64,000 bases of DNA from an uncultured Spirochaetales bacterium (GTDB taxonomy: Bacteria; Spirochaetota; Spirochaetia; JAFGDJ01), in contig CAYPIQ010000009.1 in assembly GCA_964410865.1 (NCBI GenBank), forward strand, positions 9,585 through 73,584. Reading direction: 5' to 3'. The notes beneath the pieces are model-generated. The model was not told where the DNA came from. It made no database searches and was given only the letters and a program-made list of their open reading frames with translations. The position numbers and the translations under genes are program-made. Of the stretch, positions 1 to 64,000 are shown one piece after another; the stretch's first letter is position 1, and the number at the start of each line of letters is the position of its first letter.

Positions 1-23
1 ACCTCGCGGGGCCGGCAAAGAAA

Positions 24-308
24 TTGTCCCGGCGTACGGAAACCCTTGCGGCGGAAACCTATGCCCGCCGGGTCCGGAATGCGAAGGAGAATGGCAACGC
101 GGACCCGGCTCTAGATAACAGAATAGCCGTTTTTTTCCTAGATAACCTCTTCCTCATGTTTCAGCTCTCCTTTAACGGCGAATACTACCATGAACGAATG
201 AAGATATTTACCGGCCGAGGCGAAGAACAGGTAAAGGAGCTTATCAAGGGAGATTCCTTCAGCAGTAATACCCACGCCGCCGCCGCCAGGGTGAAAATTC
301 CGTCATAG
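24..308 (+). CDS. hypothetical protein (possibly 5'-truncated by window edge)
   Basis: 94-aa ORF from the supplied track with no recognisable motifs; no stop upstream before the window start, so it may extend beyond position 1. Confidence 0.2.
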   Translation: MSRRTETLAAETYARRVRNAKENGNADPALDNRIAVFFLDNLFLMFQLSFNGEYYHERMKIFTGRGEEQVKELIKGDSFSSNTHAAAARVKIPS

Positions 309-438
309 CATAGCCCGATTTTTTTCAGGCCACAACTATATTTTTAAGGGATCAAATGCCAAAACAATATGTAAAAAATGATAAATTAAGCTAACTCCCT
401 GAATCAGACGGCGGAATAAGCCCGTATTCTCTTATATT

Positions 439-1179
439 ATGGATACAAAAAAAGAAAATCGCTATACAACCTTAAAGGAACTCCCGGCGGGCAGCTTCGG
501 AAAACGCAATGGGCGGGAATCGAAGGGAGTACCACCATTACCGGAGGGGGAACTTCCCAGGGAGCGGCTCTTTGCACAGGGGCCGGCAGCGCTCTCGGAC
601 CAGGAACTCCTCTCGATTCTACTGGGCACGGGGACGAGAGGAAAGGACGTACTGAAGCTTGCCGGAGAGGTAATGGAGCTGACCGACCGCTGTGATTCGG
701 GAATCTCGCCCCCTGCCCTCCTGGCCATCCGGGGTCTAGGCCAGGCAAAGGTGGCCGTTATTACCGCCGCCCTGGAGTTCTCCCGCCGTATACTCTGCCC
801 GGGGAAAAACCGGATTCAACAGCCGCGAGATGTCCTTCCCCTTATCCGCCATTATGCCGAACGAAAACAGGAGTGTCGTCTCTCCCTATCCCTGAATGGA
901 GCCCATGAAGTCATGTCCATCCGCGTGGTTTCCGTCGGGCTCGTCAACCGGACCGTCGTTCATCCCAGGGAAGTGTTCGCCGACCCCCTGACCGAACGCG
1001 CAGCCGCTCTGATAGTAGCCCATAACCACCCCTCTGGGAATCTCGATCCCAGCACCGAAGATGGAGAGGTTACTGCCAGGCTGAAAAAGGCAGGCGGAAT
1101 ACTAGGGATACCGCTCCTGGACCACATAGTCTTTACGGCCGAGGGATATTTCAGTTATCTGGAAGAGGGGCTGCTCTAG
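439..1179 (+). CDS. radC: RadC-like JAB/MPN domain protein (UPF0758)
   Basis: 246 aa; N-terminal LKELPxxxxPRERL, a helix-hairpin-helix-like SDQELLSILLGTG segment, and the C-terminal JAMM motif HNHPSG typical of the RadC family. Confidence 0.8.
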   Translation: MDTKKENRYTTLKELPAGSFGKRNGRESKGVPPLPEGELPRERLFAQGPAALSDQELLSILLGTGTRGKDVLKLAGEVMELTDRCDSGISPPALLAIRGLGQAKVAVITAALEFSRRILCPGKNRIQQPRDVLPLIRHYAERKQECRLSLSLNGAHEVMSIRVVSVGLVNRTVVHPREVFADPLTERAAALIVAHNHPSGNLDPSTEDGEVTARLKKAGGILGIPLLDHIVFTAEGYFSYLEEGLL

Positions 1180-1198
1180 AACAGGCTCGTAGAGAAAT

Positions 1199-1576
1199 TT
1201 ATGTAGACCGGGATTCCGTTCTTTTTACTTCATCCTTGCTGGTCAGCCTGGTTTTTATCATCTCCAGGGTTTCGGAGAGCACCGTCTTAACGTGCTCGCG
1301 GATGTCCCCGGCCACAGCCAGCACCATGACATCGTCGCCGGGGCGGAGGACCTTTTCATCGTAGATCTCCAGCCGGATATCCACTATACCCTCACGTTTC
1401 CGCTGCTCCGCCAGGAGTTTTTCAACCCCGGGCCAGTCCACGTGTACCTTGAGGGTCTCGACAGGTTCTCCCGATCGGCTCGTTTCACGGACGGTTCCAT
1501 TATGGTAGAGAATCATCCCGCATTTAGTGTAATCGGGATTACCCCGTATACCTTTAATAACATCTTCCAGTGCCAT
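1199..1576 (-). CDS. MoaE-like molybdopterin synthase catalytic subunit (tentative)
   Basis: 125 aa; colinear resemblance to MoaE recalled from memory (GxVxxFxGxVR, RIGxLxPGDxxVxVxV and IKTR blocks correspond to GTVRE, LRPGDDVMVLAV and MIKTR here); not verified by alignment. Confidence 0.4.
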   Translation of the reverse strand: MALEDVIKGIRGNPDYTKCGMILYHNGTVRETSRSGEPVETLKVHVDWPGVEKLLAEQRKREGIVDIRLEIYDEKVLRPGDDVMVLAVAGDIREHVKTVLSETLEMIKTRLTSKDEVKRTESRST

Positions 1577-1675
1577 AGGTCTCCTCCCCGGAAAGTAGTA
1601 TACCCCTAGTCGACGGTTTGTTGAAGCGCCCGCGGGGAATTATGCTCCCGGTATGTAAGTAAGCTGATTTTAAAC

Positions 1676-1948
1676 ATGGTATTAAATTACCGACTGAAGA
1701 TTGAATTGTTGTCGCTTATATATATGCAACTATTAAGTGTGAATGTTGAACCGATTGAAATTCTGGTGTATCAGACCACATCGGGGGAGGAACCCTTTGC
1801 GAATTGGTTTAAACTCTCGATAAAACAAACCGATCCAGGATTTTTTCCAGACTCGACCATCGCAGACGCCCAGGGGGGAATATCCGAGCTCTCAAAAAAG
1901 ACAAATCTGAACCTTCAGCATCTTTACCGCTCTCTTTCTGACAATTAG
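1676..1948 (+). pseudogene. decayed HigB/HigA-like toxin-antitoxin remnant (toxin N-terminus fused to antitoxin HTH fragment)
   Basis: 90-aa ORF in a locally AT-rich patch. Residues IEILVYQTTSGEEPFANWFKLS resemble the N-terminus of HigB-type addiction-module killers; residues IADAQGGISELSKKTNLNLQHLYRSLSDN resemble the HTH of the cognate antidote; both are truncated. Confidence 0.35.
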
Positions 1949-2153
1949 AACCCCACTATCGGAACACTTGATACTATTCTGCATTCCCTGGGCTAAGCTG
2001 TCAATTAGGAAAGCATCTTGATATTCATTCTTCAACTTTAAAACAGAATGTGACGTTGGGGCTATTGCTCACCTTGGGGGGCATGATGTAATGCCTTCTC
2101 CCACCAAATAGCCGGAAGCGCCGAAAATAAGAACATTAAGAGAACTCACTCCT

Positions 2154-3533
2154 TTAATACACACTGCTCTCCCCACTTCGGAGGAAACGTCCGGTTCCGC
2201 GATCTCCCAGGAAGTTATCGCCGACTACAATGATCTTTCCCCTAGAGATGGTCATTACAGGAGCTCCGAAATACCGGAAACCATCGTAGGGTGTATACCC
2301 CGCCATGGTCTTAACTGTTGCGGCCGAAAGCGTTCCCTCTTTATCGGGAGAGAAAACGACAATATCTGCATCGGTTCCAGGTTGGAGGCTTCCCTTCTCC
2401 GGGTACAGGCCGAAGACTTTCGCGGGATTGCGGGAAAAAACCGCGGACAGTCGTTCAATATCGAAACCGCTCCCGCCGGTACCCAGGGAGTAGAGCAGGA
2501 CGGCCGCTTCACCGCTGCCGGGGACACCGGCTGGAATAAAGCGGCAGTCGCCGGTCCTCTTCTTCTGCTCCGGGGTATAGGAGCAGTGATCGGTAGCCAC
2601 GATGTCTATCTCTCCGCGGGAGAGGGCTTCGATGAGTATTCGGTTGTCCCTTTCGGTTCGCAGGGGAGGTGTCATGAGATACAGCGGCCCGTCCGGTCCG
2701 CGAAGATGATCCCCGGTAAGGAAGAGGTAATGGGGAGCCGTCTCGGCGACAACCCGCACACCCCCCTTTCTCAGTTTGCGCACAACCCGCAGCGCATCCT
2801 CCGAAGAAACGTGGACGAAATAAACCGGCATACCGTGTTCACCCGCGGCTTCTCCCGCCTTCATGAAAGCCGATGCCTCGGCCCTCGGGGGCCTGAGGAC
2901 CGGATGCATCTCCGGACCGAGCCCTTTCGGTGGCATGTCACGGCTGATCGTCTCGATAAGTTCGTCGTCCTCGGCATGGATGGTGACCAGAAGACGTTTA
3001 TCCCTGCAGAGGGGAAAGAGGTCCTTCCAAGCTGAAGGGTCCAGGTAGACCCCGAACTGCCGGTAGGTGGTGAACAGTTTCAACGCCGTAACACCGAGCC
3101 TTTTCAGTTCGTCGAGTTCTCGAGGTATATCCGGATGCATCCGGTACAGCCCCTGGTGAAGGGCGAAATCGATAACCGAATCCTTTGCTTCCCCTATCCT
3201 CGTCAGGGCCCCTTCGGCAAGGGTCCCTTTCCGTGGATGGTCGGCAAAATCGATAAAGGTGGTAATTCCCCCGAAGGCCGCGGCCACAGAGCCCTCGTAG
3301 AACCCGTCGGCGGTCCTGTCTTCCCCTTCACCCAGGCCGTAATGGGTGTGGGCATCAATAAAACCGGGAAGAACATACATTCCCGATGCGTCGATGATTC
3401 TGGTATCCCCGGGTACGGAATGACCTGGTATCGTTTCTTCCACGGCAAGGATCTTCTCCCCGGCGATGAGAAGATCGGCTTTCCTCGTCCCCTGCGGGGA
3501 TACCAGGGTTCCCCCGGTCAGCAGCAGTCCCAT
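2154..3533 (-). CDS. cyclic amidohydrolase (dihydropyrimidinase / D-hydantoinase family)
   Basis: 459 aa; N-terminal LLTGGTLVSP...ADLLIAGEKI followed by the metal-binding PGFIDAHTH motif of the amidohydrolase superfamily; length and layout match hydantoinase/dihydropyrimidinase. Confidence 0.75.
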   Translation of the reverse strand: MGLLLTGGTLVSPQGTRKADLLIAGEKILAVEETIPGHSVPGDTRIIDASGMYVLPGFIDAHTHYGLGEGEDRTADGFYEGSVAAAFGGITTFIDFADHPRKGTLAEGALTRIGEAKDSVIDFALHQGLYRMHPDIPRELDELKRLGVTALKLFTTYRQFGVYLDPSAWKDLFPLCRDKRLLVTIHAEDDELIETISRDMPPKGLGPEMHPVLRPPRAEASAFMKAGEAAGEHGMPVYFVHVSSEDALRVVRKLRKGGVRVVAETAPHYLFLTGDHLRGPDGPLYLMTPPLRTERDNRILIEALSRGEIDIVATDHCSYTPEQKKRTGDCRFIPAGVPGSGEAAVLLYSLGTGGSGFDIERLSAVFSRNPAKVFGLYPEKGSLQPGTDADIVVFSPDKEGTLSAATVKTMAGYTPYDGFRYFGAPVMTISRGKIIVVGDNFLGDRGTGRFLRSGESSVY

Positions 3534-3534
3534 A

Positions 3535-5553
3535 TCAGCTTTCCCCGGTACGCTTTACTGTTCGTGAGACCATGCCTGCCGCCTTCACGGCGAGGTGTTC
3601 GGCCGTCAGACCAAAATATTTCATGAGCTCCCAGGGGGCGCCGGAGGTGCCGAAGCGATCTTCGACCCCCATCATATCGAACACGAAGTTCCTATTGTTC
3701 TGAACCCCGGAGGTAAGAATCGCCGACGCAATGAGATTGCCGAAGCCCCCCTTCTGGTGCTCCTCCACGGTGAGCAGGGCTCCGGTCTCCCGGGCGGCAT
3801 CGATCACGGCTTCCCGGTCAAGGGGCTTTATGGTCGAAAAGTTCAGCACCCGGCAGGTCAGGCCGAATTCCGCCTGCAGAATCCAGGCCGCCCGCATGGC
3901 CTCCGCAACCACCGGTCCGGTGGCGGCAATGGTGAGGTCTTCTCCGGCTCCCGCGTATTCCGTTGACAGTGTCATGGAAAAGGCATCCATAAAATAAGCC
4001 GTTTCCTTTCCACCGTAACTGATGACCGTCGCGATACCGGGTTTGAAGGGGGAATCGGCCCGGGTGACGATGGGAGTGGCCTCTCTGGCGAACCGTATGT
4101 AACAGGGACCCTGCCTGTTGATGGATGCGCGGGTGATCTTGCGGGTCTCCTCCGCGTCGACGCCGGAGAACATTGTCATGTTCGGGAGCCCTGCTATCTG
4201 GAAGATCTCCTCCAGGGCCTGGTGGGTCGCACCGTCCGGTCCGACCGATACCCCGGCATGGGCGCCGGCTATCTTGACGTTGAAGTTACCGTAACAGACG
4301 GTTGTCCTGAGCTGATCCAGGGCCCTCCCGGCCGCGAAGACCCCGTAGGTCCCGATAAAGGGAACCATGCCGTTCTTGGCGAGACCGGCGGCCAGGGCGG
4401 TAACCGACTGCTCGGCGATTCCCATGCTGAACCAGCGGTCCTTCCGCTCGGGTCTGGACTTAAAGAACTCGTCGATGCAGATCGACCCGGAGATATCCGA
4501 CCCCAGGGCGCAGACCCTCTCATCATCCGTCTCCCGCAGGGCAGCTCCGAAGCCCTTCCTGGTCGGTTCCATGTCCACCCTCATGGCCTCACCGGCATTC
4601 CACCAGTAATTCCGCGAGAATGACGGCTGGGCTCCCTCGACCCCGGCGTCCGTCTCCGCCTGGTATTCCGCGGCATAAGCAATCATATCGTCGGCGGGGA
4701 ATTCGGGCAGGCCTATATCATGGAGGGCTGCATCCAGCTCTTTCCTGTTCGGCGCTTTGCCGTGCCATCCGGCCTGGTGTTCCATGAAGCCGACACCCTT
4801 TCCCTTGACAGTCCCGGCGATGATAACCGCCGGTTTTCCCTGTACGGCAAGGGCTTGTTCATAGGCATCGAGGACCTCCGGAACGGAGTTGCCGTCGCAC
4901 TCGATGACCTCCCATCCGAAGGCGGTATATTTTTCCGCCAGGGGATCGATATTCATCACCGTATCCACCGGTCCGTCGATCTGGAGGCGGTTCTTGTCGA
5001 CAATTCCGACAAGGTTGTCCAAATTGTAGTGGGCCGCGGCCATAACCGCCTCCCAGATCTGCCCCTCCTGCTGCTCGCCGTCGCCCATCAGGCAGAATAC
5101 CCGGTAATCTCCTCCATTTACCCGGGCAGCCAGGGCGTCTCCCACCGCCACGCTCAGGCCCTGTCCCAGGGAGCCGCAGGAGAGCTCGAGCCCGGGCAGC
5201 CTGGACATATCGGGATGCCCCTGGAAAGGGCTGTGGAGTTTCCGGAGAAGAGCTGTCTCCCTGATAGGAAAGTATCCGCAGTAGCCGAGGACGGCGTACC
5301 ACAGGGGGGCCTTGTGCCCGGCGGAAAAGTAGAACCTGTCCCGGCCGGGCCAGGATGGATCATGGGGTTTATGCCTGAGAAACCGGAGAAAGGCGGCAGT
5401 TACCAGCTCCACGGCGGAGAGGGAACCGCCCGAATGGCCCGAACCGGCACAGTGTATGGCCGTCAGGATATATGCCCTGATATCACGGGAGGCCTGCAGG
5501 ATCTCTTCCGGTGAAGCCGTTTTTTCTTCGTTTTTATCGTTGATTATTCCCAT
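3535..5553 (-). CDS. tkt: transketolase (single-polypeptide form)
   Basis: 672 aa; ThDP-binding N-terminal block GSGHSGGSLS...PSWPGRDRFYFSAGH matches the transketolase GHPG...NPxWxxRDRFVLSxGH pattern; pyrimidine-binding and C-terminal domains present. Confidence 0.7.
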   Translation of the reverse strand: MGIINDKNEEKTASPEEILQASRDIRAYILTAIHCAGSGHSGGSLSAVELVTAAFLRFLRHKPHDPSWPGRDRFYFSAGHKAPLWYAVLGYCGYFPIRETALLRKLHSPFQGHPDMSRLPGLELSCGSLGQGLSVAVGDALAARVNGGDYRVFCLMGDGEQQEGQIWEAVMAAAHYNLDNLVGIVDKNRLQIDGPVDTVMNIDPLAEKYTAFGWEVIECDGNSVPEVLDAYEQALAVQGKPAVIIAGTVKGKGVGFMEHQAGWHGKAPNRKELDAALHDIGLPEFPADDMIAYAAEYQAETDAGVEGAQPSFSRNYWWNAGEAMRVDMEPTRKGFGAALRETDDERVCALGSDISGSICIDEFFKSRPERKDRWFSMGIAEQSVTALAAGLAKNGMVPFIGTYGVFAAGRALDQLRTTVCYGNFNVKIAGAHAGVSVGPDGATHQALEEIFQIAGLPNMTMFSGVDAEETRKITRASINRQGPCYIRFAREATPIVTRADSPFKPGIATVISYGGKETAYFMDAFSMTLSTEYAGAGEDLTIAATGPVVAEAMRAAWILQAEFGLTCRVLNFSTIKPLDREAVIDAARETGALLTVEEHQKGGFGNLIASAILTSGVQNNRNFVFDMMGVEDRFGTSGAPWELMKYFGLTAEHLAVKAAGMVSRTVKRTGES

Positions 5554-8350
5554 AGCATCCCCCCTTTTCTTCTTTTTCAGCCAGGGCTTGTTTAATTTTA
5601 GCCGGAGTTACGGGGATCGAATGTATCCAGATCCCCAGGGCATCGTGAACGGCGTGAACCACCGAAGGCGCCCCCATGGAAATCGGCAGCTCGCCCATTC
5701 CCTTGGCACCGTAGGGTCCGTCGCTATGGGTGTTTTCGACGACCATGCAGTGAATCCTGGGTGTTTGACCGATCCTTCGAACGCCCAGTTTTCCATAGGT
5801 GTCGGTGACGACGACCCCCTTTTCTTCCCTGTACTCTTCGGAAAGGGCATAACCGAGTCCCATGACGATTCCGCCCTCCATCTGGCCCTCTACCGCCGCC
5901 CGGTTTATCATCTTTCCGGCATCTGAAGCAATAAAAATATCGTGTACGTCTATGGCACCGGTGGTCCTGTCGACCTCGAGAACCGTCGCCTGGGCGGCGA
6001 AACAGTAGGCCGCATGCAGCCGGGCTTCCGCCGGAGAAGCGTATCCGCCGGGCGGTTCCACCAGGGAAAAATGGGTCTGTGGTGCCGCGTATTGTGCCTC
6101 CGCTCGGAGACGCACGCCTTTTTCATTCAGCCGCGAGACAACCTCATCAAGACCGGCCACAGAACCGTTGCTCCCGGAATCGAAAAAGGAATTATCCCGC
6201 AATATTAGGCTTTTCCCTGTCCCGCCGAATTCCCGGGACACGAACATGTCGAGTTCATTCTTGAGTTTCTTTACCATGGCGAGAACCGCGTTTCCCGTAA
6301 TAAAAGTCTGCCGGGACGCCGTGGTCATTCCAGCCGGTGGGTCCAGTTTCGTATCGGCCGAGTGAACCCGGATTCGCTTGAAGGGCCAGCCGAGATAATC
6401 AGAAGCTATCTGCGCCATGGCTGAATCGGACCCTTGACCCATGTCGACACTTCCGACACGGATCATCAGGGTACCGTCAGCGAGTATTTCTCCGACGGCT
6501 CCCCCCGAATCATCCATACCGATTCCCAGTCCTACGTTTTTATATGAACAGGCGATTCCGATCCCCAGAGCCCGGCCCTCCCCCGGTTCCGGCGGTGTGT
6601 ATCCGGCAAGGGCTTTCCGTACCTCCAGGAGGCATTCCTTGACACCCACGCTGCAGGATATCCTGTCCCCCGTTACCGTGGGTTTTCCCGCCTCCAGTAC
6701 ATTTCTCAAACGTAGTTCGATGGGGTCGATGTGTAAACGGTCGGCTATTTTGTTCATGTTGGTCTCGGCGGCAAAGGTTACCACCGGGTTCCCGAACCCG
6801 CGCATGGCGCAGGCCGGAGCATGGTTCTGGTACACGGCCTTTGCCTCTACCCGGGCAGCCGGAACGGTGTAGGGTCCCGCCGCAAAACTAACGCTCCTCA
6901 AGATTACTGCTTCTTCAACGGATGCGTAGGCGCCGCCTTTGGCGGTGATCTCGGCGGTAACAGCCGTAAGCATACCCGCGGAGGTAACCCCGGTTTTGTA
7001 ACGAAGCCTGGCTGCGTTTCGCTTGCCGCTGGTTCGTATCGATTCCCTCCTGGTAAAGGTATACTTTACCGGTCTTCCGGTGGCGAGGGCGCCCAGGGAC
7101 GCCAGGATCTGAACGGAGATATCCTCCTTTCCGCCGAATCCGCCGCCCATGGGCAGACCGGCGATACGTATCTTTTCCGGGGCCATGGCAAGGACCGGAG
7201 CAATTTCTCCTATATCCATGGGAGGCCCTTGGCTTGCCACGTACACGGTAAGATCTCCGTTTCCGTTCACCGTGGCAACGCATGATTCCGGTTCCAGGTA
7301 GGCGTGTTCGATGTACTGGGTATGGTATTCCTCCTCGACCACCAGATCGGCTTCCCGGAGGCCCTTTTCGGGGTCACCACGGCCCGATTTCATTTCGGCG
7401 ATGATATTTTCCGTCCCCTCGTGAAGGATGACCTTCTTTTCATACAGGGCTTCGTCATACCCGTCCAGCACCGGCAAGTCCCTGTACTCCACGCGAATCT
7501 TCTCAAGGGCATCCTCCGCCTCCCGCTCCGACTCCGCGTACACCGCCGCCAGGGCATCCCCGGAGTACCTGACCCGCCGGTCCGCCAGCACCTGCTGATC
7601 CTTCCGTATGGGTCCAAAGGCGTTCTCCCCCGGTATATCCCCGGCCAGGAGAACCTTTACAACTCCAGGACTCCCTTCCGCCTCCGCCGTATCGATAGAG
7701 AGAATATCCGCGTGGGCACGGCCGCTGCGAAGTACCTTCGTGTAGAGCATGGCATCGAACTGAAGGTCGTCGGCGTACTTTGTTTTTCCCGAGGCTTTGT
7801 CCAGGCTGTCGAGGCGAATCACCGGTTCACCAATTTCCACCGCCCGATCGGGAAAAATCTCGTCCCGGTGTATCCATTCCCTGCCCTGCCGGATAAGGGA
7901 TGCTGCCGTAGTTACCGCCCTAATGATCTTTATATAACCTGTACAGCGGCATATATTCCGCGCCAGGGCTTTCCGTATTTCCTGCTCCGTGGGATCCGGG
8001 TTCGAATCGAGAAGGGCCTTGGTGGACATGATGAATCCGGGTGTACAGAACCCGCACTGTACGGCACCTTCCAAGACGTAGGCATAGATAATCGCATGAA
8101 CACGCCTTTCATCGGACAAGGCCTCAACGGTGGTTACCGAGCAATTGTCCAGGTCTCTCATTTTTTTTCTGCACGAAAGGACAGGCTTACCGTCAAGCAG
8201 GACCGTGCAGGCTCCGCAGTGCCCCTCGTTGCATCCGTTCTTAGCCCCGGTCAGGTGAAGGATGTTTCTCAGGTAAGAGAGAAGGCTCATCTCGCCGTCC
8301 TCAGCGGTATAGGTATAGGGTCTCCCGTTCACATGTAGACGTATATGCAA
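5534..8350 (-). CDS. xanthine dehydrogenase-family molybdopterin oxidoreductase with fused N-terminal 2x[2Fe-2S] domains (XdhD / Desulfovibrio MOP-like; no FAD domain)
   Basis: 938 aa; N-terminal plant-type and second 2Fe-2S cysteine motifs (CNEGHCGACTV, CGFCTPGF, CRCTGY) followed by Ald_Xan_dh_C and molybdopterin-binding domains; size matches E. coli XdhD (956 aa) and D. gigas MOP (907 aa). Confidence 0.8.
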   Translation of the reverse strand: MHIRLHVNGRPYTYTAEDGEMSLLSYLRNILHLTGAKNGCNEGHCGACTVLLDGKPVLSCRKKMRDLDNCSVTTVEALSDERRVHAIIYAYVLEGAVQCGFCTPGFIMSTKALLDSNPDPTEQEIRKALARNICRCTGYIKIIRAVTTAASLIRQGREWIHRDEIFPDRAVEIGEPVIRLDSLDKASGKTKYADDLQFDAMLYTKVLRSGRAHADILSIDTAEAEGSPGVVKVLLAGDIPGENAFGPIRKDQQVLADRRVRYSGDALAAVYAESEREAEDALEKIRVEYRDLPVLDGYDEALYEKKVILHEGTENIIAEMKSGRGDPEKGLREADLVVEEEYHTQYIEHAYLEPESCVATVNGNGDLTVYVASQGPPMDIGEIAPVLAMAPEKIRIAGLPMGGGFGGKEDISVQILASLGALATGRPVKYTFTRRESIRTSGKRNAARLRYKTGVTSAGMLTAVTAEITAKGGAYASVEEAVILRSVSFAAGPYTVPAARVEAKAVYQNHAPACAMRGFGNPVVTFAAETNMNKIADRLHIDPIELRLRNVLEAGKPTVTGDRISCSVGVKECLLEVRKALAGYTPPEPGEGRALGIGIACSYKNVGLGIGMDDSGGAVGEILADGTLMIRVGSVDMGQGSDSAMAQIASDYLGWPFKRIRVHSADTKLDPPAGMTTASRQTFITGNAVLAMVKKLKNELDMFVSREFGGTGKSLILRDNSFFDSGSNGSVAGLDEVVSRLNEKGVRLRAEAQYAAPQTHFSLVEPPGGYASPAEARLHAAYCFAAQATVLEVDRTTGAIDVHDIFIASDAGKMINRAAVEGQMEGGIVMGLGYALSEEYREEKGVVVTDTYGKLGVRRIGQTPRIHCMVVENTHSDGPYGAKGMGELPISMGAPSVVHAVHDALGIWIHSIPVTPAKIKQALAEKEEKGGCYGNNQR

Positions 8351-8371
8351 AATAATCCTCCGATTTTCCGG

Positions 8372-9547
8372 TTATGTTCCGCAGAGCTCGGTTATCAGAT
8401 GCAGGTACATGTCGGCGCAAATCTTAAGCTGTCCCGTATCCAGGTATTCGTTGTCGGTATGGCAGAGGGATGAGTCGCCCGGGCCGTAATGGATCGCGTT
8501 CATTCCCAGGTCGTTGACTAGGAAATCCATCTCGTGGTATCCGTCGGTAAAATAAAATACCGGCTCTTTGCCCGTCGCCCGTCGGTGAGCCTTCACCACC
8601 GCATCGATGGCGCCGCTCTTCATATCGGCAAGGGCGGGAAGAAGGCCACGCTTTTTTACCGGTTCCCAGTTCCAGTCCGGCCGGCCTATTTCCGTTGTAA
8701 CCTCGATACCGGTACGTTTCCCATAGCTCTCACAGACAGAACGCACTTCCTCGAGAATATGATTCTGAGTTTCCCCGGGAATAAGCCGCCGGTCGAACCA
8801 AAGATCACAGGAATCGGGAACGATATTGTAGGCATTACCGCCCTCGATCTTGCCCAGGTTCAACGATCCCCGGACCTCACCGATTCCCTCTATTTCAATA
8901 ACCGGGAACTCTTTCTCCATTAACGCCCGGGCTATATCCATTCCCGCCAGTACGGCGTTCTTTCCCAACCAGGGCCGGCAGCCGTGGGCCGCTTCCCCCT
9001 TCACGCGTACGTGTATCGGTGCCGTGCCCTTGCATCCCACACCTATCCTGCACTCCGAGGGTTCAGTAATAACACCGAAATCCGCATCGACACCCATCTC
9101 GGAAAGGGCCATGCTCCCCCGGTGTTCCGACTCTTCGTCGACGACCCCGACAAAGACCACCGATCGTTTTAGGGGGCTTCCGCGACGTATGAAGCGCTCA
9201 AAGGCATCGACGACCGCGGCTACACCACCCTTCTGGTCTACCGCCCCCCTGCCGTACACCCTTTCATCCTCCACCCGAGAATCAAAAGGCGCAGTCATGC
9301 CGTAGGCTGGGACCGTATCCAGATGGCCGTGAAAGAGAAGGGCCGGCCTTTTCTTCTCTTCACCTTCTATCTCGGCATACACGTTGAACCGGTCCTCCGC
9401 GACCTCGAATAACCTGGTCCTGCAACCCATGTCATTTAATCGCGATTCGAGATACAGGGCCACCTCTTTCTCATTCCCCGTGACACTGGGAATAGAAACC
9501 AGTTTTCTTACCTCATCGAGACAACTCATCTTCGTCTGCGGCCCCAC
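8372..9547 (-). CDS. M20-family metallo-amidohydrolase (ArgE/DapE/YgeY-like)
   Basis: 391 aa; LFHGHLDTVP metal-binding motif and overall M20 peptidase architecture; start may be the internal Met at 9529, which would remove the overlap with the upstream gene. Confidence 0.7.
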   Translation of the reverse strand: MGPQTKMSCLDEVRKLVSIPSVTGNEKEVALYLESRLNDMGCRTRLFEVAEDRFNVYAEIEGEEKKRPALLFHGHLDTVPAYGMTAPFDSRVEDERVYGRGAVDQKGGVAAVVDAFERFIRRGSPLKRSVVFVGVVDEESEHRGSMALSEMGVDADFGVITEPSECRIGVGCKGTAPIHVRVKGEAAHGCRPWLGKNAVLAGMDIARALMEKEFPVIEIEGIGEVRGSLNLGKIEGGNAYNIVPDSCDLWFDRRLIPGETQNHILEEVRSVCESYGKRTGIEVTTEIGRPDWNWEPVKKRGLLPALADMKSGAIDAVVKAHRRATGKEPVFYFTDGYHEMDFLVNDLGMNAIHYGPGDSSLCHTDNEYLDTGQLKICADMYLHLITELCGT

Positions 9548-10503
9548 ACTTCTTCGTTCACCAGAAACCGGGGATTTCGCCCGGCAAGAACATCAAGAAC
9601 CCCTTCGACGACGGTTATACCCATTTTCCGCTTCCCGTCGTCGGTAAAGCTGCTCAGATGGGGTGTTGCCACCACATTCTCAAAGGTAAAGAGGGGGTTT
9701 TCTTTTTCCGGCGGTTCCTGGGCAAACACGTCCACTCCGGCGGCGGCAATGGTACCGTCCCTCAACGCGGAGATCAGGGCCTCTTCGTCCACGACCCCTC
9801 CCCTGGCGGTATTGATGAAGATGGACGTCTTTTTCATGTTCCGGAACTGGGCGGAGCCGAACATGCGTTCGTTCTTCGCGGAGAAGGGAATATGAAGGGA
9901 AACAACGTCCGCTTCACCGAGAAGGCTTTCCAGGCTCTCCGCGATTTCGTATCCCGATTCCTCGATGTTCCCGTTTTCTAAGAAGGGATCGTATACCAGG
10001 ATACGCATATCCAGACCGCGGGAGGCAATCTCCGCGACACGCCGGCCGATCCGTCCGAAGCCCACCAGGCCCATTGTCTTGCCCTGCACTTCCATCCCCG
10101 TGACCCTGGTCCGAATACCAAAATCGCCGTGTTCCTTTATCGCTTTCTGGACTTCGTTGATCCGCTTCGCCGCCATAAGGGTCATGAGGATGACATGTTC
10201 TGCCACCGATTCCGTCGGTCCGTCCGGGGTATATACCAAGGGTATGCCATAGGAATTGCAGGCATCCACATCCACACTGTCGTATCCCACCCCGGGACGA
10301 CCGATCACCTTGAGGTTCCCGGCCATGGCTATCTCCGGTTCCCTCATTTTCAGGGCGGCGGAACAGATAACACCGTCCACTTCTTTCAGGGCACTCTCTA
10401 TTTTTTCTCTGTCGTCATCGAAAATTTCCACCGCCTCGGCATGCTCGGTCAGCAGCTTCCGGGCGTCGGCGTGAAGAGGCCTGTCGATCAGTACCTTACT
10501 CAT
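9526..10503 (-). CDS. D-isomer-specific 2-hydroxyacid dehydrogenase (glycerate / hydroxypyruvate / phosphoglycerate dehydrogenase-like)
   Basis: 325 aa; NAD-binding GLVGFGRIGRRVA Rossmann motif and catalytic region with PHLSS. Confidence 0.75.
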   Translation of the reverse strand: MSKVLIDRPLHADARKLLTEHAEAVEIFDDDREKIESALKEVDGVICSAALKMREPEIAMAGNLKVIGRPGVGYDSVDVDACNSYGIPLVYTPDGPTESVAEHVILMTLMAAKRINEVQKAIKEHGDFGIRTRVTGMEVQGKTMGLVGFGRIGRRVAEIASRGLDMRILVYDPFLENGNIEESGYEIAESLESLLGEADVVSLHIPFSAKNERMFGSAQFRNMKKTSIFINTARGGVVDEEALISALRDGTIAAAGVDVFAQEPPEKENPLFTFENVVATPHLSSFTDDGKRKMGITVVEGVLDVLAGRNPRFLVNEEVWGRRRR

Positions 10504-11197
10504 TGTTGTTCCTCCTGTGGAAGTGGTCTTTCAGATATATTTCACGCGTATGTTTCAGGAGCTCGATCATCGCGTCCCTGGCCCCCAGGGGGTCGCGATT
10601 TCTTATCGCATCCAGCACATGCCTGTGCAGTTCGGCCCCCCGCTTCGTGTGTGCTATCTCACCGAGAAACTTCGCGTAGGAAGCCCTCACTGCCGAGGAA
10701 AACTGGACGAGCAGGGGATTCTTGACGCTTTCGGCGAGGGCGATATGAAAATCGAGGTCTTTTCGTGCCACCAGGGCCTTGTCACCGCCGCAGGAATCTT
10801 CCAGCTCCTGGAGGCAGTGCTCCATCCTACTCAAGTCTTCGTCGCCGGCCTTCTTGGCCGCGAGAACCGCCAGGCCGGTATCCAGGACCTCCCTCAGTTC
10901 CATGAGATCCCTTACACTGGTATCCTGATACAGGGAATTGACGATGGTCTTTGACAGGGGAACGGAGGGATTCTCGGTTACATAGGTACCCTGTCCCCGC
11001 CGCACCTCGGCAAACCCCATGGCCTGGAGGACCTGGAGGGCCTCCCGCACGGAAGAGACACCCACATTCAGAATCCTGGCAAGCTCCCGCTGGGACGGAA
11101 GCCTCTGACCCCATGTAAGTTTTCCCGAGGATATATACCCCAGCAGCTTTTCCACCACCGCGTCGGCAACCGTCAGCGTTTCAACTTTGTCTATCAT
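10496..11197 (-). CDS. GntR-family transcriptional regulator (FadR/FCD subfamily)
   Basis: 233 aa; N-terminal winged HTH (LPSQRELARILNVGVSSVREALQVLQAMG) and C-terminal all-helical FCD-type effector domain. Confidence 0.8.
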   Translation of the reverse strand: MIDKVETLTVADAVVEKLLGYISSGKLTWGQRLPSQRELARILNVGVSSVREALQVLQAMGFAEVRRGQGTYVTENPSVPLSKTIVNSLYQDTSVRDLMELREVLDTGLAVLAAKKAGDEDLSRMEHCLQELEDSCGGDKALVARKDLDFHIALAESVKNPLLVQFSSAVRASYAKFLGEIAHTKRGAELHRHVLDAIRNRDPLGARDAMIELLKHTREIYLKDHFHRRNNNE

Positions 11198-11221
11198 TAC
11201 GCACCCATCCTTTATCGATAC

Positions 11222-12292
11222 TTATCGGTAGGTAACGGCACCTACGGGACACACGCCGGCACACAGGCCACAGCCCGTACACTTCAGTCTGTTCACCTCG
11301 TGGCGGTCTTCCCTCCGCGTGATGGCCCGGTTGTAACAGACCTTAGTACAGGCTCCGCAATTGATACATTCGTCACCGTCGATAACAGCTCTATATTCGG
11401 TAGTGACACCGCGCCTGTCGTTTTCTCTACCCGCGCGCCCCCGGATTTCCAGTATATGCGCAAGGCCCCGGTCCCGAACATACGATTCCAGACCCCCTTG
11501 TATGTCGCGGTAGACGCCAAGACCCTTGAGCATGGGGTTTGTCATCATACCGACTCCGGTTGCCCCTGCCATCATCATCTGGAGCGCGGAGTCTGTATCC
11601 GTAACACCGCCGACTCCCACAACGGGCACATCGACATAGCGTGCTATGTCGTAGATGTATTTCAGTGTAAAGGGGAGTATATACGCGCCCGATACATATC
11701 CGCTGCCGTCGGCGCTTCCCAGGGAAGGGCGACCTGTTCGCGTGTCGATCGACATTCCCGGCCCGATGGAGTCCATGGCGGCTATGGCGTCGACACCGGC
11801 ATCTAAGAGCTCCTTGAGCCGTTCCTCCAGCCGCGGAAGAAATGGAGGGAGCTTGACCATTACCGGCACTCGTACCTTCGACCGGGCCAGTTTTACCGTA
11901 GCAACCAGTTCAACCGGGTCGTAATCTACAAAGGAGATGATTTTCGAACCCGCTCTTACAAGGCGTTCGGCCATTTCGACCGCGACAGCGGGAGACACGT
12001 AGTTTTTGGCCACACTGGTGACCAGGGGTATCGATGTATCGAGCCTCTTCAGAGTCTCTTCCCATGCCTCGAGCCCGATACACGACCAGTCCGCGTTCAT
12101 GAGGCTGCCGTGGTATACGCTCATATACGGTACCGGTGATTTGACCGCCTCCGTTCTGATTCCCTTGGTGAATATCAGTCCGACTCCAGCCTCGGCAGCC
12201 CGACGGATGAGCTCTCCATTTCCCGACAGGGGGCCCTCGGTAAGCATAAGGGGGTTTTCAAGGCTCATTCCAAGAAAATCGATTTTCAGCAT
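11222..12292 (-). CDS. dihydroorotate-dehydrogenase-family flavoprotein with C-terminal 2x[4Fe-4S] (dihydropyrimidine dehydrogenase PreA-like subunit)
   Basis: DHODH-like TIM-barrel core plus C-terminal CINCGACTKVC and CTGCGLCAGVCP ferredoxin motifs. Start placed at Met23 (12292), which has a GAAGGAGAAGGA RBS; the track ORF extends to 12358. Confidence 0.65.
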   Translation of the reverse strand: MLKIDFLGMSLENPLMLTEGPLSGNGELIRRAAEAGVGLIFTKGIRTEAVKSPVPYMSVYHGSLMNADWSCIGLEAWEETLKRLDTSIPLVTSVAKNYVSPAVAVEMAERLVRAGSKIISFVDYDPVELVATVKLARSKVRVPVMVKLPPFLPRLEERLKELLDAGVDAIAAMDSIGPGMSIDTRTGRPSLGSADGSGYVSGAYILPFTLKYIYDIARYVDVPVVGVGGVTDTDSALQMMMAGATGVGMMTNPMLKGLGVYRDIQGGLESYVRDRGLAHILEIRGRAGRENDRRGVTTEYRAVIDGDECINCGACTKVCYNRAITRREDRHEVNRLKCTGCGLCAGVCPVGAVTYR

Positions 12293-12678
12293 TCCTTCTC
12301 CTTCATTTCCAGGGCGCCTTCGGGACAGAACTTCACACAGGCTCCGCACTGGTTGCACATAAGCGCATAGTTCTTCTCCGGTGAAAGAAAGAGTTTATCA
12401 CAAACCCGGACACATTCTCCGCAGCCCGTACAGGAGCTTCTCCTTACCCTCACCTGGTCGTTCTTGATATAAATGGCATCTTCGGGACACGCTGCGACAC
12501 ACGGCCTGTCTTCACATTGATCGCACACTTTCTGATCAAGGCTAAGAACATCGACCCGCCTTATACGTATCCTGCTTTTTGCCCGGTTCAGGACCTTTTC
12601 GTTCGTCATCGAACAGACGGCCTCACAGACCCTGCACCCCGTGCAGATATCACTATGCACATACAGGTACCTAGTCAC
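12286..12678 (-). CDS. 4Fe-4S dicluster ferredoxin-like protein
   Basis: Four CxxCxxCxxxC-type motifs (CTGCRVCEAVC, CDQCEDRPCVAAC, CTGCGECVRVC, CNQCGACVKFC). The track ORF (to 12804) overlaps the upstream AOR gene; start placed at a GTG in a GTGA overlap with the AOR stop. Confidence 0.5.
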   Translation of the reverse strand: MTRYLYVHSDICTGCRVCEAVCSMTNEKVLNRAKSRIRIRRVDVLSLDQKVCDQCEDRPCVAACPEDAIYIKNDQVRVRRSSCTGCGECVRVCDKLFLSPEKNYALMCNQCGACVKFCPEGALEMKEKEC

Positions 12679-14446
12679 CGATCCAGCCCTCCAGTCCGAG
12701 CCTTCGAAGAAGGGCCGGTTCAGGTATGCCGTCGGCGCTCCAGCCCCGGAGTCGGTAATACCGGTCGAGCATGTAGTCCTGGCACTCCAGGTCCATGGGC
12801 ACACCCGCAGCCGGTCCCCGGCTTATACCATCGCTGGTGAATTTCTCCGGCAGGTAATCATCCTTTCGCGAGATACCCTCGCGGCAACTGAAAAGCCGGG
12901 CCAGGGTCCAGCAGCGTTCCCCCGCCTCCTTCATCCTCGCCAGGTCCCAGTCCTCTCCGGTGGATATGCTGAGCATCTCGGCCAACACCTTGTCCAGAAG
13001 CCCGATGCCGTAGACAAACTGGCACACCGTCAGACTCTCCTCCGCCGCTTTTTCATCCTGCTGGTCTTTGACGAAATCCACCCTGCCGTCTATGTCGTCA
13101 TCGACCCACATACCCCCGAGCTCCCTGCCCACCGGCCAGGAACAGAGATGACAGGCCCCCCGGTCGGCGGTCATGTAGGCAAGGGATGTTCCGTGGCTTA
13201 TCCTCGGATCGTAGGCCGGAAATCCCATGCCCTTGACCTGCGGCATCTGGCGCATCAGCCCCAGCTCCCTCGCAGCCGTCACCGGTCCCTCGGCGAGGAG
13301 ATTCCCGATACCCTTCCTTTCAGTAATATCCGCAAGGAGTCCCGCGGCGATCTCCTTCCTGGAAAGGGTATCAGATGAAAAGAACTCGGTATCCACCAGC
13401 GCGCCGAGGAGCGACCCCGTGGTTATCGTATCCAGGCCGTATTGATTGCAGAGGTAATTCAGAAAGGCGATATCGTCGGGGTCGAGGATATCCAGGTTCG
13501 GACCAAACAATCCGACGGTTTCATACTCGGGGCCTTCCATTTTATACTTTCCCCGCCCATATCCCTTGGAACACGCCACCGGGCACTCTCCGCAGGAAAG
13601 AACCTTTTGTATTTTCGACTCGTAGGCATACTGATCTATCTTCTTTGTGGAGGCTATCTGTCCTTCGGTAAAATTATGAACCGGAAGAAACCCGTTCGTA
13701 TTCACTACTTCAACCGAGCGTACCGTGCCGTACCTGCGCTGCCCGTCCACCCAGGGATTGCTGAAAATGACCTCCAGGGCCTCGGCAACCTTTCCGCGCA
13801 TGGCTTTCAGATCCGCTATAGGTATGTCTCTGGTCCCCCGGAGGGCAATGGCCTTTACCCGTTTCGACCCCAGAACCGCCCCGCTGCCGCCCCTGGCCGC
13901 GTTACGGGAAAAATCGTTGGCCAGGCACGCGAACTTTACCCTGTTCTCGCCGGCGGGGCCGATGGAGAGCACCCGCACCTCCGGATCCTCCACCCGGCGC
14001 CGCACTTCCAGTTCTGTCTCGTAGGTAAACGTACCCCAGAGATCGGCCGCGTCGATAAAAAAAACCCTGTCGTTGTGAATATGGAGAATAACGGGAGTAT
14101 CAGACTCACCTTCGAGGATCAGAAGGTCGAAACCGGCGGCTTTCAGTTCTAAACCGAAATGACCGCCGGAGTTACAGCTGAGATAGATCCCCGTCAGGGG
14201 CGATTTGGTAACAAGCTCGAACCGCGCCGAGGCGGGGGCGTTTGTTCCGGTCAGGGGTCCCGCGGTAATAATGAGCTTGTTCCCGGGTCCCAATGGGTCC
14301 GTTCCCCGGGGGACCTCCCGCGCCAGGTAAGCTGTTCCCAGTCCCTTGCCTCCGAGAAACAACCGTTCGAATTCTTCAGGGATCTCTTCGACCCGGGATG
14401 ATCGGGAGGTGAGGTCTATCCGGAGGAGTCTATGAAACCTCGCCAT
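12671..14446 (-). CDS. tungsten-type aldehyde:ferredoxin oxidoreductase (AOR family)
   Basis: AOR N-terminal signature MARFHRLLRIDLTS...LGGKGLGTAYL, about 590 aa, with Cys motifs of the W-pterin/4Fe-4S domain; start at Met15 of the track ORF. Confidence 0.8.
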   Translation of the reverse strand: MARFHRLLRIDLTSRSSRVEEIPEEFERLFLGGKGLGTAYLAREVPRGTDPLGPGNKLIITAGPLTGTNAPASARFELVTKSPLTGIYLSCNSGGHFGLELKAAGFDLLILEGESDTPVILHIHNDRVFFIDAADLWGTFTYETELEVRRRVEDPEVRVLSIGPAGENRVKFACLANDFSRNAARGGSGAVLGSKRVKAIALRGTRDIPIADLKAMRGKVAEALEVIFSNPWVDGQRRYGTVRSVEVVNTNGFLPVHNFTEGQIASTKKIDQYAYESKIQKVLSCGECPVACSKGYGRGKYKMEGPEYETVGLFGPNLDILDPDDIAFLNYLCNQYGLDTITTGSLLGALVDTEFFSSDTLSRKEIAAGLLADITERKGIGNLLAEGPVTAARELGLMRQMPQVKGMGFPAYDPRISHGTSLAYMTADRGACHLCSWPVGRELGGMWVDDDIDGRVDFVKDQQDEKAAEESLTVCQFVYGIGLLDKVLAEMLSISTGEDWDLARMKEAGERCWTLARLFSCREGISRKDDYLPEKFTSDGISRGPAAGVPMDLECQDYMLDRYYRLRGWSADGIPEPALLRRLGLEGWIGD

Positions 14447-15857
14447 CGAGCCTCCTCCAGGAAGCCCCCCTGGAAGGCCAGGGAGCATTCAGGAGTTCCC
14501 GGGTGGCCTCGCCGCCCATCTCCAGCAGTTCGGCCCGGGCTTCGTTGGCCTTCCGGAGAACCGCCGCTTCGTCCAGGGTGAGGATCTTCCGGTTCTCCAT
14601 AACCACTCTGCCGTCTATGATGGACGTCAGTACATCCGAACCACGGGCACTGTAGAGAACCTTGGGAGCCGGTCGCCCCCCCTTGAGCAGGTGGGGTACA
14701 TTGAAATCGATCATGACAAGGTCCGCCCGCTTTCCCTTTTCGATTGAACCGGTCTTCCGGGAAAGCCCGAGGACTTCAGCGCCCCCGATGGTCAGCATCC
14801 TAAGAGTCTGTTCGGCGGTCAGGGCTTCGCTGTCCAGCTTACGGACCTTCTGCAGCATGGCCGCGGTCTTTCCTATTTCGAGCATGTCGCAGGTATAACT
14901 GGCCGCGCCGTCGGTGCCCAGTCCGACCTTTACCCCGGCCTTCAGCATTTCCGTTACCGGCGCCGTGCCGTAGCCGAGGTGCATGTTTGCCACGGGATTA
15001 TGTACCACGGCCGTTCCCGTTTCCGCGGCCAGGACTATCTCGTCATCGGAGAACCACACACCGTGGATGGCTATCGATTTAGGACCGGTAAACCCGAGCG
15101 AATGGGCGTACTCCAGGTCACGCATCCGGTATTTTTCCAGGGACCGCGATACGATCTCTACCCAGCCGGCGATATGGGTAACCAGGGAGACATCCAGCCG
15201 TTTTCCAAGTTCGATGATGCCGCGAAAAAGCTGCGTTCCCACGTCTTCGGTAGATCCGGGTCCCAGGCCTACGGTTGTGAGCCCCCGGCCGTGCCGGCGG
15301 TTTACGAAATCTTCGGCCCGTTCCAGCAGTACCGCGTCTTCCTTGAGCACCTCCCTCGAGGCACCGTCGGTATGCTTTCTCCCGGCAAAACTCTCGTTGA
15401 GAAAACCGAACACCATGTGGGTCCTGATGCCTGCCCGGGAAAACGCGTCGGTTACCGCTTCGATATTTCCGAAATCGGTGTGGAGGTACCAGTGGTCCGA
15501 AAACGAGGTAGTTCCGGTCTTGATCATTTCGACGGCGGCCAGCTCGGCACTGACACCGGCGTGGTCGGTTCGCATGTTGGATATGATGGGAATGAGGTAG
15601 CGTATGTTCCAGGGATTGAAATGCATGTCGTATCCAACCCCCTCCAGCAGCGACTGGTACACGTGGGTATGGCAGTTTATAAATCCCGGGAGAACACAGG
15701 TGTCGGCACCGTCGATCACCTTCTTCGCTTCCCCGTCGACTCCCTCGCCGAGGGCCTCCACCTTTCCATCGGTTATACCGACGGAAGCCCGGGGATAGAC
15801 GGTATTACGAGTATCCATGGTGAGAATACAGCAGTTTTTTATCAGTATATCGAACAT
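14430..15857 (-). CDS. amidohydrolase-superfamily deaminase/chlorohydrolase (SsnA / MtaD / guanine-deaminase-like)
   Basis: 475 aa; GFINCHTHVYQSLLEG metal-binding HxH motif and overall fold family. Confidence 0.7.
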   Translation of the reverse strand: MFDILIKNCCILTMDTRNTVYPRASVGITDGKVEALGEGVDGEAKKVIDGADTCVLPGFINCHTHVYQSLLEGVGYDMHFNPWNIRYLIPIISNMRTDHAGVSAELAAVEMIKTGTTSFSDHWYLHTDFGNIEAVTDAFSRAGIRTHMVFGFLNESFAGRKHTDGASREVLKEDAVLLERAEDFVNRRHGRGLTTVGLGPGSTEDVGTQLFRGIIELGKRLDVSLVTHIAGWVEIVSRSLEKYRMRDLEYAHSLGFTGPKSIAIHGVWFSDDEIVLAAETGTAVVHNPVANMHLGYGTAPVTEMLKAGVKVGLGTDGAASYTCDMLEIGKTAAMLQKVRKLDSEALTAEQTLRMLTIGGAEVLGLSRKTGSIEKGKRADLVMIDFNVPHLLKGGRPAPKVLYSARGSDVLTSIIDGRVVMENRKILTLDEAAVLRKANEARAELLEMGGEATRELLNAPWPSRGASWRRLDGEVS

Positions 15858-15861
15858 ACGA

Positions 15862-16797
15862 TTATCCTTTCAGGTACGGTTTGCCGTTGGCTGCCGGACT
15901 CACGGCTGTTTTGCCGAACAGGCCTATGAGGGCAATGAGGGTCAGCACATAGGGAAAGGCGAGCATGAGCTCGGGGGGAATGGGAACTCCCGCCGCCTGG
16001 GCCCCGGCCTGGAAGGCGTCGGCAAAACCGAAGAGAAGGCATGCCAGCAACGCCCCACCGGGGCTCCAGCGCCCGAAGATCATGGCCGCCAGGCCGATGA
16101 ATCCACGTCCCGCGGTCATGGCCGAGGAAAACTGGGACTGGTAACAGATGGAGAGGAAAGAACCGCCGAGACCGGCGAGGAGTCCGCTCATGGTGACGGC
16201 GATATAGCGCATCCTGTACACATTGATACCCAGGGTATCGGCGGCCCGGGGATGTTCCCCCACCGAACGTATCCGCAGACCCAACCGTGTCCGGAAAAGA
16301 AGGAAATGAATGACCGGAACGAGGATCAGGGCAATATAGACGACAGGGTTCTGGTGACCGATGATCCTGCCGACCACCGGTATGGAAGATATCAGGGGCA
16401 CATGTATGTCGCCGATAACATCCACCGTGGGAGATATTCCGAAGTGGCCCGGCCAGATGACCGGGATGAGGATATTCGGAAGACCGACCGCCATGATATT
16501 TATGGCCGTCGCGCTGATAATCTGGTTCGCCCCGATGGTGATACTCATAAAGGCGTGCAAGAGCCCCATGAGGCCGCCGGCACAGACTCCCAGTAGCAGT
16601 CCGGCCCAGGGTCCGATAAAATATGAACCGACCACGGCGGTAAATGCGCCCATGAGCATCATGCCTTCCAGCCCTATGTTGATAACCCCGGACCGTTCCG
16701 ACATACACCCTCCAAGAGACGCGAGAATGAGAGGGGTGGCTATGCGAAGAGTCGAGGCGAATACGGCAAGGTTGAACAGTTTAACGAACAGACTCAT
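15862..16797 (-). CDS. ABC transporter permease (BMP/nucleoside-type, second permease)
   Basis: 311 aa polytopic membrane protein with the branched-chain-AA/ribose-type permease fold, adjacent to the BMP substrate-binding protein and ATPase. Confidence 0.8.
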   Translation of the reverse strand: MSLFVKLFNLAVFASTLRIATPLILASLGGCMSERSGVINIGLEGMMLMGAFTAVVGSYFIGPWAGLLLGVCAGGLMGLLHAFMSITIGANQIISATAINIMAVGLPNILIPVIWPGHFGISPTVDVIGDIHVPLISSIPVVGRIIGHQNPVVYIALILVPVIHFLLFRTRLGLRIRSVGEHPRAADTLGINVYRMRYIAVTMSGLLAGLGGSFLSICYQSQFSSAMTAGRGFIGLAAMIFGRWSPGGALLACLLFGFADAFQAGAQAAGVPIPPELMLAFPYVLTLIALIGLFGKTAVSPAANGKPYLKG

Positions 16798-17875
16798 GGC
16801 TCTTCCTCTTTATACGGTCTTTAATGAGTATTCCGATTGGTGTGCTCATGCCCATAAAAAGGACGATAATTCCGGTAATAACCGAAACCATGTCCTTGTT
16901 CACACCGTACAACGCCTGCATCAGAACCGACCCGCTCCGCAGGACTCCGAAAAGGAACGACGAGGCGATAATGCCGATGGGATGGACCATACCCAGGAGG
17001 GCTACCGCTATGGCATCGAATCCGTAGCCCGGAGAGAAGGCCGCAAAGAGCCGGTAATGGACTCCCAGAATTTCCACCGCCCCTGCAAGCCCTCCCAGCG
17101 CACCGCTGATAGAGAGGGTCAGGACAATGTGTTTCTTGATACTTATTCCCGCCGTTTCCGCAGCGTATTTATTCTTACCCACAGCCCTTATCTTGAACCC
17201 GAGGCGTGTACGAAACAGCAGTACCCAGATAACGACGGCGACCGCGACGGCAAAGAAAATTCCCCAGTGTATCCTGGTACCCTGGATTATTCGGACAATT
17301 CTCGCGCTGTCCCGGATGAAGGGGGACGCCGGCATATCGTCCAGGGTATCCTTCATGGGACCTTGCATCGACACCAGGTAGGCGGCTATCTTGAAGGCGA
17401 TGTGATTGAGCATGATGACGCCGATAACCTCGTGTATCCCGAATCTGGCCTTGAGATAACCGGGAATGAAGCCCCAGAAGGCTCCCGCCAGGGCGCCGGC
17501 TGCCAGGCACAGGGCGACGTGGATAATCGGTGACATCTCGGGGAGAATATATCCGAAGAAGGCCGCCGCAATTCCCCCGACGGTTATCTGTCCCTCGAGA
17601 CCGATATTGAACAGCCCGCAGCGATAGGCAATGGCGAAGCCCAGACCGCTCAAAAGAAGGGGAGTCGTGGATACGAGGCTCTCACCGATACACCGCTTGC
17701 TGCCGAAGGCACCCCGGAACAACGCGCCGTAAACCGGAAAGGGATCGTAGCCGGTCAGGAGCAGTATAAAATAAACAACTACCATGGCAAAACACACGGC
17801 CAGAATCGCCTTTACAAAGGAGAACACCGATTCCCTTTCTATAAAAAAACTATACAGGGGATTCCTATTCATCAT
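16781..17875 (-). CDS. ABC transporter permease (BMP/nucleoside-type, first permease)
   Basis: 364 aa polytopic membrane protein, same operon position as NupP/YufP-type permeases. Confidence 0.8.
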   Translation of the reverse strand: MMNRNPLYSFFIERESVFSFVKAILAVCFAMVVVYFILLLTGYDPFPVYGALFRGAFGSKRCIGESLVSTTPLLLSGLGFAIAYRCGLFNIGLEGQITVGGIAAAFFGYILPEMSPIIHVALCLAAGALAGAFWGFIPGYLKARFGIHEVIGVIMLNHIAFKIAAYLVSMQGPMKDTLDDMPASPFIRDSARIVRIIQGTRIHWGIFFAVAVAVVIWVLLFRTRLGFKIRAVGKNKYAAETAGISIKKHIVLTLSISGALGGLAGAVEILGVHYRLFAAFSPGYGFDAIAVALLGMVHPIGIIASSFLFGVLRSGSVLMQALYGVNKDMVSVITGIIVLFMGMSTPIGILIKDRIKRKSHESVR

Positions 17876-19382
17876 GTTTTCCTCCCCCGGCCATCATGAA
17901 ACCGATTTCCGTTTCGGTTGCTTTACCCGCTTCGAATTCAGCAATTATTTTTCCTTCATATATGACAAGGATACGATCACTGAGATTCATGATCTCGCTC
18001 AACTCCAGGGATACCAGAAGCACCGCTTTCATCCGTGACCTGGCATCCATGATCTGCGAGTGAATAAACTCGATGGCGCCGACATCGAGTCCCCGGGTGG
18101 GCTGGGAGGCAATGAGCACTTTCGGATCCCGGGCAAACTCCCGGGCCAGTACGGCTTTCTGCTGGTTGCCCCCGGAGAGGGTCCCCGCATTAACATTTAC
18201 CCCGGGAGTCCTCACATCAAAGGACTCGATGAGCTCGGAAGCCCACTCCCGTGCCTTGTTAAAATCGAGGAACATCCCCCTGGCAAAGGGTTTTTTGTCT
18301 TCGAAACCCAGGAGCATGTTTTCGTACAGGGGAAAATCGAGGATCAGCCCTCGAAGAAGTCTGTCCTCCGGTATGTGAGCCACCCCGGCTTCCAGGAACT
18401 GCTTTGTGTTCTTGTGGAACATGTCCAGGCCGTCGATCTCCAGGGTTCCTTCATCGACTTTTCGAAGGCCCGTCAGAACCTCCACCAGTTCGGTCTGTCC
18501 GTTTCCGTCTACACCGGCTAGGCCTACGATCTCCCCTTGCCGTACTTCGAGGCTGAGGCCGTTTAGAGCCCGCTGTCCGCGCTTGTCCCTGGCCGTAACC
18601 CCTTCCATCCTGAGCATTACCTTCCCCGGTTCCATCTCCGGCCGTTCGGTGGAAAAGAGCACCTCCCGCCCCACCATCATGCGGGCCAGGTCTTTGGTGT
18701 TTGTCGATGCGGTATCAACCACCTCGATGACCCTTCCGTCCCGGAGAACCGTTACCCGGTCCGAGACCTCCATAACCTCTTTAAGCTTGTGAGTTATAAA
18801 AATGATGGTTTTTCCCAGTTTTCTCAGGGATTCCATCACCTTGTACAGCTCCTGGATCTCCTGGGGGGTAAGAATCGCGGTGGGCTCGTCGAATATCATA
18901 ATATCGGCGCCCCGGTAGAGGAGTTTCAGAATCTCAACCCGCTGCTGCATACCCACGGAGATATCACGGACAAAGGCATCGAGATTCATCTCCATCCCGT
19001 ATTTCTTCGATATTTCCGTGAGTTCCCGTTCCGATTTTTCCAGATCGAGGGCGAACCTCTTTACCGATTCGGTTCCCAAGATCAAGTTTTCCAGCACCGT
19101 GAATACCGGGATAAGCATGAAATGTTGGTGAACCATGCCGATACCGTTCTTTATGGCATCGCCTGGACCGGAATATTCAACCCTTTTTCCGCGAATGTAG
19201 ATCTCGCCCGAATCATGACCGTACAACCCGTAGAGTATGTTCATCAGCGTGGATTTACCGGCTCCGTTCTCCCCGAGCAGGCAGTGGATTTCTCCCTCTT
19301 CCACCTCGATCGACACATCGTTGTTGGCAAGAACCCCGGGAAAACTCTTTACGATATGCTCCATGCGAATTATTGCTGCCAT
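17865..19382 (-). CDS. ABC transporter ATP-binding protein with duplicated ATPase domains (nucleoside/sugar type)
   Basis: 505 aa; two Walker A motifs (GENGAGKST and a second P-loop region), LSGGNQQK signature and two-domain layout. Confidence 0.85.
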   Translation of the reverse strand: MAAIIRMEHIVKSFPGVLANNDVSIEVEEGEIHCLLGENGAGKSTLMNILYGLYGHDSGEIYIRGKRVEYSGPGDAIKNGIGMVHQHFMLIPVFTVLENLILGTESVKRFALDLEKSERELTEISKKYGMEMNLDAFVRDISVGMQQRVEILKLLYRGADIMIFDEPTAILTPQEIQELYKVMESLRKLGKTIIFITHKLKEVMEVSDRVTVLRDGRVIEVVDTASTNTKDLARMMVGREVLFSTERPEMEPGKVMLRMEGVTARDKRGQRALNGLSLEVRQGEIVGLAGVDGNGQTELVEVLTGLRKVDEGTLEIDGLDMFHKNTKQFLEAGVAHIPEDRLLRGLILDFPLYENMLLGFEDKKPFARGMFLDFNKAREWASELIESFDVRTPGVNVNAGTLSGGNQQKAVLAREFARDPKVLIASQPTRGLDVGAIEFIHSQIMDARSRMKAVLLVSLELSEIMNLSDRILVIYEGKIIAEFEAGKATETEIGFMMAGGGKHDE

Positions 19383-19436
19383 GGTTGTTCCGTTCAGTCA
19401 AGGTTTGGGCCGGATAAACCGGCCCGTTGTTTCATT

Positions 19437-20459
19437 CTACAGCTGTGGCGGGGTAAACGCGTCCAGTTCTTCGTATGTCGAAGGAGCCTTTATCTCTCCA
19501 CTCAAGATTTTTTCCTTGAGCATTTCCGCGTATTCAATGACGTCATCGGGGATGAGATCACCGGTGGTAGCATAATCAACCGCTCCCTCCTTGATACCGT
19601 AGTAATAATGTTTCCCCTCGAAGGTGCCGTTAACAACCATGCCGCAGGCATTACAGACGGCAATATCCACCCTTTTGATCATGGAAGAGAGAACGTGCTC
19701 GGGGGCAAGGTAGTTTTGATCCCTGTCTATACCGATGACGTATTTGTCCTTTTTCTTGGCGGCATTGATAACCCCCAGGCCGGTCTGTCCGGCGACCTGG
19801 AAAATGACGTCAGCGCCCTGATCGTACTGGGGCACCGCCATTTCCTCTCCCTTGGCGGGATCGGCAAAGGTTCCGGCATAGGATACGAGTATTTCAATAT
19901 CGGGATTCGCAGTCATTGCTCCGGCCCTGTACCCAGCTTCCATCTTGTTGGTGACGGGGGTCGACATACCGCCCACATACCCGATAATTCCGGTCTTGGA
20001 TACCCTGGCGGCAATGGCTCCGACAAGGAATGCTCCTTCATTTTCCATGAAATGGATACTCGCTACATTCGGAAGATCGACCCCCCCGTCCACGATCGCG
20101 AAATTGGAATCGGGGAACATCTCCGCGGCTTCAGCAACCGCGTCCTTGATCATGAACCCGACACCGATAATGAGGGATGCGCCCTGTTCAGCGAGGGTAC
20201 TCAGATTGGGAACATACTGCGCCTGTTCACGGGCCTCGAGCACCTTGCGTTCGATACCGTATTTTTCTTCGGCCATTCCGAGGCCTTCCCATGCCGCGTC
20301 GTTAAACGACTGGTCCCCAAGGCCCGACTGGTTGGTAACCATGGCCATAACCAGCTTTTCTTCCACCTGAGCTTCTTCCTTATCACCGCCTGCCCATACA
20401 TTCACGGCAATGATCATGATAAGAAAAATCATCCCGACAGTTTTACACATCTTTTCCAT
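19437..20459 (-). CDS. BMP-family (basic membrane protein / PnrA / Med-like) periplasmic nucleoside-binding protein
   Basis: 340 aa with N-terminal signal peptide; conserved BMP-family blocks (GLGDQSFND, IGVGF, GYVGG). Confidence 0.8.
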   Translation of the reverse strand: MEKMCKTVGMIFLIMIIAVNVWAGGDKEEAQVEEKLVMAMVTNQSGLGDQSFNDAAWEGLGMAEEKYGIERKVLEAREQAQYVPNLSTLAEQGASLIIGVGFMIKDAVAEAAEMFPDSNFAIVDGGVDLPNVASIHFMENEGAFLVGAIAARVSKTGIIGYVGGMSTPVTNKMEAGYRAGAMTANPDIEILVSYAGTFADPAKGEEMAVPQYDQGADVIFQVAGQTGLGVINAAKKKDKYVIGIDRDQNYLAPEHVLSSMIKRVDIAVCNACGMVVNGTFEGKHYYYGIKEGAVDYATTGDLIPDDVIEYAEMLKEKILSGEIKAPSTYEELDAFTPPQL

Positions 20460-20528
20460 ACTTGTCCCTCCATTTTTATTCCGCTTTGTTTTATCTCTCA
20501 GCGGTAAGAGAATTTTGAGCCCAACACT

Positions 20529-21893
20529 CTACGGAAGCGGCCAGCCGTTACGCCGCCAGAGATCCACCGCTTCCTTCTTCGATTCCTCGTAGACGGCCTC
20601 TTCATCGACATTGAGAAATTCCCCGTCTTTCATGAGCAGTTTGCCGTCCACCATAACACCTTCGACATCGGAGCGTTCGCAGGTGCTCACTATGTAGTTT
20701 TCCACGTTTTCTTCAAAGATTGGCACGGCGCTGCGGTCTTTAAGCATGATGAGATCGGCTTTTTTCCCCTCTTCCAGGGAGCCGATCTCCTTTTCCATCA
20801 GCACGGCCTCGGCGCCCCTGTTGGTCGCCATGGCGAGAACCTCTCCGTCCGGCAGCAGTTCGAGGTCTTCGTACTTGATCCTGTGAATCATCTGGCTTGT
20901 CCGCATGATTTCGAACATGGAATGTGTCTGCCCGTCGGTTCCAAAGCCCACACAGACACCCTCCTTAATAAAGGGCATCATGTCGGGCCAGAACCCGAAT
21001 ATGGCGTTGGATTCGGCGTTATGGGCGATCTTGACGTCATGAGCCTTGAAAATAGCCGGATCACGCCAGACATCCATGTAGGAGCAGTGAAAAAGGAGCA
21101 CGTCAGGGCCCAGGAAGCCGATATCCTCCAGGAATCGCGTCGGTCGCTTCCCATGTTTTCTGGTGGAGTCGAAATTGTGCCAGCGGTCGTCGGCCATGTG
21201 CATCATGATCCCACACCCCAGTCTGTCCGCCTCTTTTCTGGCCCGTATCAGCAGTTCCGGGGGACAGGAAAATGTAGTATGGAGTCCGATTCTGGCGCTT
21301 ACGCGTCCTTTTTTAGGATTCACCTTGTTTACCAGGTTGATATTCTCCTGAAACCCAAGCTCCTGATTCTCCGGGCTTATCCTACCGGTGGTTTCAAAGG
21401 AGAGGATACACCGCATGCCCGATTCCTCCGCCGCCTTCAGGACGTGGTCCATAGCTCCTGGAAGGGCGTAGGAGCCCTCGGCCGTGTCGGTCGTCGTCGT
21501 TATACCGCTGCGGAGGTTTCCCAGCATGTTGGCCAGGGACCCGATGTACATCTGCTGCCGGGTAACCCTGTCTTCGAGCATGGGGTACCAGAACCGCTCC
21601 ATCCACGAGATGAAGGAAAAATCGGAGTCGTCGAATCCGGAAAAGGGGATACTCCGTACCACCGCGCTGTAGAGGTGGCTGTGAAGACTGATGAACCCGG
21701 GGGCGATAATCTTACCCGAGGCATCCACGATTTCAGCATCGGAGTATTTTTTCACGTCGATCGAATCCGCGGGACCGATCTTTTTTATCACATTGTCTTC
21801 AATGTAGATGACTCCGTTCCTGAAAATCCTGTTGTCTCCGTCTTTCGTTACGATAAGGCCGTTTACTACAAGTTTCTTATCCATGCTTTCCAC
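20529..21893 (-). CDS. SsnA-like amidohydrolase (second paralog)
   Basis: 454 aa; GFISLHSHLYSA HxH motif, amidohydrolase fold, paralog of the 14430-15857 gene. Confidence 0.7.
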   Translation of the reverse strand: MESMDKKLVVNGLIVTKDGDNRIFRNGVIYIEDNVIKKIGPADSIDVKKYSDAEIVDASGKIIAPGFISLHSHLYSAVVRSIPFSGFDDSDFSFISWMERFWYPMLEDRVTRQQMYIGSLANMLGNLRSGITTTTDTAEGSYALPGAMDHVLKAAEESGMRCILSFETTGRISPENQELGFQENINLVNKVNPKKGRVSARIGLHTTFSCPPELLIRARKEADRLGCGIMMHMADDRWHNFDSTRKHGKRPTRFLEDIGFLGPDVLLFHCSYMDVWRDPAIFKAHDVKIAHNAESNAIFGFWPDMMPFIKEGVCVGFGTDGQTHSMFEIMRTSQMIHRIKYEDLELLPDGEVLAMATNRGAEAVLMEKEIGSLEEGKKADLIMLKDRSAVPIFEENVENYIVSTCERSDVEGVMVDGKLLMKDGEFLNVDEEAVYEESKKEAVDLWRRNGWPLP

Positions 21894-21899
21894 CCCAAC

Positions 21900-22661
21900 T
21901 CAGCGTAATTCTTTAATACCGAGAGCAGCCCCGGCATTCAGAAAACCGAGGTCGGTATTATAGGCGATCAACCTCATACCCCTGTTCTTCCAGTTCTTCA
22001 ATACATCGAGATTCCCGATGTGCATTCCCGTGTGCACATTGTGCCGGTTGCCGGCTTCCAGGACCTTTTGAAAAATATCACACATAAAGTCTCCGACCAG
22101 GTCGTTGGGAACACCGTAGGATACGGCCATATCGTTGGGTCCGAGAACTGCACCGTCTACCCCCTGGACAGACAGAATATTGTCCAGGTCCTCCATGGCC
22201 GCCTTTCGTTCGATCTGGAGAATGACCATATTCTCTTCATTCGCTTCGCGAACGAAGGTGAGGAGATCACTCCCCCTGTAGTCGTTATGTCCCTTGTTTA
22301 TGGAGCAACCCCGTTCTCCCATTGGCGGGTACTTCGAATATGCCACGGCCTTTTCCGCCTGTTCCCGGGTCTCTATCCTCGGGACCATAAAACCCTGTGC
22401 CCCGGCATCCAGGCACCGGGCGATAAAATGATATTGAAGATCCGGGACCCTCACAAAGGGGGTAATACCGGCTCCCCTGGAAACCTTGATCATATCGGCC
22501 ACCGTTTCCATGGTGTGAGCGCCATGTTCCATGTCGATGAACACAAAATCGTAACCGGCATGCGCCAGCAACATAGGAACGGCGGGAGACCGCAGTTCCT
22601 GTATCATGGTGCCGAGAACAACCTTCCCGTCATTCAATTTTTCACGAACCTTATTTTTCAA
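21900..22661 (-). CDS. HpcH/HpaI-family aldolase (2-keto-3-deoxy-acid aldolase / citrate-lyase-beta-like)
   Basis: Catalytic region FIDMEHG and the overall HpcH-family pattern. Start placed at a TTG (22661) preceded by an AGGAGGTG RBS at a 5-nt spacing; the track ORF (to 22787) would run through the promoter/operator. Confidence 0.7.
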   Translation of the reverse strand: MKNKVREKLNDGKVVLGTMIQELRSPAVPMLLAHAGYDFVFIDMEHGAHTMETVADMIKVSRGAGITPFVRVPDLQYHFIARCLDAGAQGFMVPRIETREQAEKAVAYSKYPPMGERGCSINKGHNDYRGSDLLTFVREANEENMVILQIERKAAMEDLDNILSVQGVDGAVLGPNDMAVSYGVPNDLVGDFMCDIFQKVLEAGNRHNVHTGMHIGNLDVLKNWKNRGMRLIAYNTDLGFLNAGAALGIKELR

Positions 22662-22689
22662 GGTAGCACCTCCTAGTATGTGCAGTTCG

Positions 22690-22740
22690 GGTGTTCTGAA
22701 CACCAGAACACCATTATACACAGATTCCTCAAAAATGCAA
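22690..22740 (-). promoter_or_regulatory. sigma-70-type promoter (TTGCAT-N16-TATAAT) with overlapping palindromic operator (GGTGTTCTG-N5-CAGAACACC, also containing the perfect palindrome GGTGTTC-N1-GAACACC)
   Basis: Read directly on the minus strand: -35 at 22735-22740, perfect -10 at 22713-22718, inverted repeat at 22690-22712 covering the predicted +1; about 30 nt upstream of the aldolase RBS at the head of the 16-gene minus-strand block. Confidence 0.45.
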
Positions 22741-22829
22741 GGTTTTTTTCCGGAAACGCCTTTTTTCTTGCCTCTTCTTCGCACCACCTGGAGAAGTTTT
22801 GCTTCTCGGACTTGAACTCGGGTAAAGCT

Positions 22830-23018
22830 TTACATAATGGAAAGACTCATCCGGCCGTGTCCCTCACATTAAAGGCCTGCCGGGCCGGCATAAGCATCTA
22901 TTTTACCACCATGGAGGATCTGATCGGAAAGCTGAAAAAAGACCATGAGGCCGGTCGCGTGGGGAAAGGCAGAAGTTACCACAAATCGGCGCTGTTGATC
23001 GTTGATGAGGTTGTTTAA
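22830..23018 (+). pseudogene. IS21-family IstB (ATP-binding helper) fragment
   Basis: Residues GKTHPAVSLTLKACRAGISIYFTTMEDLIGKLKK...LLIVDEV match the IstB Walker A/B core (GKTHLAxALG...LLIxDExG) but are truncated at both ends inside a longer junk ORF. Confidence 0.35.
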
Positions 23019-23144
23019 TCTGCTCTCTTTTCTCTTTCATACCGTTGCCGAGTTATTTGATAAACGTTATTTGTTGATCCGAAAATCCCTGCCGAGCCGC
23101 CGGACATTCTTTCATGATGCCCAGGCGTTAACCAAATATTTTTT

Positions 23145-23797
23145 CTACGAAAGCTGGGCGCATCTTCTCAAAACGATTGCTGTCGCGACAATGCCTATTT
23201 TTTTACCTCTTCCGGCTCTAATTTCCTCAAACCTTTGTTTAAGTTCGCCCTCATCCTTTGAGTGAAAAAGGCTCCACGCCGCCTGCACAAATAGAGCACA
23301 AAGAATCGATGGCCCTCGTTTGTGAATGTGCCCGGTTATCATCCTATCCCCCGAGAAGTCTAATCGTTGAACCATCCCCGCATAATTTGTCACTTCAACA
23401 CCGGAAGAAAATCGTGTGCCGTCTCCTATATAGGCCGAAAAAGCCAAGGCTGTTTTTATACCTACCCCGGGAATCGAGAGTAGATACGGCACATCGCTAT
23501 TTCCAGAAAGAATCTCTTTTGTTTTTTTCTCCAATTATTTAAGATCTTCCTCGCATAGGCTGATGTACTTGCACAAGCGTAAAGCTTCTTCCTTAATTTC
23601 CTTCGCAAAATGGTAAAGGTCTGTGATCCAGCTTCTATTCCGATGGTATCATTTTTGTTCAGACATGTGAAAAGCTTCTCCCTCTGTGACTCCACTGTCC
23701 CGAAGGTTAGAAGTTCCAGTTGCGTTTGGTTTTCATCCATGAAGCAAACAGTCATAGATCGTTTCTCCAAATCAATGCCAACATTCCTACCTTTCAT
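23145..23797 (-). mobile_element. IS110-family transposase, split/frameshifted and internally shortened (relic)
   Basis: N-terminal piece (23462-23797) has the DEDD-type start MKGRNVGIDLEK...IGIEAGS. C-terminal piece (23145-23534, different frame) has LLSIPGVGIKTALAFSAYIGDGTRF...NYAGMVQ...KRGPSILCALFVQAAW, typical of the IS110/IS116/IS902 C-terminal domain. The combined length is only about 220 aa against about 340 aa expected. Confidence 0.6.
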
Positions 23798-24095
23798 TCT
23801 TCCCTCCTGTGAACTATAATGAAGGGATAGGAGTCTTTGGTCAGTTTTAAGACTACACGAGTATCCTATTCGCAGTCAGGCCGAGGTTTCGGCCTGCTGC
23901 CCTTATGACTTTCGATGGCCGGCTTTAGTGTAGAATTGCTGCCGAAGTCTATGCTTCGCTCGAAATCTCCTGCTTGCCACCGGCTCCCTAATCCCGTCGG
24001 ATTAAGGATAGTCTTTTAAAACCAACATCGCAAAGAACATGTTACATTACTGATACCGCCTAGAATAACCCCGACGGAAGTGAAAAGTAAAGCTT

Positions 24096-25193
24096 TTAAG
24101 GAGCCGCCTCGTGGATAACGATCCTCTCCACCCGTTCTCCGGATAAATAGAAGGCCAGTATATCCCTTTTAATACCTTCATCCCGGCGAACATAATAGGC
24201 GTATTCTTCCATACCTTCATTACCACCGTAACACGCCGCAATATCCGACGAAGTAGACCCGATGCCGATGCCTCGCCTTGTCCGGAAAGGGGATTGACCG
24301 GATATGATTATCCTGGAAATAGTCCCTCCTTCATCTAACACGGTGAGCCCCTTCAGAAAATAACCTCCTTCCACCGCGGAGAGATCTCCGCCGAAGGTGA
24401 TAACCGTTTCTTCCATGGATCCGCCCAGGGCCAGGGTATTACCCGTCTCTGTGTCGATGCATATGAGATCTTCAGGACCTACATCGCCCCGGGGGGCATC
24501 TTTAAAAAGTGCGGCCCCGGCCTCCGGTGCGGGTATTTTTTCCGGTTTCTGTTCGGCACTATCCGGACCGTTGACCCGGTAGTATCGATACTTCTCGCCG
24601 GGTTGATGTGCCCGCTCATCAAAGGACTTTAAGACTTCCAGGTCCAGGACGTCATCCGGCAAAAGAGTAAGGTACAGAGCGTTATTCCCGGCTTCCGCAC
24701 CGGTTTCGTTCCTGAAGACCAGGAGCACCCGCGTATCGTCGAATCCCGCCGCTTTTTCGATGCCGGTCTCTACATGCCAACCGTACGCGCCAAGCATGAG
24801 CTCCGGGGGTTCGGCACCGAAATCGAATACCAGGTAGCTTTTGGGATTAAACCAGTCCGCCCCCCAGGAAAACTTTCCCTTTCCGTCCCCGAAGGCGTCC
24901 ATGGCCGTGGAATTCTCGATGGTGCTCCAGATTCCGTGTAACCGTTTCCTTATATCCTCGGGCAGCGACAAGGGGTCGATACACTCCACATCACCGAAAC
25001 GCTCCCTGATAACCACGGTTACCGGCGTATCCGGGCCTTCACTCTCCATGTCTTCCGGTATCGCCTGTAGAGGGGCGGTTTCATCGCAAACCTTCTCTTC
25101 CTCTATCGGCTGGGGAGTCTCCTCTCCCGGTTTTGTTCCCCCGCAACAAGCAAGGATACATACAACCATGCACAGACCTGTTATTCTATTCAT
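24096..25193 (-). CDS. lipoprotein of unknown function (co-transcribed downstream of the giant protein)
   Basis: 365 aa; signal peptide with lipobox LACCGG, an acidic Pro/Glu-rich linker, then a globular region; sits 10 nt downstream of the giant ORF stop. Confidence 0.5.
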   Translation of the reverse strand: MNRITGLCMVVCILACCGGTKPGEETPQPIEEEKVCDETAPLQAIPEDMESEGPDTPVTVVIRERFGDVECIDPLSLPEDIRKRLHGIWSTIENSTAMDAFGDGKGKFSWGADWFNPKSYLVFDFGAEPPELMLGAYGWHVETGIEKAAGFDDTRVLLVFRNETGAEAGNNALYLTLLPDDVLDLEVLKSFDERAHQPGEKYRYYRVNGPDSAEQKPEKIPAPEAGAALFKDAPRGDVGPEDLICIDTETGNTLALGGSMEETVITFGGDLSAVEGGYFLKGLTVLDEGGTISRIIISGQSPFRTRRGIGIGSTSSDIAACYGGNEGMEEYAYYVRRDEGIKRDILAFYLSGERVERIVIHEAAP

Positions 25194-25203
25194 ACTTTTC
25201 CTC

Positions 25204-28200
25204 CTAGGCTTCCCACATATCCTGGTACCGGCGGTACCGAAGATACATCAAGTAATACGGATCGTTATTCTCATGCACATCAAAGCGTAACATCTCCAGC
25301 GTCTCGGAGCCGGGGAGATAACCGGTGTAAGAATAGGGGTCATACAGCTCATTTCCGTATACATCCCCTTCCCGGGCATGTTTATTTCCGTTGATCGTTT
25401 TCCCCACAATGATGGCCCCGTCCCGTCCGCCGTCGTTAAAATCAAGTTCACCCATCATCCCCAGTTCGGCAAAGGCGTACCTGGACAAGCCCTCGCGCCC
25501 GAATTCTCCTTTTGTTCCGATACCGTCTCCATCTATATCCAGGAAACCTTCCCGAAGTCCGATTTCGGTAAGGCGGCGAATCTGCCGGGCCGACAGGTTC
25601 GCACCGGCGGCGGTCTGTACGGCCGCAAGGGTTGAAAGATAGTAACACCCGGATTTTCGGATAACATTTTCCGAAACTCCGTTCTGATCTGCAAACAACG
25701 CAATGGAGGGACTTCGCTGTGAAATCTTCCCCAGGTCAACCGCCGTTTCCCTGTCGATATCGAAACTGAGAAGCGATTCCAGGTCCCGGCCGGTCATCGA
25801 AACCATGGGGATGATCGTGTATTCCTTTGCCTCCTCATCCCACATGACGCCGGAACCGGTCATGAGTGCGTAGGCCAGTTCGTCTTCGTCCATTCCTGAA
25901 AGGTCCGTTCCCCCCTCCCGGAGAAACATCTCCGTATAATCGGCCCCTAATATGTTCATCAGTGACCTGCTGAACGACCCGGTCGCATCCGCCTGAAGCA
26001 GATCACCGGCCTCGTTGGTCAAGTCCCTTTTCCCGTCCCAGACAACGGAACCCGAACCGTCCGCATGCACCACCAGTTTCCAGTAATCCGCGGAAGAATC
26101 GTAATGATCGTCCACGTATTCCGCCAGCCGCTGATAATCACCGGTATCCAGGGACCCGAGAACCAGATCGGACTCGGCGGATAGATACCCCGAAGGGTCA
26201 TAACCCCACCCGTAGGTTCCGGCAATAGAGCGGGCCGCCACACTGTGGTAAAGGACAGCCTCCGTTGTTTCGGCAAACTGGTCCAACACCCCGTCTACAA
26301 CCCCGTTCCGGGCGGCTTCGTGGGCCAGCGTTACTCCCAGGAGCAACTGGGCATAGTTGGCGGAACCGTTGTCCGCCAGGTGAATTGTTATGTCGTCCCC
26401 CGAAGCGACGGTATAGGCCGCAGCTCCTTCGGCCCCGTCGAACAGGAGTTCTACGGATCCTGAAATAATATCATCGTAAAGAGCTCCCAAACCGGGGATA
26501 TGTTTCAGGCTTGCCAGGGCTCTCAAGGCGGGAATGTTTTTCGCCGGTACGACGCCCTCAGCCGCGGCCAGCTCCCGTTCCACCGCGTAGGCCCAGAGAC
26601 CGTCAGAGGCCCTCAGCAGCGCGGAGGCGGATACATCGAGGCCGCCGTTTCCTAGGCCGAAGAGGCTCTCCCTGCCGAGGTGCATCTCCAGCAATCCTGT
26701 ACTGAGTAGCCCGTCGGTGAGTCCCGCGGTATTGAGGACATTCAGTGTTGTCTCGCCGGTCAACCCGTATTCCACCAGGGCGCCCGCGGCGCCACCGGCG
26801 AGACGATGCAAACCCCGAAGGTCATCTCCCATGGAACCGTGGTATCCGAACATACTGTTGTCCAGGGCTCGCGCGGCACCCGTGCCCACGGTCCTGCTCA
26901 ACAGGGAAATGCCGATGCCTTCGGACAACTGCTCCCACCTTTCCTCGTCGAAATAGATCGATCCCCCGGTTACATCCATGGCGTGTACCAGGGCGGATCC
27001 GTACATCCGTATCGAATCCGCAGTCATCCCGGTACCGATATCCACGGTTGTGTTCAACAAGCCGGCAACGGCGCCCGAGAAATTGGCATTGATGATATCC
27101 TGAAGGCTTCTCCCGGCCAGGCCACCGAGGTCGGCGGCGCCCGCTCCGAGGCAGCCGGCGGCGGCTTTTTGGCCCAGGCCGAGTAAAACCTGCCCGGGGT
27201 CAAAGCCGTTTCCCGTATCCGCCGCCGCAAACAGGACATCATCGGTAAGGTTCAACAACACCCCGCCGGTTCCCCCGGTAAGCACACCGACCGCCACTCC
27301 TGTGGCAATATCCATGACGTCCCGGTAACTGGGTGCGGCCATCAGGGTATCCGGTTCCCCGTCATTGTCCATATCGTCATCCCACAGCTTGATGTTATAT
27401 GAAGGAACCTGCAAAAGGGCCGCTCCCCTGGCCTGCTGCATCTGCTGCTCGAAAAAAGCCCCGTATATCCTGCCCGTCTCTCCGTACCCTCCGGCGGAGG
27501 CGCTTTCATCGGAGGCCGGCGGCTCCGGGGCAAAACCGACATGAAAATAGAACAATCCTTCCGGAATATCTTCCCGCCCCTCACCGGCTGAATAGGATGC
27601 ACTACTCCATGCCTTTGCTGCAGAGGCGTAGTATTCCTCCAGGGCTCCGGCCAGGTGCCGCGCGTTTCCCGCGGCATCCTCACCTTCGACGGGACCGAAG
27701 ATCATCTCCTGATATTCCTTCAGTCCTTCCCGGGCTGAAGCTATCCGTTGTCTCACCGCGGCGGAAGAGAGGTGTTTCAGAGCCGATGCGGACAGGTCCG
27801 CGGCAGGAACAAATTCCGGGGCTTTGAAATATTCATAGATATCGATTTTCTGTTCCTCGGTCTCCACCCCTCCCATGACACTTTCATCCACGGCCACCCT
27901 ACGGACGTAATGTCCTCCGGCACAGATATAACCACTGGAAAAGAGGGTCGAACCGATGGAGTCTGCTACGCCGTCATTGGCGTTTTCTATACCCAGCTCC
28001 AGCCCGTCCAGCGCGTCGAATAATGCCGCCTTCATCTGGAGAGCCGCCGCCACGGCCGCCTCTTTTGTAATCGTTTCTCTGACCATCCGCCCGTATTCCA
28101 GCATCTTGCGCCGCACCTCGGTTTCCGCCCGGGGGGCGGGCACTTGGGAACGTAACACCACGGATATATCTTCCCCCTGCAAGGTACATGTACGGACTCG

Positions 28201-31200
28201 ATCCATGATATTGTCCAGCCTCCCGGCATCGACCAGCATACTTGTTTCATCCCCCGGGCCTGTTCCCGGATACGGCGGAAGGGATATATCCGGCAGTGCA
28301 ATACGTCGCGTTTCCGGTACCTCCGCTTCAAGCACAAAGGACGCCGCTTCTCCCCTGACCCATTCTTCCGAAGCCCGGTGTATCCATTCATCCCGCCTTT
28401 CCCGGAAACTGGTCGTCTTCCGTTTCCATTCTTCGAGCCCCTCCCTGTAGGCTGTCCCGTATTCTTCCTGCCACCGTATATGCCTGCCCAGGGCGGTCGT
28501 CAGCGAGGCGTTCCACTCGGCGCGTCCTTCTTCTACAAGGGAGGTCATTCTCGTCTCCCATCTGGTCCGCCGCCGTCTAAACATCTCCAGGTCGAGCATC
28601 AGCTCTTGATATTCAAGGTCCGCGGCGTTATCGAAGGCCATCAGAGCCCCGGAGGTAATGGAATCGCCGAGCATCCGCAGCCGGTCCGCTTCCAGGAGAT
28701 CACTTCCGTAAGCATCGAGCCCTCCGGCCAGGTGTTGCAGCCGGGCATATTCGCCCTCCCGGCTCCAGGGGGGGGTAACAAAGAGCCCCGACACACCAGG
28801 TCCTGCATCCTCGACAGGAAAGCTGTCCCGATAGCGGGTATATTCCCCCGCGATGTCCGCAAGAACTTCTTCCACCCGGTGGTTGTATGAAAGGTTAAGC
28901 CGGTGCAACCCTTGCCGCCGGATTTCCTCCATTCGGGAGAGCACATCCCGCAGATCATGAAAAACATCTTCATCGGCACAGGCTCTGCTTACAGTTTCTT
29001 CGATTTCATCGGTCCACTGTAGATAATCGGTGTACACCTCGCCCCCGGCTTCCGAGGCCAGGGCGTTCAGGCAGTCCCGGATTTCCTCCGCCCCGGAGAG
29101 CTCCCCGCCCAGAACCGCGGACAATTCATCTTCCAGCTCGTACCTGGCATCCCTCTTGGAGATATATTCAGCCATGGAATCGAATAATTCCCGTCGATCG
29201 ACCAGTGTTATTCCCGAATAATCTTTTACTTCCTCGATAATCCCCTGAAGCCTGGAAGCCTTGACCTTCTCTTCCACCGCCGCCCCCGCGATCATTGCGG
29301 CCTGGGCTAGCATGGCTATACCGGCGGGAATGCTCACCACAGCGGCTATCAGGGCGGCTCCGGTGACCGCGTAACCCGAGGCGATGATACCGAGGGCGGT
29401 GGCCGCCTCCCGGGCATTCCCCATCCGGGCGGTCACATCCGGCAGTGCTGCGGCGTATCCGGCTTCCCTGAATTCCTGGAGAACCAGATTCCGCATCGGC
29501 ACACTGAACAGGCCGCCTTGCATCAGCACCCGGAACCCGGCATAGGCTGCCGTTCCGCGCATGGCGTTCCAGGCTTCATTTCCGGTATGCTCGTAGATGT
29601 ATTCCTCCGTAACCGGAGGGTTCCGGGTTTCTTCGAAGAGTCTCCGCAGTGCCGAATCATCACCGGGAGCGTTAAAGAGACGCCTCGTCTCATCATCCTC
29701 GCCGATATATTCCGCCGGCGAGAGAATATCCCACTTTGTACCCCGGGCTTCGTAGGAATAGGCAAGCATACACTGTTTGAGGCATTGGTCACCCCCGGCT
29801 GCCAGGGAATCGATCCAGGTATCGAGAAAAGCGGCGTCCACGGGGACGGGAGATTGCTCATCCTGGAACATGCCGGCCAACTCTTCCAGAGTATATTCCG
29901 TATACACACTCATGTCGACACCTTCGGAATCTCCGGCCGGATCATAGTCCTCCGGCAGGTCGAAGAGATCCTGCAGTTCACCTTTCATCAGCTCGTTCGC
30001 GTCCGCGACCATCTCCGCATTGTCGGCTACCTTCTCTTCGAGGATTTCCTGCAGCCGGCAATACAAGAAGAGTTCCTGTGATTCCCGCTCGATGTCCCCG
30101 GCCAGGGAAGAAAGAACCTGGTCATGAATGAGATGGTCCTGGGCACCGGAGGCCAGGGATGAAAGTGTGTCGATTGATGTCTGCACCCCGGTATACTCGG
30201 CGAGGAGCTCTTCCAGGTGCTTCCGGGGAGAAGACCCGCCGTCCTCGTATCCGCAGACCGCGTACTCGAATATCTCCCTGGCCTGCTGCCGTTCGAGCAG
30301 CGCGTCCCTGTACCGGTCATACAAACCGGTAACCCTCCCCCTGCAGTCTGATGAATCCGTCAGGCACTCATCCAGGTCCGAAAGGGTACGGGTCACCACT
30401 TCCATGGCCGTATCGTATGCCTCATCAGCAGCCGACAACTCTTCTTCCGCCGGTAAAACCGTTTTCTCATACAGTTCGGCGGCATCGTATTCATCCATCA
30501 GGTCCAGGGTTTCACGGCAGCGAAGCAGTTCTTCAACCAGCCGGGCCCCCTCGGCCTCCACTGCCGAAGGGTCTTCGTACCCGGACACCGCTTCAGGGTC
30601 CCGGGCTTCAATGGCGGAGGTAAGGACCTGCATAACCGCGTCATGGACGGTAAAGTGATATTCCTCTCCGTCATGGTCTATACAAAAGGAATGAAACCCC
30701 GACGGCTCAGCCAAGCCCTTGGCCCGGTTCAATACATCCAGCATTGTTTCGAGTTCAACGAGCCGGGAGCGTTCCACCTCCACTTTTCCCCCGGCCGCTG
30801 CAACCGCGGCCGTCCGGGCCGCTTCGGCACCTCCGTATCCCTGGTATACGGCCTTGCACATTTCCCTTTCAAAAAGCCCGCTCAATACCTGCCGATCCTC
30901 GAGACGGTCGAGGTACTCTTCCAATTCACCGTCGATATAACGGCAGTATTCCGGCAGCAGATGCCCCTCCATGAAATCGTCGAACATGTTTGCGTATACC
31001 GCATCCTCCGTCGCGGCTAGGCGGTCCAGTTCCGTTTGGGCTTCCCGCTCCAGTTGTTCGATATCCGAAGAGAGCTGCTCGATACTACGGGTACACTCCT
31101 GGATTTCCGCTTCCAGTACCCGTACATCCGCCGCGGTATCCCATTCCTCCACTTTTGACGTCAGATACATCCGGGCACATCGCCGGTAGAACCCCGGCTC

Positions 31201-34095
31201 CGGGGGTATTCCTTCGATAAAATCGGCCGCTTCCCGAAGACCGGTAATCGCGCGGAGCTCGGAACAGAATACATCGATACTCCGCCTATCAGCCGGTGAT
31301 ATCTCCCCAGGGGGTGTGTCTTCTGGAAAGAGCAGGGACAAATCCGCATACTTTTCTTCATACTCGTTGAAAAATCCCGTATTCTCCAACCGGGCCACTT
31401 CGGCGGACCTGTCCATAAATAGACGAATCAACGGAAACCCGTTCAGGGTAATCATCCTGTCCCCGTTCAGGTATTCTCGAAAGGAATCATCCTCCAGGTA
31501 TGACAACGAGGACAACGAAGCACCGCCTTCTATATCCGTCAGGGCCGTCTCCAGGCCGCCGCGGATCCTCCGAAGGGCTTCCAGGTATTCTTCCGCCTCT
31601 GCGACCCCGGAAAAATAATCGGTTTCATACAGAAACCGCCCCGGTATGGATACTTCATCATCCTTTACCTCGCCGTTATCACCGCAGAGGAGTATGTACT
31701 CCTGTACGGCCGCCGCCTCTCCACCTATTTGTTCAAGCAGGCGCAGAAGGAGGACTTGTTCCCGGGTATCCCGGATATCCGCCCTATCGGGGACCGGCAG
31801 ATCATCCCACTCCGCCAGGAGAGCCAGGGAATCCGCGGAGGCCTGGGTCTGATACAGCTCCCGGACGGCGTCGTCGTTCCCCGTCAGGTAGAGAACACCG
31901 ATTCTACGGCGATGGATTTCTCCGGCCATATTTCGAGCGGCATGTTCCAGTTCATACTCGAACCGCCGCCGAAGATAGTCCTTCATCCCCTCAGGGGCTT
32001 CGGTGTATTCTCCGTATACCCTGCAGAGGGAGATAAAGGTCCGGGAGCCTGGTTGGACACCGGCCTCCTGGGCAAGCATGAGCTCGAATTCCGCGGGGTC
32101 CGGTGGGTTGTCCCAATCCGGGACGCATCCGGTAAGGCCGTTCAGGGAGGCAATACATTCGGATAGAGAAAGGATTCCGTCCGCCGTTCCCCCGGTCAGG
32201 GCTTCCGTAACGGCGTCCCGTACTTCGGTCGCCGTCTCGACCTGCTCCCGGAGGGATTCCCACACAAAGGCGGAGAGCACGCGCTCGTATTCCGTACCGC
32301 CGCCGTCGTTGTCGTCTATGAAAAGGCTATACAATTCCCCGCTCATGGTTTCTATCGATTCTTCATATACCGCGGAGTCGGGAAGGAGGATCCGTTCACA
32401 TGCCTCTTCGTACCTTCTCCTCGCCTCCGCCAGGGATCCCGCCGCGGCATCCGCCGTATCCCGGGCTCGCTCATATTCTTTCCTTGCTTCTTCTACCCTT
32501 GAATCCATGGTTTGTAATTCCCCCAGGGCTTCCCTGTATCGTTTCAGTGCTTCTTCGGCTGCCTGTATACTCGATTCATAGGCCGTCCGGGTATCGGCTT
32601 CGGTCTGGCGGGAAGAAGTCCGGTTTTCCGCGTAGTCCACCACTCCCCGGACAATCTCGATTTGCTCTTCCAGCTTCCGCAGACGAATTTTGAGGCGCTC
32701 GATCTCCAGTTCCACGCCCGAGGCCGGGACCTCACCGTATCCTGACAGGGCGGTAGTCGACAGTTCCGTCAGCATTCCGGCGGCGTCCTCCGCCGCCTCT
32801 CGCTGGGATTCCTCGATGGCGGTCCAGGAAGCGATATCTTCTTCCAGTGCTTCCCCGTCTTCCTCTCCGGAAGAAAGCATCTCTTCGAGAAACGCGACGG
32901 TTTCTCCGGCCAAGCGCTCATACTGCCGTGCCTGGCGGAACAGAGAGACAAGCTGATCTATCTCGGCCTTTTTTTGGGCGGTTTCTTCATCCCGCCGCTT
33001 CACCAGCTCATCCTGAAAATCCCGGATCTGCAGTTCGATCTCCTCCTCCCGCCGGTCGAAGACCTCCAGCCCCTGCCGGTAATAAAGGTTCATTTCCTCG
33101 AACCAGTCGGCGCGTCTTTGTCTCAGGGTTTCAAAGAGTCCCTGCCATTGTTCTTCACCCTCGCCATACTGCTCCAGGGCGGTACGCTCCCATGCCGCCG
33201 CGGAGCCGAGGAGCCGTTCCTCACCATGGCTCCATGCATCCAGGCCGCGCTCAAAGGCTTCGCGGTAATTCTCCTCAAAGGCACAGAAGGCCCGTTCCAG
33301 CTCCCCGGGATCCTGCAGGCCTTCAGCGTGGATACCGCCGGAGATCAGATTCTCGGCCTCATCCAAATCTTCCCGGATCGAGGTAAAGAGCTCATCTCCC
33401 ACCGCCCCGGCCGATCGTTCTTCTACTTTTTTCTTCAGTGAGCGGGTATCCTGTAATAGTTCCTCCAGAAAGTCAGCCTGCAGGCGGGCAAAGATCTGCT
33501 CGTACATGGCATCAACGGAAGCCCGACGTGACTCGAGGACTTCTTCTATAATCGAATCGAAGCCGCTGGAATCAGTAACACCCGAAGCCTCGAGGTTGTT
33601 CGCCGCTGCCCTGCGGGCGGCTTCTTCCCAGGTGGTTATCGCTTCTTCCTTGAGGGCCAAGTGAGCCTCCCTGAAGGCGGCATCGGATGCGGAGGGAGAG
33701 GATATATCAATAACCGGGTCGCCGACCGAATCGCGCAGAATATCCCCGGTGTCCGGGTCTTCCGTATAGAGGAGCCTTCGCCGGCATTCCTTCATTGCCC
33801 GGAGGTACGCGTACAAATCGGATTCAGGCAGATGGGAACCTATCCTGCCCTGGACCCACTCACGGAACCTCCTGTCCATGATAACCCGCATGGGCCCCTC
33901 TTCATCACCTCCGATCCCGGCCATCCCTACCTCAGCCAGGCGCTCCCATTCACCTACGGTCCGTTCCCTGTCGGCCAGGGCGAGATACACGGAAAAACGG
34001 TCTTCTTCGCCGTCATGTCGATAACCGAAGTCCTGTGGTACCAGAGTACCTCCGAAACCGACGAGGACAACCGCCGCAATGATTCTGTTCCACAT
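25204..34095 (-). CDS. giant (2963 aa) coiled-coil-rich envelope protein with N-terminal signal/anchor, a central helical-hairpin membrane anchor and a Gly/Ala/Thr-rich non-coiled-coil C-terminal region; function unknown
   Basis: Single uninterrupted 8.9-kb ORF with a GGGAGGG RBS 5 nt upstream. The N-terminal hydrophobic segment is MWNRIIAAVVLVGFGGTLV. About 1500 aa are of E/A/R/L-rich heptad-like sequence. A roughly 40-aa hydrophobic hairpin (ALGIIASGYAVTGAALIAAVVSIPAGIAMLAQAAMIAGAAV) lies near aa 1560, about 29280-29400 in nucleotide coordinates. The C-terminal roughly 1000 aa are Gly-rich. Confidence 0.7.
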   Translation of the reverse strand: MWNRIIAAVVLVGFGGTLVPQDFGYRHDGEEDRFSVYLALADRERTVGEWERLAEVGMAGIGGDEEGPMRVIMDRRFREWVQGRIGSHLPESDLYAYLRAMKECRRRLLYTEDPDTGDILRDSVGDPVIDISSPSASDAAFREAHLALKEEAITTWEEAARRAAANNLEASGVTDSSGFDSIIEEVLESRRASVDAMYEQIFARLQADFLEELLQDTRSLKKKVEERSAGAVGDELFTSIREDLDEAENLISGGIHAEGLQDPGELERAFCAFEENYREAFERGLDAWSHGEERLLGSAAAWERTALEQYGEGEEQWQGLFETLRQRRADWFEEMNLYYRQGLEVFDRREEEIELQIRDFQDELVKRRDEETAQKKAEIDQLVSLFRQARQYERLAGETVAFLEEMLSSGEEDGEALEEDIASWTAIEESQREAAEDAAGMLTELSTTALSGYGEVPASGVELEIERLKIRLRKLEEQIEIVRGVVDYAENRTSSRQTEADTRTAYESSIQAAEEALKRYREALGELQTMDSRVEEARKEYERARDTADAAAGSLAEARRRYEEACERILLPDSAVYEESIETMSGELYSLFIDDNDGGGTEYERVLSAFVWESLREQVETATEVRDAVTEALTGGTADGILSLSECIASLNGLTGCVPDWDNPPDPAEFELMLAQEAGVQPGSRTFISLCRVYGEYTEAPEGMKDYLRRRFEYELEHAARNMAGEIHRRRIGVLYLTGNDDAVRELYQTQASADSLALLAEWDDLPVPDRADIRDTREQVLLLRLLEQIGGEAAAVQEYILLCGDNGEVKDDEVSIPGRFLYETDYFSGVAEAEEYLEALRRIRGGLETALTDIEGGASLSSLSYLEDDSFREYLNGDRMITLNGFPLIRLFMDRSAEVARLENTGFFNEYEEKYADLSLLFPEDTPPGEISPADRRSIDVFCSELRAITGLREAADFIEGIPPEPGFYRRCARMYLTSKVEEWDTAADVRVLEAEIQECTRSIEQLSSDIEQLEREAQTELDRLAATEDAVYANMFDDFMEGHLLPEYCRYIDGELEEYLDRLEDRQVLSGLFEREMCKAVYQGYGGAEAARTAAVAAAGGKVEVERSRLVELETMLDVLNRAKGLAEPSGFHSFCIDHDGEEYHFTVHDAVMQVLTSAIEARDPEAVSGYEDPSAVEAEGARLVEELLRCRETLDLMDEYDAAELYEKTVLPAEEELSAADEAYDTAMEVVTRTLSDLDECLTDSSDCRGRVTGLYDRYRDALLERQQAREIFEYAVCGYEDGGSSPRKHLEELLAEYTGVQTSIDTLSSLASGAQDHLIHDQVLSSLAGDIERESQELFLYCRLQEILEEKVADNAEMVADANELMKGELQDLFDLPEDYDPAGDSEGVDMSVYTEYTLEELAGMFQDEQSPVPVDAAFLDTWIDSLAAGGDQCLKQCMLAYSYEARGTKWDILSPAEYIGEDDETRRLFNAPGDDSALRRLFEETRNPPVTEEYIYEHTGNEAWNAMRGTAAYAGFRVLMQGGLFSVPMRNLVLQEFREAGYAAALPDVTARMGNAREAATALGIIASGYAVTGAALIAAVVSIPAGIAMLAQAAMIAGAAVEEKVKASRLQGIIEEVKDYSGITLVDRRELFDSMAEYISKRDARYELEDELSAVLGGELSGAEEIRDCLNALASEAGGEVYTDYLQWTDEIEETVSRACADEDVFHDLRDVLSRMEEIRRQGLHRLNLSYNHRVEEVLADIAGEYTRYRDSFPVEDAGPGVSGLFVTPPWSREGEYARLQHLAGGLDAYGSDLLEADRLRMLGDSITSGALMAFDNAADLEYQELMLDLEMFRRRRTRWETRMTSLVEEGRAEWNASLTTALGRHIRWQEEYGTAYREGLEEWKRKTTSFRERRDEWIHRASEEWVRGEAASFVLEAEVPETRRIALPDISLPPYPGTGPGDETSMLVDAGRLDNIMDRVRTCTLQGEDISVVLRSQVPAPRAETEVRRKMLEYGRMVRETITKEAAVAAALQMKAALFDALDGLELGIENANDGVADSIGSTLFSSGYICAGGHYVRRVAVDESVMGGVETEEQKIDIYEYFKAPEFVPAADLSASALKHLSSAAVRQRIASAREGLKEYQEMIFGPVEGEDAAGNARHLAGALEEYYASAAKAWSSASYSAGEGREDIPEGLFYFHVGFAPEPPASDESASAGGYGETGRIYGAFFEQQMQQARGAALLQVPSYNIKLWDDDMDNDGEPDTLMAAPSYRDVMDIATGVAVGVLTGGTGGVLLNLTDDVLFAAADTGNGFDPGQVLLGLGQKAAAGCLGAGAADLGGLAGRSLQDIINANFSGAVAGLLNTTVDIGTGMTADSIRMYGSALVHAMDVTGGSIYFDEERWEQLSEGIGISLLSRTVGTGAARALDNSMFGYHGSMGDDLRGLHRLAGGAAGALVEYGLTGETTLNVLNTAGLTDGLLSTGLLEMHLGRESLFGLGNGGLDVSASALLRASDGLWAYAVERELAAAEGVVPAKNIPALRALASLKHIPGLGALYDDIISGSVELLFDGAEGAAAYTVASGDDITIHLADNGSANYAQLLLGVTLAHEAARNGVVDGVLDQFAETTEAVLYHSVAARSIAGTYGWGYDPSGYLSAESDLVLGSLDTGDYQRLAEYVDDHYDSSADYWKLVVHADGSGSVVWDGKRDLTNEAGDLLQADATGSFSRSLMNILGADYTEMFLREGGTDLSGMDEDELAYALMTGSGVMWDEEAKEYTIIPMVSMTGRDLESLLSFDIDRETAVDLGKISQRSPSIALFADQNGVSENVIRKSGCYYLSTLAAVQTAAGANLSARQIRRLTEIGLREGFLDIDGDGIGTKGEFGREGLSRYAFAELGMMGELDFNDGGRDGAIIVGKTINGNKHAREGDVYGNELYDPYSYTGYLPGSETLEMLRFDVHENNDPYYLMYLRYRRYQDMWEA

Positions 34096-34219
34096 ACATT
34101 CCCTCCCATAAGGAAATTTATACTCTCCATATAAAGAGACGCCCTTAAGGGAGGCGCTGCTTCGAATAAAAAATATTTTTTTTTAAAAAAGCAAAAGAGG
34201 CAACCGGAGAGTTATCTAT

Positions 34220-34735
34220 ATGCGGGACACCAGTATGAAAAACCTTTTAATACATAAAAGCGCCCGGTTTCTGCCGATGGTAGTGCTCTGTGCCGCCGCG
34301 TGCACGAACGGTGAAAGACACGGGCAGGGCGAAGATCTCTACGATGATGCGCGGAGATTATACCTGGAGGAGCGGTACGATGAAGCTCTGTGTATTGCCG
34401 AGACCGGGGTCGACGAAAACCCGGGGAATCTTTCCTGGATATGCCTGTACGCCAGATTACTGCTGCTGACCGGGCGCCCTCGATTTGCCGAGGGGGTCAT
34501 CAGAGAAGGACTGGAGATACGAACGGAGGACTGTGAACTCCTTCTCCTCCTCGGCCGGGCGGCCTATGCCCTGGGAGATACGGCCTCGGCTCTGCGTCTT
34601 CTCGACGGGGCGGCAGACACCACTGTTTTGGAAGAAGTATACCTGGAGAAAGCCCGGATATTCCTCGATTTCGGAGAAGAAGAAAAGGCTGAAGCGGCGG
34701 TAAGAAAGGCCCTGCTTCTAAGGGGGCTGGAATGA
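34220..34735 (+). CDS. TPR-repeat lipoprotein
   Basis: 171 aa; signal peptide with Cys lipobox (VVLCAAAC), then TPR-like helical repeats (LYDDARRLYLEERYDEALCIAE...); ATGA overlap with the next gene. Confidence 0.6.
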   Translation: MRDTSMKNLLIHKSARFLPMVVLCAAACTNGERHGQGEDLYDDARRLYLEERYDEALCIAETGVDENPGNLSWICLYARLLLLTGRPRFAEGVIREGLEIRTEDCELLLLLGRAAYALGDTASALRLLDGAADTTVLEEVYLEKARIFLDFGEEEKAEAAVRKALLLRGLE

Positions 34736-35166
34736 AAAAATTACTCCTTCTCCAGGCAGTCTTCCTCCTCCTCGGCTGCAGCAGTCTCCCCGTCCGACGA
34801 ATCCTGGATGTGTATGTTGAAAAGGAGATGCGCTCTTCCATCCACCGCATGCTGTTTCACACCGGCAGCGTCAACATTGTTACCGGTGGAATGGGAAAGG
34901 TCCAGGCAGACGAGATAGCCGAACAGATATTTACCAGGAGAAACGCATCGATTCAAAACCCTCAAGGCCGGGCGGAAGTCCATATCACCCTGCATGAAAC
35001 CCCGTTACGAAAATCCTACGGTACCCTTAACTCCGTAACGGTGATCGCGGATATCGTCACCGACCATACTATCGCTTCGGTATTTTTCACCGAGGAAACA
35101 AAGAACAGTCTACAATCGGAGGCCTATATTTATGCCGTGTTCCGCCGCTGCTTTTCGACTCTCTAG
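34732..35166 (+). CDS. small lipoprotein of unknown function
   Basis: 144 aa; MKKLLLLQAVFLLLGCSS lipobox; translationally coupled between the TPR protein and the TolC-like gene. Confidence 0.5.
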   Translation: MKKLLLLQAVFLLLGCSSLPVRRILDVYVEKEMRSSIHRMLFHTGSVNIVTGGMGKVQADEIAEQIFTRRNASIQNPQGRAEVHITLHETPLRKSYGTLNSVTVIADIVTDHTIASVFFTEETKNSLQSEAYIYAVFRRCFSTL

Positions 35167-36520
35167 TCCTACGGTTCTCTTTCTTTTTGCCGCAATCTCT
35201 GCTTCGTCATCCGCCCTTGAACTGGACTTACACGCCGCCGTTGAACTCGCCCTGCGTAATAATCGGGATATACGAAACGGACTCATTGAACTACAAACCG
35301 CGGATAAGAGGTTGGGTGCTCCTATTCTTGACAGGATTCCGTCCGTTACCGTCGGTATATCCGGTTCCGGCCGCACCGTTCGTTTTTCACCGGACAGCCG
35401 ATCATGTTCCTTTACCCTGGCCATCGAGCAGATACTCTTCAACGGGGGAGAGACTGGGCGGGAACTGGAAGACCTGCGTCATGAAATGTCTATCCGTACG
35501 GCACGACACCGGCATATGGAAACAAGCATAATCCTGCTGACGGTTTCCCGGTACGCCCGGGTCCTGGGACTCATTGAAAAGCTTCACATCACCGAGCAAC
35601 AGCTCCAGGCGGCCCGCCGGCAGCTGTCCCTGGCGGAGAAAGAATACAGTCAGGGGGAGTTGCCTGAACTCGAACTGCTCCTCCTGCGGATATCCGTGGG
35701 GCTACAGGAAACATTACTCTTGGAGACCGAACAGGAGCTGAAGAAAGCCCGTCTCGATTTCAGAACGCTCCTGGGCCTGGAAAAGGATCCTGAGCTTACA
35801 GGCCGCTTGAACACCGATTATTCGGGTTTCCTGGATCCTTCTCCGGCGGAAACATATATCGACCTGATGGAGGCCCGCTCTCCCGAGTTCATGGATATGA
35901 GGATGCAGATCCACGGCCTTTCGCTCAGGTTGGAACAGTGGTGGTTATACCGGGTGCCTGTAATTACTCTTCTTGCGAACCTCGATATGGCCGGAGAAGA
36001 TATCGAGAATCTGAATCTAAGCTTTTCTGCCGGACTTCGGTTCGATGTACAGGGCAGTACGTCTCCGGCCGTATCTTTTCAGACGGAATATCTGCCGCCC
36101 TTTCAGAGAAGTATACACGGCTCCGGCTCCGTACACCTCTCGCCGAAAATGGAGGCCCTCCGGGACAGGGAAGATTTGATCCAAAGATTGACGGCCCTTG
36201 AAGAGGAGTACGCCGTCATGGTCGAAAAAGAATCCATGAATGTGGAGTCTCTTCTTCTGGATATCACCGCTTCAAAGGAGAGACTCGAGCTGGGCAGGGA
36301 GAAGCTTCTTGTCCTCCAACGCCGGGCTACCCTGGCCGAAAAACAGCTCGCCCAGGGAGAGATTACCCGCAGCGAGTTCCTGGAATCCCGGGCGGTGCAG
36401 GCCAACCATAATCTGGAACTATTGCAGGAAATTATCGACCTCTTTACCGCTGAACTCGAACTCATGATGACGGCGGGGCTTTCTCCGGATATGTCGGCAA
36501 TCAGGGAAATAATGTTATGA
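35132..36520 (+). CDS. TolC-like outer membrane efflux protein (OMF family)
   Basis: 462 aa; signal peptide then AAVELALRNNRDIRNGLIELQ, typical of the OEP N-terminus; two repeated coiled-coil/beta-barrel halves. Confidence 0.7.
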   Translation: MPCSAAAFRLSSPTVLFLFAAISASSSALELDLHAAVELALRNNRDIRNGLIELQTADKRLGAPILDRIPSVTVGISGSGRTVRFSPDSRSCSFTLAIEQILFNGGETGRELEDLRHEMSIRTARHRHMETSIILLTVSRYARVLGLIEKLHITEQQLQAARRQLSLAEKEYSQGELPELELLLLRISVGLQETLLLETEQELKKARLDFRTLLGLEKDPELTGRLNTDYSGFLDPSPAETYIDLMEARSPEFMDMRMQIHGLSLRLEQWWLYRVPVITLLANLDMAGEDIENLNLSFSAGLRFDVQGSTSPAVSFQTEYLPPFQRSIHGSGSVHLSPKMEALRDREDLIQRLTALEEEYAVMVEKESMNVESLLLDITASKERLELGREKLLVLQRRATLAEKQLAQGEITRSEFLESRAVQANHNLELLQEIIDLFTAELELMMTAGLSPDMSAIREIML

Positions 36521-37854
36521 TCCGCAGCTTGTCCCTTACGGTATTTTTCCTGTTCTGCGTGGCACTCCTTTCGTGCGGCGGCAGGGCAAAGGAAGAACCG
36601 GCGGAGGCGCCTCCCCCGGTGGTGGAAATAATCAAAGTAGAATACAGCGATTACCGCCCACATATCGACACTACAGGGGTTATCGGGGTTACCGGAAAGG
36701 CCGATGTTTTCCCGGTCTCGGAAGGCCTGATTACCGCTTTGCATGCCGAAGAAGGGGATGCAGTGTTCAAGGGGCAGGAATTGGGGAAGCTGGATGACAC
36801 CGACTTACTGATGCGCCGCCGTGAGCTGGAAGCTGAGGCGGATATTATGGAAAGCCGGCTCCGTCTTGCCCGGGCACGTCTTCTTGACGGAGAACGGGAG
36901 GTGGAAAGCAGGCTCAAGAGGCTCGAACTGGACCGGCGCAACCTGGAGGAACTCCGCAGGCAGGTGTCGGAAGCCCGGACCGTGTATAACAACAAAAAAG
37001 CCCTGTACGAACTGGGCGGTGTAAGTGAACGAGAACTGCAACAGTTGAAGGATAATCTCCTGTCGGCTGAAAACAACCTGTACCAGGGAACGGGGCGCTA
37101 CGAAATAACGAGTATAGGATTTAGGGACCTGGACATACTCAACGCCGGGTTCGAGATACCCGTAGACCCCGTTCGACGGGAAGAGGTGCTCATCAGGCTT
37201 AATACCGCCACGCTGCGGGCCGAGGTAGACTCGGCGGAGGCCGAGCTGGAAAAAGTCCGGATCCGGCTGCAGTCGGCGGATCTTCTGCTGCGCAAAACCC
37301 GGCTCCGGAGTCCGATTTCCGGGATTATAGGAGCACGGATGCTCGGCCTAGGTGAAAAAGCCGGGCCGGATACACCGGTGTTCACCGTATTCGCCGACGG
37401 TGCGTACTATGCGGTTGCCCGGGTCTCCGAGTCGGACATGGACAAACTTACTCCGGGGCTGCCCGCGCGTATAAGGTGTTGCGGCCGCCTGGAATGTACG
37501 GGCCGCCTGGAGCGGATTTCGCCCTACGTCGACCCGGAATCTCACTCCGTTGAGGTAAAGATCCTTATCGCGGATCATATTCCGGGTCTGCGGCCGGGGA
37601 TGTATGCCGAAATCAGCATGTTTACCGGACCGACGGAAAAAATCATCCGCTTGCCTCGCTCCGCCCTCAACGACAAAGGCATGATTTTTGTGTATGACCG
37701 GGGACATGTGTTTTCCCGGAAGCCGGAATACCGGCTCATCGACGGATCAACCCTAGCAGTTGTGGAAGGCCTTACGGAAGGAGAGTTTGTATGCGAAAGA
37801 ACGGACGGATATATACGGGACGGCGCCGAGGTACGACCGCGGCAACTCTTTTGA
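36517..37854 (+). CDS. efflux membrane-fusion (periplasmic adaptor, HlyD/RND-MFP family) protein
   Basis: 445 aa; N-terminal anchor, biotinyl/lipoyl-like hairpin (IGVTGKADVFPVSEGLITALHAEEGDAVFKGQELGKLD), long coiled coil, beta-barrel and membrane-proximal domain; ATGA overlap with the OMF gene. Confidence 0.75.
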   Translation: MIRSLSLTVFFLFCVALLSCGGRAKEEPAEAPPPVVEIIKVEYSDYRPHIDTTGVIGVTGKADVFPVSEGLITALHAEEGDAVFKGQELGKLDDTDLLMRRRELEAEADIMESRLRLARARLLDGEREVESRLKRLELDRRNLEELRRQVSEARTVYNNKKALYELGGVSERELQQLKDNLLSAENNLYQGTGRYEITSIGFRDLDILNAGFEIPVDPVRREEVLIRLNTATLRAEVDSAEAELEKVRIRLQSADLLLRKTRLRSPISGIIGARMLGLGEKAGPDTPVFTVFADGAYYAVARVSESDMDKLTPGLPARIRCCGRLECTGRLERISPYVDPESHSVEVKILIADHIPGLRPGMYAEISMFTGPTEKIIRLPRSALNDKGMIFVYDRGHVFSRKPEYRLIDGSTLAVVEGLTEGEFVCERTDGYIRDGAEVRPRQLF

Positions 37855-39251
37855 CACTGTCCCTGGTATCCTGCGGCTCGGGCGTGATGAATAACGAGCT
37901 TATCACCTGCCCGGAATACGACTACCAGGTCATCAGTGAAGATATTGATCCTTCGGTGACTTTTCCCTATCCGGTTATTCAAAAGGAAGCGGAGGATATT
38001 TTCAGTATAACCTGCATGGGTTCCGCCGTTCCCGGAAGATACCGGTGGTCCGCGAACACCCTCTCCTTCATTCCGGACACTCCGCTGACAAGGGGAAAAC
38101 GCTACGTACTGGTCTTTGACGGCCTCTGTGGTGACGTTTCCGGGAAGGACCGCCTGTACCGACTCTGTATACCCTTCTACGTGCTTTCACCGGAATATAC
38201 CCCCCTCTATCTCTCGGGTTCATATCCTTCGGAGGGAAGCTTTATTACAACGCGGCAGGAAATCAGGCTGACCTTCTCCGAAGCCCTGGATGAGTCTTCA
38301 ATCGAAAACTCCTTTCGCCTTGTACCGGAAACACCCGCGGAGACAACCGTATCAGGCAACACCCTCGTTCTCTCTCCCCTTTCCTCCTTTCCGGACGCAA
38401 CCACTCTTACCCTTACTTTTCCGAAGGGACGACTTCAAAGCGTTTCGGGGAAAGGACTGGAGCAGGATACCGAACTGGTATACCGGGTCCAGGAGCATAC
38501 CCAAAGCCCTGAAGTGGCCGGATGTACCGTCTGCATCAACGCCACCGGTTTAGGGTACCCGGAAATACCCGGATCGTCTCCCACGGACCTGGCCGGCGAC
38601 GAAGTTTTTCGGCTCAACTTTACCAGGGCCATGGACCGGCGTGCGGTGGAAGGGCATCTTTTTATCAGTCCCGATCTGCCTTTTGATTGCATATGGCAGG
38701 ATACTGCCTCCCTGGTGGTCATTCCCCGATACCCCCTGACACCTGAAACCTCTTACCTCCTCCGTCTCGGCGGGGGAGCAACCGATACGGGGGGAATTCA
38801 CATTGCCGATGAATATTCCCTGGCATTAGCATCCTCCTCTCCCTTTCTCACGGTAGAGAGGATGGAACTCCTGGGCGACGGCATTACCCTGACCTCCTTT
38901 GATAAAGACACGGCCGAAACAATTTCTCTAGGTCCCGGAGGCTCGGACTACCTCATAGCCCTGGGCTTTTCCCTTCCCGTTACCGAGGTTTACGAAAAAC
39001 AGAACGTACAGGAGAATATAGTCTTTTCCTGTGTATTCCCTCCCTCCGGCGGATCACCCGTCCCCGTCAGTTACTCCTGGGAATCCGACAGTCGCCTGGT
39101 TATCGGCTATTCGGGAATTGCCCCCTCAGGGCCGGAAGAAGACAGATACTACATGATTTCGCTCATCGGCGGGCCGGAGGGTGTATCTGTCCGGGGCGGG
39201 GTTTCCTTCCTGGAGGAAACTGCCGCTCAATTATTACGGAGTATCGAATGA
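37791..39251 (+). CDS. lipoprotein with Ig-like (SbsA/Big_5-type) domains
   Basis: 486 aa; lipobox LVSCGSG; beta-rich repeats such as RLTFSEALDESSIENSFRLVPE; start overlaps the MFP 3' end, so the exact start is uncertain. Confidence 0.5.
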   Translation: MRKNGRIYTGRRRGTTAATLLTLSLVSCGSGVMNNELITCPEYDYQVISEDIDPSVTFPYPVIQKEAEDIFSITCMGSAVPGRYRWSANTLSFIPDTPLTRGKRYVLVFDGLCGDVSGKDRLYRLCIPFYVLSPEYTPLYLSGSYPSEGSFITTRQEIRLTFSEALDESSIENSFRLVPETPAETTVSGNTLVLSPLSSFPDATTLTLTFPKGRLQSVSGKGLEQDTELVYRVQEHTQSPEVAGCTVCINATGLGYPEIPGSSPTDLAGDEVFRLNFTRAMDRRAVEGHLFISPDLPFDCIWQDTASLVVIPRYPLTPETSYLLRLGGGATDTGGIHIADEYSLALASSSPFLTVERMELLGDGITLTSFDKDTAETISLGPGGSDYLIALGFSLPVTEVYEKQNVQENIVFSCVFPPSGGSPVPVSYSWESDSRLVIGYSGIAPSGPEEDRYYMISLIGGPEGVSVRGGVSFLEETAAQLLRSIE

Positions 39252-40621
39252 AGCAAGTACCTCTCCTGTTCCTTCTCACTCTTCTTCTCGCCGGCTGCGG
39301 GCGCATGGTGTGGTTCTTCGATTATACACCGCCGCGGGTTATGGAAGTCCGTGTTGACGAAGGAGTAACAGTGACATTTTCCGAAGAAATGTCCAGGCCG
39401 GTCACCGAGGAGGCTTTCCGGATGGTGGTCGACGACCTACCCGTGGAAGGTGATTTTACCTGGAAGGGTTCGTCAATGTACTTTACCCCCTACATTCCCT
39501 TCCAAGAAAACCCGGTATACCTGGTGACCCTGGACACCGGCGCGGAAGATCTCCACGGTAATTCTCTGGCTGAAGTCTACACTGCCTCTCCGGACCGATC
39601 TTCCGATACCGATCCCCCGCGGGTTACCGAGTATTCACCCGCCCGGGGAGAGCGTGTACATGATCCAAGGCCCCCGGTTACCATTTCCTTTTCGGAACCG
39701 GTTCTTCCCGAAAATTTCCTCCCGGCACTGCGGGTTTCGCCGGTTTTTACTTTTTCCATAGAATGGAACTCCGGCTGCGAATCTGTCATACTGCTCCCCT
39801 TAGAAGATCTGCGGAAGGATACCGAGTACAGGATCTCCGTCGGCAGTGAGTGCACCGATGAAGCCTCGAACGGCCTCAGGCCGGAATGCGCCTTTTACTT
39901 CAAAACCACCCGGGAAGAGACCCCGGAGCTCACCTCGGTGAAGGCCCTCGCGAGCGGCGTGGTGCTCGAGGATCTTGAAACCCGGGAGGTGAACAAGGGT
40001 ATCAGGCACGACGATGTCTTTGAATTAAACTTTTCACAGGCCCTCCGGGAGATGGACATCGATTCGATGGTAGCCCTCGGCCCGGATACGGCGGCGACCT
40101 TCAGGGCGGAGGGAGAATCCACGTTTATCCTCTCTCCGGATACCCCCCTCGAATACGGAAAGGAATACAGCCTGACCATACTCGATGAAACTTATAATCT
40201 CTATTGTAATAACGAAGAATCCATGCCCCCGGCGATTACCGATATCTATATATGCACCGACGGCGCCGGGGCCACCGAAATGCTCCTGCAGCATTCTATA
40301 ACGGAATCCTCGGGAACGGCGGACTTCTATGTCTTTTTGGCCTCTTATACCGGGGTCACTTTTTCAGGGGTCCTCGACAGTTTTGATATCGATATAACCA
40401 ATGCCTGTATCGATCTGGAAATCCTGACGGTTACTGAAAACCCGACACTTCCCGACGGGCTTCGGGAACCCGGGGATACGGAAACAGTGTACCGTTTCTC
40501 GGGGACAATACTGGACCCCCCTCCTCCCGGTATAGTCTCCTTCTCCTTTGATACCCGTTTGGTATCGAAGACCGGGGTCCGTCTACCCCGGGAAGCGGTT
40601 TTTCAAATATCCAACCTCTAG
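39248..40621 (+). CDS. lipoprotein with tandem Ig-like (SbsA/Big_5-type) domains
   Basis: 457 aa; lipobox LLLAGCG; two DxxPPRVxE...VTxxFSExM/V repeats characteristic of Big_5/SbsA Ig-like domains; ATGA overlap with the previous gene. Confidence 0.55.
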   Translation: MKQVPLLFLLTLLLAGCGRMVWFFDYTPPRVMEVRVDEGVTVTFSEEMSRPVTEEAFRMVVDDLPVEGDFTWKGSSMYFTPYIPFQENPVYLVTLDTGAEDLHGNSLAEVYTASPDRSSDTDPPRVTEYSPARGERVHDPRPPVTISFSEPVLPENFLPALRVSPVFTFSIEWNSGCESVILLPLEDLRKDTEYRISVGSECTDEASNGLRPECAFYFKTTREETPELTSVKALASGVVLEDLETREVNKGIRHDDVFELNFSQALREMDIDSMVALGPDTAATFRAEGESTFILSPDTPLEYGKEYSLTILDETYNLYCNNEESMPPAITDIYICTDGAGATEMLLQHSITESSGTADFYVFLASYTGVTFSGVLDSFDIDITNACIDLEILTVTENPTLPDGLREPGDTETVYRFSGTILDPPPPGIVSFSFDTRLVSKTGVRLPREAVFQISNL

Positions 40622-40633
40622 CCGGGGGGTTAC

Positions 40634-43552
40634 ATGAGTTTTTCCGTCAGGCATCCGAAATCGATTATCGCCCTGTTTCTCATGGTACTCCTGTACGGGA
40701 GCATATCACTCTCGAGACTCCCGATCGAACGGTTGCCGAATATTATTATTCCTGAAGCCGTTGTGGTCTGTGAGCGTACCGGTCTGCCCGCCGATGACAT
40801 GGAATCCATGATTACGATACCCCTGGAAAAAGCCATGGCCGGTATTCCCGGGGTAATCGAAACAAGAAGTATTACCAAGCAGGGCATATCCAGGGTCTGC
40901 CTCTGTTTCGACTGGAATACCGACATCACGGAAAAAGCGATTCTGGTCCGGGAAGCCGCCGATGCGGTATACCCCGCCCTGCCGGAGGGGACTGACAGAC
41001 CCTACGTGGACTTCCGGCAGGCGGACGGCGCTCCGTTTATTGAACTTTCCTTTTTCCCGGAGGAAGACACCGGAAACCTGAAAGCTTCCGATATCATGCG
41101 TAACGATATACTGCACAGGTTTCACCGCCTCGAGGGTGTTGCATCGGTCCGCCTGCTCGGTGCGGATGAAGAGGAAATAAAAGTATTTGCCGATTCGGAA
41201 AAACTCGCCTCCCTGGGAATCACCGTCGGGCACATTACCGAAAGTCTTTCCGCTCACATGTTCTCCCTGCCCCTGGGCACGATCGAGGACGGCCTGGAAC
41301 ACCGGGTAATTGCCTCCACGAATGTTCGAACCATTGAAGATATCAAGGCCCTTCCGCTGGCCGTTTCTTCCGGATACATTACCGTGGGTGAAGGCGCAAC
41401 GGTATGCAGGGGAACAAAGGAAATTCGGTCTCTTTACTGCGCAGGAAACACATCGGCATATGGAATTCTTCTGTCAAAAACTGCAGGCGCCGACGCCGCC
41501 GATATATCTCACAGGGTAAGGGACTTACTCGATGATATTAATTCCGAGTTCCGGGGAGTTCTGCGGGGCGCCGTTCTATACGACGGAACCGAAGATATAT
41601 CCTCGTCTCTCCGTTCCGCCGTAGTATCTCTTCTCCTCGGTGCAGGAGCGGCCATGCTTACGGTATTACTTGTGTACCGTGACCTCCGGGTGGGATTGAT
41701 CATCAGTATAAACCTTCCGGCTTCACTCTTTCTGGTATTTCCGGTTATGGACCTGCTCTCCCTCCACCTCAACACCATTTCACTTCTCGGCATGGCCGTG
41801 GCTTCGGGCATGGTAGTGGATAATGCAATTGTTGTTTTCGAAGGAATTACGGAAGAATCGGCTTCCACCGCGGAAGAGGTAATACAGGCCGTACGAAAAG
41901 CCGTTGCTCCTGTCCTTGGTTCTACCGTTTCCACGGTGCTGGTATTTCTGCCGGTTATGCTTATTCCCGGGATAATGGGTGCTCTCTTCAGGGATCTTGT
42001 CCTGTCTATCGCCCTGTTTCTCAGCGGTTCATTCTTCTGGGCCCTTGTCCTTACCCCCGCGCTTTATATGCTGCTGATACATAAAACCCACGGGATGCCG
42101 CGGTTCGCCCCGGCAGGTCTTCAGAAGCGTTTTTTCACCTGGTCAAAGCCGCTGAGCCGACATCCCCGAAGTGCGGCATTGTTCCTCGCCGCCTTCGGGG
42201 TAATCTGCGCCCTAGTGCTGCTTCAGAGGGGCACCAGGCTCTTCCCTGAAGGAACGTCCAGGTATATAGAATTCACCCTGGACCTAGACCCGGCACTCCC
42301 GGTTGAAGAGGTGCACCAACGTCTGCTCGGATTGTCATCCCTTACAGGTTTCCGGCAGGATGAGACGGCCTGGTTCCGGGCTTTCTCCGGCTGCGATGCC
42401 GCATCTGTTCCGGACAAAAGCGACCCGGAAAACGAACTTTACCATGTCCGGGGAGTCATGAAGGTGAATAGGCCTTGCACAACGGAGGACGCATTACGGT
42501 TTCAGGATCACATCACCGCTTTCGAGGGATGCCTCCGGGGGACTGCCCGGCTCCGTAGGGTGGGGATCGAAAGGATCCTCGAAGGGGGGCAATTATGCAG
42601 CTATATTGTAACGGCTCCTACCCGGCCGGAAGCCGAAAAGAAGGCCGTACAGCTCGCGGAAACCATTACACGGGTTAATGAGGATATCCGCTTGAGGTTC
42701 GGCCAGGAAAAAATATGTCCGGCCTCGGAACTTCGGCTTGATTACGATAAACTGGCGGATTCAGGAGTCGACTGTACTTCCGTTATGAGACTCCTACGCC
42801 GTAATATCCAGGGGGATATCGCCGCCGTTCTGGAAGAGGAAGAACGCCGGAGCGATGTGCGTGTACTTTTACAATCAGACCGGAGCCGGCACATCGAGGA
42901 TATACTCAACCATTCGGTACCGGTCGAGAACGGCTTTATCAGTCTGAAGGAGCTGGGTGTATTAAACGAGAGTAAAACATACCCCTACCTGTTACGTATC
43001 GATCGCAGCCCCGCCATAGAGCTTTTCGCCGAACTGCCTTTCCGGGCCGAAGTGCCTGTCCGCGACGGTCCGGGAATACGACGGGTAGAGAACCAGACGG
43101 CCGAAGCACGCCGTATCGGTCGCACCTTTGCAGCGGCCATCCTTTTGATATATCTCTTCCTGGTATTTCTCTTCGAAAATTTTCTACAGCCCTTGTTCAT
43201 GCTGACGATTGTCGGCGCCGGGATAACCGGAAGCCTTACCGCCCTGGCAGTGGGAGGGCTTTCTCTCAACCTCTACTCTTGCCTGGGACTGCTTATTATG
43301 ACGGGCACCTCTTTGAACATGGTTATCCTGGTTTCGGAAAAAATGGGAGGCGAAGGCACGACTGCGTCGGCTCTTACCATGGCTTTCCCCGGAATTTTTA
43401 CTTCGACCTTTACAACCCTTACCGCCCTGGTTCCGCTATTCTTCCTCGGCGACGGGCCGGATATCCCCGCAGTTATGAGCGGTGGACTGGCTTTTTCAAT
43501 GGTCTATTCCCTGACTGTGTACCCCCGGTTATGGAAGGCCGGCACATTATGA
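40634..43552 (+). CDS. RND efflux transporter permease (AcrB/HAE family), first of a tandem pair
   Basis: 972 aa; 12-TM RND architecture with two large periplasmic loops; N-terminal SIIALFLMVLLYG...LPIERLP...IPEAVVV is typical of AcrB-like pumps. Confidence 0.85.
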   Translation: MSFSVRHPKSIIALFLMVLLYGSISLSRLPIERLPNIIIPEAVVVCERTGLPADDMESMITIPLEKAMAGIPGVIETRSITKQGISRVCLCFDWNTDITEKAILVREAADAVYPALPEGTDRPYVDFRQADGAPFIELSFFPEEDTGNLKASDIMRNDILHRFHRLEGVASVRLLGADEEEIKVFADSEKLASLGITVGHITESLSAHMFSLPLGTIEDGLEHRVIASTNVRTIEDIKALPLAVSSGYITVGEGATVCRGTKEIRSLYCAGNTSAYGILLSKTAGADAADISHRVRDLLDDINSEFRGVLRGAVLYDGTEDISSSLRSAVVSLLLGAGAAMLTVLLVYRDLRVGLIISINLPASLFLVFPVMDLLSLHLNTISLLGMAVASGMVVDNAIVVFEGITEESASTAEEVIQAVRKAVAPVLGSTVSTVLVFLPVMLIPGIMGALFRDLVLSIALFLSGSFFWALVLTPALYMLLIHKTHGMPRFAPAGLQKRFFTWSKPLSRHPRSAALFLAAFGVICALVLLQRGTRLFPEGTSRYIEFTLDLDPALPVEEVHQRLLGLSSLTGFRQDETAWFRAFSGCDAASVPDKSDPENELYHVRGVMKVNRPCTTEDALRFQDHITAFEGCLRGTARLRRVGIERILEGGQLCSYIVTAPTRPEAEKKAVQLAETITRVNEDIRLRFGQEKICPASELRLDYDKLADSGVDCTSVMRLLRRNIQGDIAAVLEEEERRSDVRVLLQSDRSRHIEDILNHSVPVENGFISLKELGVLNESKTYPYLLRIDRSPAIELFAELPFRAEVPVRDGPGIRRVENQTAEARRIGRTFAAAILLIYLFLVFLFENFLQPLFMLTIVGAGITGSLTALAVGGLSLNLYSCLGLLIMTGTSLNMVILVSEKMGGEGTTASALTMAFPGIFTSTFTTLTALVPLFFLGDGPDIPAVMSGGLAFSMVYSLTVYPRLWKAGTL

Positions 43553-46440
43553 TTTCCGTTATACACACATCCGGCCGGTCCAGAACAACCGCGGCATTTC
43601 TCATGCTCAGCTGTATAATAATCTGGGTTGCCCGGGGGGTAGCCTTTGAATACTATCCACCGGGCACCGATCGATGGACCTGTATTATATTCGAGTATCC
43701 CGGTGCTTCGGCGGAACTACTCGAGGAGAGCATCATTCGACCTTTCGAAGAGTTCACCGCCGGAATCGCCGGCATCAGAGAACAACAGGTTATTATCCAT
43801 GACGGCCGGGCCCGTTATTATATCGGGCATCATCCTTCCGTTTCCCCCGTCGATGCCCTGGTACAGATACGCGGCTCTTTAAAACGTTTGGACCCCATAC
43901 TACCGGCCCCGGCCAGGCGGCCTGTTATAGAATCCGGAGGACAGTCGGAGAACCCGGTGCTCATTATCGGACTCACGCCGGCTCCAGGGATGAGTGTGGA
44001 AACCCTGGTGCAGGTATTCTCCGGGATAGAAGGCTGCAGCCGGGTTGAAACCTGCGGTCATGAGCACGAATCACTCTATATCGAAACCCGGGAAGATGCA
44101 TCCAATACAGCCTTACTGTCGATACAGGATATTCTCACCGCACTATCCGGACGCACAGCTTCGGGTTCTCTGACCCTGGAAAGCGGTGAGTTCCTGGTCT
44201 TGGATTCCCGTCCGTGGTCCATGGAGGATTATAGGAATATCACCCTGCGGCCGTATCTGCGCCTCGGCGAAACGGCCGATGTGGGTATGCGGACCGGAAA
44301 AGAGTATTCGGCTTCACTTATCAACGGACAAAAACAGGCTGTGGTTCTTCTATATGCCGAAGACGGAGCTGATATTATAAAATTATGTTGCGCCGGTGTG
44401 CGTGCGGCACGGTCCATCCCCGGCGCCGATCCTGTGGTCCTTTACGATCTTGGGCACAGGACCCGGGAGAATCTTACCGACATGCTCTTCAATACGGCGG
44501 CGGGGATAGTTATAGTGATACTTGTTACAATACTGCTTTTGAGAGACCTGAAAGCCGCGGCTCTAGCGTCTCTTACCATCCCCTTCAGCCTTTTTGCAAC
44601 CGCCGCCGTATTTCGTATCACCGGAACATCCCTCAATATGGTAACCATATCGGGCCTGGCGGTTGCCAACGGCCTGGTTATGGACGGCTCTTATATTGTG
44701 ATTACCCACCTCAGGACCGCGGGGATATCCGGCCTCCGGACGTGTGCCGCGGCCCTTTTGGCATCGGTATGTACAACAGCGGCGGTGTGCGTACCGGTAA
44801 GATTACTTACGCCGGAGGTGTATGGTCCTTTCGGTGGACTTTTTTCAGCGGTGTTTTGGACCCTTCTTGCCGGGTATGTCTATAGCCTGGTGTTCATCCC
44901 GGGCTTATACACTCCCCCCAGGAGCCTGCCATCCGCCACCGGGGGCCTCATGCGCGGCGGCGCCGGGGCTCTGTTTAACTTTGGTAAGCGTCGTCCGGTT
45001 CTTTCGACGGTATATGTGGCTTCCGGATGCCTTGTTGCCTGTTTCCTGTTGGGATATACGCCCTTTGAAAGAGTACCGTTAAAGGATACTCATGTTCTGA
45101 ACTTTCAGATCGAGTTTCCCGCCGGGACTCCCCTTGACCGGATGATCCGATCGGCCGGCCCCATGGAACATGCCCTTCAGGAAATTCCGGGGGTAATGAA
45201 CGTTTCCAGCCGATACAGGGATGAACAGATCAGGATATGCCTTTCCCTGGCTACCCGGACATCGGAAGAAACCGTTGCAGATAAGGTTCAACGATTACAC
45301 TACCTGATACCCGGGGGCGATATTCATATACCGAAACAAAGTGGCCGGAAAGACATGGAGGTGAGGGTATACGGACCGGATAACATACTGCTGCGGTCCA
45401 TTGCCGCCGACCTCGGGGGACATATCGAAGAAAAATTTCCCGGTTGTAAGGTTATCCTTCATTTCAAAGAACCCGTGGAGACCTGCCTTCTCTCTATCAA
45501 TACGGACAAGACGGCTTCCGCCGGGATCACTCCGCTTAAACTCTATCAGGAATTATACTGGAAATTTCTCGAACCCGTCGGCGGGAAGGCGTTTTTTTCC
45601 GGCGGGGAAAGGGATATTCATGTGACCCGTACAAAGCCGTCCGGCCCGGTAACACTACAGGAATATCTTCACACCACTTTGTCCGTACCAGGAGGACATT
45701 CCCCTGTCGGTGAGTTTGTCTCTGCCTGTTATGTTCCTTCCACCGGCACTATCTATCGGTACAATCGGCGGAGGGTACAGTCCCTTACACTGCGGTTTCC
45801 TGAACGTACCTCCGAAAAAAGGATCCGTTCTATAATAGAATACCTCGCCGCATACCCGGTCAGGGACGGTTATTCCATCCGGGTGGGTTCGCATTCTTTG
45901 GAAGATCAGGAGAGTCGAAAACGAATTACTATATCCGCCCTGGCAGGGACGGCCTCGGTGGTACTTATCATTTTTTTCTACTTTGGTTCCTTCAATAAAG
46001 CCCTGGCATGCCTGGTTATCGGGCTCGGAGCGCTTCCTCTGCCGGTGTTCTTACATATTATTGTTTTCCAAAAAGCGGTATCTACACCACTTGTGCTGGG
46101 CCTTCTGCTGGTATTCGGTGTTCAGGTTAATAACGGAATCATCCTTCTTAGACACCGTGAAGATACACCGGGTGATCTGTTCGTCCGTCTCTGCTCCAAG
46201 GCGGAGGCCATTCTGGGGGCGGCGATAACCAGTACGGCGGGGATACTACCACTGCTGGTGCTGGAATCGGAGACCCGCCGGTTCATGGCAGCCCTGCTGG
46301 GGACACTGGCAGCGGGAACTTTGTACGGAACCCTGATACTACCGGTATTGCTGGGGGCCTTTCAATCCAGGATTATGCAAAAGTACCGGGGAACGAAATC
46401 CTCCCCCTCGATCCCTTCTACCCTCATCAGGTTGAAATAA
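43549..46440 (+). CDS. RND efflux transporter permease (AcrB/HAE family), second of the tandem pair
   Basis: 964 aa from an ATG in an ATGA overlap with the upstream stop (the track ORF extends further upstream in-frame into the first RND gene); RND topology throughout. Confidence 0.85.
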   Translation: MISVIHTSGRSRTTAAFLMLSCIIIWVARGVAFEYYPPGTDRWTCIIFEYPGASAELLEESIIRPFEEFTAGIAGIREQQVIIHDGRARYYIGHHPSVSPVDALVQIRGSLKRLDPILPAPARRPVIESGGQSENPVLIIGLTPAPGMSVETLVQVFSGIEGCSRVETCGHEHESLYIETREDASNTALLSIQDILTALSGRTASGSLTLESGEFLVLDSRPWSMEDYRNITLRPYLRLGETADVGMRTGKEYSASLINGQKQAVVLLYAEDGADIIKLCCAGVRAARSIPGADPVVLYDLGHRTRENLTDMLFNTAAGIVIVILVTILLLRDLKAAALASLTIPFSLFATAAVFRITGTSLNMVTISGLAVANGLVMDGSYIVITHLRTAGISGLRTCAAALLASVCTTAAVCVPVRLLTPEVYGPFGGLFSAVFWTLLAGYVYSLVFIPGLYTPPRSLPSATGGLMRGGAGALFNFGKRRPVLSTVYVASGCLVACFLLGYTPFERVPLKDTHVLNFQIEFPAGTPLDRMIRSAGPMEHALQEIPGVMNVSSRYRDEQIRICLSLATRTSEETVADKVQRLHYLIPGGDIHIPKQSGRKDMEVRVYGPDNILLRSIAADLGGHIEEKFPGCKVILHFKEPVETCLLSINTDKTASAGITPLKLYQELYWKFLEPVGGKAFFSGGERDIHVTRTKPSGPVTLQEYLHTTLSVPGGHSPVGEFVSACYVPSTGTIYRYNRRRVQSLTLRFPERTSEKRIRSIIEYLAAYPVRDGYSIRVGSHSLEDQESRKRITISALAGTASVVLIIFFYFGSFNKALACLVIGLGALPLPVFLHIIVFQKAVSTPLVLGLLLVFGVQVNNGIILLRHREDTPGDLFVRLCSKAEAILGAAITSTAGILPLLVLESETRRFMAALLGTLAAGTLYGTLILPVLLGAFQSRIMQKYRGTKSSPSIPSTLIRLK

Positions 46441-46533
46441 TCTTGCCATTACATTATCTTTAGGGTTATATTTTGCAATTTTATCACGAGGTAGCTATCC
46501 CTATGTATTAGCGCAATTTTTGCGGGTTAGAAG

Positions 46534-48555
46534 ATGAAAAAAGATACCAATAAAACCATTCTACTGGTGGAAGATGAAACACTCATCGCCATGGCCGAAG
46601 CAGCTCACCTGGAAAAGACCGGCTACAACGTTATTACCGTATACACGGGAGAGGCCGCCATCGAAGCCGTCGAATCATCTCCCGAGATAGCATTGATCCT
46701 CATGGATATCGACCTGGGCAAGGATAGAATGGACGGGACCGTGACAGCCGAACACATCCTATCCGGTCATGATCTGCCGGTTGTTTTTCTTTCCAGCCAC
46801 ATGGAATCCGAGATCGTGGAGAAAACGGAAAAAATCACCTCCTACGGATATATTGTAAAGGATTCGGGCTATAAAGTCCTGGATGCCTCGATACGGATGG
46901 CTCTCAAGTTGTTCGAAGCCAATCAGGAAATCAAAGAGAGCAGGAAAGAGGCGGAAAAAGCCTACCTGGAAATGGAGCGGAGGGAAGAACGCCTGCAGCA
47001 TATGAACCGCGTTCTCCTGTCCATTCGAAACGTCAATCAGCTGATAACGAAAGAAAACGACCGGCACAGGCTTTTGCAACAAGCATGCCGACTGCTCATA
47101 GAGACCAGCGGGTATCACAGCGCCTCGGTTATTCTTATCGAAGACAATGTGCCCCTGGAACCCTTTTATTATACCGGCCCCGGACAGAATTTTGCCCCCA
47201 TGGCCGAAGAATTACGGGCAGGTCATATTCCTCCTTGTATTCTCGAAGCCCTTGAGACCGGCAAAATCGTTCTCCTTAACAGTGCGCACCATGCATGTCC
47301 CGGTTGCCCCCTTCTTACGCATGACGATTATCATGTATTCAGTGATTCACGAGCCGACGGAATGGTTACACGCCTCGAACACGGCGGATTTGTATACGGG
47401 TGGATAATCGTATCCGTCCCCAGGGGCTTCCTGATGGATGAAGAAGAACGCCAATTGTTTCGGGAAATCTCCGGAGACATCGCACTTGCACTGTACAAGA
47501 ACAGGATAGAGGAAGAAAAGGAACGCTTTAACACCATGCTGACCGAGAGCCGGGAAGCCCTCAGAAAAAATGAAGACCGTTTGCAGAAAATACTAACGGC
47601 TGCACAGGACGGCACCTGGGACTGGGACCTCAACACCGGTACGGTATTTTTTGACCCCCGATATTATGAGATGGCGGGGTACACCTTTAACGAGTTCCCG
47701 CCGGAGTATGAAGAATTCCGAAAACGAGTCCATCCTGAAGATCTCCCCCTGGTCGAACGCACTATTAACCTCCACCTCGAAGGGGCAATAGATCACTTCA
47801 GCGTGGAGTTCAGATTTTTACAATGTAACGGAGAATGGCTATGGATTCTGGGAAGGGGAAAGATCGTAGAAAAAAATGAAGACGGCACCCCTGCACGCTT
47901 TGTAGGCACCCATACCGATATCTCGCGGCTTAAGCAGGTGGAAAGCCGGTTGGAAGAGGCCCTCCGCGAAAAGGACACACTGCTGCGGGAGCTCAAACAC
48001 CGGGTTAAAAATAATTTCAACATGATGACAAGCATGATACATCTTAAAATGGACACCCTGGAGGACAAGGCGACCATCGACTGTCTGAAAGAAGTGGAAA
48101 ACAGAATTAATGCGTTTTCCGAACTCTATACCCAGCTCTACCGGGATGAAAATCAGAAAGAAATTCAACTCGAGACCTACCTGGAAAACTTGATTACATC
48201 CATGAACACTACCGCCGGTGATGTAAGAATTCGTTTTGATTTAGCGGAGACGACCATTCCCATGAAAAAGGCGGCTACGCTGGGGCTTATCGTCACAGAG
48301 CTGGTAACCAACGCTCTCAAGCACTCCTTCCCCGATAGTCGGCATGGCACCATAATGATCAAGCACTCCGAAAAAGGAAGCACCTCCGTACTCGTAGTGG
48401 AAAACGACGGTATACCTTTCCCGCAGGATTTCAGCATCGATTCATCCCCGGGGCTCGGTCTGAAGATGGTCCGGGGTATGGTGAAAGACCTTAACGGAAC
48501 CCTGGCTATCCATGGCAACAAAAAGTCCGGAGTATACATAACCTTTAAACCCTGA
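46534..48555 (+). CDS. hybrid signalling protein: REC - Cys-rich GAF - PAS - HisKA_2 - HATPase_c histidine kinase
   Basis: 673 aa; N-terminal receiver (LLVEDE...ILMDIDLG); GAF-like segment with HHACPGCPLL; PAS with the DGTWDWDL signature; H-box LKHRVKNNFNMMTSM typical of HisKA_2/HWE kinases; ATP-binding domain. Confidence 0.8.
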   Translation: MKKDTNKTILLVEDETLIAMAEAAHLEKTGYNVITVYTGEAAIEAVESSPEIALILMDIDLGKDRMDGTVTAEHILSGHDLPVVFLSSHMESEIVEKTEKITSYGYIVKDSGYKVLDASIRMALKLFEANQEIKESRKEAEKAYLEMERREERLQHMNRVLLSIRNVNQLITKENDRHRLLQQACRLLIETSGYHSASVILIEDNVPLEPFYYTGPGQNFAPMAEELRAGHIPPCILEALETGKIVLLNSAHHACPGCPLLTHDDYHVFSDSRADGMVTRLEHGGFVYGWIIVSVPRGFLMDEEERQLFREISGDIALALYKNRIEEEKERFNTMLTESREALRKNEDRLQKILTAAQDGTWDWDLNTGTVFFDPRYYEMAGYTFNEFPPEYEEFRKRVHPEDLPLVERTINLHLEGAIDHFSVEFRFLQCNGEWLWILGRGKIVEKNEDGTPARFVGTHTDISRLKQVESRLEEALREKDTLLRELKHRVKNNFNMMTSMIHLKMDTLEDKATIDCLKEVENRINAFSELYTQLYRDENQKEIQLETYLENLITSMNTTAGDVRIRFDLAETTIPMKKAATLGLIVTELVTNALKHSFPDSRHGTIMIKHSEKGSTSVLVVENDGIPFPQDFSIDSSPGLGLKMVRGMVKDLNGTLAIHGNKKSGVYITFKP

Positions 48556-48652
48556 CTGGCAGTTTCAATATCTCCAAATCCTAATGTATTACATACACTG
48601 AATAGGTACTATCCAGAAAGAAAAAATATCCTTTCCGCCCGATTGATTTGCA

Positions 48653-48746
48653 CGCGGGATTCATACCCCGCGGCTTGCCGCGCTTTTCGGAGCCGAGCCG
48701 GCTGACTGCCTCGACAACGGTTGCGGTACGGGGTATGAATCCCGCA
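48653..48746 (+). ncRNA. candidate structured RNA element (17-bp long-range inverted repeat GCGGGATTCATACCCCG / CGGGGTATGAATCCCGC enclosing a roughly 58-nt GC-rich structured loop)
   Basis: Perfect 17-bp complementary arms at 48654-48670 and 48729-48745 on the same strand, in a 360-nt non-coding gap, immediately followed by an intrinsic terminator and then feoA. Confidence 0.25.
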
Positions 48747-48768
48747 TAAAATCCATACCTTGCAGAAC

Positions 48769-48810
48769 CAACATACCCGCCCCAAGGGGCGGGGTATGTT
48801 GATTTTTTTC
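48769..48810 (+). terminator. Rho-independent terminator
   Basis: GC-rich hairpin CAACATACCCGCCCC-aag-GGGGCGGGGTATGTTG followed by ATTTTTTTTC. Confidence 0.6.
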
Positions 48811-48912
48811 AAACATTATATTAGGTTTAGCTATGCTAGTTAGAGCCGGTGACGAAAGGCTCCGGCATTTCCTCCGGAACAGCCGGGGAAGAGATAAGGA
48901 GATTGCGGTATA

Positions 48913-49143
48913 GTGGACATCATTGCCCTTACTGAACTCGGCCAGGGAGAAGAAGGTATCGTGGTATCACTCCATGGAGGACGGGGAGCCCAGGAGAGAT
49001 TGAGGGCCCTTGGAATAGTAGAAGGCCAGAAGCTCCGGAAATTATCCTCACTTGCCCTAGGGGGGCCTGTTATTGTATTGGTAAACAGGGCACAGATTGC
49101 TCTGGGAAGGGGCATGGCCGGAAAAATTATGGTCCGGCGTTGA
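48913..49143 (+). CDS. feoA: ferrous iron transport protein A
   Basis: 76 aa; SH3-like FeoA fold signature (LTELGQGEEGIVVSL...LRALGIVEGQKL); GTG start with an AAGGAGA RBS; immediately upstream of feoB. Confidence 0.75.
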   Translation: MDIIALTELGQGEEGIVVSLHGGRGAQERLRALGIVEGQKLRKLSSLALGGPVIVLVNRAQIALGRGMAGKIMVRR

Positions 49144-49161
49144 TACAAAGCAGGAAACAGC

Positions 49162-51045
49162 ATGTCTGAGAGAATAAAACCCGATCATACCCGGAAATCA
49201 ACAGTAAAAAGCGACATACTACTTGTTGGTCAACCTAATGTAGGTAAAAGCGTTCTCTTTTCACACATTACCGGTGTTAGAACCATCGCATCCAATTATC
49301 CGGGCACCACCGTATCCTATGCTTCGGGAAGAACAAAGTATAAAAACCGGGAACTCTATGTGGTTGATGCGCCCGGAACATATTCCCTCGAACCCTTGGA
49401 CGAAGCCGGAAGAGTCACCGTACAACTCCTTGATCATGCACAGCGGGTAATCAATGTGGTCGACGCAACGCATCTAGAACGCCATCTGCCCCTTACCATG
49501 GAATTGCAGGCACAAACCGGAGATTCTCTTGTTATTGCACTTAACATGTGCGACGAGGCACGGCATAGAGGAATTTCCATCGATACGGAGCTGCTTTCGC
49601 AGAGACTCGGGGCACCGGTGGTGCCGATTGTCGCCCGCACGGGCGAGGGCATCAAAACCTTGATACAAACGGTCATGGAGCGCCCGCCTCGTACCTTTTC
49701 TTCTGCCGATGGAGAGGATAAGCCCGGCCGGCATTCTCATATTAAATATCATGCTCATCCGCCGGGCTCCGACCATTCGCATATAGAACGGCACAGGGTG
49801 TGGGAGAGAATCGGTGATATCGTGGATGAAACCCAGACTCTTCACCACCATCATCACACCTTCGGTGAACGGCTGGAAGACCTGAGCGTCCATCCTGTTT
49901 GGGGAAGTATCATAGCCGTGGTGGTACTCGCCGTATCCTTTAGTCTTATCAGGCTGATAGGAGAATTCCTTATCGGAGGAGGCCTGGGTATTCTCGGCGA
50001 ACCCTGGGTGGAAATTCCCTTCGGTACGGAACTACTCTTCGAGAGGGGGGTAAAACCTCTTCTTATGCGCTTGTCGGATTTTCTTGGTTCCGGCGGCTTT
50101 CTCCATGGGCTACTCATAGGCAGCCTTATAGAGGGCGAGATAGACTTTATGCAGTCCTTCGGCATCCTCACATCCGGTATCTTTGTACCCCTGGGGGCAG
50201 TCTTGCCCTACATTATCAGCTTTTACCTGGTTCTTTCTCTTCTCGAAGATTCCGGTTACCTCCCCCGACTGGCGGTATTCCTGGATAACCTGATGCACAG
50301 ACTGGGACTTCACGGGTATGCCATTATCCCTACCCTCCTCGGGCTCGGTTGCAATGTCCCCGGCATCATGGCTACCCGTATACTCGAAAGCAGGCGGCAG
50401 CGCTTTATAACGGCGACACTCATTTCCACGGCAGTTCCGTGTGCGGCCCTGCAGGCAATGATAATCGGCATTGTAGGCGATCGAGGACTTGGAGCCTTAC
50501 TCTGGGTATTCGGTTCCCTGGTGGTTGTATGGCTTTTGGTGGGGATTATTCTCAGGTTCACATCGAAAGAATTCCGCCCGGAACTGCTGATAGAGATTCC
50601 CCCCTACCGGCTGCCTTCCTTTAAGGCCATACTGTCAAAAATGTGGATGCGTACAGGCGGGTTCCTGCGGGAAGCCCTGCCGGTTATCATGGGAGCGGTG
50701 CTGGTGGTAAACATTCTCTACCAGCTCGACGTGTTCCAATACCTCGCCCGGGCGGCAAGACCTCTTGTTACATATCTGTGGGGAATGCCTGAAGAATCGA
50801 TTGTTCCGCTGTTGATAGGTATACTGCGTAAAGATGTCGCCGTGGGTATGTTTATTCCACTGGCCTTGACCACGAAGCAATTGATTATCGGCAGTGTTGT
50901 CCTGGCCTTGTTTTTCCCCTGCCTTGCAACATTCGTCGTACTCTTCAGGGAGCTCGGGCTCAAGGACGGCCTCAAGTCTATCGGCCTGATGCTTATCGTG
51001 GTAACCGCAACCGGATCAATATTAAATCTTATTCTCCAGGGCTGA
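49162..51045 (+). CDS. feoB: ferrous iron transporter B (G-protein domain plus membrane permease)
   Basis: 627 aa; N-terminal GTPase motifs (LVGQPNVGKSVLF, DAPG, NMCD), then a polytopic permease domain with FeoB gate motifs. Confidence 0.85.
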   Translation: MSERIKPDHTRKSTVKSDILLVGQPNVGKSVLFSHITGVRTIASNYPGTTVSYASGRTKYKNRELYVVDAPGTYSLEPLDEAGRVTVQLLDHAQRVINVVDATHLERHLPLTMELQAQTGDSLVIALNMCDEARHRGISIDTELLSQRLGAPVVPIVARTGEGIKTLIQTVMERPPRTFSSADGEDKPGRHSHIKYHAHPPGSDHSHIERHRVWERIGDIVDETQTLHHHHHTFGERLEDLSVHPVWGSIIAVVVLAVSFSLIRLIGEFLIGGGLGILGEPWVEIPFGTELLFERGVKPLLMRLSDFLGSGGFLHGLLIGSLIEGEIDFMQSFGILTSGIFVPLGAVLPYIISFYLVLSLLEDSGYLPRLAVFLDNLMHRLGLHGYAIIPTLLGLGCNVPGIMATRILESRRQRFITATLISTAVPCAALQAMIIGIVGDRGLGALLWVFGSLVVVWLLVGIILRFTSKEFRPELLIEIPPYRLPSFKAILSKMWMRTGGFLREALPVIMGAVLVVNILYQLDVFQYLARAARPLVTYLWGMPEESIVPLLIGILRKDVAVGMFIPLALTTKQLIIGSVVLALFFPCLATFVVLFRELGLKDGLKSIGLMLIVVTATGSILNLILQG

Positions 51046-51048
51046 CCG

Positions 51049-51590
51049 TCCTCAGCGGTTTTCCGGTAGAAAAGGTATTTCTCATCATTCAAAAGCAGGT
51101 ATATGGCGCTTAGAACAATCTCAGACGTATGTACGGCCAGGTAGAGGTCCTGGTCTACATCAAGGGCTGTTTTAATTGCCGCGAGGTTCGGAGTCCCTCC
51201 GGTATAGAGCCCCGTAAGTAGTCCGGGAAGTTTCCAGCCTTCCTCGATCCCCCGACCCATGACAAGATACACACCGGCAGAAACAAAAACCACCGACAGG
51301 GATGCAAACAGCATCGATAATCCGGCGCGGCCCGAAAGGCGGAACCAGTCACGGATGTTTACCGAAAAAAACATCAGCGGAATAGAAAGGGCCACGGCCG
51401 CCGTTGCCGGGAGACCGAGTCAGGAAATCATGGCGTCGGTCACAATACAGATATTCCCGATCAAAAGACCGAAGATGTAACCGGCGATCAGGGGATTTAT
51501 CTTCCTGAATGCCCGGAGTTTTTCCCTGCCGGCTATCAGCAGGACAGGCACAATAAAAGCCGCGATAACAATCAGTGAAATGTGGTCACC
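51049..51590 (-). pseudogene. LysO/YbjE-like (DUF340) membrane protein remnant, frameshifted and truncated
   Basis: Two frame-shifted minus-strand pieces: LIVIAAFIVPVLLIAGREKLRAFRKINPLIAGYIFGLLIGNI (51423-51590) and ALSIPLMFFS...GGTPNLAAIKTALDVD (from 51395). They resemble N-terminal and GATSMD-motif regions of LysO-type exporters from memory. The downstream part of the track ORF (to 50718) runs antisense into feoB. Confidence 0.35.
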
Positions 51591-52415
51591 TCACGTGTAA
51601 TCAGTTTTTCCCAGAATTCTCTCGAAAAGGCCGGGGAAACGGGTACCCAGGATAAGCGCCGCGGCTGCACGCGGCGGGTATCCGATATAGATATCCCGCC
51701 CCCTGCCGGTAAGTTTTTTCAGCACCTGTTGCGCAGCCCGTTTCGGTTCCGTTCCCAGAAGTTGGTTCCTGTCATTCTTATTCCAGGTGGTGCCGTCTCC
51801 GGCCAGGGCGTGTCTCGAGATATCGGTCCTCAGAAAGCCCGGCACGACCAGGGACACCATAATGCCGGAACCGGAGATCTCCGCCCGGAGGGTATGGAAA
51901 AATCCCTGAAGGCCGTGCTTTGCGGCGGCATAATATGACCGCATGGGTGATGTAATTCTCCCGGCCATGGAAGTAACCGAGACAATATGCCCTGTGCCCC
52001 TTTGCAGCATCCCGGGCAGAATATAACGGGTCAATTCGATCTGCGAATAGAGATTGACCGCCAGTACTTTTCTGCCCACTTCCGGTGAGGTGTCCGTAAA
52101 AAAGCTGCGGTGGCTTACCCCCGCATTCCATATAACCATATCAAGGCCGTCGAAGGCCTTCCATGCGGATTCCGCCAGGGCTTCAAGGCTGTGGAGATTC
52201 TCCATATCCCCGGGGAGCACACACACCCGTCGGTCATCGAATCGGCCGGCCATATCATCCAGAGTGGTTTTATTTCGGGCCGTCAGAACAACCTTTGCCC
52301 CGTACTGCAGCAGCAGCCCTGCCAGTTCAGACCCCAGTCCGGATGAAGCCCCGGTTATCCACACCTTCTTTCCTGAATAAAAAACCATGAGCGGCATTGT
52401 AATCATAAAACGCAT
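51591..52415 (-). CDS. short-chain dehydrogenase/reductase (SDR)
   Basis: Classical SDR cofactor motif VWITGASSGLG and catalytic YxxxK (YYAAAK); likely start at the Met at 52388. Confidence 0.75.
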   Translation of the reverse strand: MRFMITMPLMVFYSGKKVWITGASSGLGSELAGLLLQYGAKVVLTARNKTTLDDMAGRFDDRRVCVLPGDMENLHSLEALAESAWKAFDGLDMVIWNAGVSHRSFFTDTSPEVGRKVLAVNLYSQIELTRYILPGMLQRGTGHIVSVTSMAGRITSPMRSYYAAAKHGLQGFFHTLRAEISGSGIMVSLVVPGFLRTDISRHALAGDGTTWNKNDRNQLLGTEPKRAAQQVLKKLTGRGRDIYIGYPPRAAAALILGTRFPGLFERILGKTDYT

Positions 52416-52576
52416 CTATGGGAACAGGTTTTCCGTCGGCGGCACTAGCGATATGCGACCGCGGGTTGCCGTTTTTTGGATTGCAGGAAACCGAATCATC
52501 CGAAGGGCTTGCCACCCGCGAATATGATATGAAAGGGGCCGTCGAGTTGACGACCCCTTAGAAACCTAGGCGGTCT

Positions 52577-54232
52577 TTACTTCGAGTACTTCGAAAAGAT
52601 GAACCAGTGCTTTGTATCCAGCGGATTCCCGTCCACATCGAGGATAATCTTCGGTACATCCTTTTTCTGCGTAGCCAGGCTGAAAACAACGAGGAATACA
52701 CAGGATACGATAAAGCCCCATACCGAAGAGATATAGAGGGAATCCCACATGGCCCACTCCCAATAGACCCCGGGAATTTGCGGGGTCAAACCGGTATTGG
52801 CCTCGATGGTTACCGGCAGATGGATAAAGTAGGCTATTATCCAGGCGGCGAATCCACCGATGAACGCTGCTATAGCCCCGATATTATTCGCCTTTTTCCA
52901 GAAATAGGCGGCAAAGTAGGGCGCCATGAGTGAAACAAGCAGAATAGACCAGGCTATAACCATCAGGTTATAGATTACCTGGAACCAGAGAGCCAGCACC
53001 AGGGATATGGCCGTAATAATCGGCACGATGATCCTCGTTACCTTCAGGGTCTGCTCCTCCGTTACTTCAGGCTTGATAATTTTATAGGCATTGTAACCCA
53101 GCACGGAAGCTCCGGCCAGAATGGCACTGTCCGCCGATGACATGAGGGCGGCAACAATGGCACTGACAAAGATAACGGTTATAGGAACAGGCATGTATTC
53201 AATTGCCATGTAGATCAGGATCTTGTTCAAGGCGTCCTCGAAGCCGAGATCCGGATTCAGTTTAAAATAGACCATGCCGGCGATAATCGGCATGATACCG
53301 ATGGTAGCATACCCGATACCCGCCAGGGTGGACGACCAGGCACTGACCTTCTCACTCTTGGAAGAAAGGAGTCTCTGCTGGGTGTCCTGGGCAACGATGG
53401 AACCGAAGCCCAGGGAAATCCACGCGGCGATCATGTAAAACCAACCGTAATAACCGGTATACCATAGATACCCCTCGTTTCCGATCTCCGGGTCGGCGTT
53501 CTTTGCCGTGGTATACCCGAAGGACCACTGGTTCAGCTCCATCCAGTTGCCCGAAGGATCGTTGTTGAACACCTCGCTCCAACCACCGCCCAGGGGTACT
53601 ACAATGGCAAGCATTATTGCCAGCCCGACGACGATAATAATCATCTGAAATACATCCGTCAGGGTTACCGCCCACATACCCCCGAGGTATGTGTACACAA
53701 CAACTACAACCGTCGAAATTACTATTCCGATCCACAGTGGTAATCCCGTAAACACATTGATAATTACACCGAAGGCCACAAGCTGTGCGCCAAGCCACCC
53801 CATTTCGCTAATCGCAATAGTAATAATCGACATTATACCCATGGAGTTGCTGTACCGGAGCTGGAAGACGTCCGATACCGTAATATACCGGCCCCTCCTC
53901 ATCAGCCGGCCGAAGACAACCCCAATCAAAATAAGACACACCGCACCGCCCCAGGGATCGAATATAACGCCCTGGTTACCGAAGATGTAAGCGTTACCCG
54001 CACCTCCCATGCACGGACCGGCCCCAAACCACGTGGCGAACATGGTTCCCGTTGCAAGAAACAAACCGAGTCTCCTGCCGGCGACGACATAATCGGCGGT
54101 TCCTTTTACACGCCTCGATGCCCACCAACCGATGAACACCATCACCACCATGTAGAGCAGGAGAAAACCGAGAACCCATCCACCGTACTGATACGTACCT
54201 TCCATGAACGCATCCTCCTGTTTTGTAACCAA
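52577..54232 (-). CDS. sodium:solute symporter (SSS family; PutP/PanF-like)
   Basis: 551 aa; about 13 TM segments; N-terminal VVAGRRLGLFLATGTMFATWFGAG, typical of SSS transporters. Confidence 0.8.
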   Translation of the reverse strand: MVTKQEDAFMEGTYQYGGWVLGFLLLYMVVMVFIGWWASRRVKGTADYVVAGRRLGLFLATGTMFATWFGAGPCMGGAGNAYIFGNQGVIFDPWGGAVCLILIGVVFGRLMRRGRYITVSDVFQLRYSNSMGIMSIITIAISEMGWLGAQLVAFGVIINVFTGLPLWIGIVISTVVVVVYTYLGGMWAVTLTDVFQMIIIVVGLAIMLAIVVPLGGGWSEVFNNDPSGNWMELNQWSFGYTTAKNADPEIGNEGYLWYTGYYGWFYMIAAWISLGFGSIVAQDTQQRLLSSKSEKVSAWSSTLAGIGYATIGIMPIIAGMVYFKLNPDLGFEDALNKILIYMAIEYMPVPITVIFVSAIVAALMSSADSAILAGASVLGYNAYKIIKPEVTEEQTLKVTRIIVPIITAISLVLALWFQVIYNLMVIAWSILLVSLMAPYFAAYFWKKANNIGAIAAFIGGFAAWIIAYFIHLPVTIEANTGLTPQIPGVYWEWAMWDSLYISSVWGFIVSCVFLVVFSLATQKKDVPKIILDVDGNPLDTKHWFIFSKYSK

Positions 54233-54481
54233 GATAGATAATTATATACCCGGTTTTTCCATTCCGGCAATAAAAATCAATTGAGTTCAATATGTCGTTC
54301 CGTTTCGGTACAACTGTATGGTTATTCTCGGATAAGACACAAATACTGGCAATCTTCAAGAAATAGTGCAAAAAGTATCGGAAAAAATTTCCCATCTTTC
54401 GGAGGATGTAAAATATTACCCCTCCGCCCTCCTTTGAAGGCCTGTTTATGTCGTTTTTCCGTTACTTTTCCCTCGTATTCT

Positions 54482-54497
54482 TGGCACGCTTATTGCA
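54482..54497 (+). promoter_or_regulatory. sigma-54 (RpoN) promoter, TTGGCACG-N4-TTGCA
   Basis: Perfect -24/-12 element TGGCAC-gctta-TTGCA at 54482-54497 with the canonical GG-N10-GC spacing, about 35 nt upstream of the ATG at 54533; a sigma-54-dependent activator is encoded 1.7 kb downstream. Confidence 0.55.
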
Positions 54498-54532
54498 ATA
54501 TATAGGATACAAACAATTTCGGAGGTTAACGA

Positions 54533-55015
54533 ATGAAAAAGATAAGTATTGTACTGATCATTATGATCCTTGCCGCCTCGGCCGTATTCGCCGGCGGCAA
54601 CAGCGAAAAGAGGCAGGCGGCAACCGGAAGCGGTCAAGGCCAGGGTCCTGTACTGCAGGCGGCCGAATCCGGGACAACCGAAGAGGTAACCCTCAGCGGA
54701 ACCCTGGTTATGAAAGACGGCTTTCTGGTCCTCTCCGTGGATGATGCCCTGTACTCCCTCGGCGGCCGGGGCACCCGGCTTTACATCGACGAATTCGAAG
54801 CCGGGGATGTTATCGAGGTGCAAGGAATCCTGGTAACCGACTGCCGGGACGACTGCGACCGTGACCTGGACGGTCATATTTTTATGGAAAAGGTTACCAG
54901 GAACGGTGAAGAATTCACCTTTGAGCCCCCCGCCGGCGGCAGCCGGGGTAACGGCCGGGGACAGAGGAAAGGAAACTCTCCCCGGGGGACCGGATATCGC
55001 TGGTCGGAAGCCTGA
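54533..55015 (+). CDS. small secreted protein of unknown function (sigma-54-driven; ZraP/Spy-like genomic position but no sequence similarity)
   Basis: 160 aa; signal peptide MKKISIVLIIMILAASAVFA; Gly/Arg-rich C-terminal tail; Cys/Asp cluster TDCRDDCDRDLDGH; GGAGG RBS. Confidence 0.6.
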   Translation: MKKISIVLIIMILAASAVFAGGNSEKRQAATGSGQGQGPVLQAAESGTTEEVTLSGTLVMKDGFLVLSVDDALYSLGGRGTRLYIDEFEAGDVIEVQGILVTDCRDDCDRDLDGHIFMEKVTRNGEEFTFEPPAGGSRGNGRGQRKGNSPRGTGYRWSEA

Positions 55016-55027
55016 AAAAATGTAAAA

Positions 55028-55055
55028 GAGAGCCGGGACACCCGGCTCTTTTTTG
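55028..55055 (+). terminator. Rho-independent terminator
   Basis: GAGCCGGG-acac-CCCGGCTC hairpin followed by TTTTTTG, 13 nt after the stop of the small secreted protein. Confidence 0.6.
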
Positions 55056-55077
55056 TTATATAATATGACTGAAAATT

Positions 55078-56289
55078 ATGATGAAAAAAAGAACCATAAA
55101 AATAATATTTTTCACCTTCACTTTTCTTCTCCTGCTGCTCGTACTCTCGCTCTTCTTTCTCGCCCTCAGGCAGAGTGTCCGATACAACCGTGTCCTGGCG
55201 GAATACCAGGCATCAAGGCTTTCGGTTCGTCTTACCGAATTGTACCTCTCCGGAGAAGAACTTACGATGGCCGATCTGGAGGAAAACACCCTGGGATTCG
55301 GTGTATACACCGGAACGGGACAGCCTGTCCTGCGTTTCGGAGATGTCCCTGCACAAATCGAAGATCTGCACCCGGGTTATGCCGGCGAAACAGTACTCCG
55401 GGATAAAAATCATCTGACCGTCATCAGGTCCTCGGGGCGCGGGCGGATGCGGCAGGACCACATACCGGGACAAGCCGGCCGGGAACGGATAATCACCATC
55501 CTTGTCGTTGATGACCGGAACACCCGCAATGCGGCATCTTTTTTATTCGTACTGACCCTTCTCCTGTTCCTTGCCTTCCTCGCCCTCAGCGGGGGTATTG
55601 TATTCCTCTATCGCCGGATAGACCGTCTGAAGGCCGAAGAGGGTAAAAACCTCCAGTTGATTCGACTCGGCCAGGCTGCCAGAGTCCTGACCCATGAAAT
55701 AAAAAACCCCCTGGGAGCTATACGGATCCAGGAACAAATACTGCGGAAAAAGCTTCCGGAGGAATTCAAACCATCCCTGTCGGTTATAGGGGAAGAAACC
55801 GCCAGGATCGCCAGGTTGACCGACAGGGTCGGCGAGTTTCTCAAACATCCGGAGGGGACGCCCTCCGAGGTCGATTTGGTTTCGACCCTACAGGAACTGA
55901 TCCACACCATGCCCGGTACTATTACCATCAAACTGAATACAGGAGAATCGGCGAAGGTCCGGATCGATCCCGACAATCTCCGGTCGGTATTCGAGAATAT
56001 CCTCACGAACGCCGTCCTCAGCGGGGGGCCCGACTCTCCCGTTACAATAACCGTCGATCATACCAAGGGTGGATATACCGTATCGGTGGCCGACAACGGA
56101 CCGGGAATAGATCCTGCCTCGGCTGACAGGATTTTTGATATCTTCTATACTACCAGGACCAGCGGATCGGGAATAGGCCTGGCCGTGGCTAAAGCTTTTA
56201 TAGAGGCTGCCGGCGGCTCGATAACAGCGCGGAACCGCCCGGAAGGAGGAGCAGTGTTTACGGTAATTCTCCCGGAGTATAGAGATTGA
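55078..56289 (+). CDS. two-component sensor histidine kinase (NtrB/ZraS/AtoS-like)
   Basis: 403 aa; two TM segments flanking a periplasmic sensor domain; H-box LTHEIKNPLGAI; HATPase_c with GSGIGLAV. Confidence 0.8.
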   Translation: MMKKRTIKIIFFTFTFLLLLLVLSLFFLALRQSVRYNRVLAEYQASRLSVRLTELYLSGEELTMADLEENTLGFGVYTGTGQPVLRFGDVPAQIEDLHPGYAGETVLRDKNHLTVIRSSGRGRMRQDHIPGQAGRERIITILVVDDRNTRNAASFLFVLTLLLFLAFLALSGGIVFLYRRIDRLKAEEGKNLQLIRLGQAARVLTHEIKNPLGAIRIQEQILRKKLPEEFKPSLSVIGEETARIARLTDRVGEFLKHPEGTPSEVDLVSTLQELIHTMPGTITIKLNTGESAKVRIDPDNLRSVFENILTNAVLSGGPDSPVTITVDHTKGGYTVSVADNGPGIDPASADRIFDIFYTTRTSGSGIGLAVAKAFIEAAGGSITARNRPEGGAVFTVILPEYRD

Positions 56290-57623
56290 TAAAGATCCTT
56301 ATCGCCGATGACGAACTCCACATACGAACATCTCTTTCCGAATATCTGGCAACCGAGGATATGGATGTGGTTACGGTGGAAAACGGACACGCTGCAAGAA
56401 AGGCACTCCAGGAAACAACCTTTGATTGCCTGGTGGCGGATCTGAAAATGCCCGGCATGGACGGCCTCGAACTGCTCGAGTGGATTACCTCGGAAGGTCC
56501 CTCACTGCCGGTAATCATGATGTCTGCCTTCGGTGATATCGAAGACGCAGTGGCGGCTATGAAGCAGGGCGCTTATGATTACATCACCAAGCCCTTTAAC
56601 CCGGAAGAGCTTGTCCTGCGAATACGGAAATCCGTCGAAGAACACACCCTTAAACTCGTCCACCGGCCCGGCCTGCCCGGCGGTATGAAGACCGAAAGTC
56701 GTCACGCATCCATGCAGAAGGTGTACAGGCTGGTCGAACGAGCCGCGCCCACGGATACAACGGTACTTATTACCGGGGAAAGCGGAACGGGAAAAGAGGT
56801 TATCGCCGGTCTGATTCACTCCATATCACGGCGCGCCTCCGGTCCGTTTATCCCGGTAAACATCGCGGGAATCCCCGACACCCTGATGGAGAGTGAATTA
56901 TTCGGGTACGAGAAAGGGGCGTTCACCGGGGCTGAAAAAAGAAAAGAAGGACTCTTCGAAGCCGCGGGCTCGGGCACCATTTTTCTCGACGAAATCGGAG
57001 AAGCGCCGTCTCACCTTCAGGTAAAACTCCTGAGGGTATTGCAGGAGAAGAAAATACAACGCCTGGGGGCTACCGGTATCGTCCCGGTGGATGTAAGGAT
57101 TATTGCCGCCACAAACCGGGACCTGGAAGCCATGGTCGAGAGGGGAGAATTCCGCGAGGACCTTTTTTACCGGCTTAATGTCATCCGTATAGAATTACCC
57201 CCCTTGCGGGAAAGAGCGGAAGACCTGCCGGGTATCTCGGCGGACCTGCTGAAAAAAATATCCCTCCGGATAGGCAAACCGGTATCAGGTATAACCGAAT
57301 CCGCCATGCGGAAACTCTCGGGATATACATTCCCCGGGAATATTCGGGAACTCGAGAACCTGCTGGAACGGTCCGTTATCCTTAGTTCCACCGAGATAAT
57401 CGACGCGGAGGATATAGATCTTCCGGTACCGCAGGAAACGGAGGAACGTAAGATACCCCGGGGTACCTTGATGGAGGTCGAGAAACAGGCGATCATGGAA
57501 GCACTGTACAGGCACGAAGGACATCGTGACCGGACTGCAGCGGAACTCGGCATTACCCGGCGGACACTTCTGAACAAGATAAAAACATACGGTATAACCG
57601 AGTTCAACAGAAAAAATACCTGA
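56286..57623 (+). CDS. sigma-54-dependent response regulator (NtrC/ZraR/AtoC family; REC-AAA+-Fis HTH)
   Basis: 445 aa; receiver (ILIADDE...LVADLKMPGMDG); AAA+ sigma-54 interaction domain with GESGTGKE and the GAFTGA loop (ELFGYEKGAFTGA); C-terminal Fis-type HTH; ATGA-coupled to the kinase gene. Confidence 0.85.
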   Translation: MIKILIADDELHIRTSLSEYLATEDMDVVTVENGHAARKALQETTFDCLVADLKMPGMDGLELLEWITSEGPSLPVIMMSAFGDIEDAVAAMKQGAYDYITKPFNPEELVLRIRKSVEEHTLKLVHRPGLPGGMKTESRHASMQKVYRLVERAAPTDTTVLITGESGTGKEVIAGLIHSISRRASGPFIPVNIAGIPDTLMESELFGYEKGAFTGAEKRKEGLFEAAGSGTIFLDEIGEAPSHLQVKLLRVLQEKKIQRLGATGIVPVDVRIIAATNRDLEAMVERGEFREDLFYRLNVIRIELPPLRERAEDLPGISADLLKKISLRIGKPVSGITESAMRKLSGYTFPGNIRELENLLERSVILSSTEIIDAEDIDLPVPQETEERKIPRGTLMEVEKQAIMEALYRHEGHRDRTAAELGITRRTLLNKIKTYGITEFNRKNT

Positions 57624-57729
57624 CCTCCCAGGGGGTATCAGATCGAAAAACAGCTCCGGGCGGAAGGGCATATAATACCCATGGAAACTTGAGCCTTTCC
57701 GTCCGATGGGATTCAAAAGCCTCCGGGGC

Positions 57730-57757
57730 TTGACAAACCGGAGCTTCGGCCTAGACT
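57730..57757 (+). promoter_or_regulatory. candidate sigma-70 promoter TTGACA-N16-TAGACT upstream of ptsP
   Basis: Consensus -35 TTGACA at 57730-57735, 16-nt spacer, TAGACT at 57752-57757, 40 nt upstream of the ptsP start. Confidence 0.3.
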
Positions 57758-57799
57758 GGTTATGGAGGAATCCACATACTATAGGGATGTAAACGGGCT

Positions 57800-60100
57800 A
57801 TGAACGGAAAGGCTGCGGAAACCGATACCGACAGGTTAAAGATGCTCTGCGAATTCAGCGAGTTGAGCTGGCTTTTCAACAACTCGGAGGATATCCGCTC
57901 ATTTCTTGATAAAATCGTCCAGATGATATCCAAACACATGCATACCGGTGCGGCCACGGTGTTCCTCTGGAACGATAACACCGAAAGGCTTATCCTGGAA
58001 GCAACCATAGGCCTGGACAAGAGGGCCATCGGAAAGGTAAAACTGAAACCCGGAGAAGGACTCACCGGACGTGCTCTGGAAGACAAACGGCCTATCCTGG
58101 TGGAAAATGCCGATAAACACCCCCAGTTCAAAAGAATTCCCCGCATTCATGAAGAGAAATACAAAAACTTTGTAGCCGTGCCCATACTCAGGGGCATCAC
58201 GAAAATCGGGGTTATCTCGATACAACGGGAAGAAGATCGCCCCTTCAACAATGAAGACGTTCAGGCCCTTACGGTCATTGCCTCCCAGCTTGCCAATATC
58301 CTTGAAAATGCCCGTATGCTCCTTATGTCGGATACCGGCAGAAAAACCACCCCTTATAAAACCCTGCAAATGGAAGCCGGTGAAAGGATCGACGGGAAAA
58401 CGGCCTGTTCGGGGATTACCTACGGGGAAATATTCATACTCAACCGGGAACGCTCCCTTTCAATGCTTTCCGGCGAGCCGGTTTCTTCAAAAGAAACCCT
58501 GGATGAGTTCAAGCAGGCGGTGGAACAAACTCAGAAACAACTCAGTGAGCTGCAGAGCAGAACGGAGGAGCTCCTCGACGATACCGCCTCTCTCATTTTC
58601 ACTTCGCACCTCCTGATCCTCAAGGACCTGGATTTTATAGGTGAAATCGTCAAAAGAATAGAAGACGGTGAAAAACCGGTAAAGGCCGTACTGCGGGTAG
58701 CCGATGCATATAAAAACCTCTTCTCCTCTAACCCGAGTCCCTTTGTACGGGAAAAGGTCCACGACGTGGAGGATGTCATCCTCCGGCTCATCGGAAACCT
58801 GGTCGAAGAAACCGATGCTTCCATCGACATGCACGACAGAATTATTATCGCTAGAGAACTGTACCCCTCCGATATTCTCCACGCTTCGTCGGAAGGAGCG
58901 GCGGGTATCGTTCTCGTAAGCGGCGGTATAACCTCGCATATTTCGATCCTCTCCCAATCTCTCCGGCTGCCCATGGTAATCGTCGACCGACCGGAGCTCA
59001 TGAGCCTGGCTCCCCATCAGCAGGTTCTTCTAGACGGCTTTGCCGGCGCGATTTACATCAATCCCCCCGGAGACCTGGTAAAAAAGATATATGACGAACG
59101 GTCCGAACCCGTCACAGGCGCGGAAAAGACGACAATCCGCAAAACAACGAAAACCCGGGACGGCGTCAAAGTTTCCATCATGGCAAACGTCAATCTCATC
59201 AGCGATGTCGAACAGGCAAACCTCGTACACGCCGAGGGTGTGGGCCTTTATCGTACGGAGTTCCCATTCCTGATCAGAAACAATTTTCCGTCGGAAGAAG
59301 AACAGTATACGATATATAAAAAGGTCTGCGATTCCATGCCCCAAAAACGGATTATTTTCAGAACCCTTGATATCGGGGGCGACAAGATCCTCTCTTACTA
59401 CCAGGATTACCAGGAGCGGAATCCCTTCCTGGGTTTACGGTCGATCCGTTTCTCGCTCAAACACCAGGATACCTTCCGTGAGCAGATACGGGCAATACTG
59501 CGTGCCCCCGAAGGCGGCAGCGTGTGGATCATGTTCCCGATGATATCCTCGGTGGATGAATTCCTCGCGGCAAGGGATATTGTTTTTTCCTGCAAGCATG
59601 AATTACGGAAAGAAAAATACAAGGTTCCCCGGGTTGTAAAGGTCGGAATGATGGTGGAAGTACCCTCGATTACCGAGATCATGCCGGACCTGTGCGAATA
59701 CTCGGATTTTTTCTCTATCGGAACAAACGACTTCATCCAGTATATCCTTGCCGTAGACAGGTCGAATGAGAAGGTAGCGGATTATTACCTTTCCCATCAC
59801 CCGGCAGTCATGAGATCTTTAAAACGCATCGTGGACATAGCCCGGACCCATGGGAGGGAAATTGCCGTATGCGGGGAAATGGCCAGGCAGGAACTGTTTA
59901 TTCCCTTTCTGCTCGGTATCGGAATACGGAACTTCAGCATGGGCGCAACGCATATACAGGGCATCAGGCAACTTATATCAATGATCTCTCTGGAAGAAGC
60001 AACGAAGACCGCTGAGGAAGTTCTGAAAGCACAAGATTGTTCGACATCCGAAAAAATTCTTACCACCACACTGAAAAGAATCAAGAACGGGAAGGAATAA
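57800..60100 (+). CDS. ptsP: phosphoenolpyruvate-protein phosphotransferase, nitrogen-PTS type (Enzyme I-Ntr) with N-terminal GAF domain
   Basis: 766 aa; N-terminal GAF (TVFLWNDNTERLILEATIGL...GEGLTGRAL); EI phospho-histidine, PEP-utilising (GVGLYRTEFPF) and TIM-barrel PEP-binding domains. Confidence 0.8.
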   Translation: MNGKAAETDTDRLKMLCEFSELSWLFNNSEDIRSFLDKIVQMISKHMHTGAATVFLWNDNTERLILEATIGLDKRAIGKVKLKPGEGLTGRALEDKRPILVENADKHPQFKRIPRIHEEKYKNFVAVPILRGITKIGVISIQREEDRPFNNEDVQALTVIASQLANILENARMLLMSDTGRKTTPYKTLQMEAGERIDGKTACSGITYGEIFILNRERSLSMLSGEPVSSKETLDEFKQAVEQTQKQLSELQSRTEELLDDTASLIFTSHLLILKDLDFIGEIVKRIEDGEKPVKAVLRVADAYKNLFSSNPSPFVREKVHDVEDVILRLIGNLVEETDASIDMHDRIIIARELYPSDILHASSEGAAGIVLVSGGITSHISILSQSLRLPMVIVDRPELMSLAPHQQVLLDGFAGAIYINPPGDLVKKIYDERSEPVTGAEKTTIRKTTKTRDGVKVSIMANVNLISDVEQANLVHAEGVGLYRTEFPFLIRNNFPSEEEQYTIYKKVCDSMPQKRIIFRTLDIGGDKILSYYQDYQERNPFLGLRSIRFSLKHQDTFREQIRAILRAPEGGSVWIMFPMISSVDEFLAARDIVFSCKHELRKEKYKVPRVVKVGMMVEVPSITEIMPDLCEYSDFFSIGTNDFIQYILAVDRSNEKVADYYLSHHPAVMRSLKRIVDIARTHGREIAVCGEMARQELFIPFLLGIGIRNFSMGATHIQGIRQLISMISLEEATKTAEEVLKAQDCSTSEKILTTTLKRIKNGKE

Positions 60101-60103
60101 GGT

Positions 60104-61708
60104 TCACCGCGAGGTCTTTCGTTCAGCCGCCGCCCCGATAAAGCCGGCGAACAACGGATGCGGCTCCAGGGGTCTGGAGGTGAATTCAGGATGAAACTGG
60201 ACCCCCGCACCCCAGGGATGTGAAGGCCAGGTTACCGACTCCACCAGTGTTCCGTCCGGGGTCGTCCCCGCTATTACCAGGCCCGCCTCCGTTAGTACGC
60301 CGCGGTATCTATTTGATACCTCGTAGCGATGCCTGTGACGTTCATGAATGCTCTCGGCACCGTATGCTTCGAATACAACATTTCCCGGTACCAACCTGGT
60401 TTCTCCTCGGCCGAGCCGCATGGTGCCCCCGAAGTCCGTTATCCCCACCTGTTCTTCCAGAAGGCTGATAACCGGGTGGGGAGTATCAGGGGCAAATTCC
60501 GTGCTGTCCGCCTTATCAAGCCCGCAGACGTTTCTGGCATATTCGATAACCATAACCTGCAGTCCCAGGCAGATACCCAGATAGGGAGTGCCGCTTTCCC
60601 GGGCGTATCTCGCCGCGCCTATCATACCCTCTATTCCGCGGGAACCGAAACCGCCGGGCACGAGTATTCCGTCCGCCCTATCCAGGGCGGTGTAGGGGGT
60701 TCGGCCATGTTCCAGGTCTTCACTGTCGACCCGGAGAAACTCCACCCTGAGGTGGCAGGCGATACCGCCGTGCCGAAGGGCTTCATACACGGACTTATAG
60801 GCGTCATCCAGGTTGATATACTTTCCTACTACCGCAATGGTAACGGTCTTTTCCGCCCGCTTTATCCCCTCCACCATGGCCGTCCACCGGGAAAGATCTA
60901 CTCTGCTATCGGGTAATCCGAGTTTTGTTACCACCAGACCGTCCAGCTTTTCACGCCTCAGGTCCAGGGGTATCTCGTATATCGTCGTCTCCACGTCGTT
61001 CGCCGAAAGAACGGCTCCTTCTTCTACATTAGTAAACAGGGCTATCTTTTTTTTCATCCCCGGATCCAGCACTTCGGGTGCCCGGCAGAGGAGAATGTCG
61101 GGCTGGATTCCTATCTCCCTGAGCTTCCCAACGGAGTGCTGGGTGGGCTTGGTTTTTAATTCGCCGGCGGCGACCATAGGTATTAATGTAAGGTGAACAT
61201 ACAGTACGTTCTCCCTGCCTACATCGTGGTAGAACTGGCGGGCGGCTTCCAGAAAAGGGATGGATTCGATATCCCCGACGGTGCCGCCTATCTCGATAAT
61301 GGTTATCTTTCCCTCCCCGCCGGCGGATCGAATTCTGCGCTTTATTTCATCGGTTATATGGGGAATTACCTGAACGGTCTTTCCCAGATATCGCCCCTCC
61401 CGCTCCTTTCTGATAACTTCCCTGTAAATCTGTCCGGTAGTTACGGAGTCTTCCTTTGTGGGCGGCGCACTGGTAAACCTGTAATAATTACCCAGATCAA
61501 GGTCGGTCTCCGCCCCGTCGTCTGTTACATACACCTCGCCGTGCTGGTACGGACTCATGGTTCCCGCGTCTACGTTAATGTATGGATCGATCTTTACCAT
61601 ATGTACCGGGATTCCACGGGCTTCAAGAAGGGTTCCGATTGAGGCGGCGGTAATGCCCTTTCCCAGGCTGGAACAGACACCGCCGGTTACAAAAATGTAC
61701 TTATTCAT
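60104..61708 (-). CDS. pyrG: CTP synthase
   Basis: N-terminal synthetase block KYIFVTGGVCSSLGKGITAASIG and C-terminal class-I glutamine amidotransferase with GICLGLQ; start at the internal Met (61708), giving 534 aa; the track ORF is extended by 26 codons. Confidence 0.85.
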   Translation of the reverse strand: MNKYIFVTGGVCSSLGKGITAASIGTLLEARGIPVHMVKIDPYINVDAGTMSPYQHGEVYVTDDGAETDLDLGNYYRFTSAPPTKEDSVTTGQIYREVIRKEREGRYLGKTVQVIPHITDEIKRRIRSAGGEGKITIIEIGGTVGDIESIPFLEAARQFYHDVGRENVLYVHLTLIPMVAAGELKTKPTQHSVGKLREIGIQPDILLCRAPEVLDPGMKKKIALFTNVEEGAVLSANDVETTIYEIPLDLRREKLDGLVVTKLGLPDSRVDLSRWTAMVEGIKRAEKTVTIAVVGKYINLDDAYKSVYEALRHGGIACHLRVEFLRVDSEDLEHGRTPYTALDRADGILVPGGFGSRGIEGMIGAARYARESGTPYLGICLGLQVMVIEYARNVCGLDKADSTEFAPDTPHPVISLLEEQVGITDFGGTMRLGRGETRLVPGNVVFEAYGAESIHERHRHRYEVSNRYRGVLTEAGLVIAGTTPDGTLVESVTWPSHPWGAGVQFHPEFTSRPLEPHPLFAGFIGAAAERKTSR

Positions 61709-61910
61709 CGGGCCATTATTTTTGTTACCACCCCTAATGTCAAGAACTTCCGGAACAGGATCGGATACCTGAATCTCCAGGTCCATGCCGGGGGACAGTA
61801 ATAATGCATTTTCAATTCATGGAAAAATTCGTTTACAGCGCGTTCTTTTTTCAGTATGATAAAAAACGGTCGACGGCCGAAAATCCAGCCAGGCTGATTA
61901 AGGAAAGCAA

Positions 61911-62489
61911 ATGAAAGCGGAGAAAGAAAAAACCCTCAAGAACAGGCAACGCATCGTAAACGCAGCCACCCGACTCATTATGGAAAAAGGCGCCAAGGAA
62001 ACGAGTCTCTCGGATATCGCCCGGGAAGTGGGCATCAGCAAGGGTACTTTGTATTACTATTATCCGACAAAATCTGAATTGATCTTCGATATCACGGACC
62101 GGCACATGCGCCAGATCACCAGCGATATTCTTACCTGGCTGGAAAACATGCAGGAAAAAGTTTCCCCCGACCGGCTCCTTACCGTGGTCTACACTACCCT
62201 GTCCAAAGCGGAGAAACGGGGAAAGTTACACCTCTATCTTATCCAGGAAGCCTTTACGGATAACCCTAACCTGCTCTCACGAATCCGGAACCAGTACACC
62301 GAGTGGAAAACCATGCTCCGCCAGGGGCTCCAGCAAATCGTTCCGGAGAATCCTTCACTTCCCATACTGGCAGAGCTCATCATGGCCAGCCTGGACGGTA
62401 TTATTATACAGAGTATTCTCGGGATCAAGGCCATTCCCATAGACAGAATGACGAAATACCTCCTGGAAAAAAATGAAACATCCTCTTGA
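61911..62489 (+). CDS. TetR/AcrR-family transcriptional regulator
   Basis: 192 aa; N-terminal TetR HTH (TRLIMEKGAKETSLSDIAREVGISKGTLYYYYPTK). Confidence 0.8.
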   Translation: MKAEKEKTLKNRQRIVNAATRLIMEKGAKETSLSDIAREVGISKGTLYYYYPTKSELIFDITDRHMRQITSDILTWLENMQEKVSPDRLLTVVYTTLSKAEKRGKLHLYLIQEAFTDNPNLLSRIRNQYTEWKTMLRQGLQQIVPENPSLPILAELIMASLDGIIIQSILGIKAIPIDRMTKYLLEKNETSS

Positions 62490-62543
62490 CAACTCGAGCA
62501 TTATAATTTATCAATACTAAAGTTTCTTAAACTATACTAAAGT

Positions 62544-63152
62544 ATGAAAGAACATCCTTTCGGAGAAAAACTGAGAAACGTCCGGGAACGAAGGCAGATG
62601 ACCCTGAAGGAAGTAGCCCGGCAGGCCGGAGTAAGCGAAAGCCTCATTTCGCAGATAGAAAGGGATAAAGTATCCCCGTCCATCGACACCCTGCTGAATA
62701 TAACCGATATCCTGGGCATTCATCCGGAATATTTGTTCCGGGGTATGGAACCGGCGGAGGAGATTACGGTTACCCGGGCAAACGAAGGAGCCCTGCTCAT
62801 CGACGGTTTTGCAACCTATCGGAGTCTCTGCTCCCGTCACGAGGAAGACCGGTCACATTCCGGAGCCCGGCGGGGGACAGAGGAAGATAAAAACAGGAGC
62901 ATCGAAGTATTCCGGCTGGAACTGGAACCGGGGGGCAGTCACGGCGCTCCGGATTACGGTCACCGAGGATACGAAATAGGGGTTATTCTCGAAGGAAAGG
63001 CTGTTCTCTTCTATGGAGAGAAACGTATTGAAGTTTCCCCCGGAGACTGCGTTTCCTTTGCGTCGAATATTCCGCATACACTGCAGAATCCCGGTCCGGA
63101 TAAACTGATAAGTCTCTGGTATGTTTCCCCGGAAAGGATATTCAAGCCCTGA
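62544..63152 (+). CDS. XRE-family HTH regulator with C-terminal cupin domain
   Basis: 202 aa; HTH_3 (LRNVRERRQMTLKEVARQAGVSESLISQIERDK) plus a cupin_2-like C-terminus (GDCVSFASNIPHTLQNPG). Confidence 0.75.
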   Translation: MKEHPFGEKLRNVRERRQMTLKEVARQAGVSESLISQIERDKVSPSIDTLLNITDILGIHPEYLFRGMEPAEEITVTRANEGALLIDGFATYRSLCSRHEEDRSHSGARRGTEEDKNRSIEVFRLELEPGGSHGAPDYGHRGYEIGVILEGKAVLFYGEKRIEVSPGDCVSFASNIPHTLQNPGPDKLISLWYVSPERIFKP

Positions 63153-63173
63153 AACATGAGGAGGACCGCATGG

Positions 63174-64000
63174 GCAGAACAACCGCACAGAAAATTTTCG
63201 ATTCGCACCGGATAGATTCCCCGGTGCCCGGCATCCAGGTCTTACGTCTCGACACCGTGTTCTGTCATGAGATAACCACGCCCCAGGCCATTATCGACCT
63301 GCAGGAAAGGAGGAAAGACCGGGTTTTCGATCCCCGCCGTATCAAAGCCGTGATAGATCACGTGTCCCCGGCAAAGGACTCGAAAACCGCCCTGCAGGGT
63401 AAAATTCTGCGGGACTGGGCCAGAAAACACGGCATAACGGATTTCTTCGACATAGGGAGGAACGGTGTGTGTCATGCCCTTTTCCCGGAAAAAGGGTTTG
63501 TCCGGCCGGGAAACGTTATTATCATGGGCGACAGCCATACCTGTACCCATGGGGCCTTCGGAGCTTTCGGCGCCGGCGTCGGTACCACCGATCTTGAAGT
63601 AGGACTTTTAAAAGGGGTGTGCGCCTTCAGGTCTCCGGAAACCATGAACATACATATACACGGCTCTCGCCCGGCGGGGGTCTACGCCAAGGATATTATC
63701 CTCTCGATAATCGGAAAAATCGGCACCGACGGCGCAACAAACCGGGTTATAGAGTTTACCGGGCCGGTGGTTGATACTATGTCCATGGAAGAGCGCATGA
63801 CCATCTGCAACATGGCCGTCGAAGCGGGGGCAACCAGCGGAATCTGCCTTCCGGATATGACGACGGTCCGGTATCTCTGGCCGCATATCGAGGGAGAATT
63901 CGGCACCCCTGAAGACGCCTGCGCCGAGTATTCCACCTTTGCATCCGATCCCGACGCGGTGTACGCGGAATACATCGATGTGGATATTTCCAACCTCGAG
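63174..64000 (+). CDS. aconitase-family dehydratase large subunit (LeuC type-2 / homoaconitase-like), 3'-truncated by window end
   Basis: GAGGAGGA RBS then MGRTTAQKIFDSH...; aconitase-family Cys ligand region GDSHTCTHGAFGAFGAGVGTTD; runs off the window. Confidence 0.7.

Follow-up and report, generated by a model that had tools for sequence, protein, structure and literature searches.

Related envelope-stress systems

In the CpxP-CpxAR and Spy-BaeSR/CpxAR modules, a small periplasmic protein, able to work as a chaperone and feedback inhibitor, is induced through an envelope sensor kinase. These modules have sigma-70 promoters, OmpR-type regulators, and helical LTXXQ proteins. The zraP-zraSR system of Escherichia coli and Salmonella is a sigma-54-dependent zinc and envelope-stress system, in which a small periplasmic protein is encoded next to a membrane kinase and an NtrC-type sigma-54 activator that together regulate its gene (PMC4987338). 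In Pasteurellaceae (Aggregatibacter, Haemophilus), the gene of the periplasmic OB-fold protein YgiW lies directly upstream of the two-component genes qseBC; because a stem-loop (attenuator) separates them, the ygiW transcript exceeds the qseBC transcript, and the response regulator activates the ygiW promoter (PMC5053249). The Vibrio cholerae pair VC1638/VC1639 controls the BOF protein VCA0732 (a VisP/YgiW homologue), with induction by polymyxin B envelope stress, and the available part of the source contains no mention of sigma-54 dependence (PMC5636140).

The DNA analyzed here, referred to as the window, is a 64-kb stretch from an uncultured Spirochaetales bacterium, and it was compared with homologous loci designated L001, L002, L023, and L026-L030. 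A predicted sigma-54 promoter, a small gene, a terminator, a kinase gene, and an activator gene follow each other in the window, all co-directional on the plus strand. These elements, including the 160-aa reading frame of the small gene, had been listed in an initial annotation, and all were present at the coordinates given in the following sections. The same order was found in L026 and L028, spirochaete loci from different samples, whose kinases are ~35% identical to the window kinase. The elements probably constitute a self-contained two-component sigma-54 circuit, for which the small secreted protein, with its modelled OB fold, is the predicted output at this locus. The cassette is built as a variation on envelope-stress modules already known. 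rpoN was not among the genes encoded in the 64-kb window.

The locus had been described initially as a ZraPSR-like module. The description was apt for the adjacency of a kinase, a sigma-54 activator, and a small secreted protein, and ZraS and ZraR were among the best NCBIfam matches of the window pair, though sub-threshold. It did not extend to the kinase and activator themselves, which are not equivalogs, or to the layout: zraP and zraSR are divergent and have divergent sigma-54 promoters, whereas the window genes point the same way, are separated by a terminator, and have a single sigma-54 promoter. ZraP, Spy, and CpxP are helical, in contrast to the all-beta OB fold predicted for the window protein. 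The CpxP/Spy modules follow the same logic as the window circuit; the window small protein had no sequence similarity to CpxP/Spy, and its modelled fold was not similar to theirs.

Because the small protein is modelled as an OB fold, the closest architectural analogue is ygiW-attenuator-qseBC, not ZraP. There, as in the window, L026, and L028, an OB-fold gene is located upstream of two-component genes with an intervening stem-loop. QseB is an OmpR-type, sigma-70-dependent regulator acting at direct repeats, whereas the window regulator is a predicted sigma-54 enhancer-binding protein with a candidate dyad site. VC1638/VC1639 also resembles the window circuit, as it acts mainly, and perhaps exclusively, on the production of a periplasmic OB-fold protein; VCA0732, however, is unlinked (on the other chromosome) and a true BOF member, whereas the window small gene adjoins its two-component genes (PMC5636140).

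Sensor kinase and activator

55078-56289, plus strand: sensor histidine kinase, 403 aa (Pfam HisKA and HATPase_c; hydropathy)
56286-57623, plus strand: NtrC-type response regulator/sigma-54 enhancer-binding protein, 445 aa (Pfam and sequence)

The kinase comprises TM1 (~aa 4-36), a periplasmic domain of ~113 aa (~aa 37-148), TM2 (~aa 149-181), and the H-box HEIKNPL, with the His at residue 206, followed by HATPase_c. Its orthologues were 91%, 60%, and 59% identical, and the wider spirochaete family ~35%. Many of the spirochaete homologues are named 'HydH' in KEGG-style source names.

By domain criteria, the activator is assigned to the NtrC-type (REC-AAA+-HTH) enhancer-binding proteins, with Pfam matches to Response_reg (9e-34), Sigma54_activat (5.5e-70), AAA_lid_14, and HTH_8 (1.7e-12). 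The REC phospho-acceptor is D52, the GAFTGA loop is found in EKGAFTGAEK, and the HTH is of the Fis type. The Pfam domains and the translation thus agreed with the earlier reading of an NtrC-type activator with GAFTGA after the kinase. Its TTG start overlaps the TGA stop of the kinase gene by 4 nt (TTGA), by which the activator is predicted to be translationally coupled to the kinase.

NCBIfam scores were 102.6 bits for the kinase with ZraS (cut-off 479) and 368 bits for the activator with ZraR (cut-off 760). The best activator match was AtoC (442 bits, cut-off 714); AtoS/AtoC outscored ZraS/ZraR, yet were sub-threshold too. With scores under the curated cut-offs, the kinase was ruled out as a ZraS, AtoS, or NtrB equivalog, and the activator, scoring far under its cut-off, as a ZraR equivalog.

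Small secreted protein

54533-55015, plus strand: small secreted protein gene, 160 aa (open reading frame; family alignment; AlphaFold2 model)
54839-54877, plus strand: acidic Cys/His loop DCRDDCDRDLDGH (aa 103-115), between OB strands 4 and 5

The protein consists of a signal peptide (aa 1-20), a linker (21-47), an OB-fold core (48-130) that includes the Cys/His loop (103-115), and a tail (131-160). The N-terminus has MKK, a hydrophobic stretch, and the cleavage site VFA|GG; the Gly/Arg tail is disordered and ends in GYRWSEA. The protein belongs to a family without existing annotation, with ~90 cluster representatives (89 at E<=1e-3), and the signal-peptide motif F/Y-A-x-G was present in 95 of 103 family members. 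No Pfam or NCBIfam matches were obtained for it at E<=0.1, including any that would tie it to ZraP, Spy, or CpxP, as had been expected from its sequence.

A five-stranded beta core was predicted by AlphaFold2 (pLDDT 85-94). An OB fold was obtained from two structure models, and the top Foldseek matches were exclusively OB folds, so that the models identify the protein as a secreted single-domain OB-fold protein. The family profile aligns to strands beta1-beta4 of E. coli YgiW, which has the same predicted fold class. The probability of the hhalign match between the family and E. coli YgiW was 92% with signal peptides and 52.8% for mature cores. Against PDB 1nnx, the family profile gave E = 0.3-0.6, and 1nnx ranked 21 in Foldseek (E = 0.016). 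Pfam BOF (PF04076) matched one of 40 family members (E = 0.027), the window protein being without a Pfam match. The acidic Cys/His loop and the long Gly/Arg tail are features of the spirochaete family, the aligned YgiW sequence having no counterpart of the loop.

In the window protein, the loop contains D109-R-D111-L-D113-G114, a DxDxDG-type motif as in calcium-binding loops, followed by His115. C108, D113, G114, and H115 were invariant in the 20-sequence alignment A6, and G56 and H115 in the 40-sequence alignment A3, whereas C104 varies within the family. The full DxDxDG was found in only 11 of 103 members; C..DGH was commoner (50/103). A Cys/Asp/His cluster had been noted earlier as suggestive of metal binding. 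The cluster is there in the window protein; in the family it is kept only in part, and the two distant members linked to sigma-54, those of L026 and L028, lack it. For this reason, metal binding by the loop is only weakly suggested.

Distant family members (33-36% identity) have an MMPL transporter gene downstream, and neither a -24/-12 element nor an adjacent two-component system was found with them. Sigma-54 control would therefore be a feature of a clade and not of the family.

Promoter and upstream region

54378-54394, no strand: candidate enhancer (UAS), 17-bp dyad TCGGAA-AAAAT-TTCCCA, one mismatch from TGGGAA-N5-TTCCCA
54401-54428, no strand: second imperfect palindrome GGAGGATGTAAAATATTACCCCTCC (repeat search; 17-nt arms, 71% complementarity)
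54482-54497, plus strand: sigma-54 (-24/-12) promoter TGGCACGCTTATTGCA (TGGCAC-N5-TTGCA; consensus match and conservation)
54521-54525, plus strand: Shine-Dalgarno sequence GGAGG, 7 nt before the ATG and invariant in all five loci

The textbook -24/-12 element that had been proposed upstream of the small reading frame was verified in its coordinates and spacing: GG is at 54483-54484 and GC at 54494-54495, exactly 10 nt apart, and 35 nt separate the end of TTGCA (54497) from the ATG (54533). The transcription start is predicted at ~54506-54509. TGGCACN5TTGCW had one exact match in the whole window, the promoter itself, with 0.01 matches expected per window and any match in 1 of 100 dinucleotide shuffles. 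When one mismatch was allowed, the promoter was still the sole match (~1 expected). Across five homologous loci with the same small gene downstream (window, L001, L002, L026, L028), TGGCA(C/T)GC-N3-(T/A)TGC was invariant, and in the four other than the window the GG-N10-GC spacing was exact and the distance to the ATG similar. A relaxed regular expression gave six matches in 438 kb (window plus loci), five of which precede homologous small genes. By sequence criteria, the element upstream of the small gene is predicted to be a sigma-54-dependent promoter.

The DNA upstream of the promoter, where enhancer sites of the activator had been suspected, contains a candidate dyad at 54378-54394, its center 97 bp upstream of the -24 GG. 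Wherever a locus still has DNA upstream of the promoter, which is the case in four, the dyad (<=1 mismatch) was present: in addition to the window, L001 (1589-1605, <=1 mismatch, 97 bp upstream of the -24 GG), L028 (1088-1104, perfect, 162 bp), and L026 (5209-5225, <=1 mismatch, 169 bp). These sites accounted for four of the five matches with <=1 mismatch in 438 kb of window and loci. Since the window and L001 served to define the dyad initially, independent confirmation comes from L026 and L028 only. Arms of 6 bases and a spacer of 5 bases are the classical geometry of an NtrC site. TGGGAA-N5-TTCCCA is thus a strong enhancer candidate, to which the activator would bind. The regulatory architecture that had been proposed was supported by the -24/-12 element in five loci, the full gene order in L026 and L028, and the upstream dyad. 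The second palindrome GGAGGATGTAAAATATTACCCCTCC was not conserved in this form in L001; it may serve as an additional activator site of lower strength, or be bound by an architectural protein.

Terminator and probable kinase-operon promoter

55023-55058, plus strand: intrinsic terminator with A-tract, GC-rich hairpin, and U-run; looks bidirectional
55035-55064, plus strand: sigma-70-like promoter GGGACA-18-TATAAT, 10/12 (consensus scan only; overlaps the terminator)

An intrinsic terminator had been noted at the end of the small gene. The hairpin (55023-55055) with its U-run has a folding energy of -22.6 kcal/mol (z = -6.1); none of 200 shuffles folded as well. L001, L002, L026, and L028 each have a hairpin 3' of the small gene too, followed by a TATACT or TATAAT box identified by eye. 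Basal transcription of the kinase-activator operon probably comes from the sigma-70-like promoter; a second sigma-54 promoter for this operon was not found, the window containing a single -24/-12 element. The strength of the terminator counts against substantial autoregulation by read-through.

Proposed circuit

With its 113-aa periplasmic domain, the two-TM kinase would detect a signal from the periplasm or envelope and then phosphorylate D52 of the NtrC-type activator. Judging from conservation, the phosphorylated activator would bind the dyad at 54378-54394, ~120 bp upstream of the start site, and, with ATP and the GAFTGA loop, open the sigma-54 holoenzyme complex at 54482-54497. The 160-aa precursor would be made in quantity, with transcription halting at the strong terminator, while the sigma-70-like promoter of the kinase-activator operon would keep that operon weakly expressed; some read-through might add mild positive feedback. 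The small protein would be exported, and its signal peptide cut after VFA. More speculatively, its action in the periplasm could depend on the binding face of the OB fold and on the Gly/Arg tail, which is flexible and positively charged. Its ligand may be a cation or a polymer of the envelope, and it might exert feedback on the kinase in the manner of ZraP and CpxP.

A broader and tentative proposal, which we consider possible rather than likely, is that the family represents new spirochaete periplasmic stress proteins, in one clade the sole dedicated output of a sigma-54 circuit. Binding of a cation or envelope polymer would fall to the acidic Cys/His loop on the OB face, and the basic tail, with its recurrent C-terminal G-R-W, would dock on the periplasmic domain of the kinase, closing a feedback loop. 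If true, this would be a feedback protein with a different fold, a functional analogue of ZraP or CpxP.

Comparative loci and alternative explanations

Conservation of the trio in other genomes was found in part. The order was intact in L026, the small protein of which matched the family profile with 98.2% probability (E = 3e-14), and in L028. In L001 and L002, which hold the closest relatives of the window small gene, the next gene encodes a NapH-like ferredoxin (Fer4_5). The small gene might also have been missing from otherwise conserved kinase-activator loci. It is present beside the kinase in L026 and L028; in L027 and L029/L030, kinase-activator pairs with the same periplasmic-domain family had neither the small gene nor a sigma-54 promoter nearby, and a MacB-type exporter (L027) or a glycosyltransferase (L029/L030) is encoded upstream.

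These loci bear on the possibility that the sigma-54 promoter is genuine and served by an enhancer-binding protein encoded elsewhere, the neighboring pair having other targets and the adjacency being incidental. The ferredoxin gene beside the small gene in L001 and L002, the pairs lacking the small gene, and the strong terminator and separate sigma-70-like promoter, which uncouple the two transcription units, all speak for it. We nevertheless consider it unlikely: the adjacency is repeated in three independent divergent lineages (window, L026, L028) and was also recovered when the sister lineage was reconstructed, orthologous activators come with the same dyad in loci that share ~35% kinase identity, and the typical targets of enhancer-binding proteins are neighboring operons (PMC3162934, PMC4641369).

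Control by the adjacent activator is preferred. The sister lineage was reconstructed from two overlapping contigs. L001 carries the small gene, Fer4_5, and p165; L023 carries Fer4_5, p165, DUF2202, the kinase, and the activator; the overlapping proteins are 88% and 82% identical. The linkage of the small gene to the kinase is inferred from this overlap, as no single contig carries both. The sister lineage would accordingly have three extra genes before the kinase, encoding the NapH-like protein, a 165-aa membrane protein (p165), and a secreted DUF2202 ferritin-like protein, the last of which abuts the kinase gene. None of the three was found in the window.

The small protein could, on this evidence, belong to a periplasmic redox/iron system together with the products of these three genes, the window locus being a reduced remnant whose small gene is left without its partners and may no longer be functional. 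The clustering of the small gene with Fer4_5, p165, DUF2202, kinase, and activator in the sister lineage and the absence of the three genes from the window are in keeping with such a loss, as is the occurrence of DUF2202 ferritin-like proteins in iron-storage (ferrosome) clusters (bioRxiv 10.1101/2020.01.10.902569). It is nonetheless quite improbable. In the distant outgroup loci L026 and L028, the trio is compact and the three genes are missing, which makes the trio the apparent ancestral form and the three genes an apparent insertion; the window reading frame is intact, with promoter, Shine-Dalgarno sequence, signal peptide, and core all conserved; and a hairpin separates the small gene from Fer4_5 in L001 and L002. 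As an insertion, the three genes are a hint that the envelope signal of the circuit is related to redox state or iron.

That the -24/-12 match is fortuitous and an overlapping sigma-70 promoter, TTGGCA-16-TAGGAT (9/12), reads the small gene is highly improbable: a consensus scan does list a sigma-70-like site at 54481-54508, and the -35-like hexamer (TTGGCA or CTGGCA) is conserved, but the putative -10 shifts register in L001 (1-nt indel) and is absent in L026, whereas all five loci keep the GG-N10-GC spacing and the full TGGCA(C/T)GC...TGC without change, chance would yield the exact sigma-54 consensus just 0.01 times per window, and a GAFTGA-bearing activator is encoded alongside.

Organization of the locus

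The gene of the small secreted protein (small gene), a sensor kinase gene and an NtrC-type activator gene follow one another on the plus strand. All the elements listed in the initial annotation (promoter, signal-peptide ORF, terminator, kinase and GAFTGA-containing activator) were found, at the following positions.

52577-54232, minus strand: sodium:solute symporter gene, left flank of the intergenic region
54233-54532: divergent intergenic region between the minus-strand symporter gene and the plus-strand small gene
54482-54497, plus strand: -24/-12 element TGGCACGCTTATTGCA, read from the sequence
54521-54525, plus strand: Shine-Dalgarno sequence GGAGG, with the small-gene ATG at 54533
54533-55015, plus strand: small gene, 160 aa
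55023-55058: terminator after the small gene (A-tract, GC hairpin, U-run; -22.6 kcal/mol, z = -6.1)
55078-56289, plus strand: kinase, 403 aa (HisKA and HATPase_c, two hydrophobic segments, periplasmic stretch of ~113 aa)
56286-57623, plus strand: activator, 445 aa (Response_reg, Sigma54_activat, AAA_lid_14 and HTH_8, GAFTGA present)

The small protein begins with MKK and a hydrophobic stretch, followed by VFA/GG, a linker, a region rich in beta-strand formers, DCRDDCDRDLDGH, and a Gly/Arg-rich end. The kinase and activator genes overlap by 4 nt (TTGA). The Rfam scan of the 64-kb window gave no known RNA element, and a riboswitch or leader explanation was therefore ruled out.

Directly 3' of the activator gene, a GAF and PEP-utilising enzyme (PtsP/EI-Ntr-like, 766 aa) is encoded at 57800-60100 (plus strand), with its own sigma-70-like promoter, TTGACA-16-TAGACT, at 57730-57757. 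This adjacency is present in a 91%-identical strain (L022), and absent from L024, a contig of a Spirochaetales MAG. Encoded 3.5 kb upstream of the small gene (49162-51045, plus strand) is a FeoB ferrous-iron transporter whose G-domain and membrane domain are separated by a His-rich insertion (HSHIKYHAHPPGSDHSHIERH ... HHHHH). The window also contains a giant ORF of 2963 aa (25204-34095, minus strand) and an RND efflux cluster (35132-46440, plus strand), comprising an outer-membrane factor, an HlyD-type adaptor, two Big_5 Ig-like proteins, and two AcrB-family ORFs with overlapping coordinates (40634-43552 and 43279-46440). The cluster is followed by a hybrid REC-GAF-PAS-HisKA_2 kinase (46534-48555).

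Conservation of the predicted sigma-54 promoter

The 64 kb contain one exact match to TGGCAC-N5-TTGCW, where dinucleotide shuffles lead one to expect 0.01. With one mismatch allowed, 54482-54497 was still the sole match in the window (~1 expected). Only two close homologues of the small protein (59-64% identity) were retrieved in a search of 5.8 billion clustered proteins, and on both of their contigs the element recurred with its distance from the ATG unchanged (L001, TGGCACGCCTATTGCT; L002, TGGCACGCTTTTTGCA). Distant kinase orthologues (~35% identity) led to two more loci with the element directly 5' of a small secreted-protein gene (L026, TGGCATGCTTTATGCT; L028, TGGCATGCCTCTTGCT). Alignment of all five loci showed no variation in TGGCA-GC---TGC or in the Shine-Dalgarno sequence. 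A relaxed regular expression gave six matches in 438 kb (window and fetched loci), five of which were these promoters.

The region could alternatively be read as a sigma-70 promoter from an overlapping sigma-70-like match, which is out of register in L001 and missing in L026; this reading was rejected. The sigma-54 promoter put forward in the initial annotation was upheld, being unique in the window and shared with L001, L002, L026, and L028. The -24/-12 element is taken to be functional because it is conserved in five loci and rare in 438 kb, and because the sigma-70-like match is not conserved.

Candidate enhancer

A search of 54300-54480 for activator sites, as suggested at the outset, yielded a conserved candidate dyad, TGGGAA-N5-TTCCCA (54378-54394). 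Comparison of the window with L001 revealed GGAAAAAATTTCCCA against GGGAAAAATATTCCCA, each 17-mer being one mismatch away from the dyad, with exactly 97 bp between its centre and the -24 GG downstream. The two independent loci also carried it: a perfect dyad was located 162 bp upstream in L028 (TGGGAAAAATGTTCCCA), and one with at most one mismatch 169 bp upstream in L026 (TGGGAAATATTTTCACA), where a second copy with two mismatches lies 29 bp away. At one mismatch or fewer, the dyad occurred five times in 438 kb, and four of these were the sites in the window, L001, L026, and L028; at two mismatches or fewer, the window contained five matches vs 4.6 expected, which is chance level. Classical NtrC-family sites have six-base arms and a five-base A/T-rich spacer. 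As judged from sequence, the dyad is the best available prediction of the activator binding site. A second palindrome (54401-54428) was not conserved.

The only other window match to the dyad at one mismatch or fewer, TGGGAATCTCGATCCCA at 1035-1051, lies in the stretch covered by a 246-aa ORF (439-1179). Its spacer is GC-rich, there is no -24/-12 element nearby, and the match is probably due to chance.

Linkage of the small gene to the two-component system

Conservation of the small gene, kinase and activator as a trio in other genomes, to which the initial annotation had pointed, was found in part. L026 and L028 repeat the full order of promoter, small gene, terminator hairpin, kinase, and NtrC-type activator. 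The L026 small protein matched the family profile with 98.2% probability (E = 3e-14), and the L028 protein aligned to the family likewise. However, the kinase-activator pairs of L027 and L029/L030 are homologous too and have a periplasmic domain from the same family, and neither the small gene nor a -24/-12 element was found in their flanks.

The periplasmic domains of all kinases compared (7/7) belong to one sensor-domain family with the motif GFGVY...G...R.G.AP. An argument from co-variation of this domain with the small gene was dropped, as the sensor family also occurs in kinases with no neighbouring small gene. The Fis-type HTH of the activator, ELGITRRTLLNKIK, hardly differs between loci that have the small gene and loci that lack it, and is therefore not discriminating as a specificity link. 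The small gene of L001 has an SDR gene as a direct neighbour, and an SDR 66% identical to it is near the small gene in the window; the SDR beside the L026 gene is only 26% identical, and the adjacency was treated as coincidence rather than conserved context. Scanning a genome collection of species representatives with the kinase gave only distant kinases (22-32% identity) from unrelated phyla and no synteny information, as these representatives include neither the window genome nor its close relatives.

Small-protein family

A profile search of 1.84 billion representatives gave 89 relatives at E ≤ 1e-3 and 24 at E ≤ 1e-10, and the family amounts to ~90 representatives at 50% identity clustering. 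Its members have no Pfam domain and no informative name, and neither Pfam nor NCBIfam holds a model for them. A small protein at least 90% identical to that of the window (P0222) is encoded on a 19-kb JGI contig. The sole match in a metagenome scan with a three-sequence alignment (L025) was an unrelated ABC substrate-binding protein sharing only the signal-peptide end FAGGNSEK, and it was discarded.

The signal peptide ends in F-A-x-G in 95/103 members. The core follows the pattern VTL.GTL..DG..VL...YSLSAPG....G..V.V.G.L...DC...DGHIFV..A..DGE.Y.F, and the tail (median 58 aa, 38% Gly+Arg) is predicted to be disordered. AlphaFold2 gave a five-stranded beta core with pLDDT 85-94. Foldseek against the PDB retrieved OB folds only (N-domains of Asp/Lys-tRNA synthetases, SSB, Stn1/Ten1, RMI), with YgiW at rank 21 and no match with E < 1e-3. 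In hhalign, the family aligned to E. coli YgiW with 92% probability when signal peptides were included, but only 53% for the mature cores. Homology to ZraP, Spy or CpxP was ruled out by Pfam and the predicted fold, in agreement with the earlier description of the protein as not ZraP- or Spy-like.

Metal binding by the Cys/Asp/His cluster, also proposed initially, was retained for a part of the family only. C108, D113, G114, and H115 are invariant in a 20-sequence alignment (G56 and H115 in a 40-sequence alignment), but C104 is variable, the DxDxDG of the window type occurs in only 11/103 members, and the two sigma-54-linked small proteins encoded by L026 and L028 have no Cys/Asp loop at all. 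For the window sub-clade, metal binding is thus plausible; as a property of the module, it is not conserved. A G-R-W/F motif is found within the last 14 residues of 29/103 members, including those of the window, L001, L026, and L028, and not that of L002. Among the other C-termini listed, several end in GGRGxI, GGGIL or RGLI. These two recurrent motifs after the Gly/Arg tail could be docking or sorting signals.

More distant homologues (L015-L021, 33-36% identity) are encoded 5' of two small membrane proteins and an MMPL transporter, with no adjacent two-component system and no -24/-12 element. They share an upstream block of two CTTAAC repeats ~21 bp apart and a TATATT box, located as follows.

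L015, 6860-6960: CTTAAC upstream block
L018, 6870-6960: CTTAAC upstream block
L020, 6860-6960: CTTAAC upstream block

The block suggests that these members are under a different, possibly OmpR-type, regulator. Since they have no -24/-12 element, sigma-54 control is a feature of one clade and not of the protein family.

Proposed circuit and related systems

To our knowledge, almost nothing is known of sigma-54 regulons in free-living spirochaetes. Beyond the observed anatomy, conservation, and synteny, we infer the acting regulator, its binding place, the kind of signal, and the role of the protein as follows. The kinase would sense a periplasmic or envelope signal and phosphorylate the activator, which would assemble at the dyad ~120 bp upstream and remodel the sigma-54 holoenzyme at the promoter. 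The small protein would then be made and exported, and transcription would end at the terminator. The kinase-activator operon is probably read from a weak sigma-70-like promoter overlapping the terminator (GGGACA-18-TATAAT in a consensus scan); a TATACT-like box was seen by eye after the hairpin in the other loci too.

The feature is real and well supported: an envelope-signalling module of a known kind, with an effector from an unannotated family. Neither the circuit logic nor its parts are fundamentally surprising. The circuit is tidy, compact, and testable, with one promoter, one predicted enhancer, one target gene, and one cognate sensor pair, and the locus reveals a protein family whose members all pair a secreted OB fold with a disordered Gly/Arg tail. 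Should the circuit be confirmed, the scheme of an envelope sensor inducing a small periplasmic protein would have been rebuilt on an OB-fold effector controlled by sigma-54. In practical terms the impact is modest; the organism is uncultured, and systems of this kind are already known.

In zraP-zraSR, a sigma-54 activator and a kinase control a small periplasmic protein (PMC4987338). The initial comparison with that system holds for the regulatory class, but the equivalog scores, the effector fold, and the divergent promoter layout all set the window module apart. Closest in fold and gene layout is ygiW-attenuator-qseBC of Pasteurellaceae, with an OB-fold periplasmic gene, a stem-loop, and two-component genes (PMC5053249). 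The main target of the V. cholerae VC1639 system is a BOF protein, an OB-fold-type target as in the window module (PMC5636140). This system, like ygiW-qseBC, has an OmpR-type regulator, in contrast to the NtrC-type regulator of the window. The literature searched gave no instance of an OB-fold effector combined with sigma-54 and an NtrC-type activator. The module agrees with the general picture of sigma-54 as a regulator of the cell exterior (PMC3162934).

Sister lineage and related strains

In L001 and L002, the gene after the small gene encodes a NapH-like Fer4_5 membrane ferredoxin, followed in L001 by a 165-aa membrane protein (p165). In L023, a 60%-identical kinase orthologue is preceded by Fer4_5, p165, and DUF2202 genes, the first two being 88% and 82% identical to their L001 counterparts, and L024 has DUF2202, kinase, and activator. 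The order in this lineage, a composite of overlapping contigs, is most likely promoter, small gene, hairpin, Fer4_5, p165, DUF2202, kinase, activator. None of the three extra genes is present in the window; they were located as follows.

L001, 2329-3656: extra genes
L023, 3-2030: extra genes
L024, 1-447: extra genes

Since the compact trio is also the arrangement in the more distant L026 and L028, it is probably the ancestral state, into which the three genes were inserted. The extra genes encode the NapH/NosR-like Fer4_5 membrane ferredoxin, the membrane-anchored p165 of no known family, and a secreted ferritin-like DUF2202 protein, whose gene abuts the kinase gene. They may make up a periplasmic module for redox or iron functions, transcribed together with the two-component genes. 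DUF2202 proteins have been found in ferrosome clusters (bioRxiv 10.1101/2020.01.10.902569). The inserted DUF2202 and NapH-like genes give only a hint of a redox or iron-related signal.

The contig of the strain with the 91%-identical kinase (L022; JGI 3300033145, contig Ga0366840_1005517) ends 131 nt upstream of the kinase gene. Its positions 1-140 correspond to window ~55050-55078, with similarity restarting just past the terminator position of the window. Positions 42-114 matched the Rfam group II intron domain V/VI (RF00029) at E = 5e-5, with a score of 33.5 bits that falls short of the gathering score of 40; this suggests insertion of a terminator-targeting group II intron behind the small gene in this strain. 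In its kinase gene, the A-run that follows ATGATG is one A longer, which leads to an early stop, and the gene was called from a later start (340 aa).
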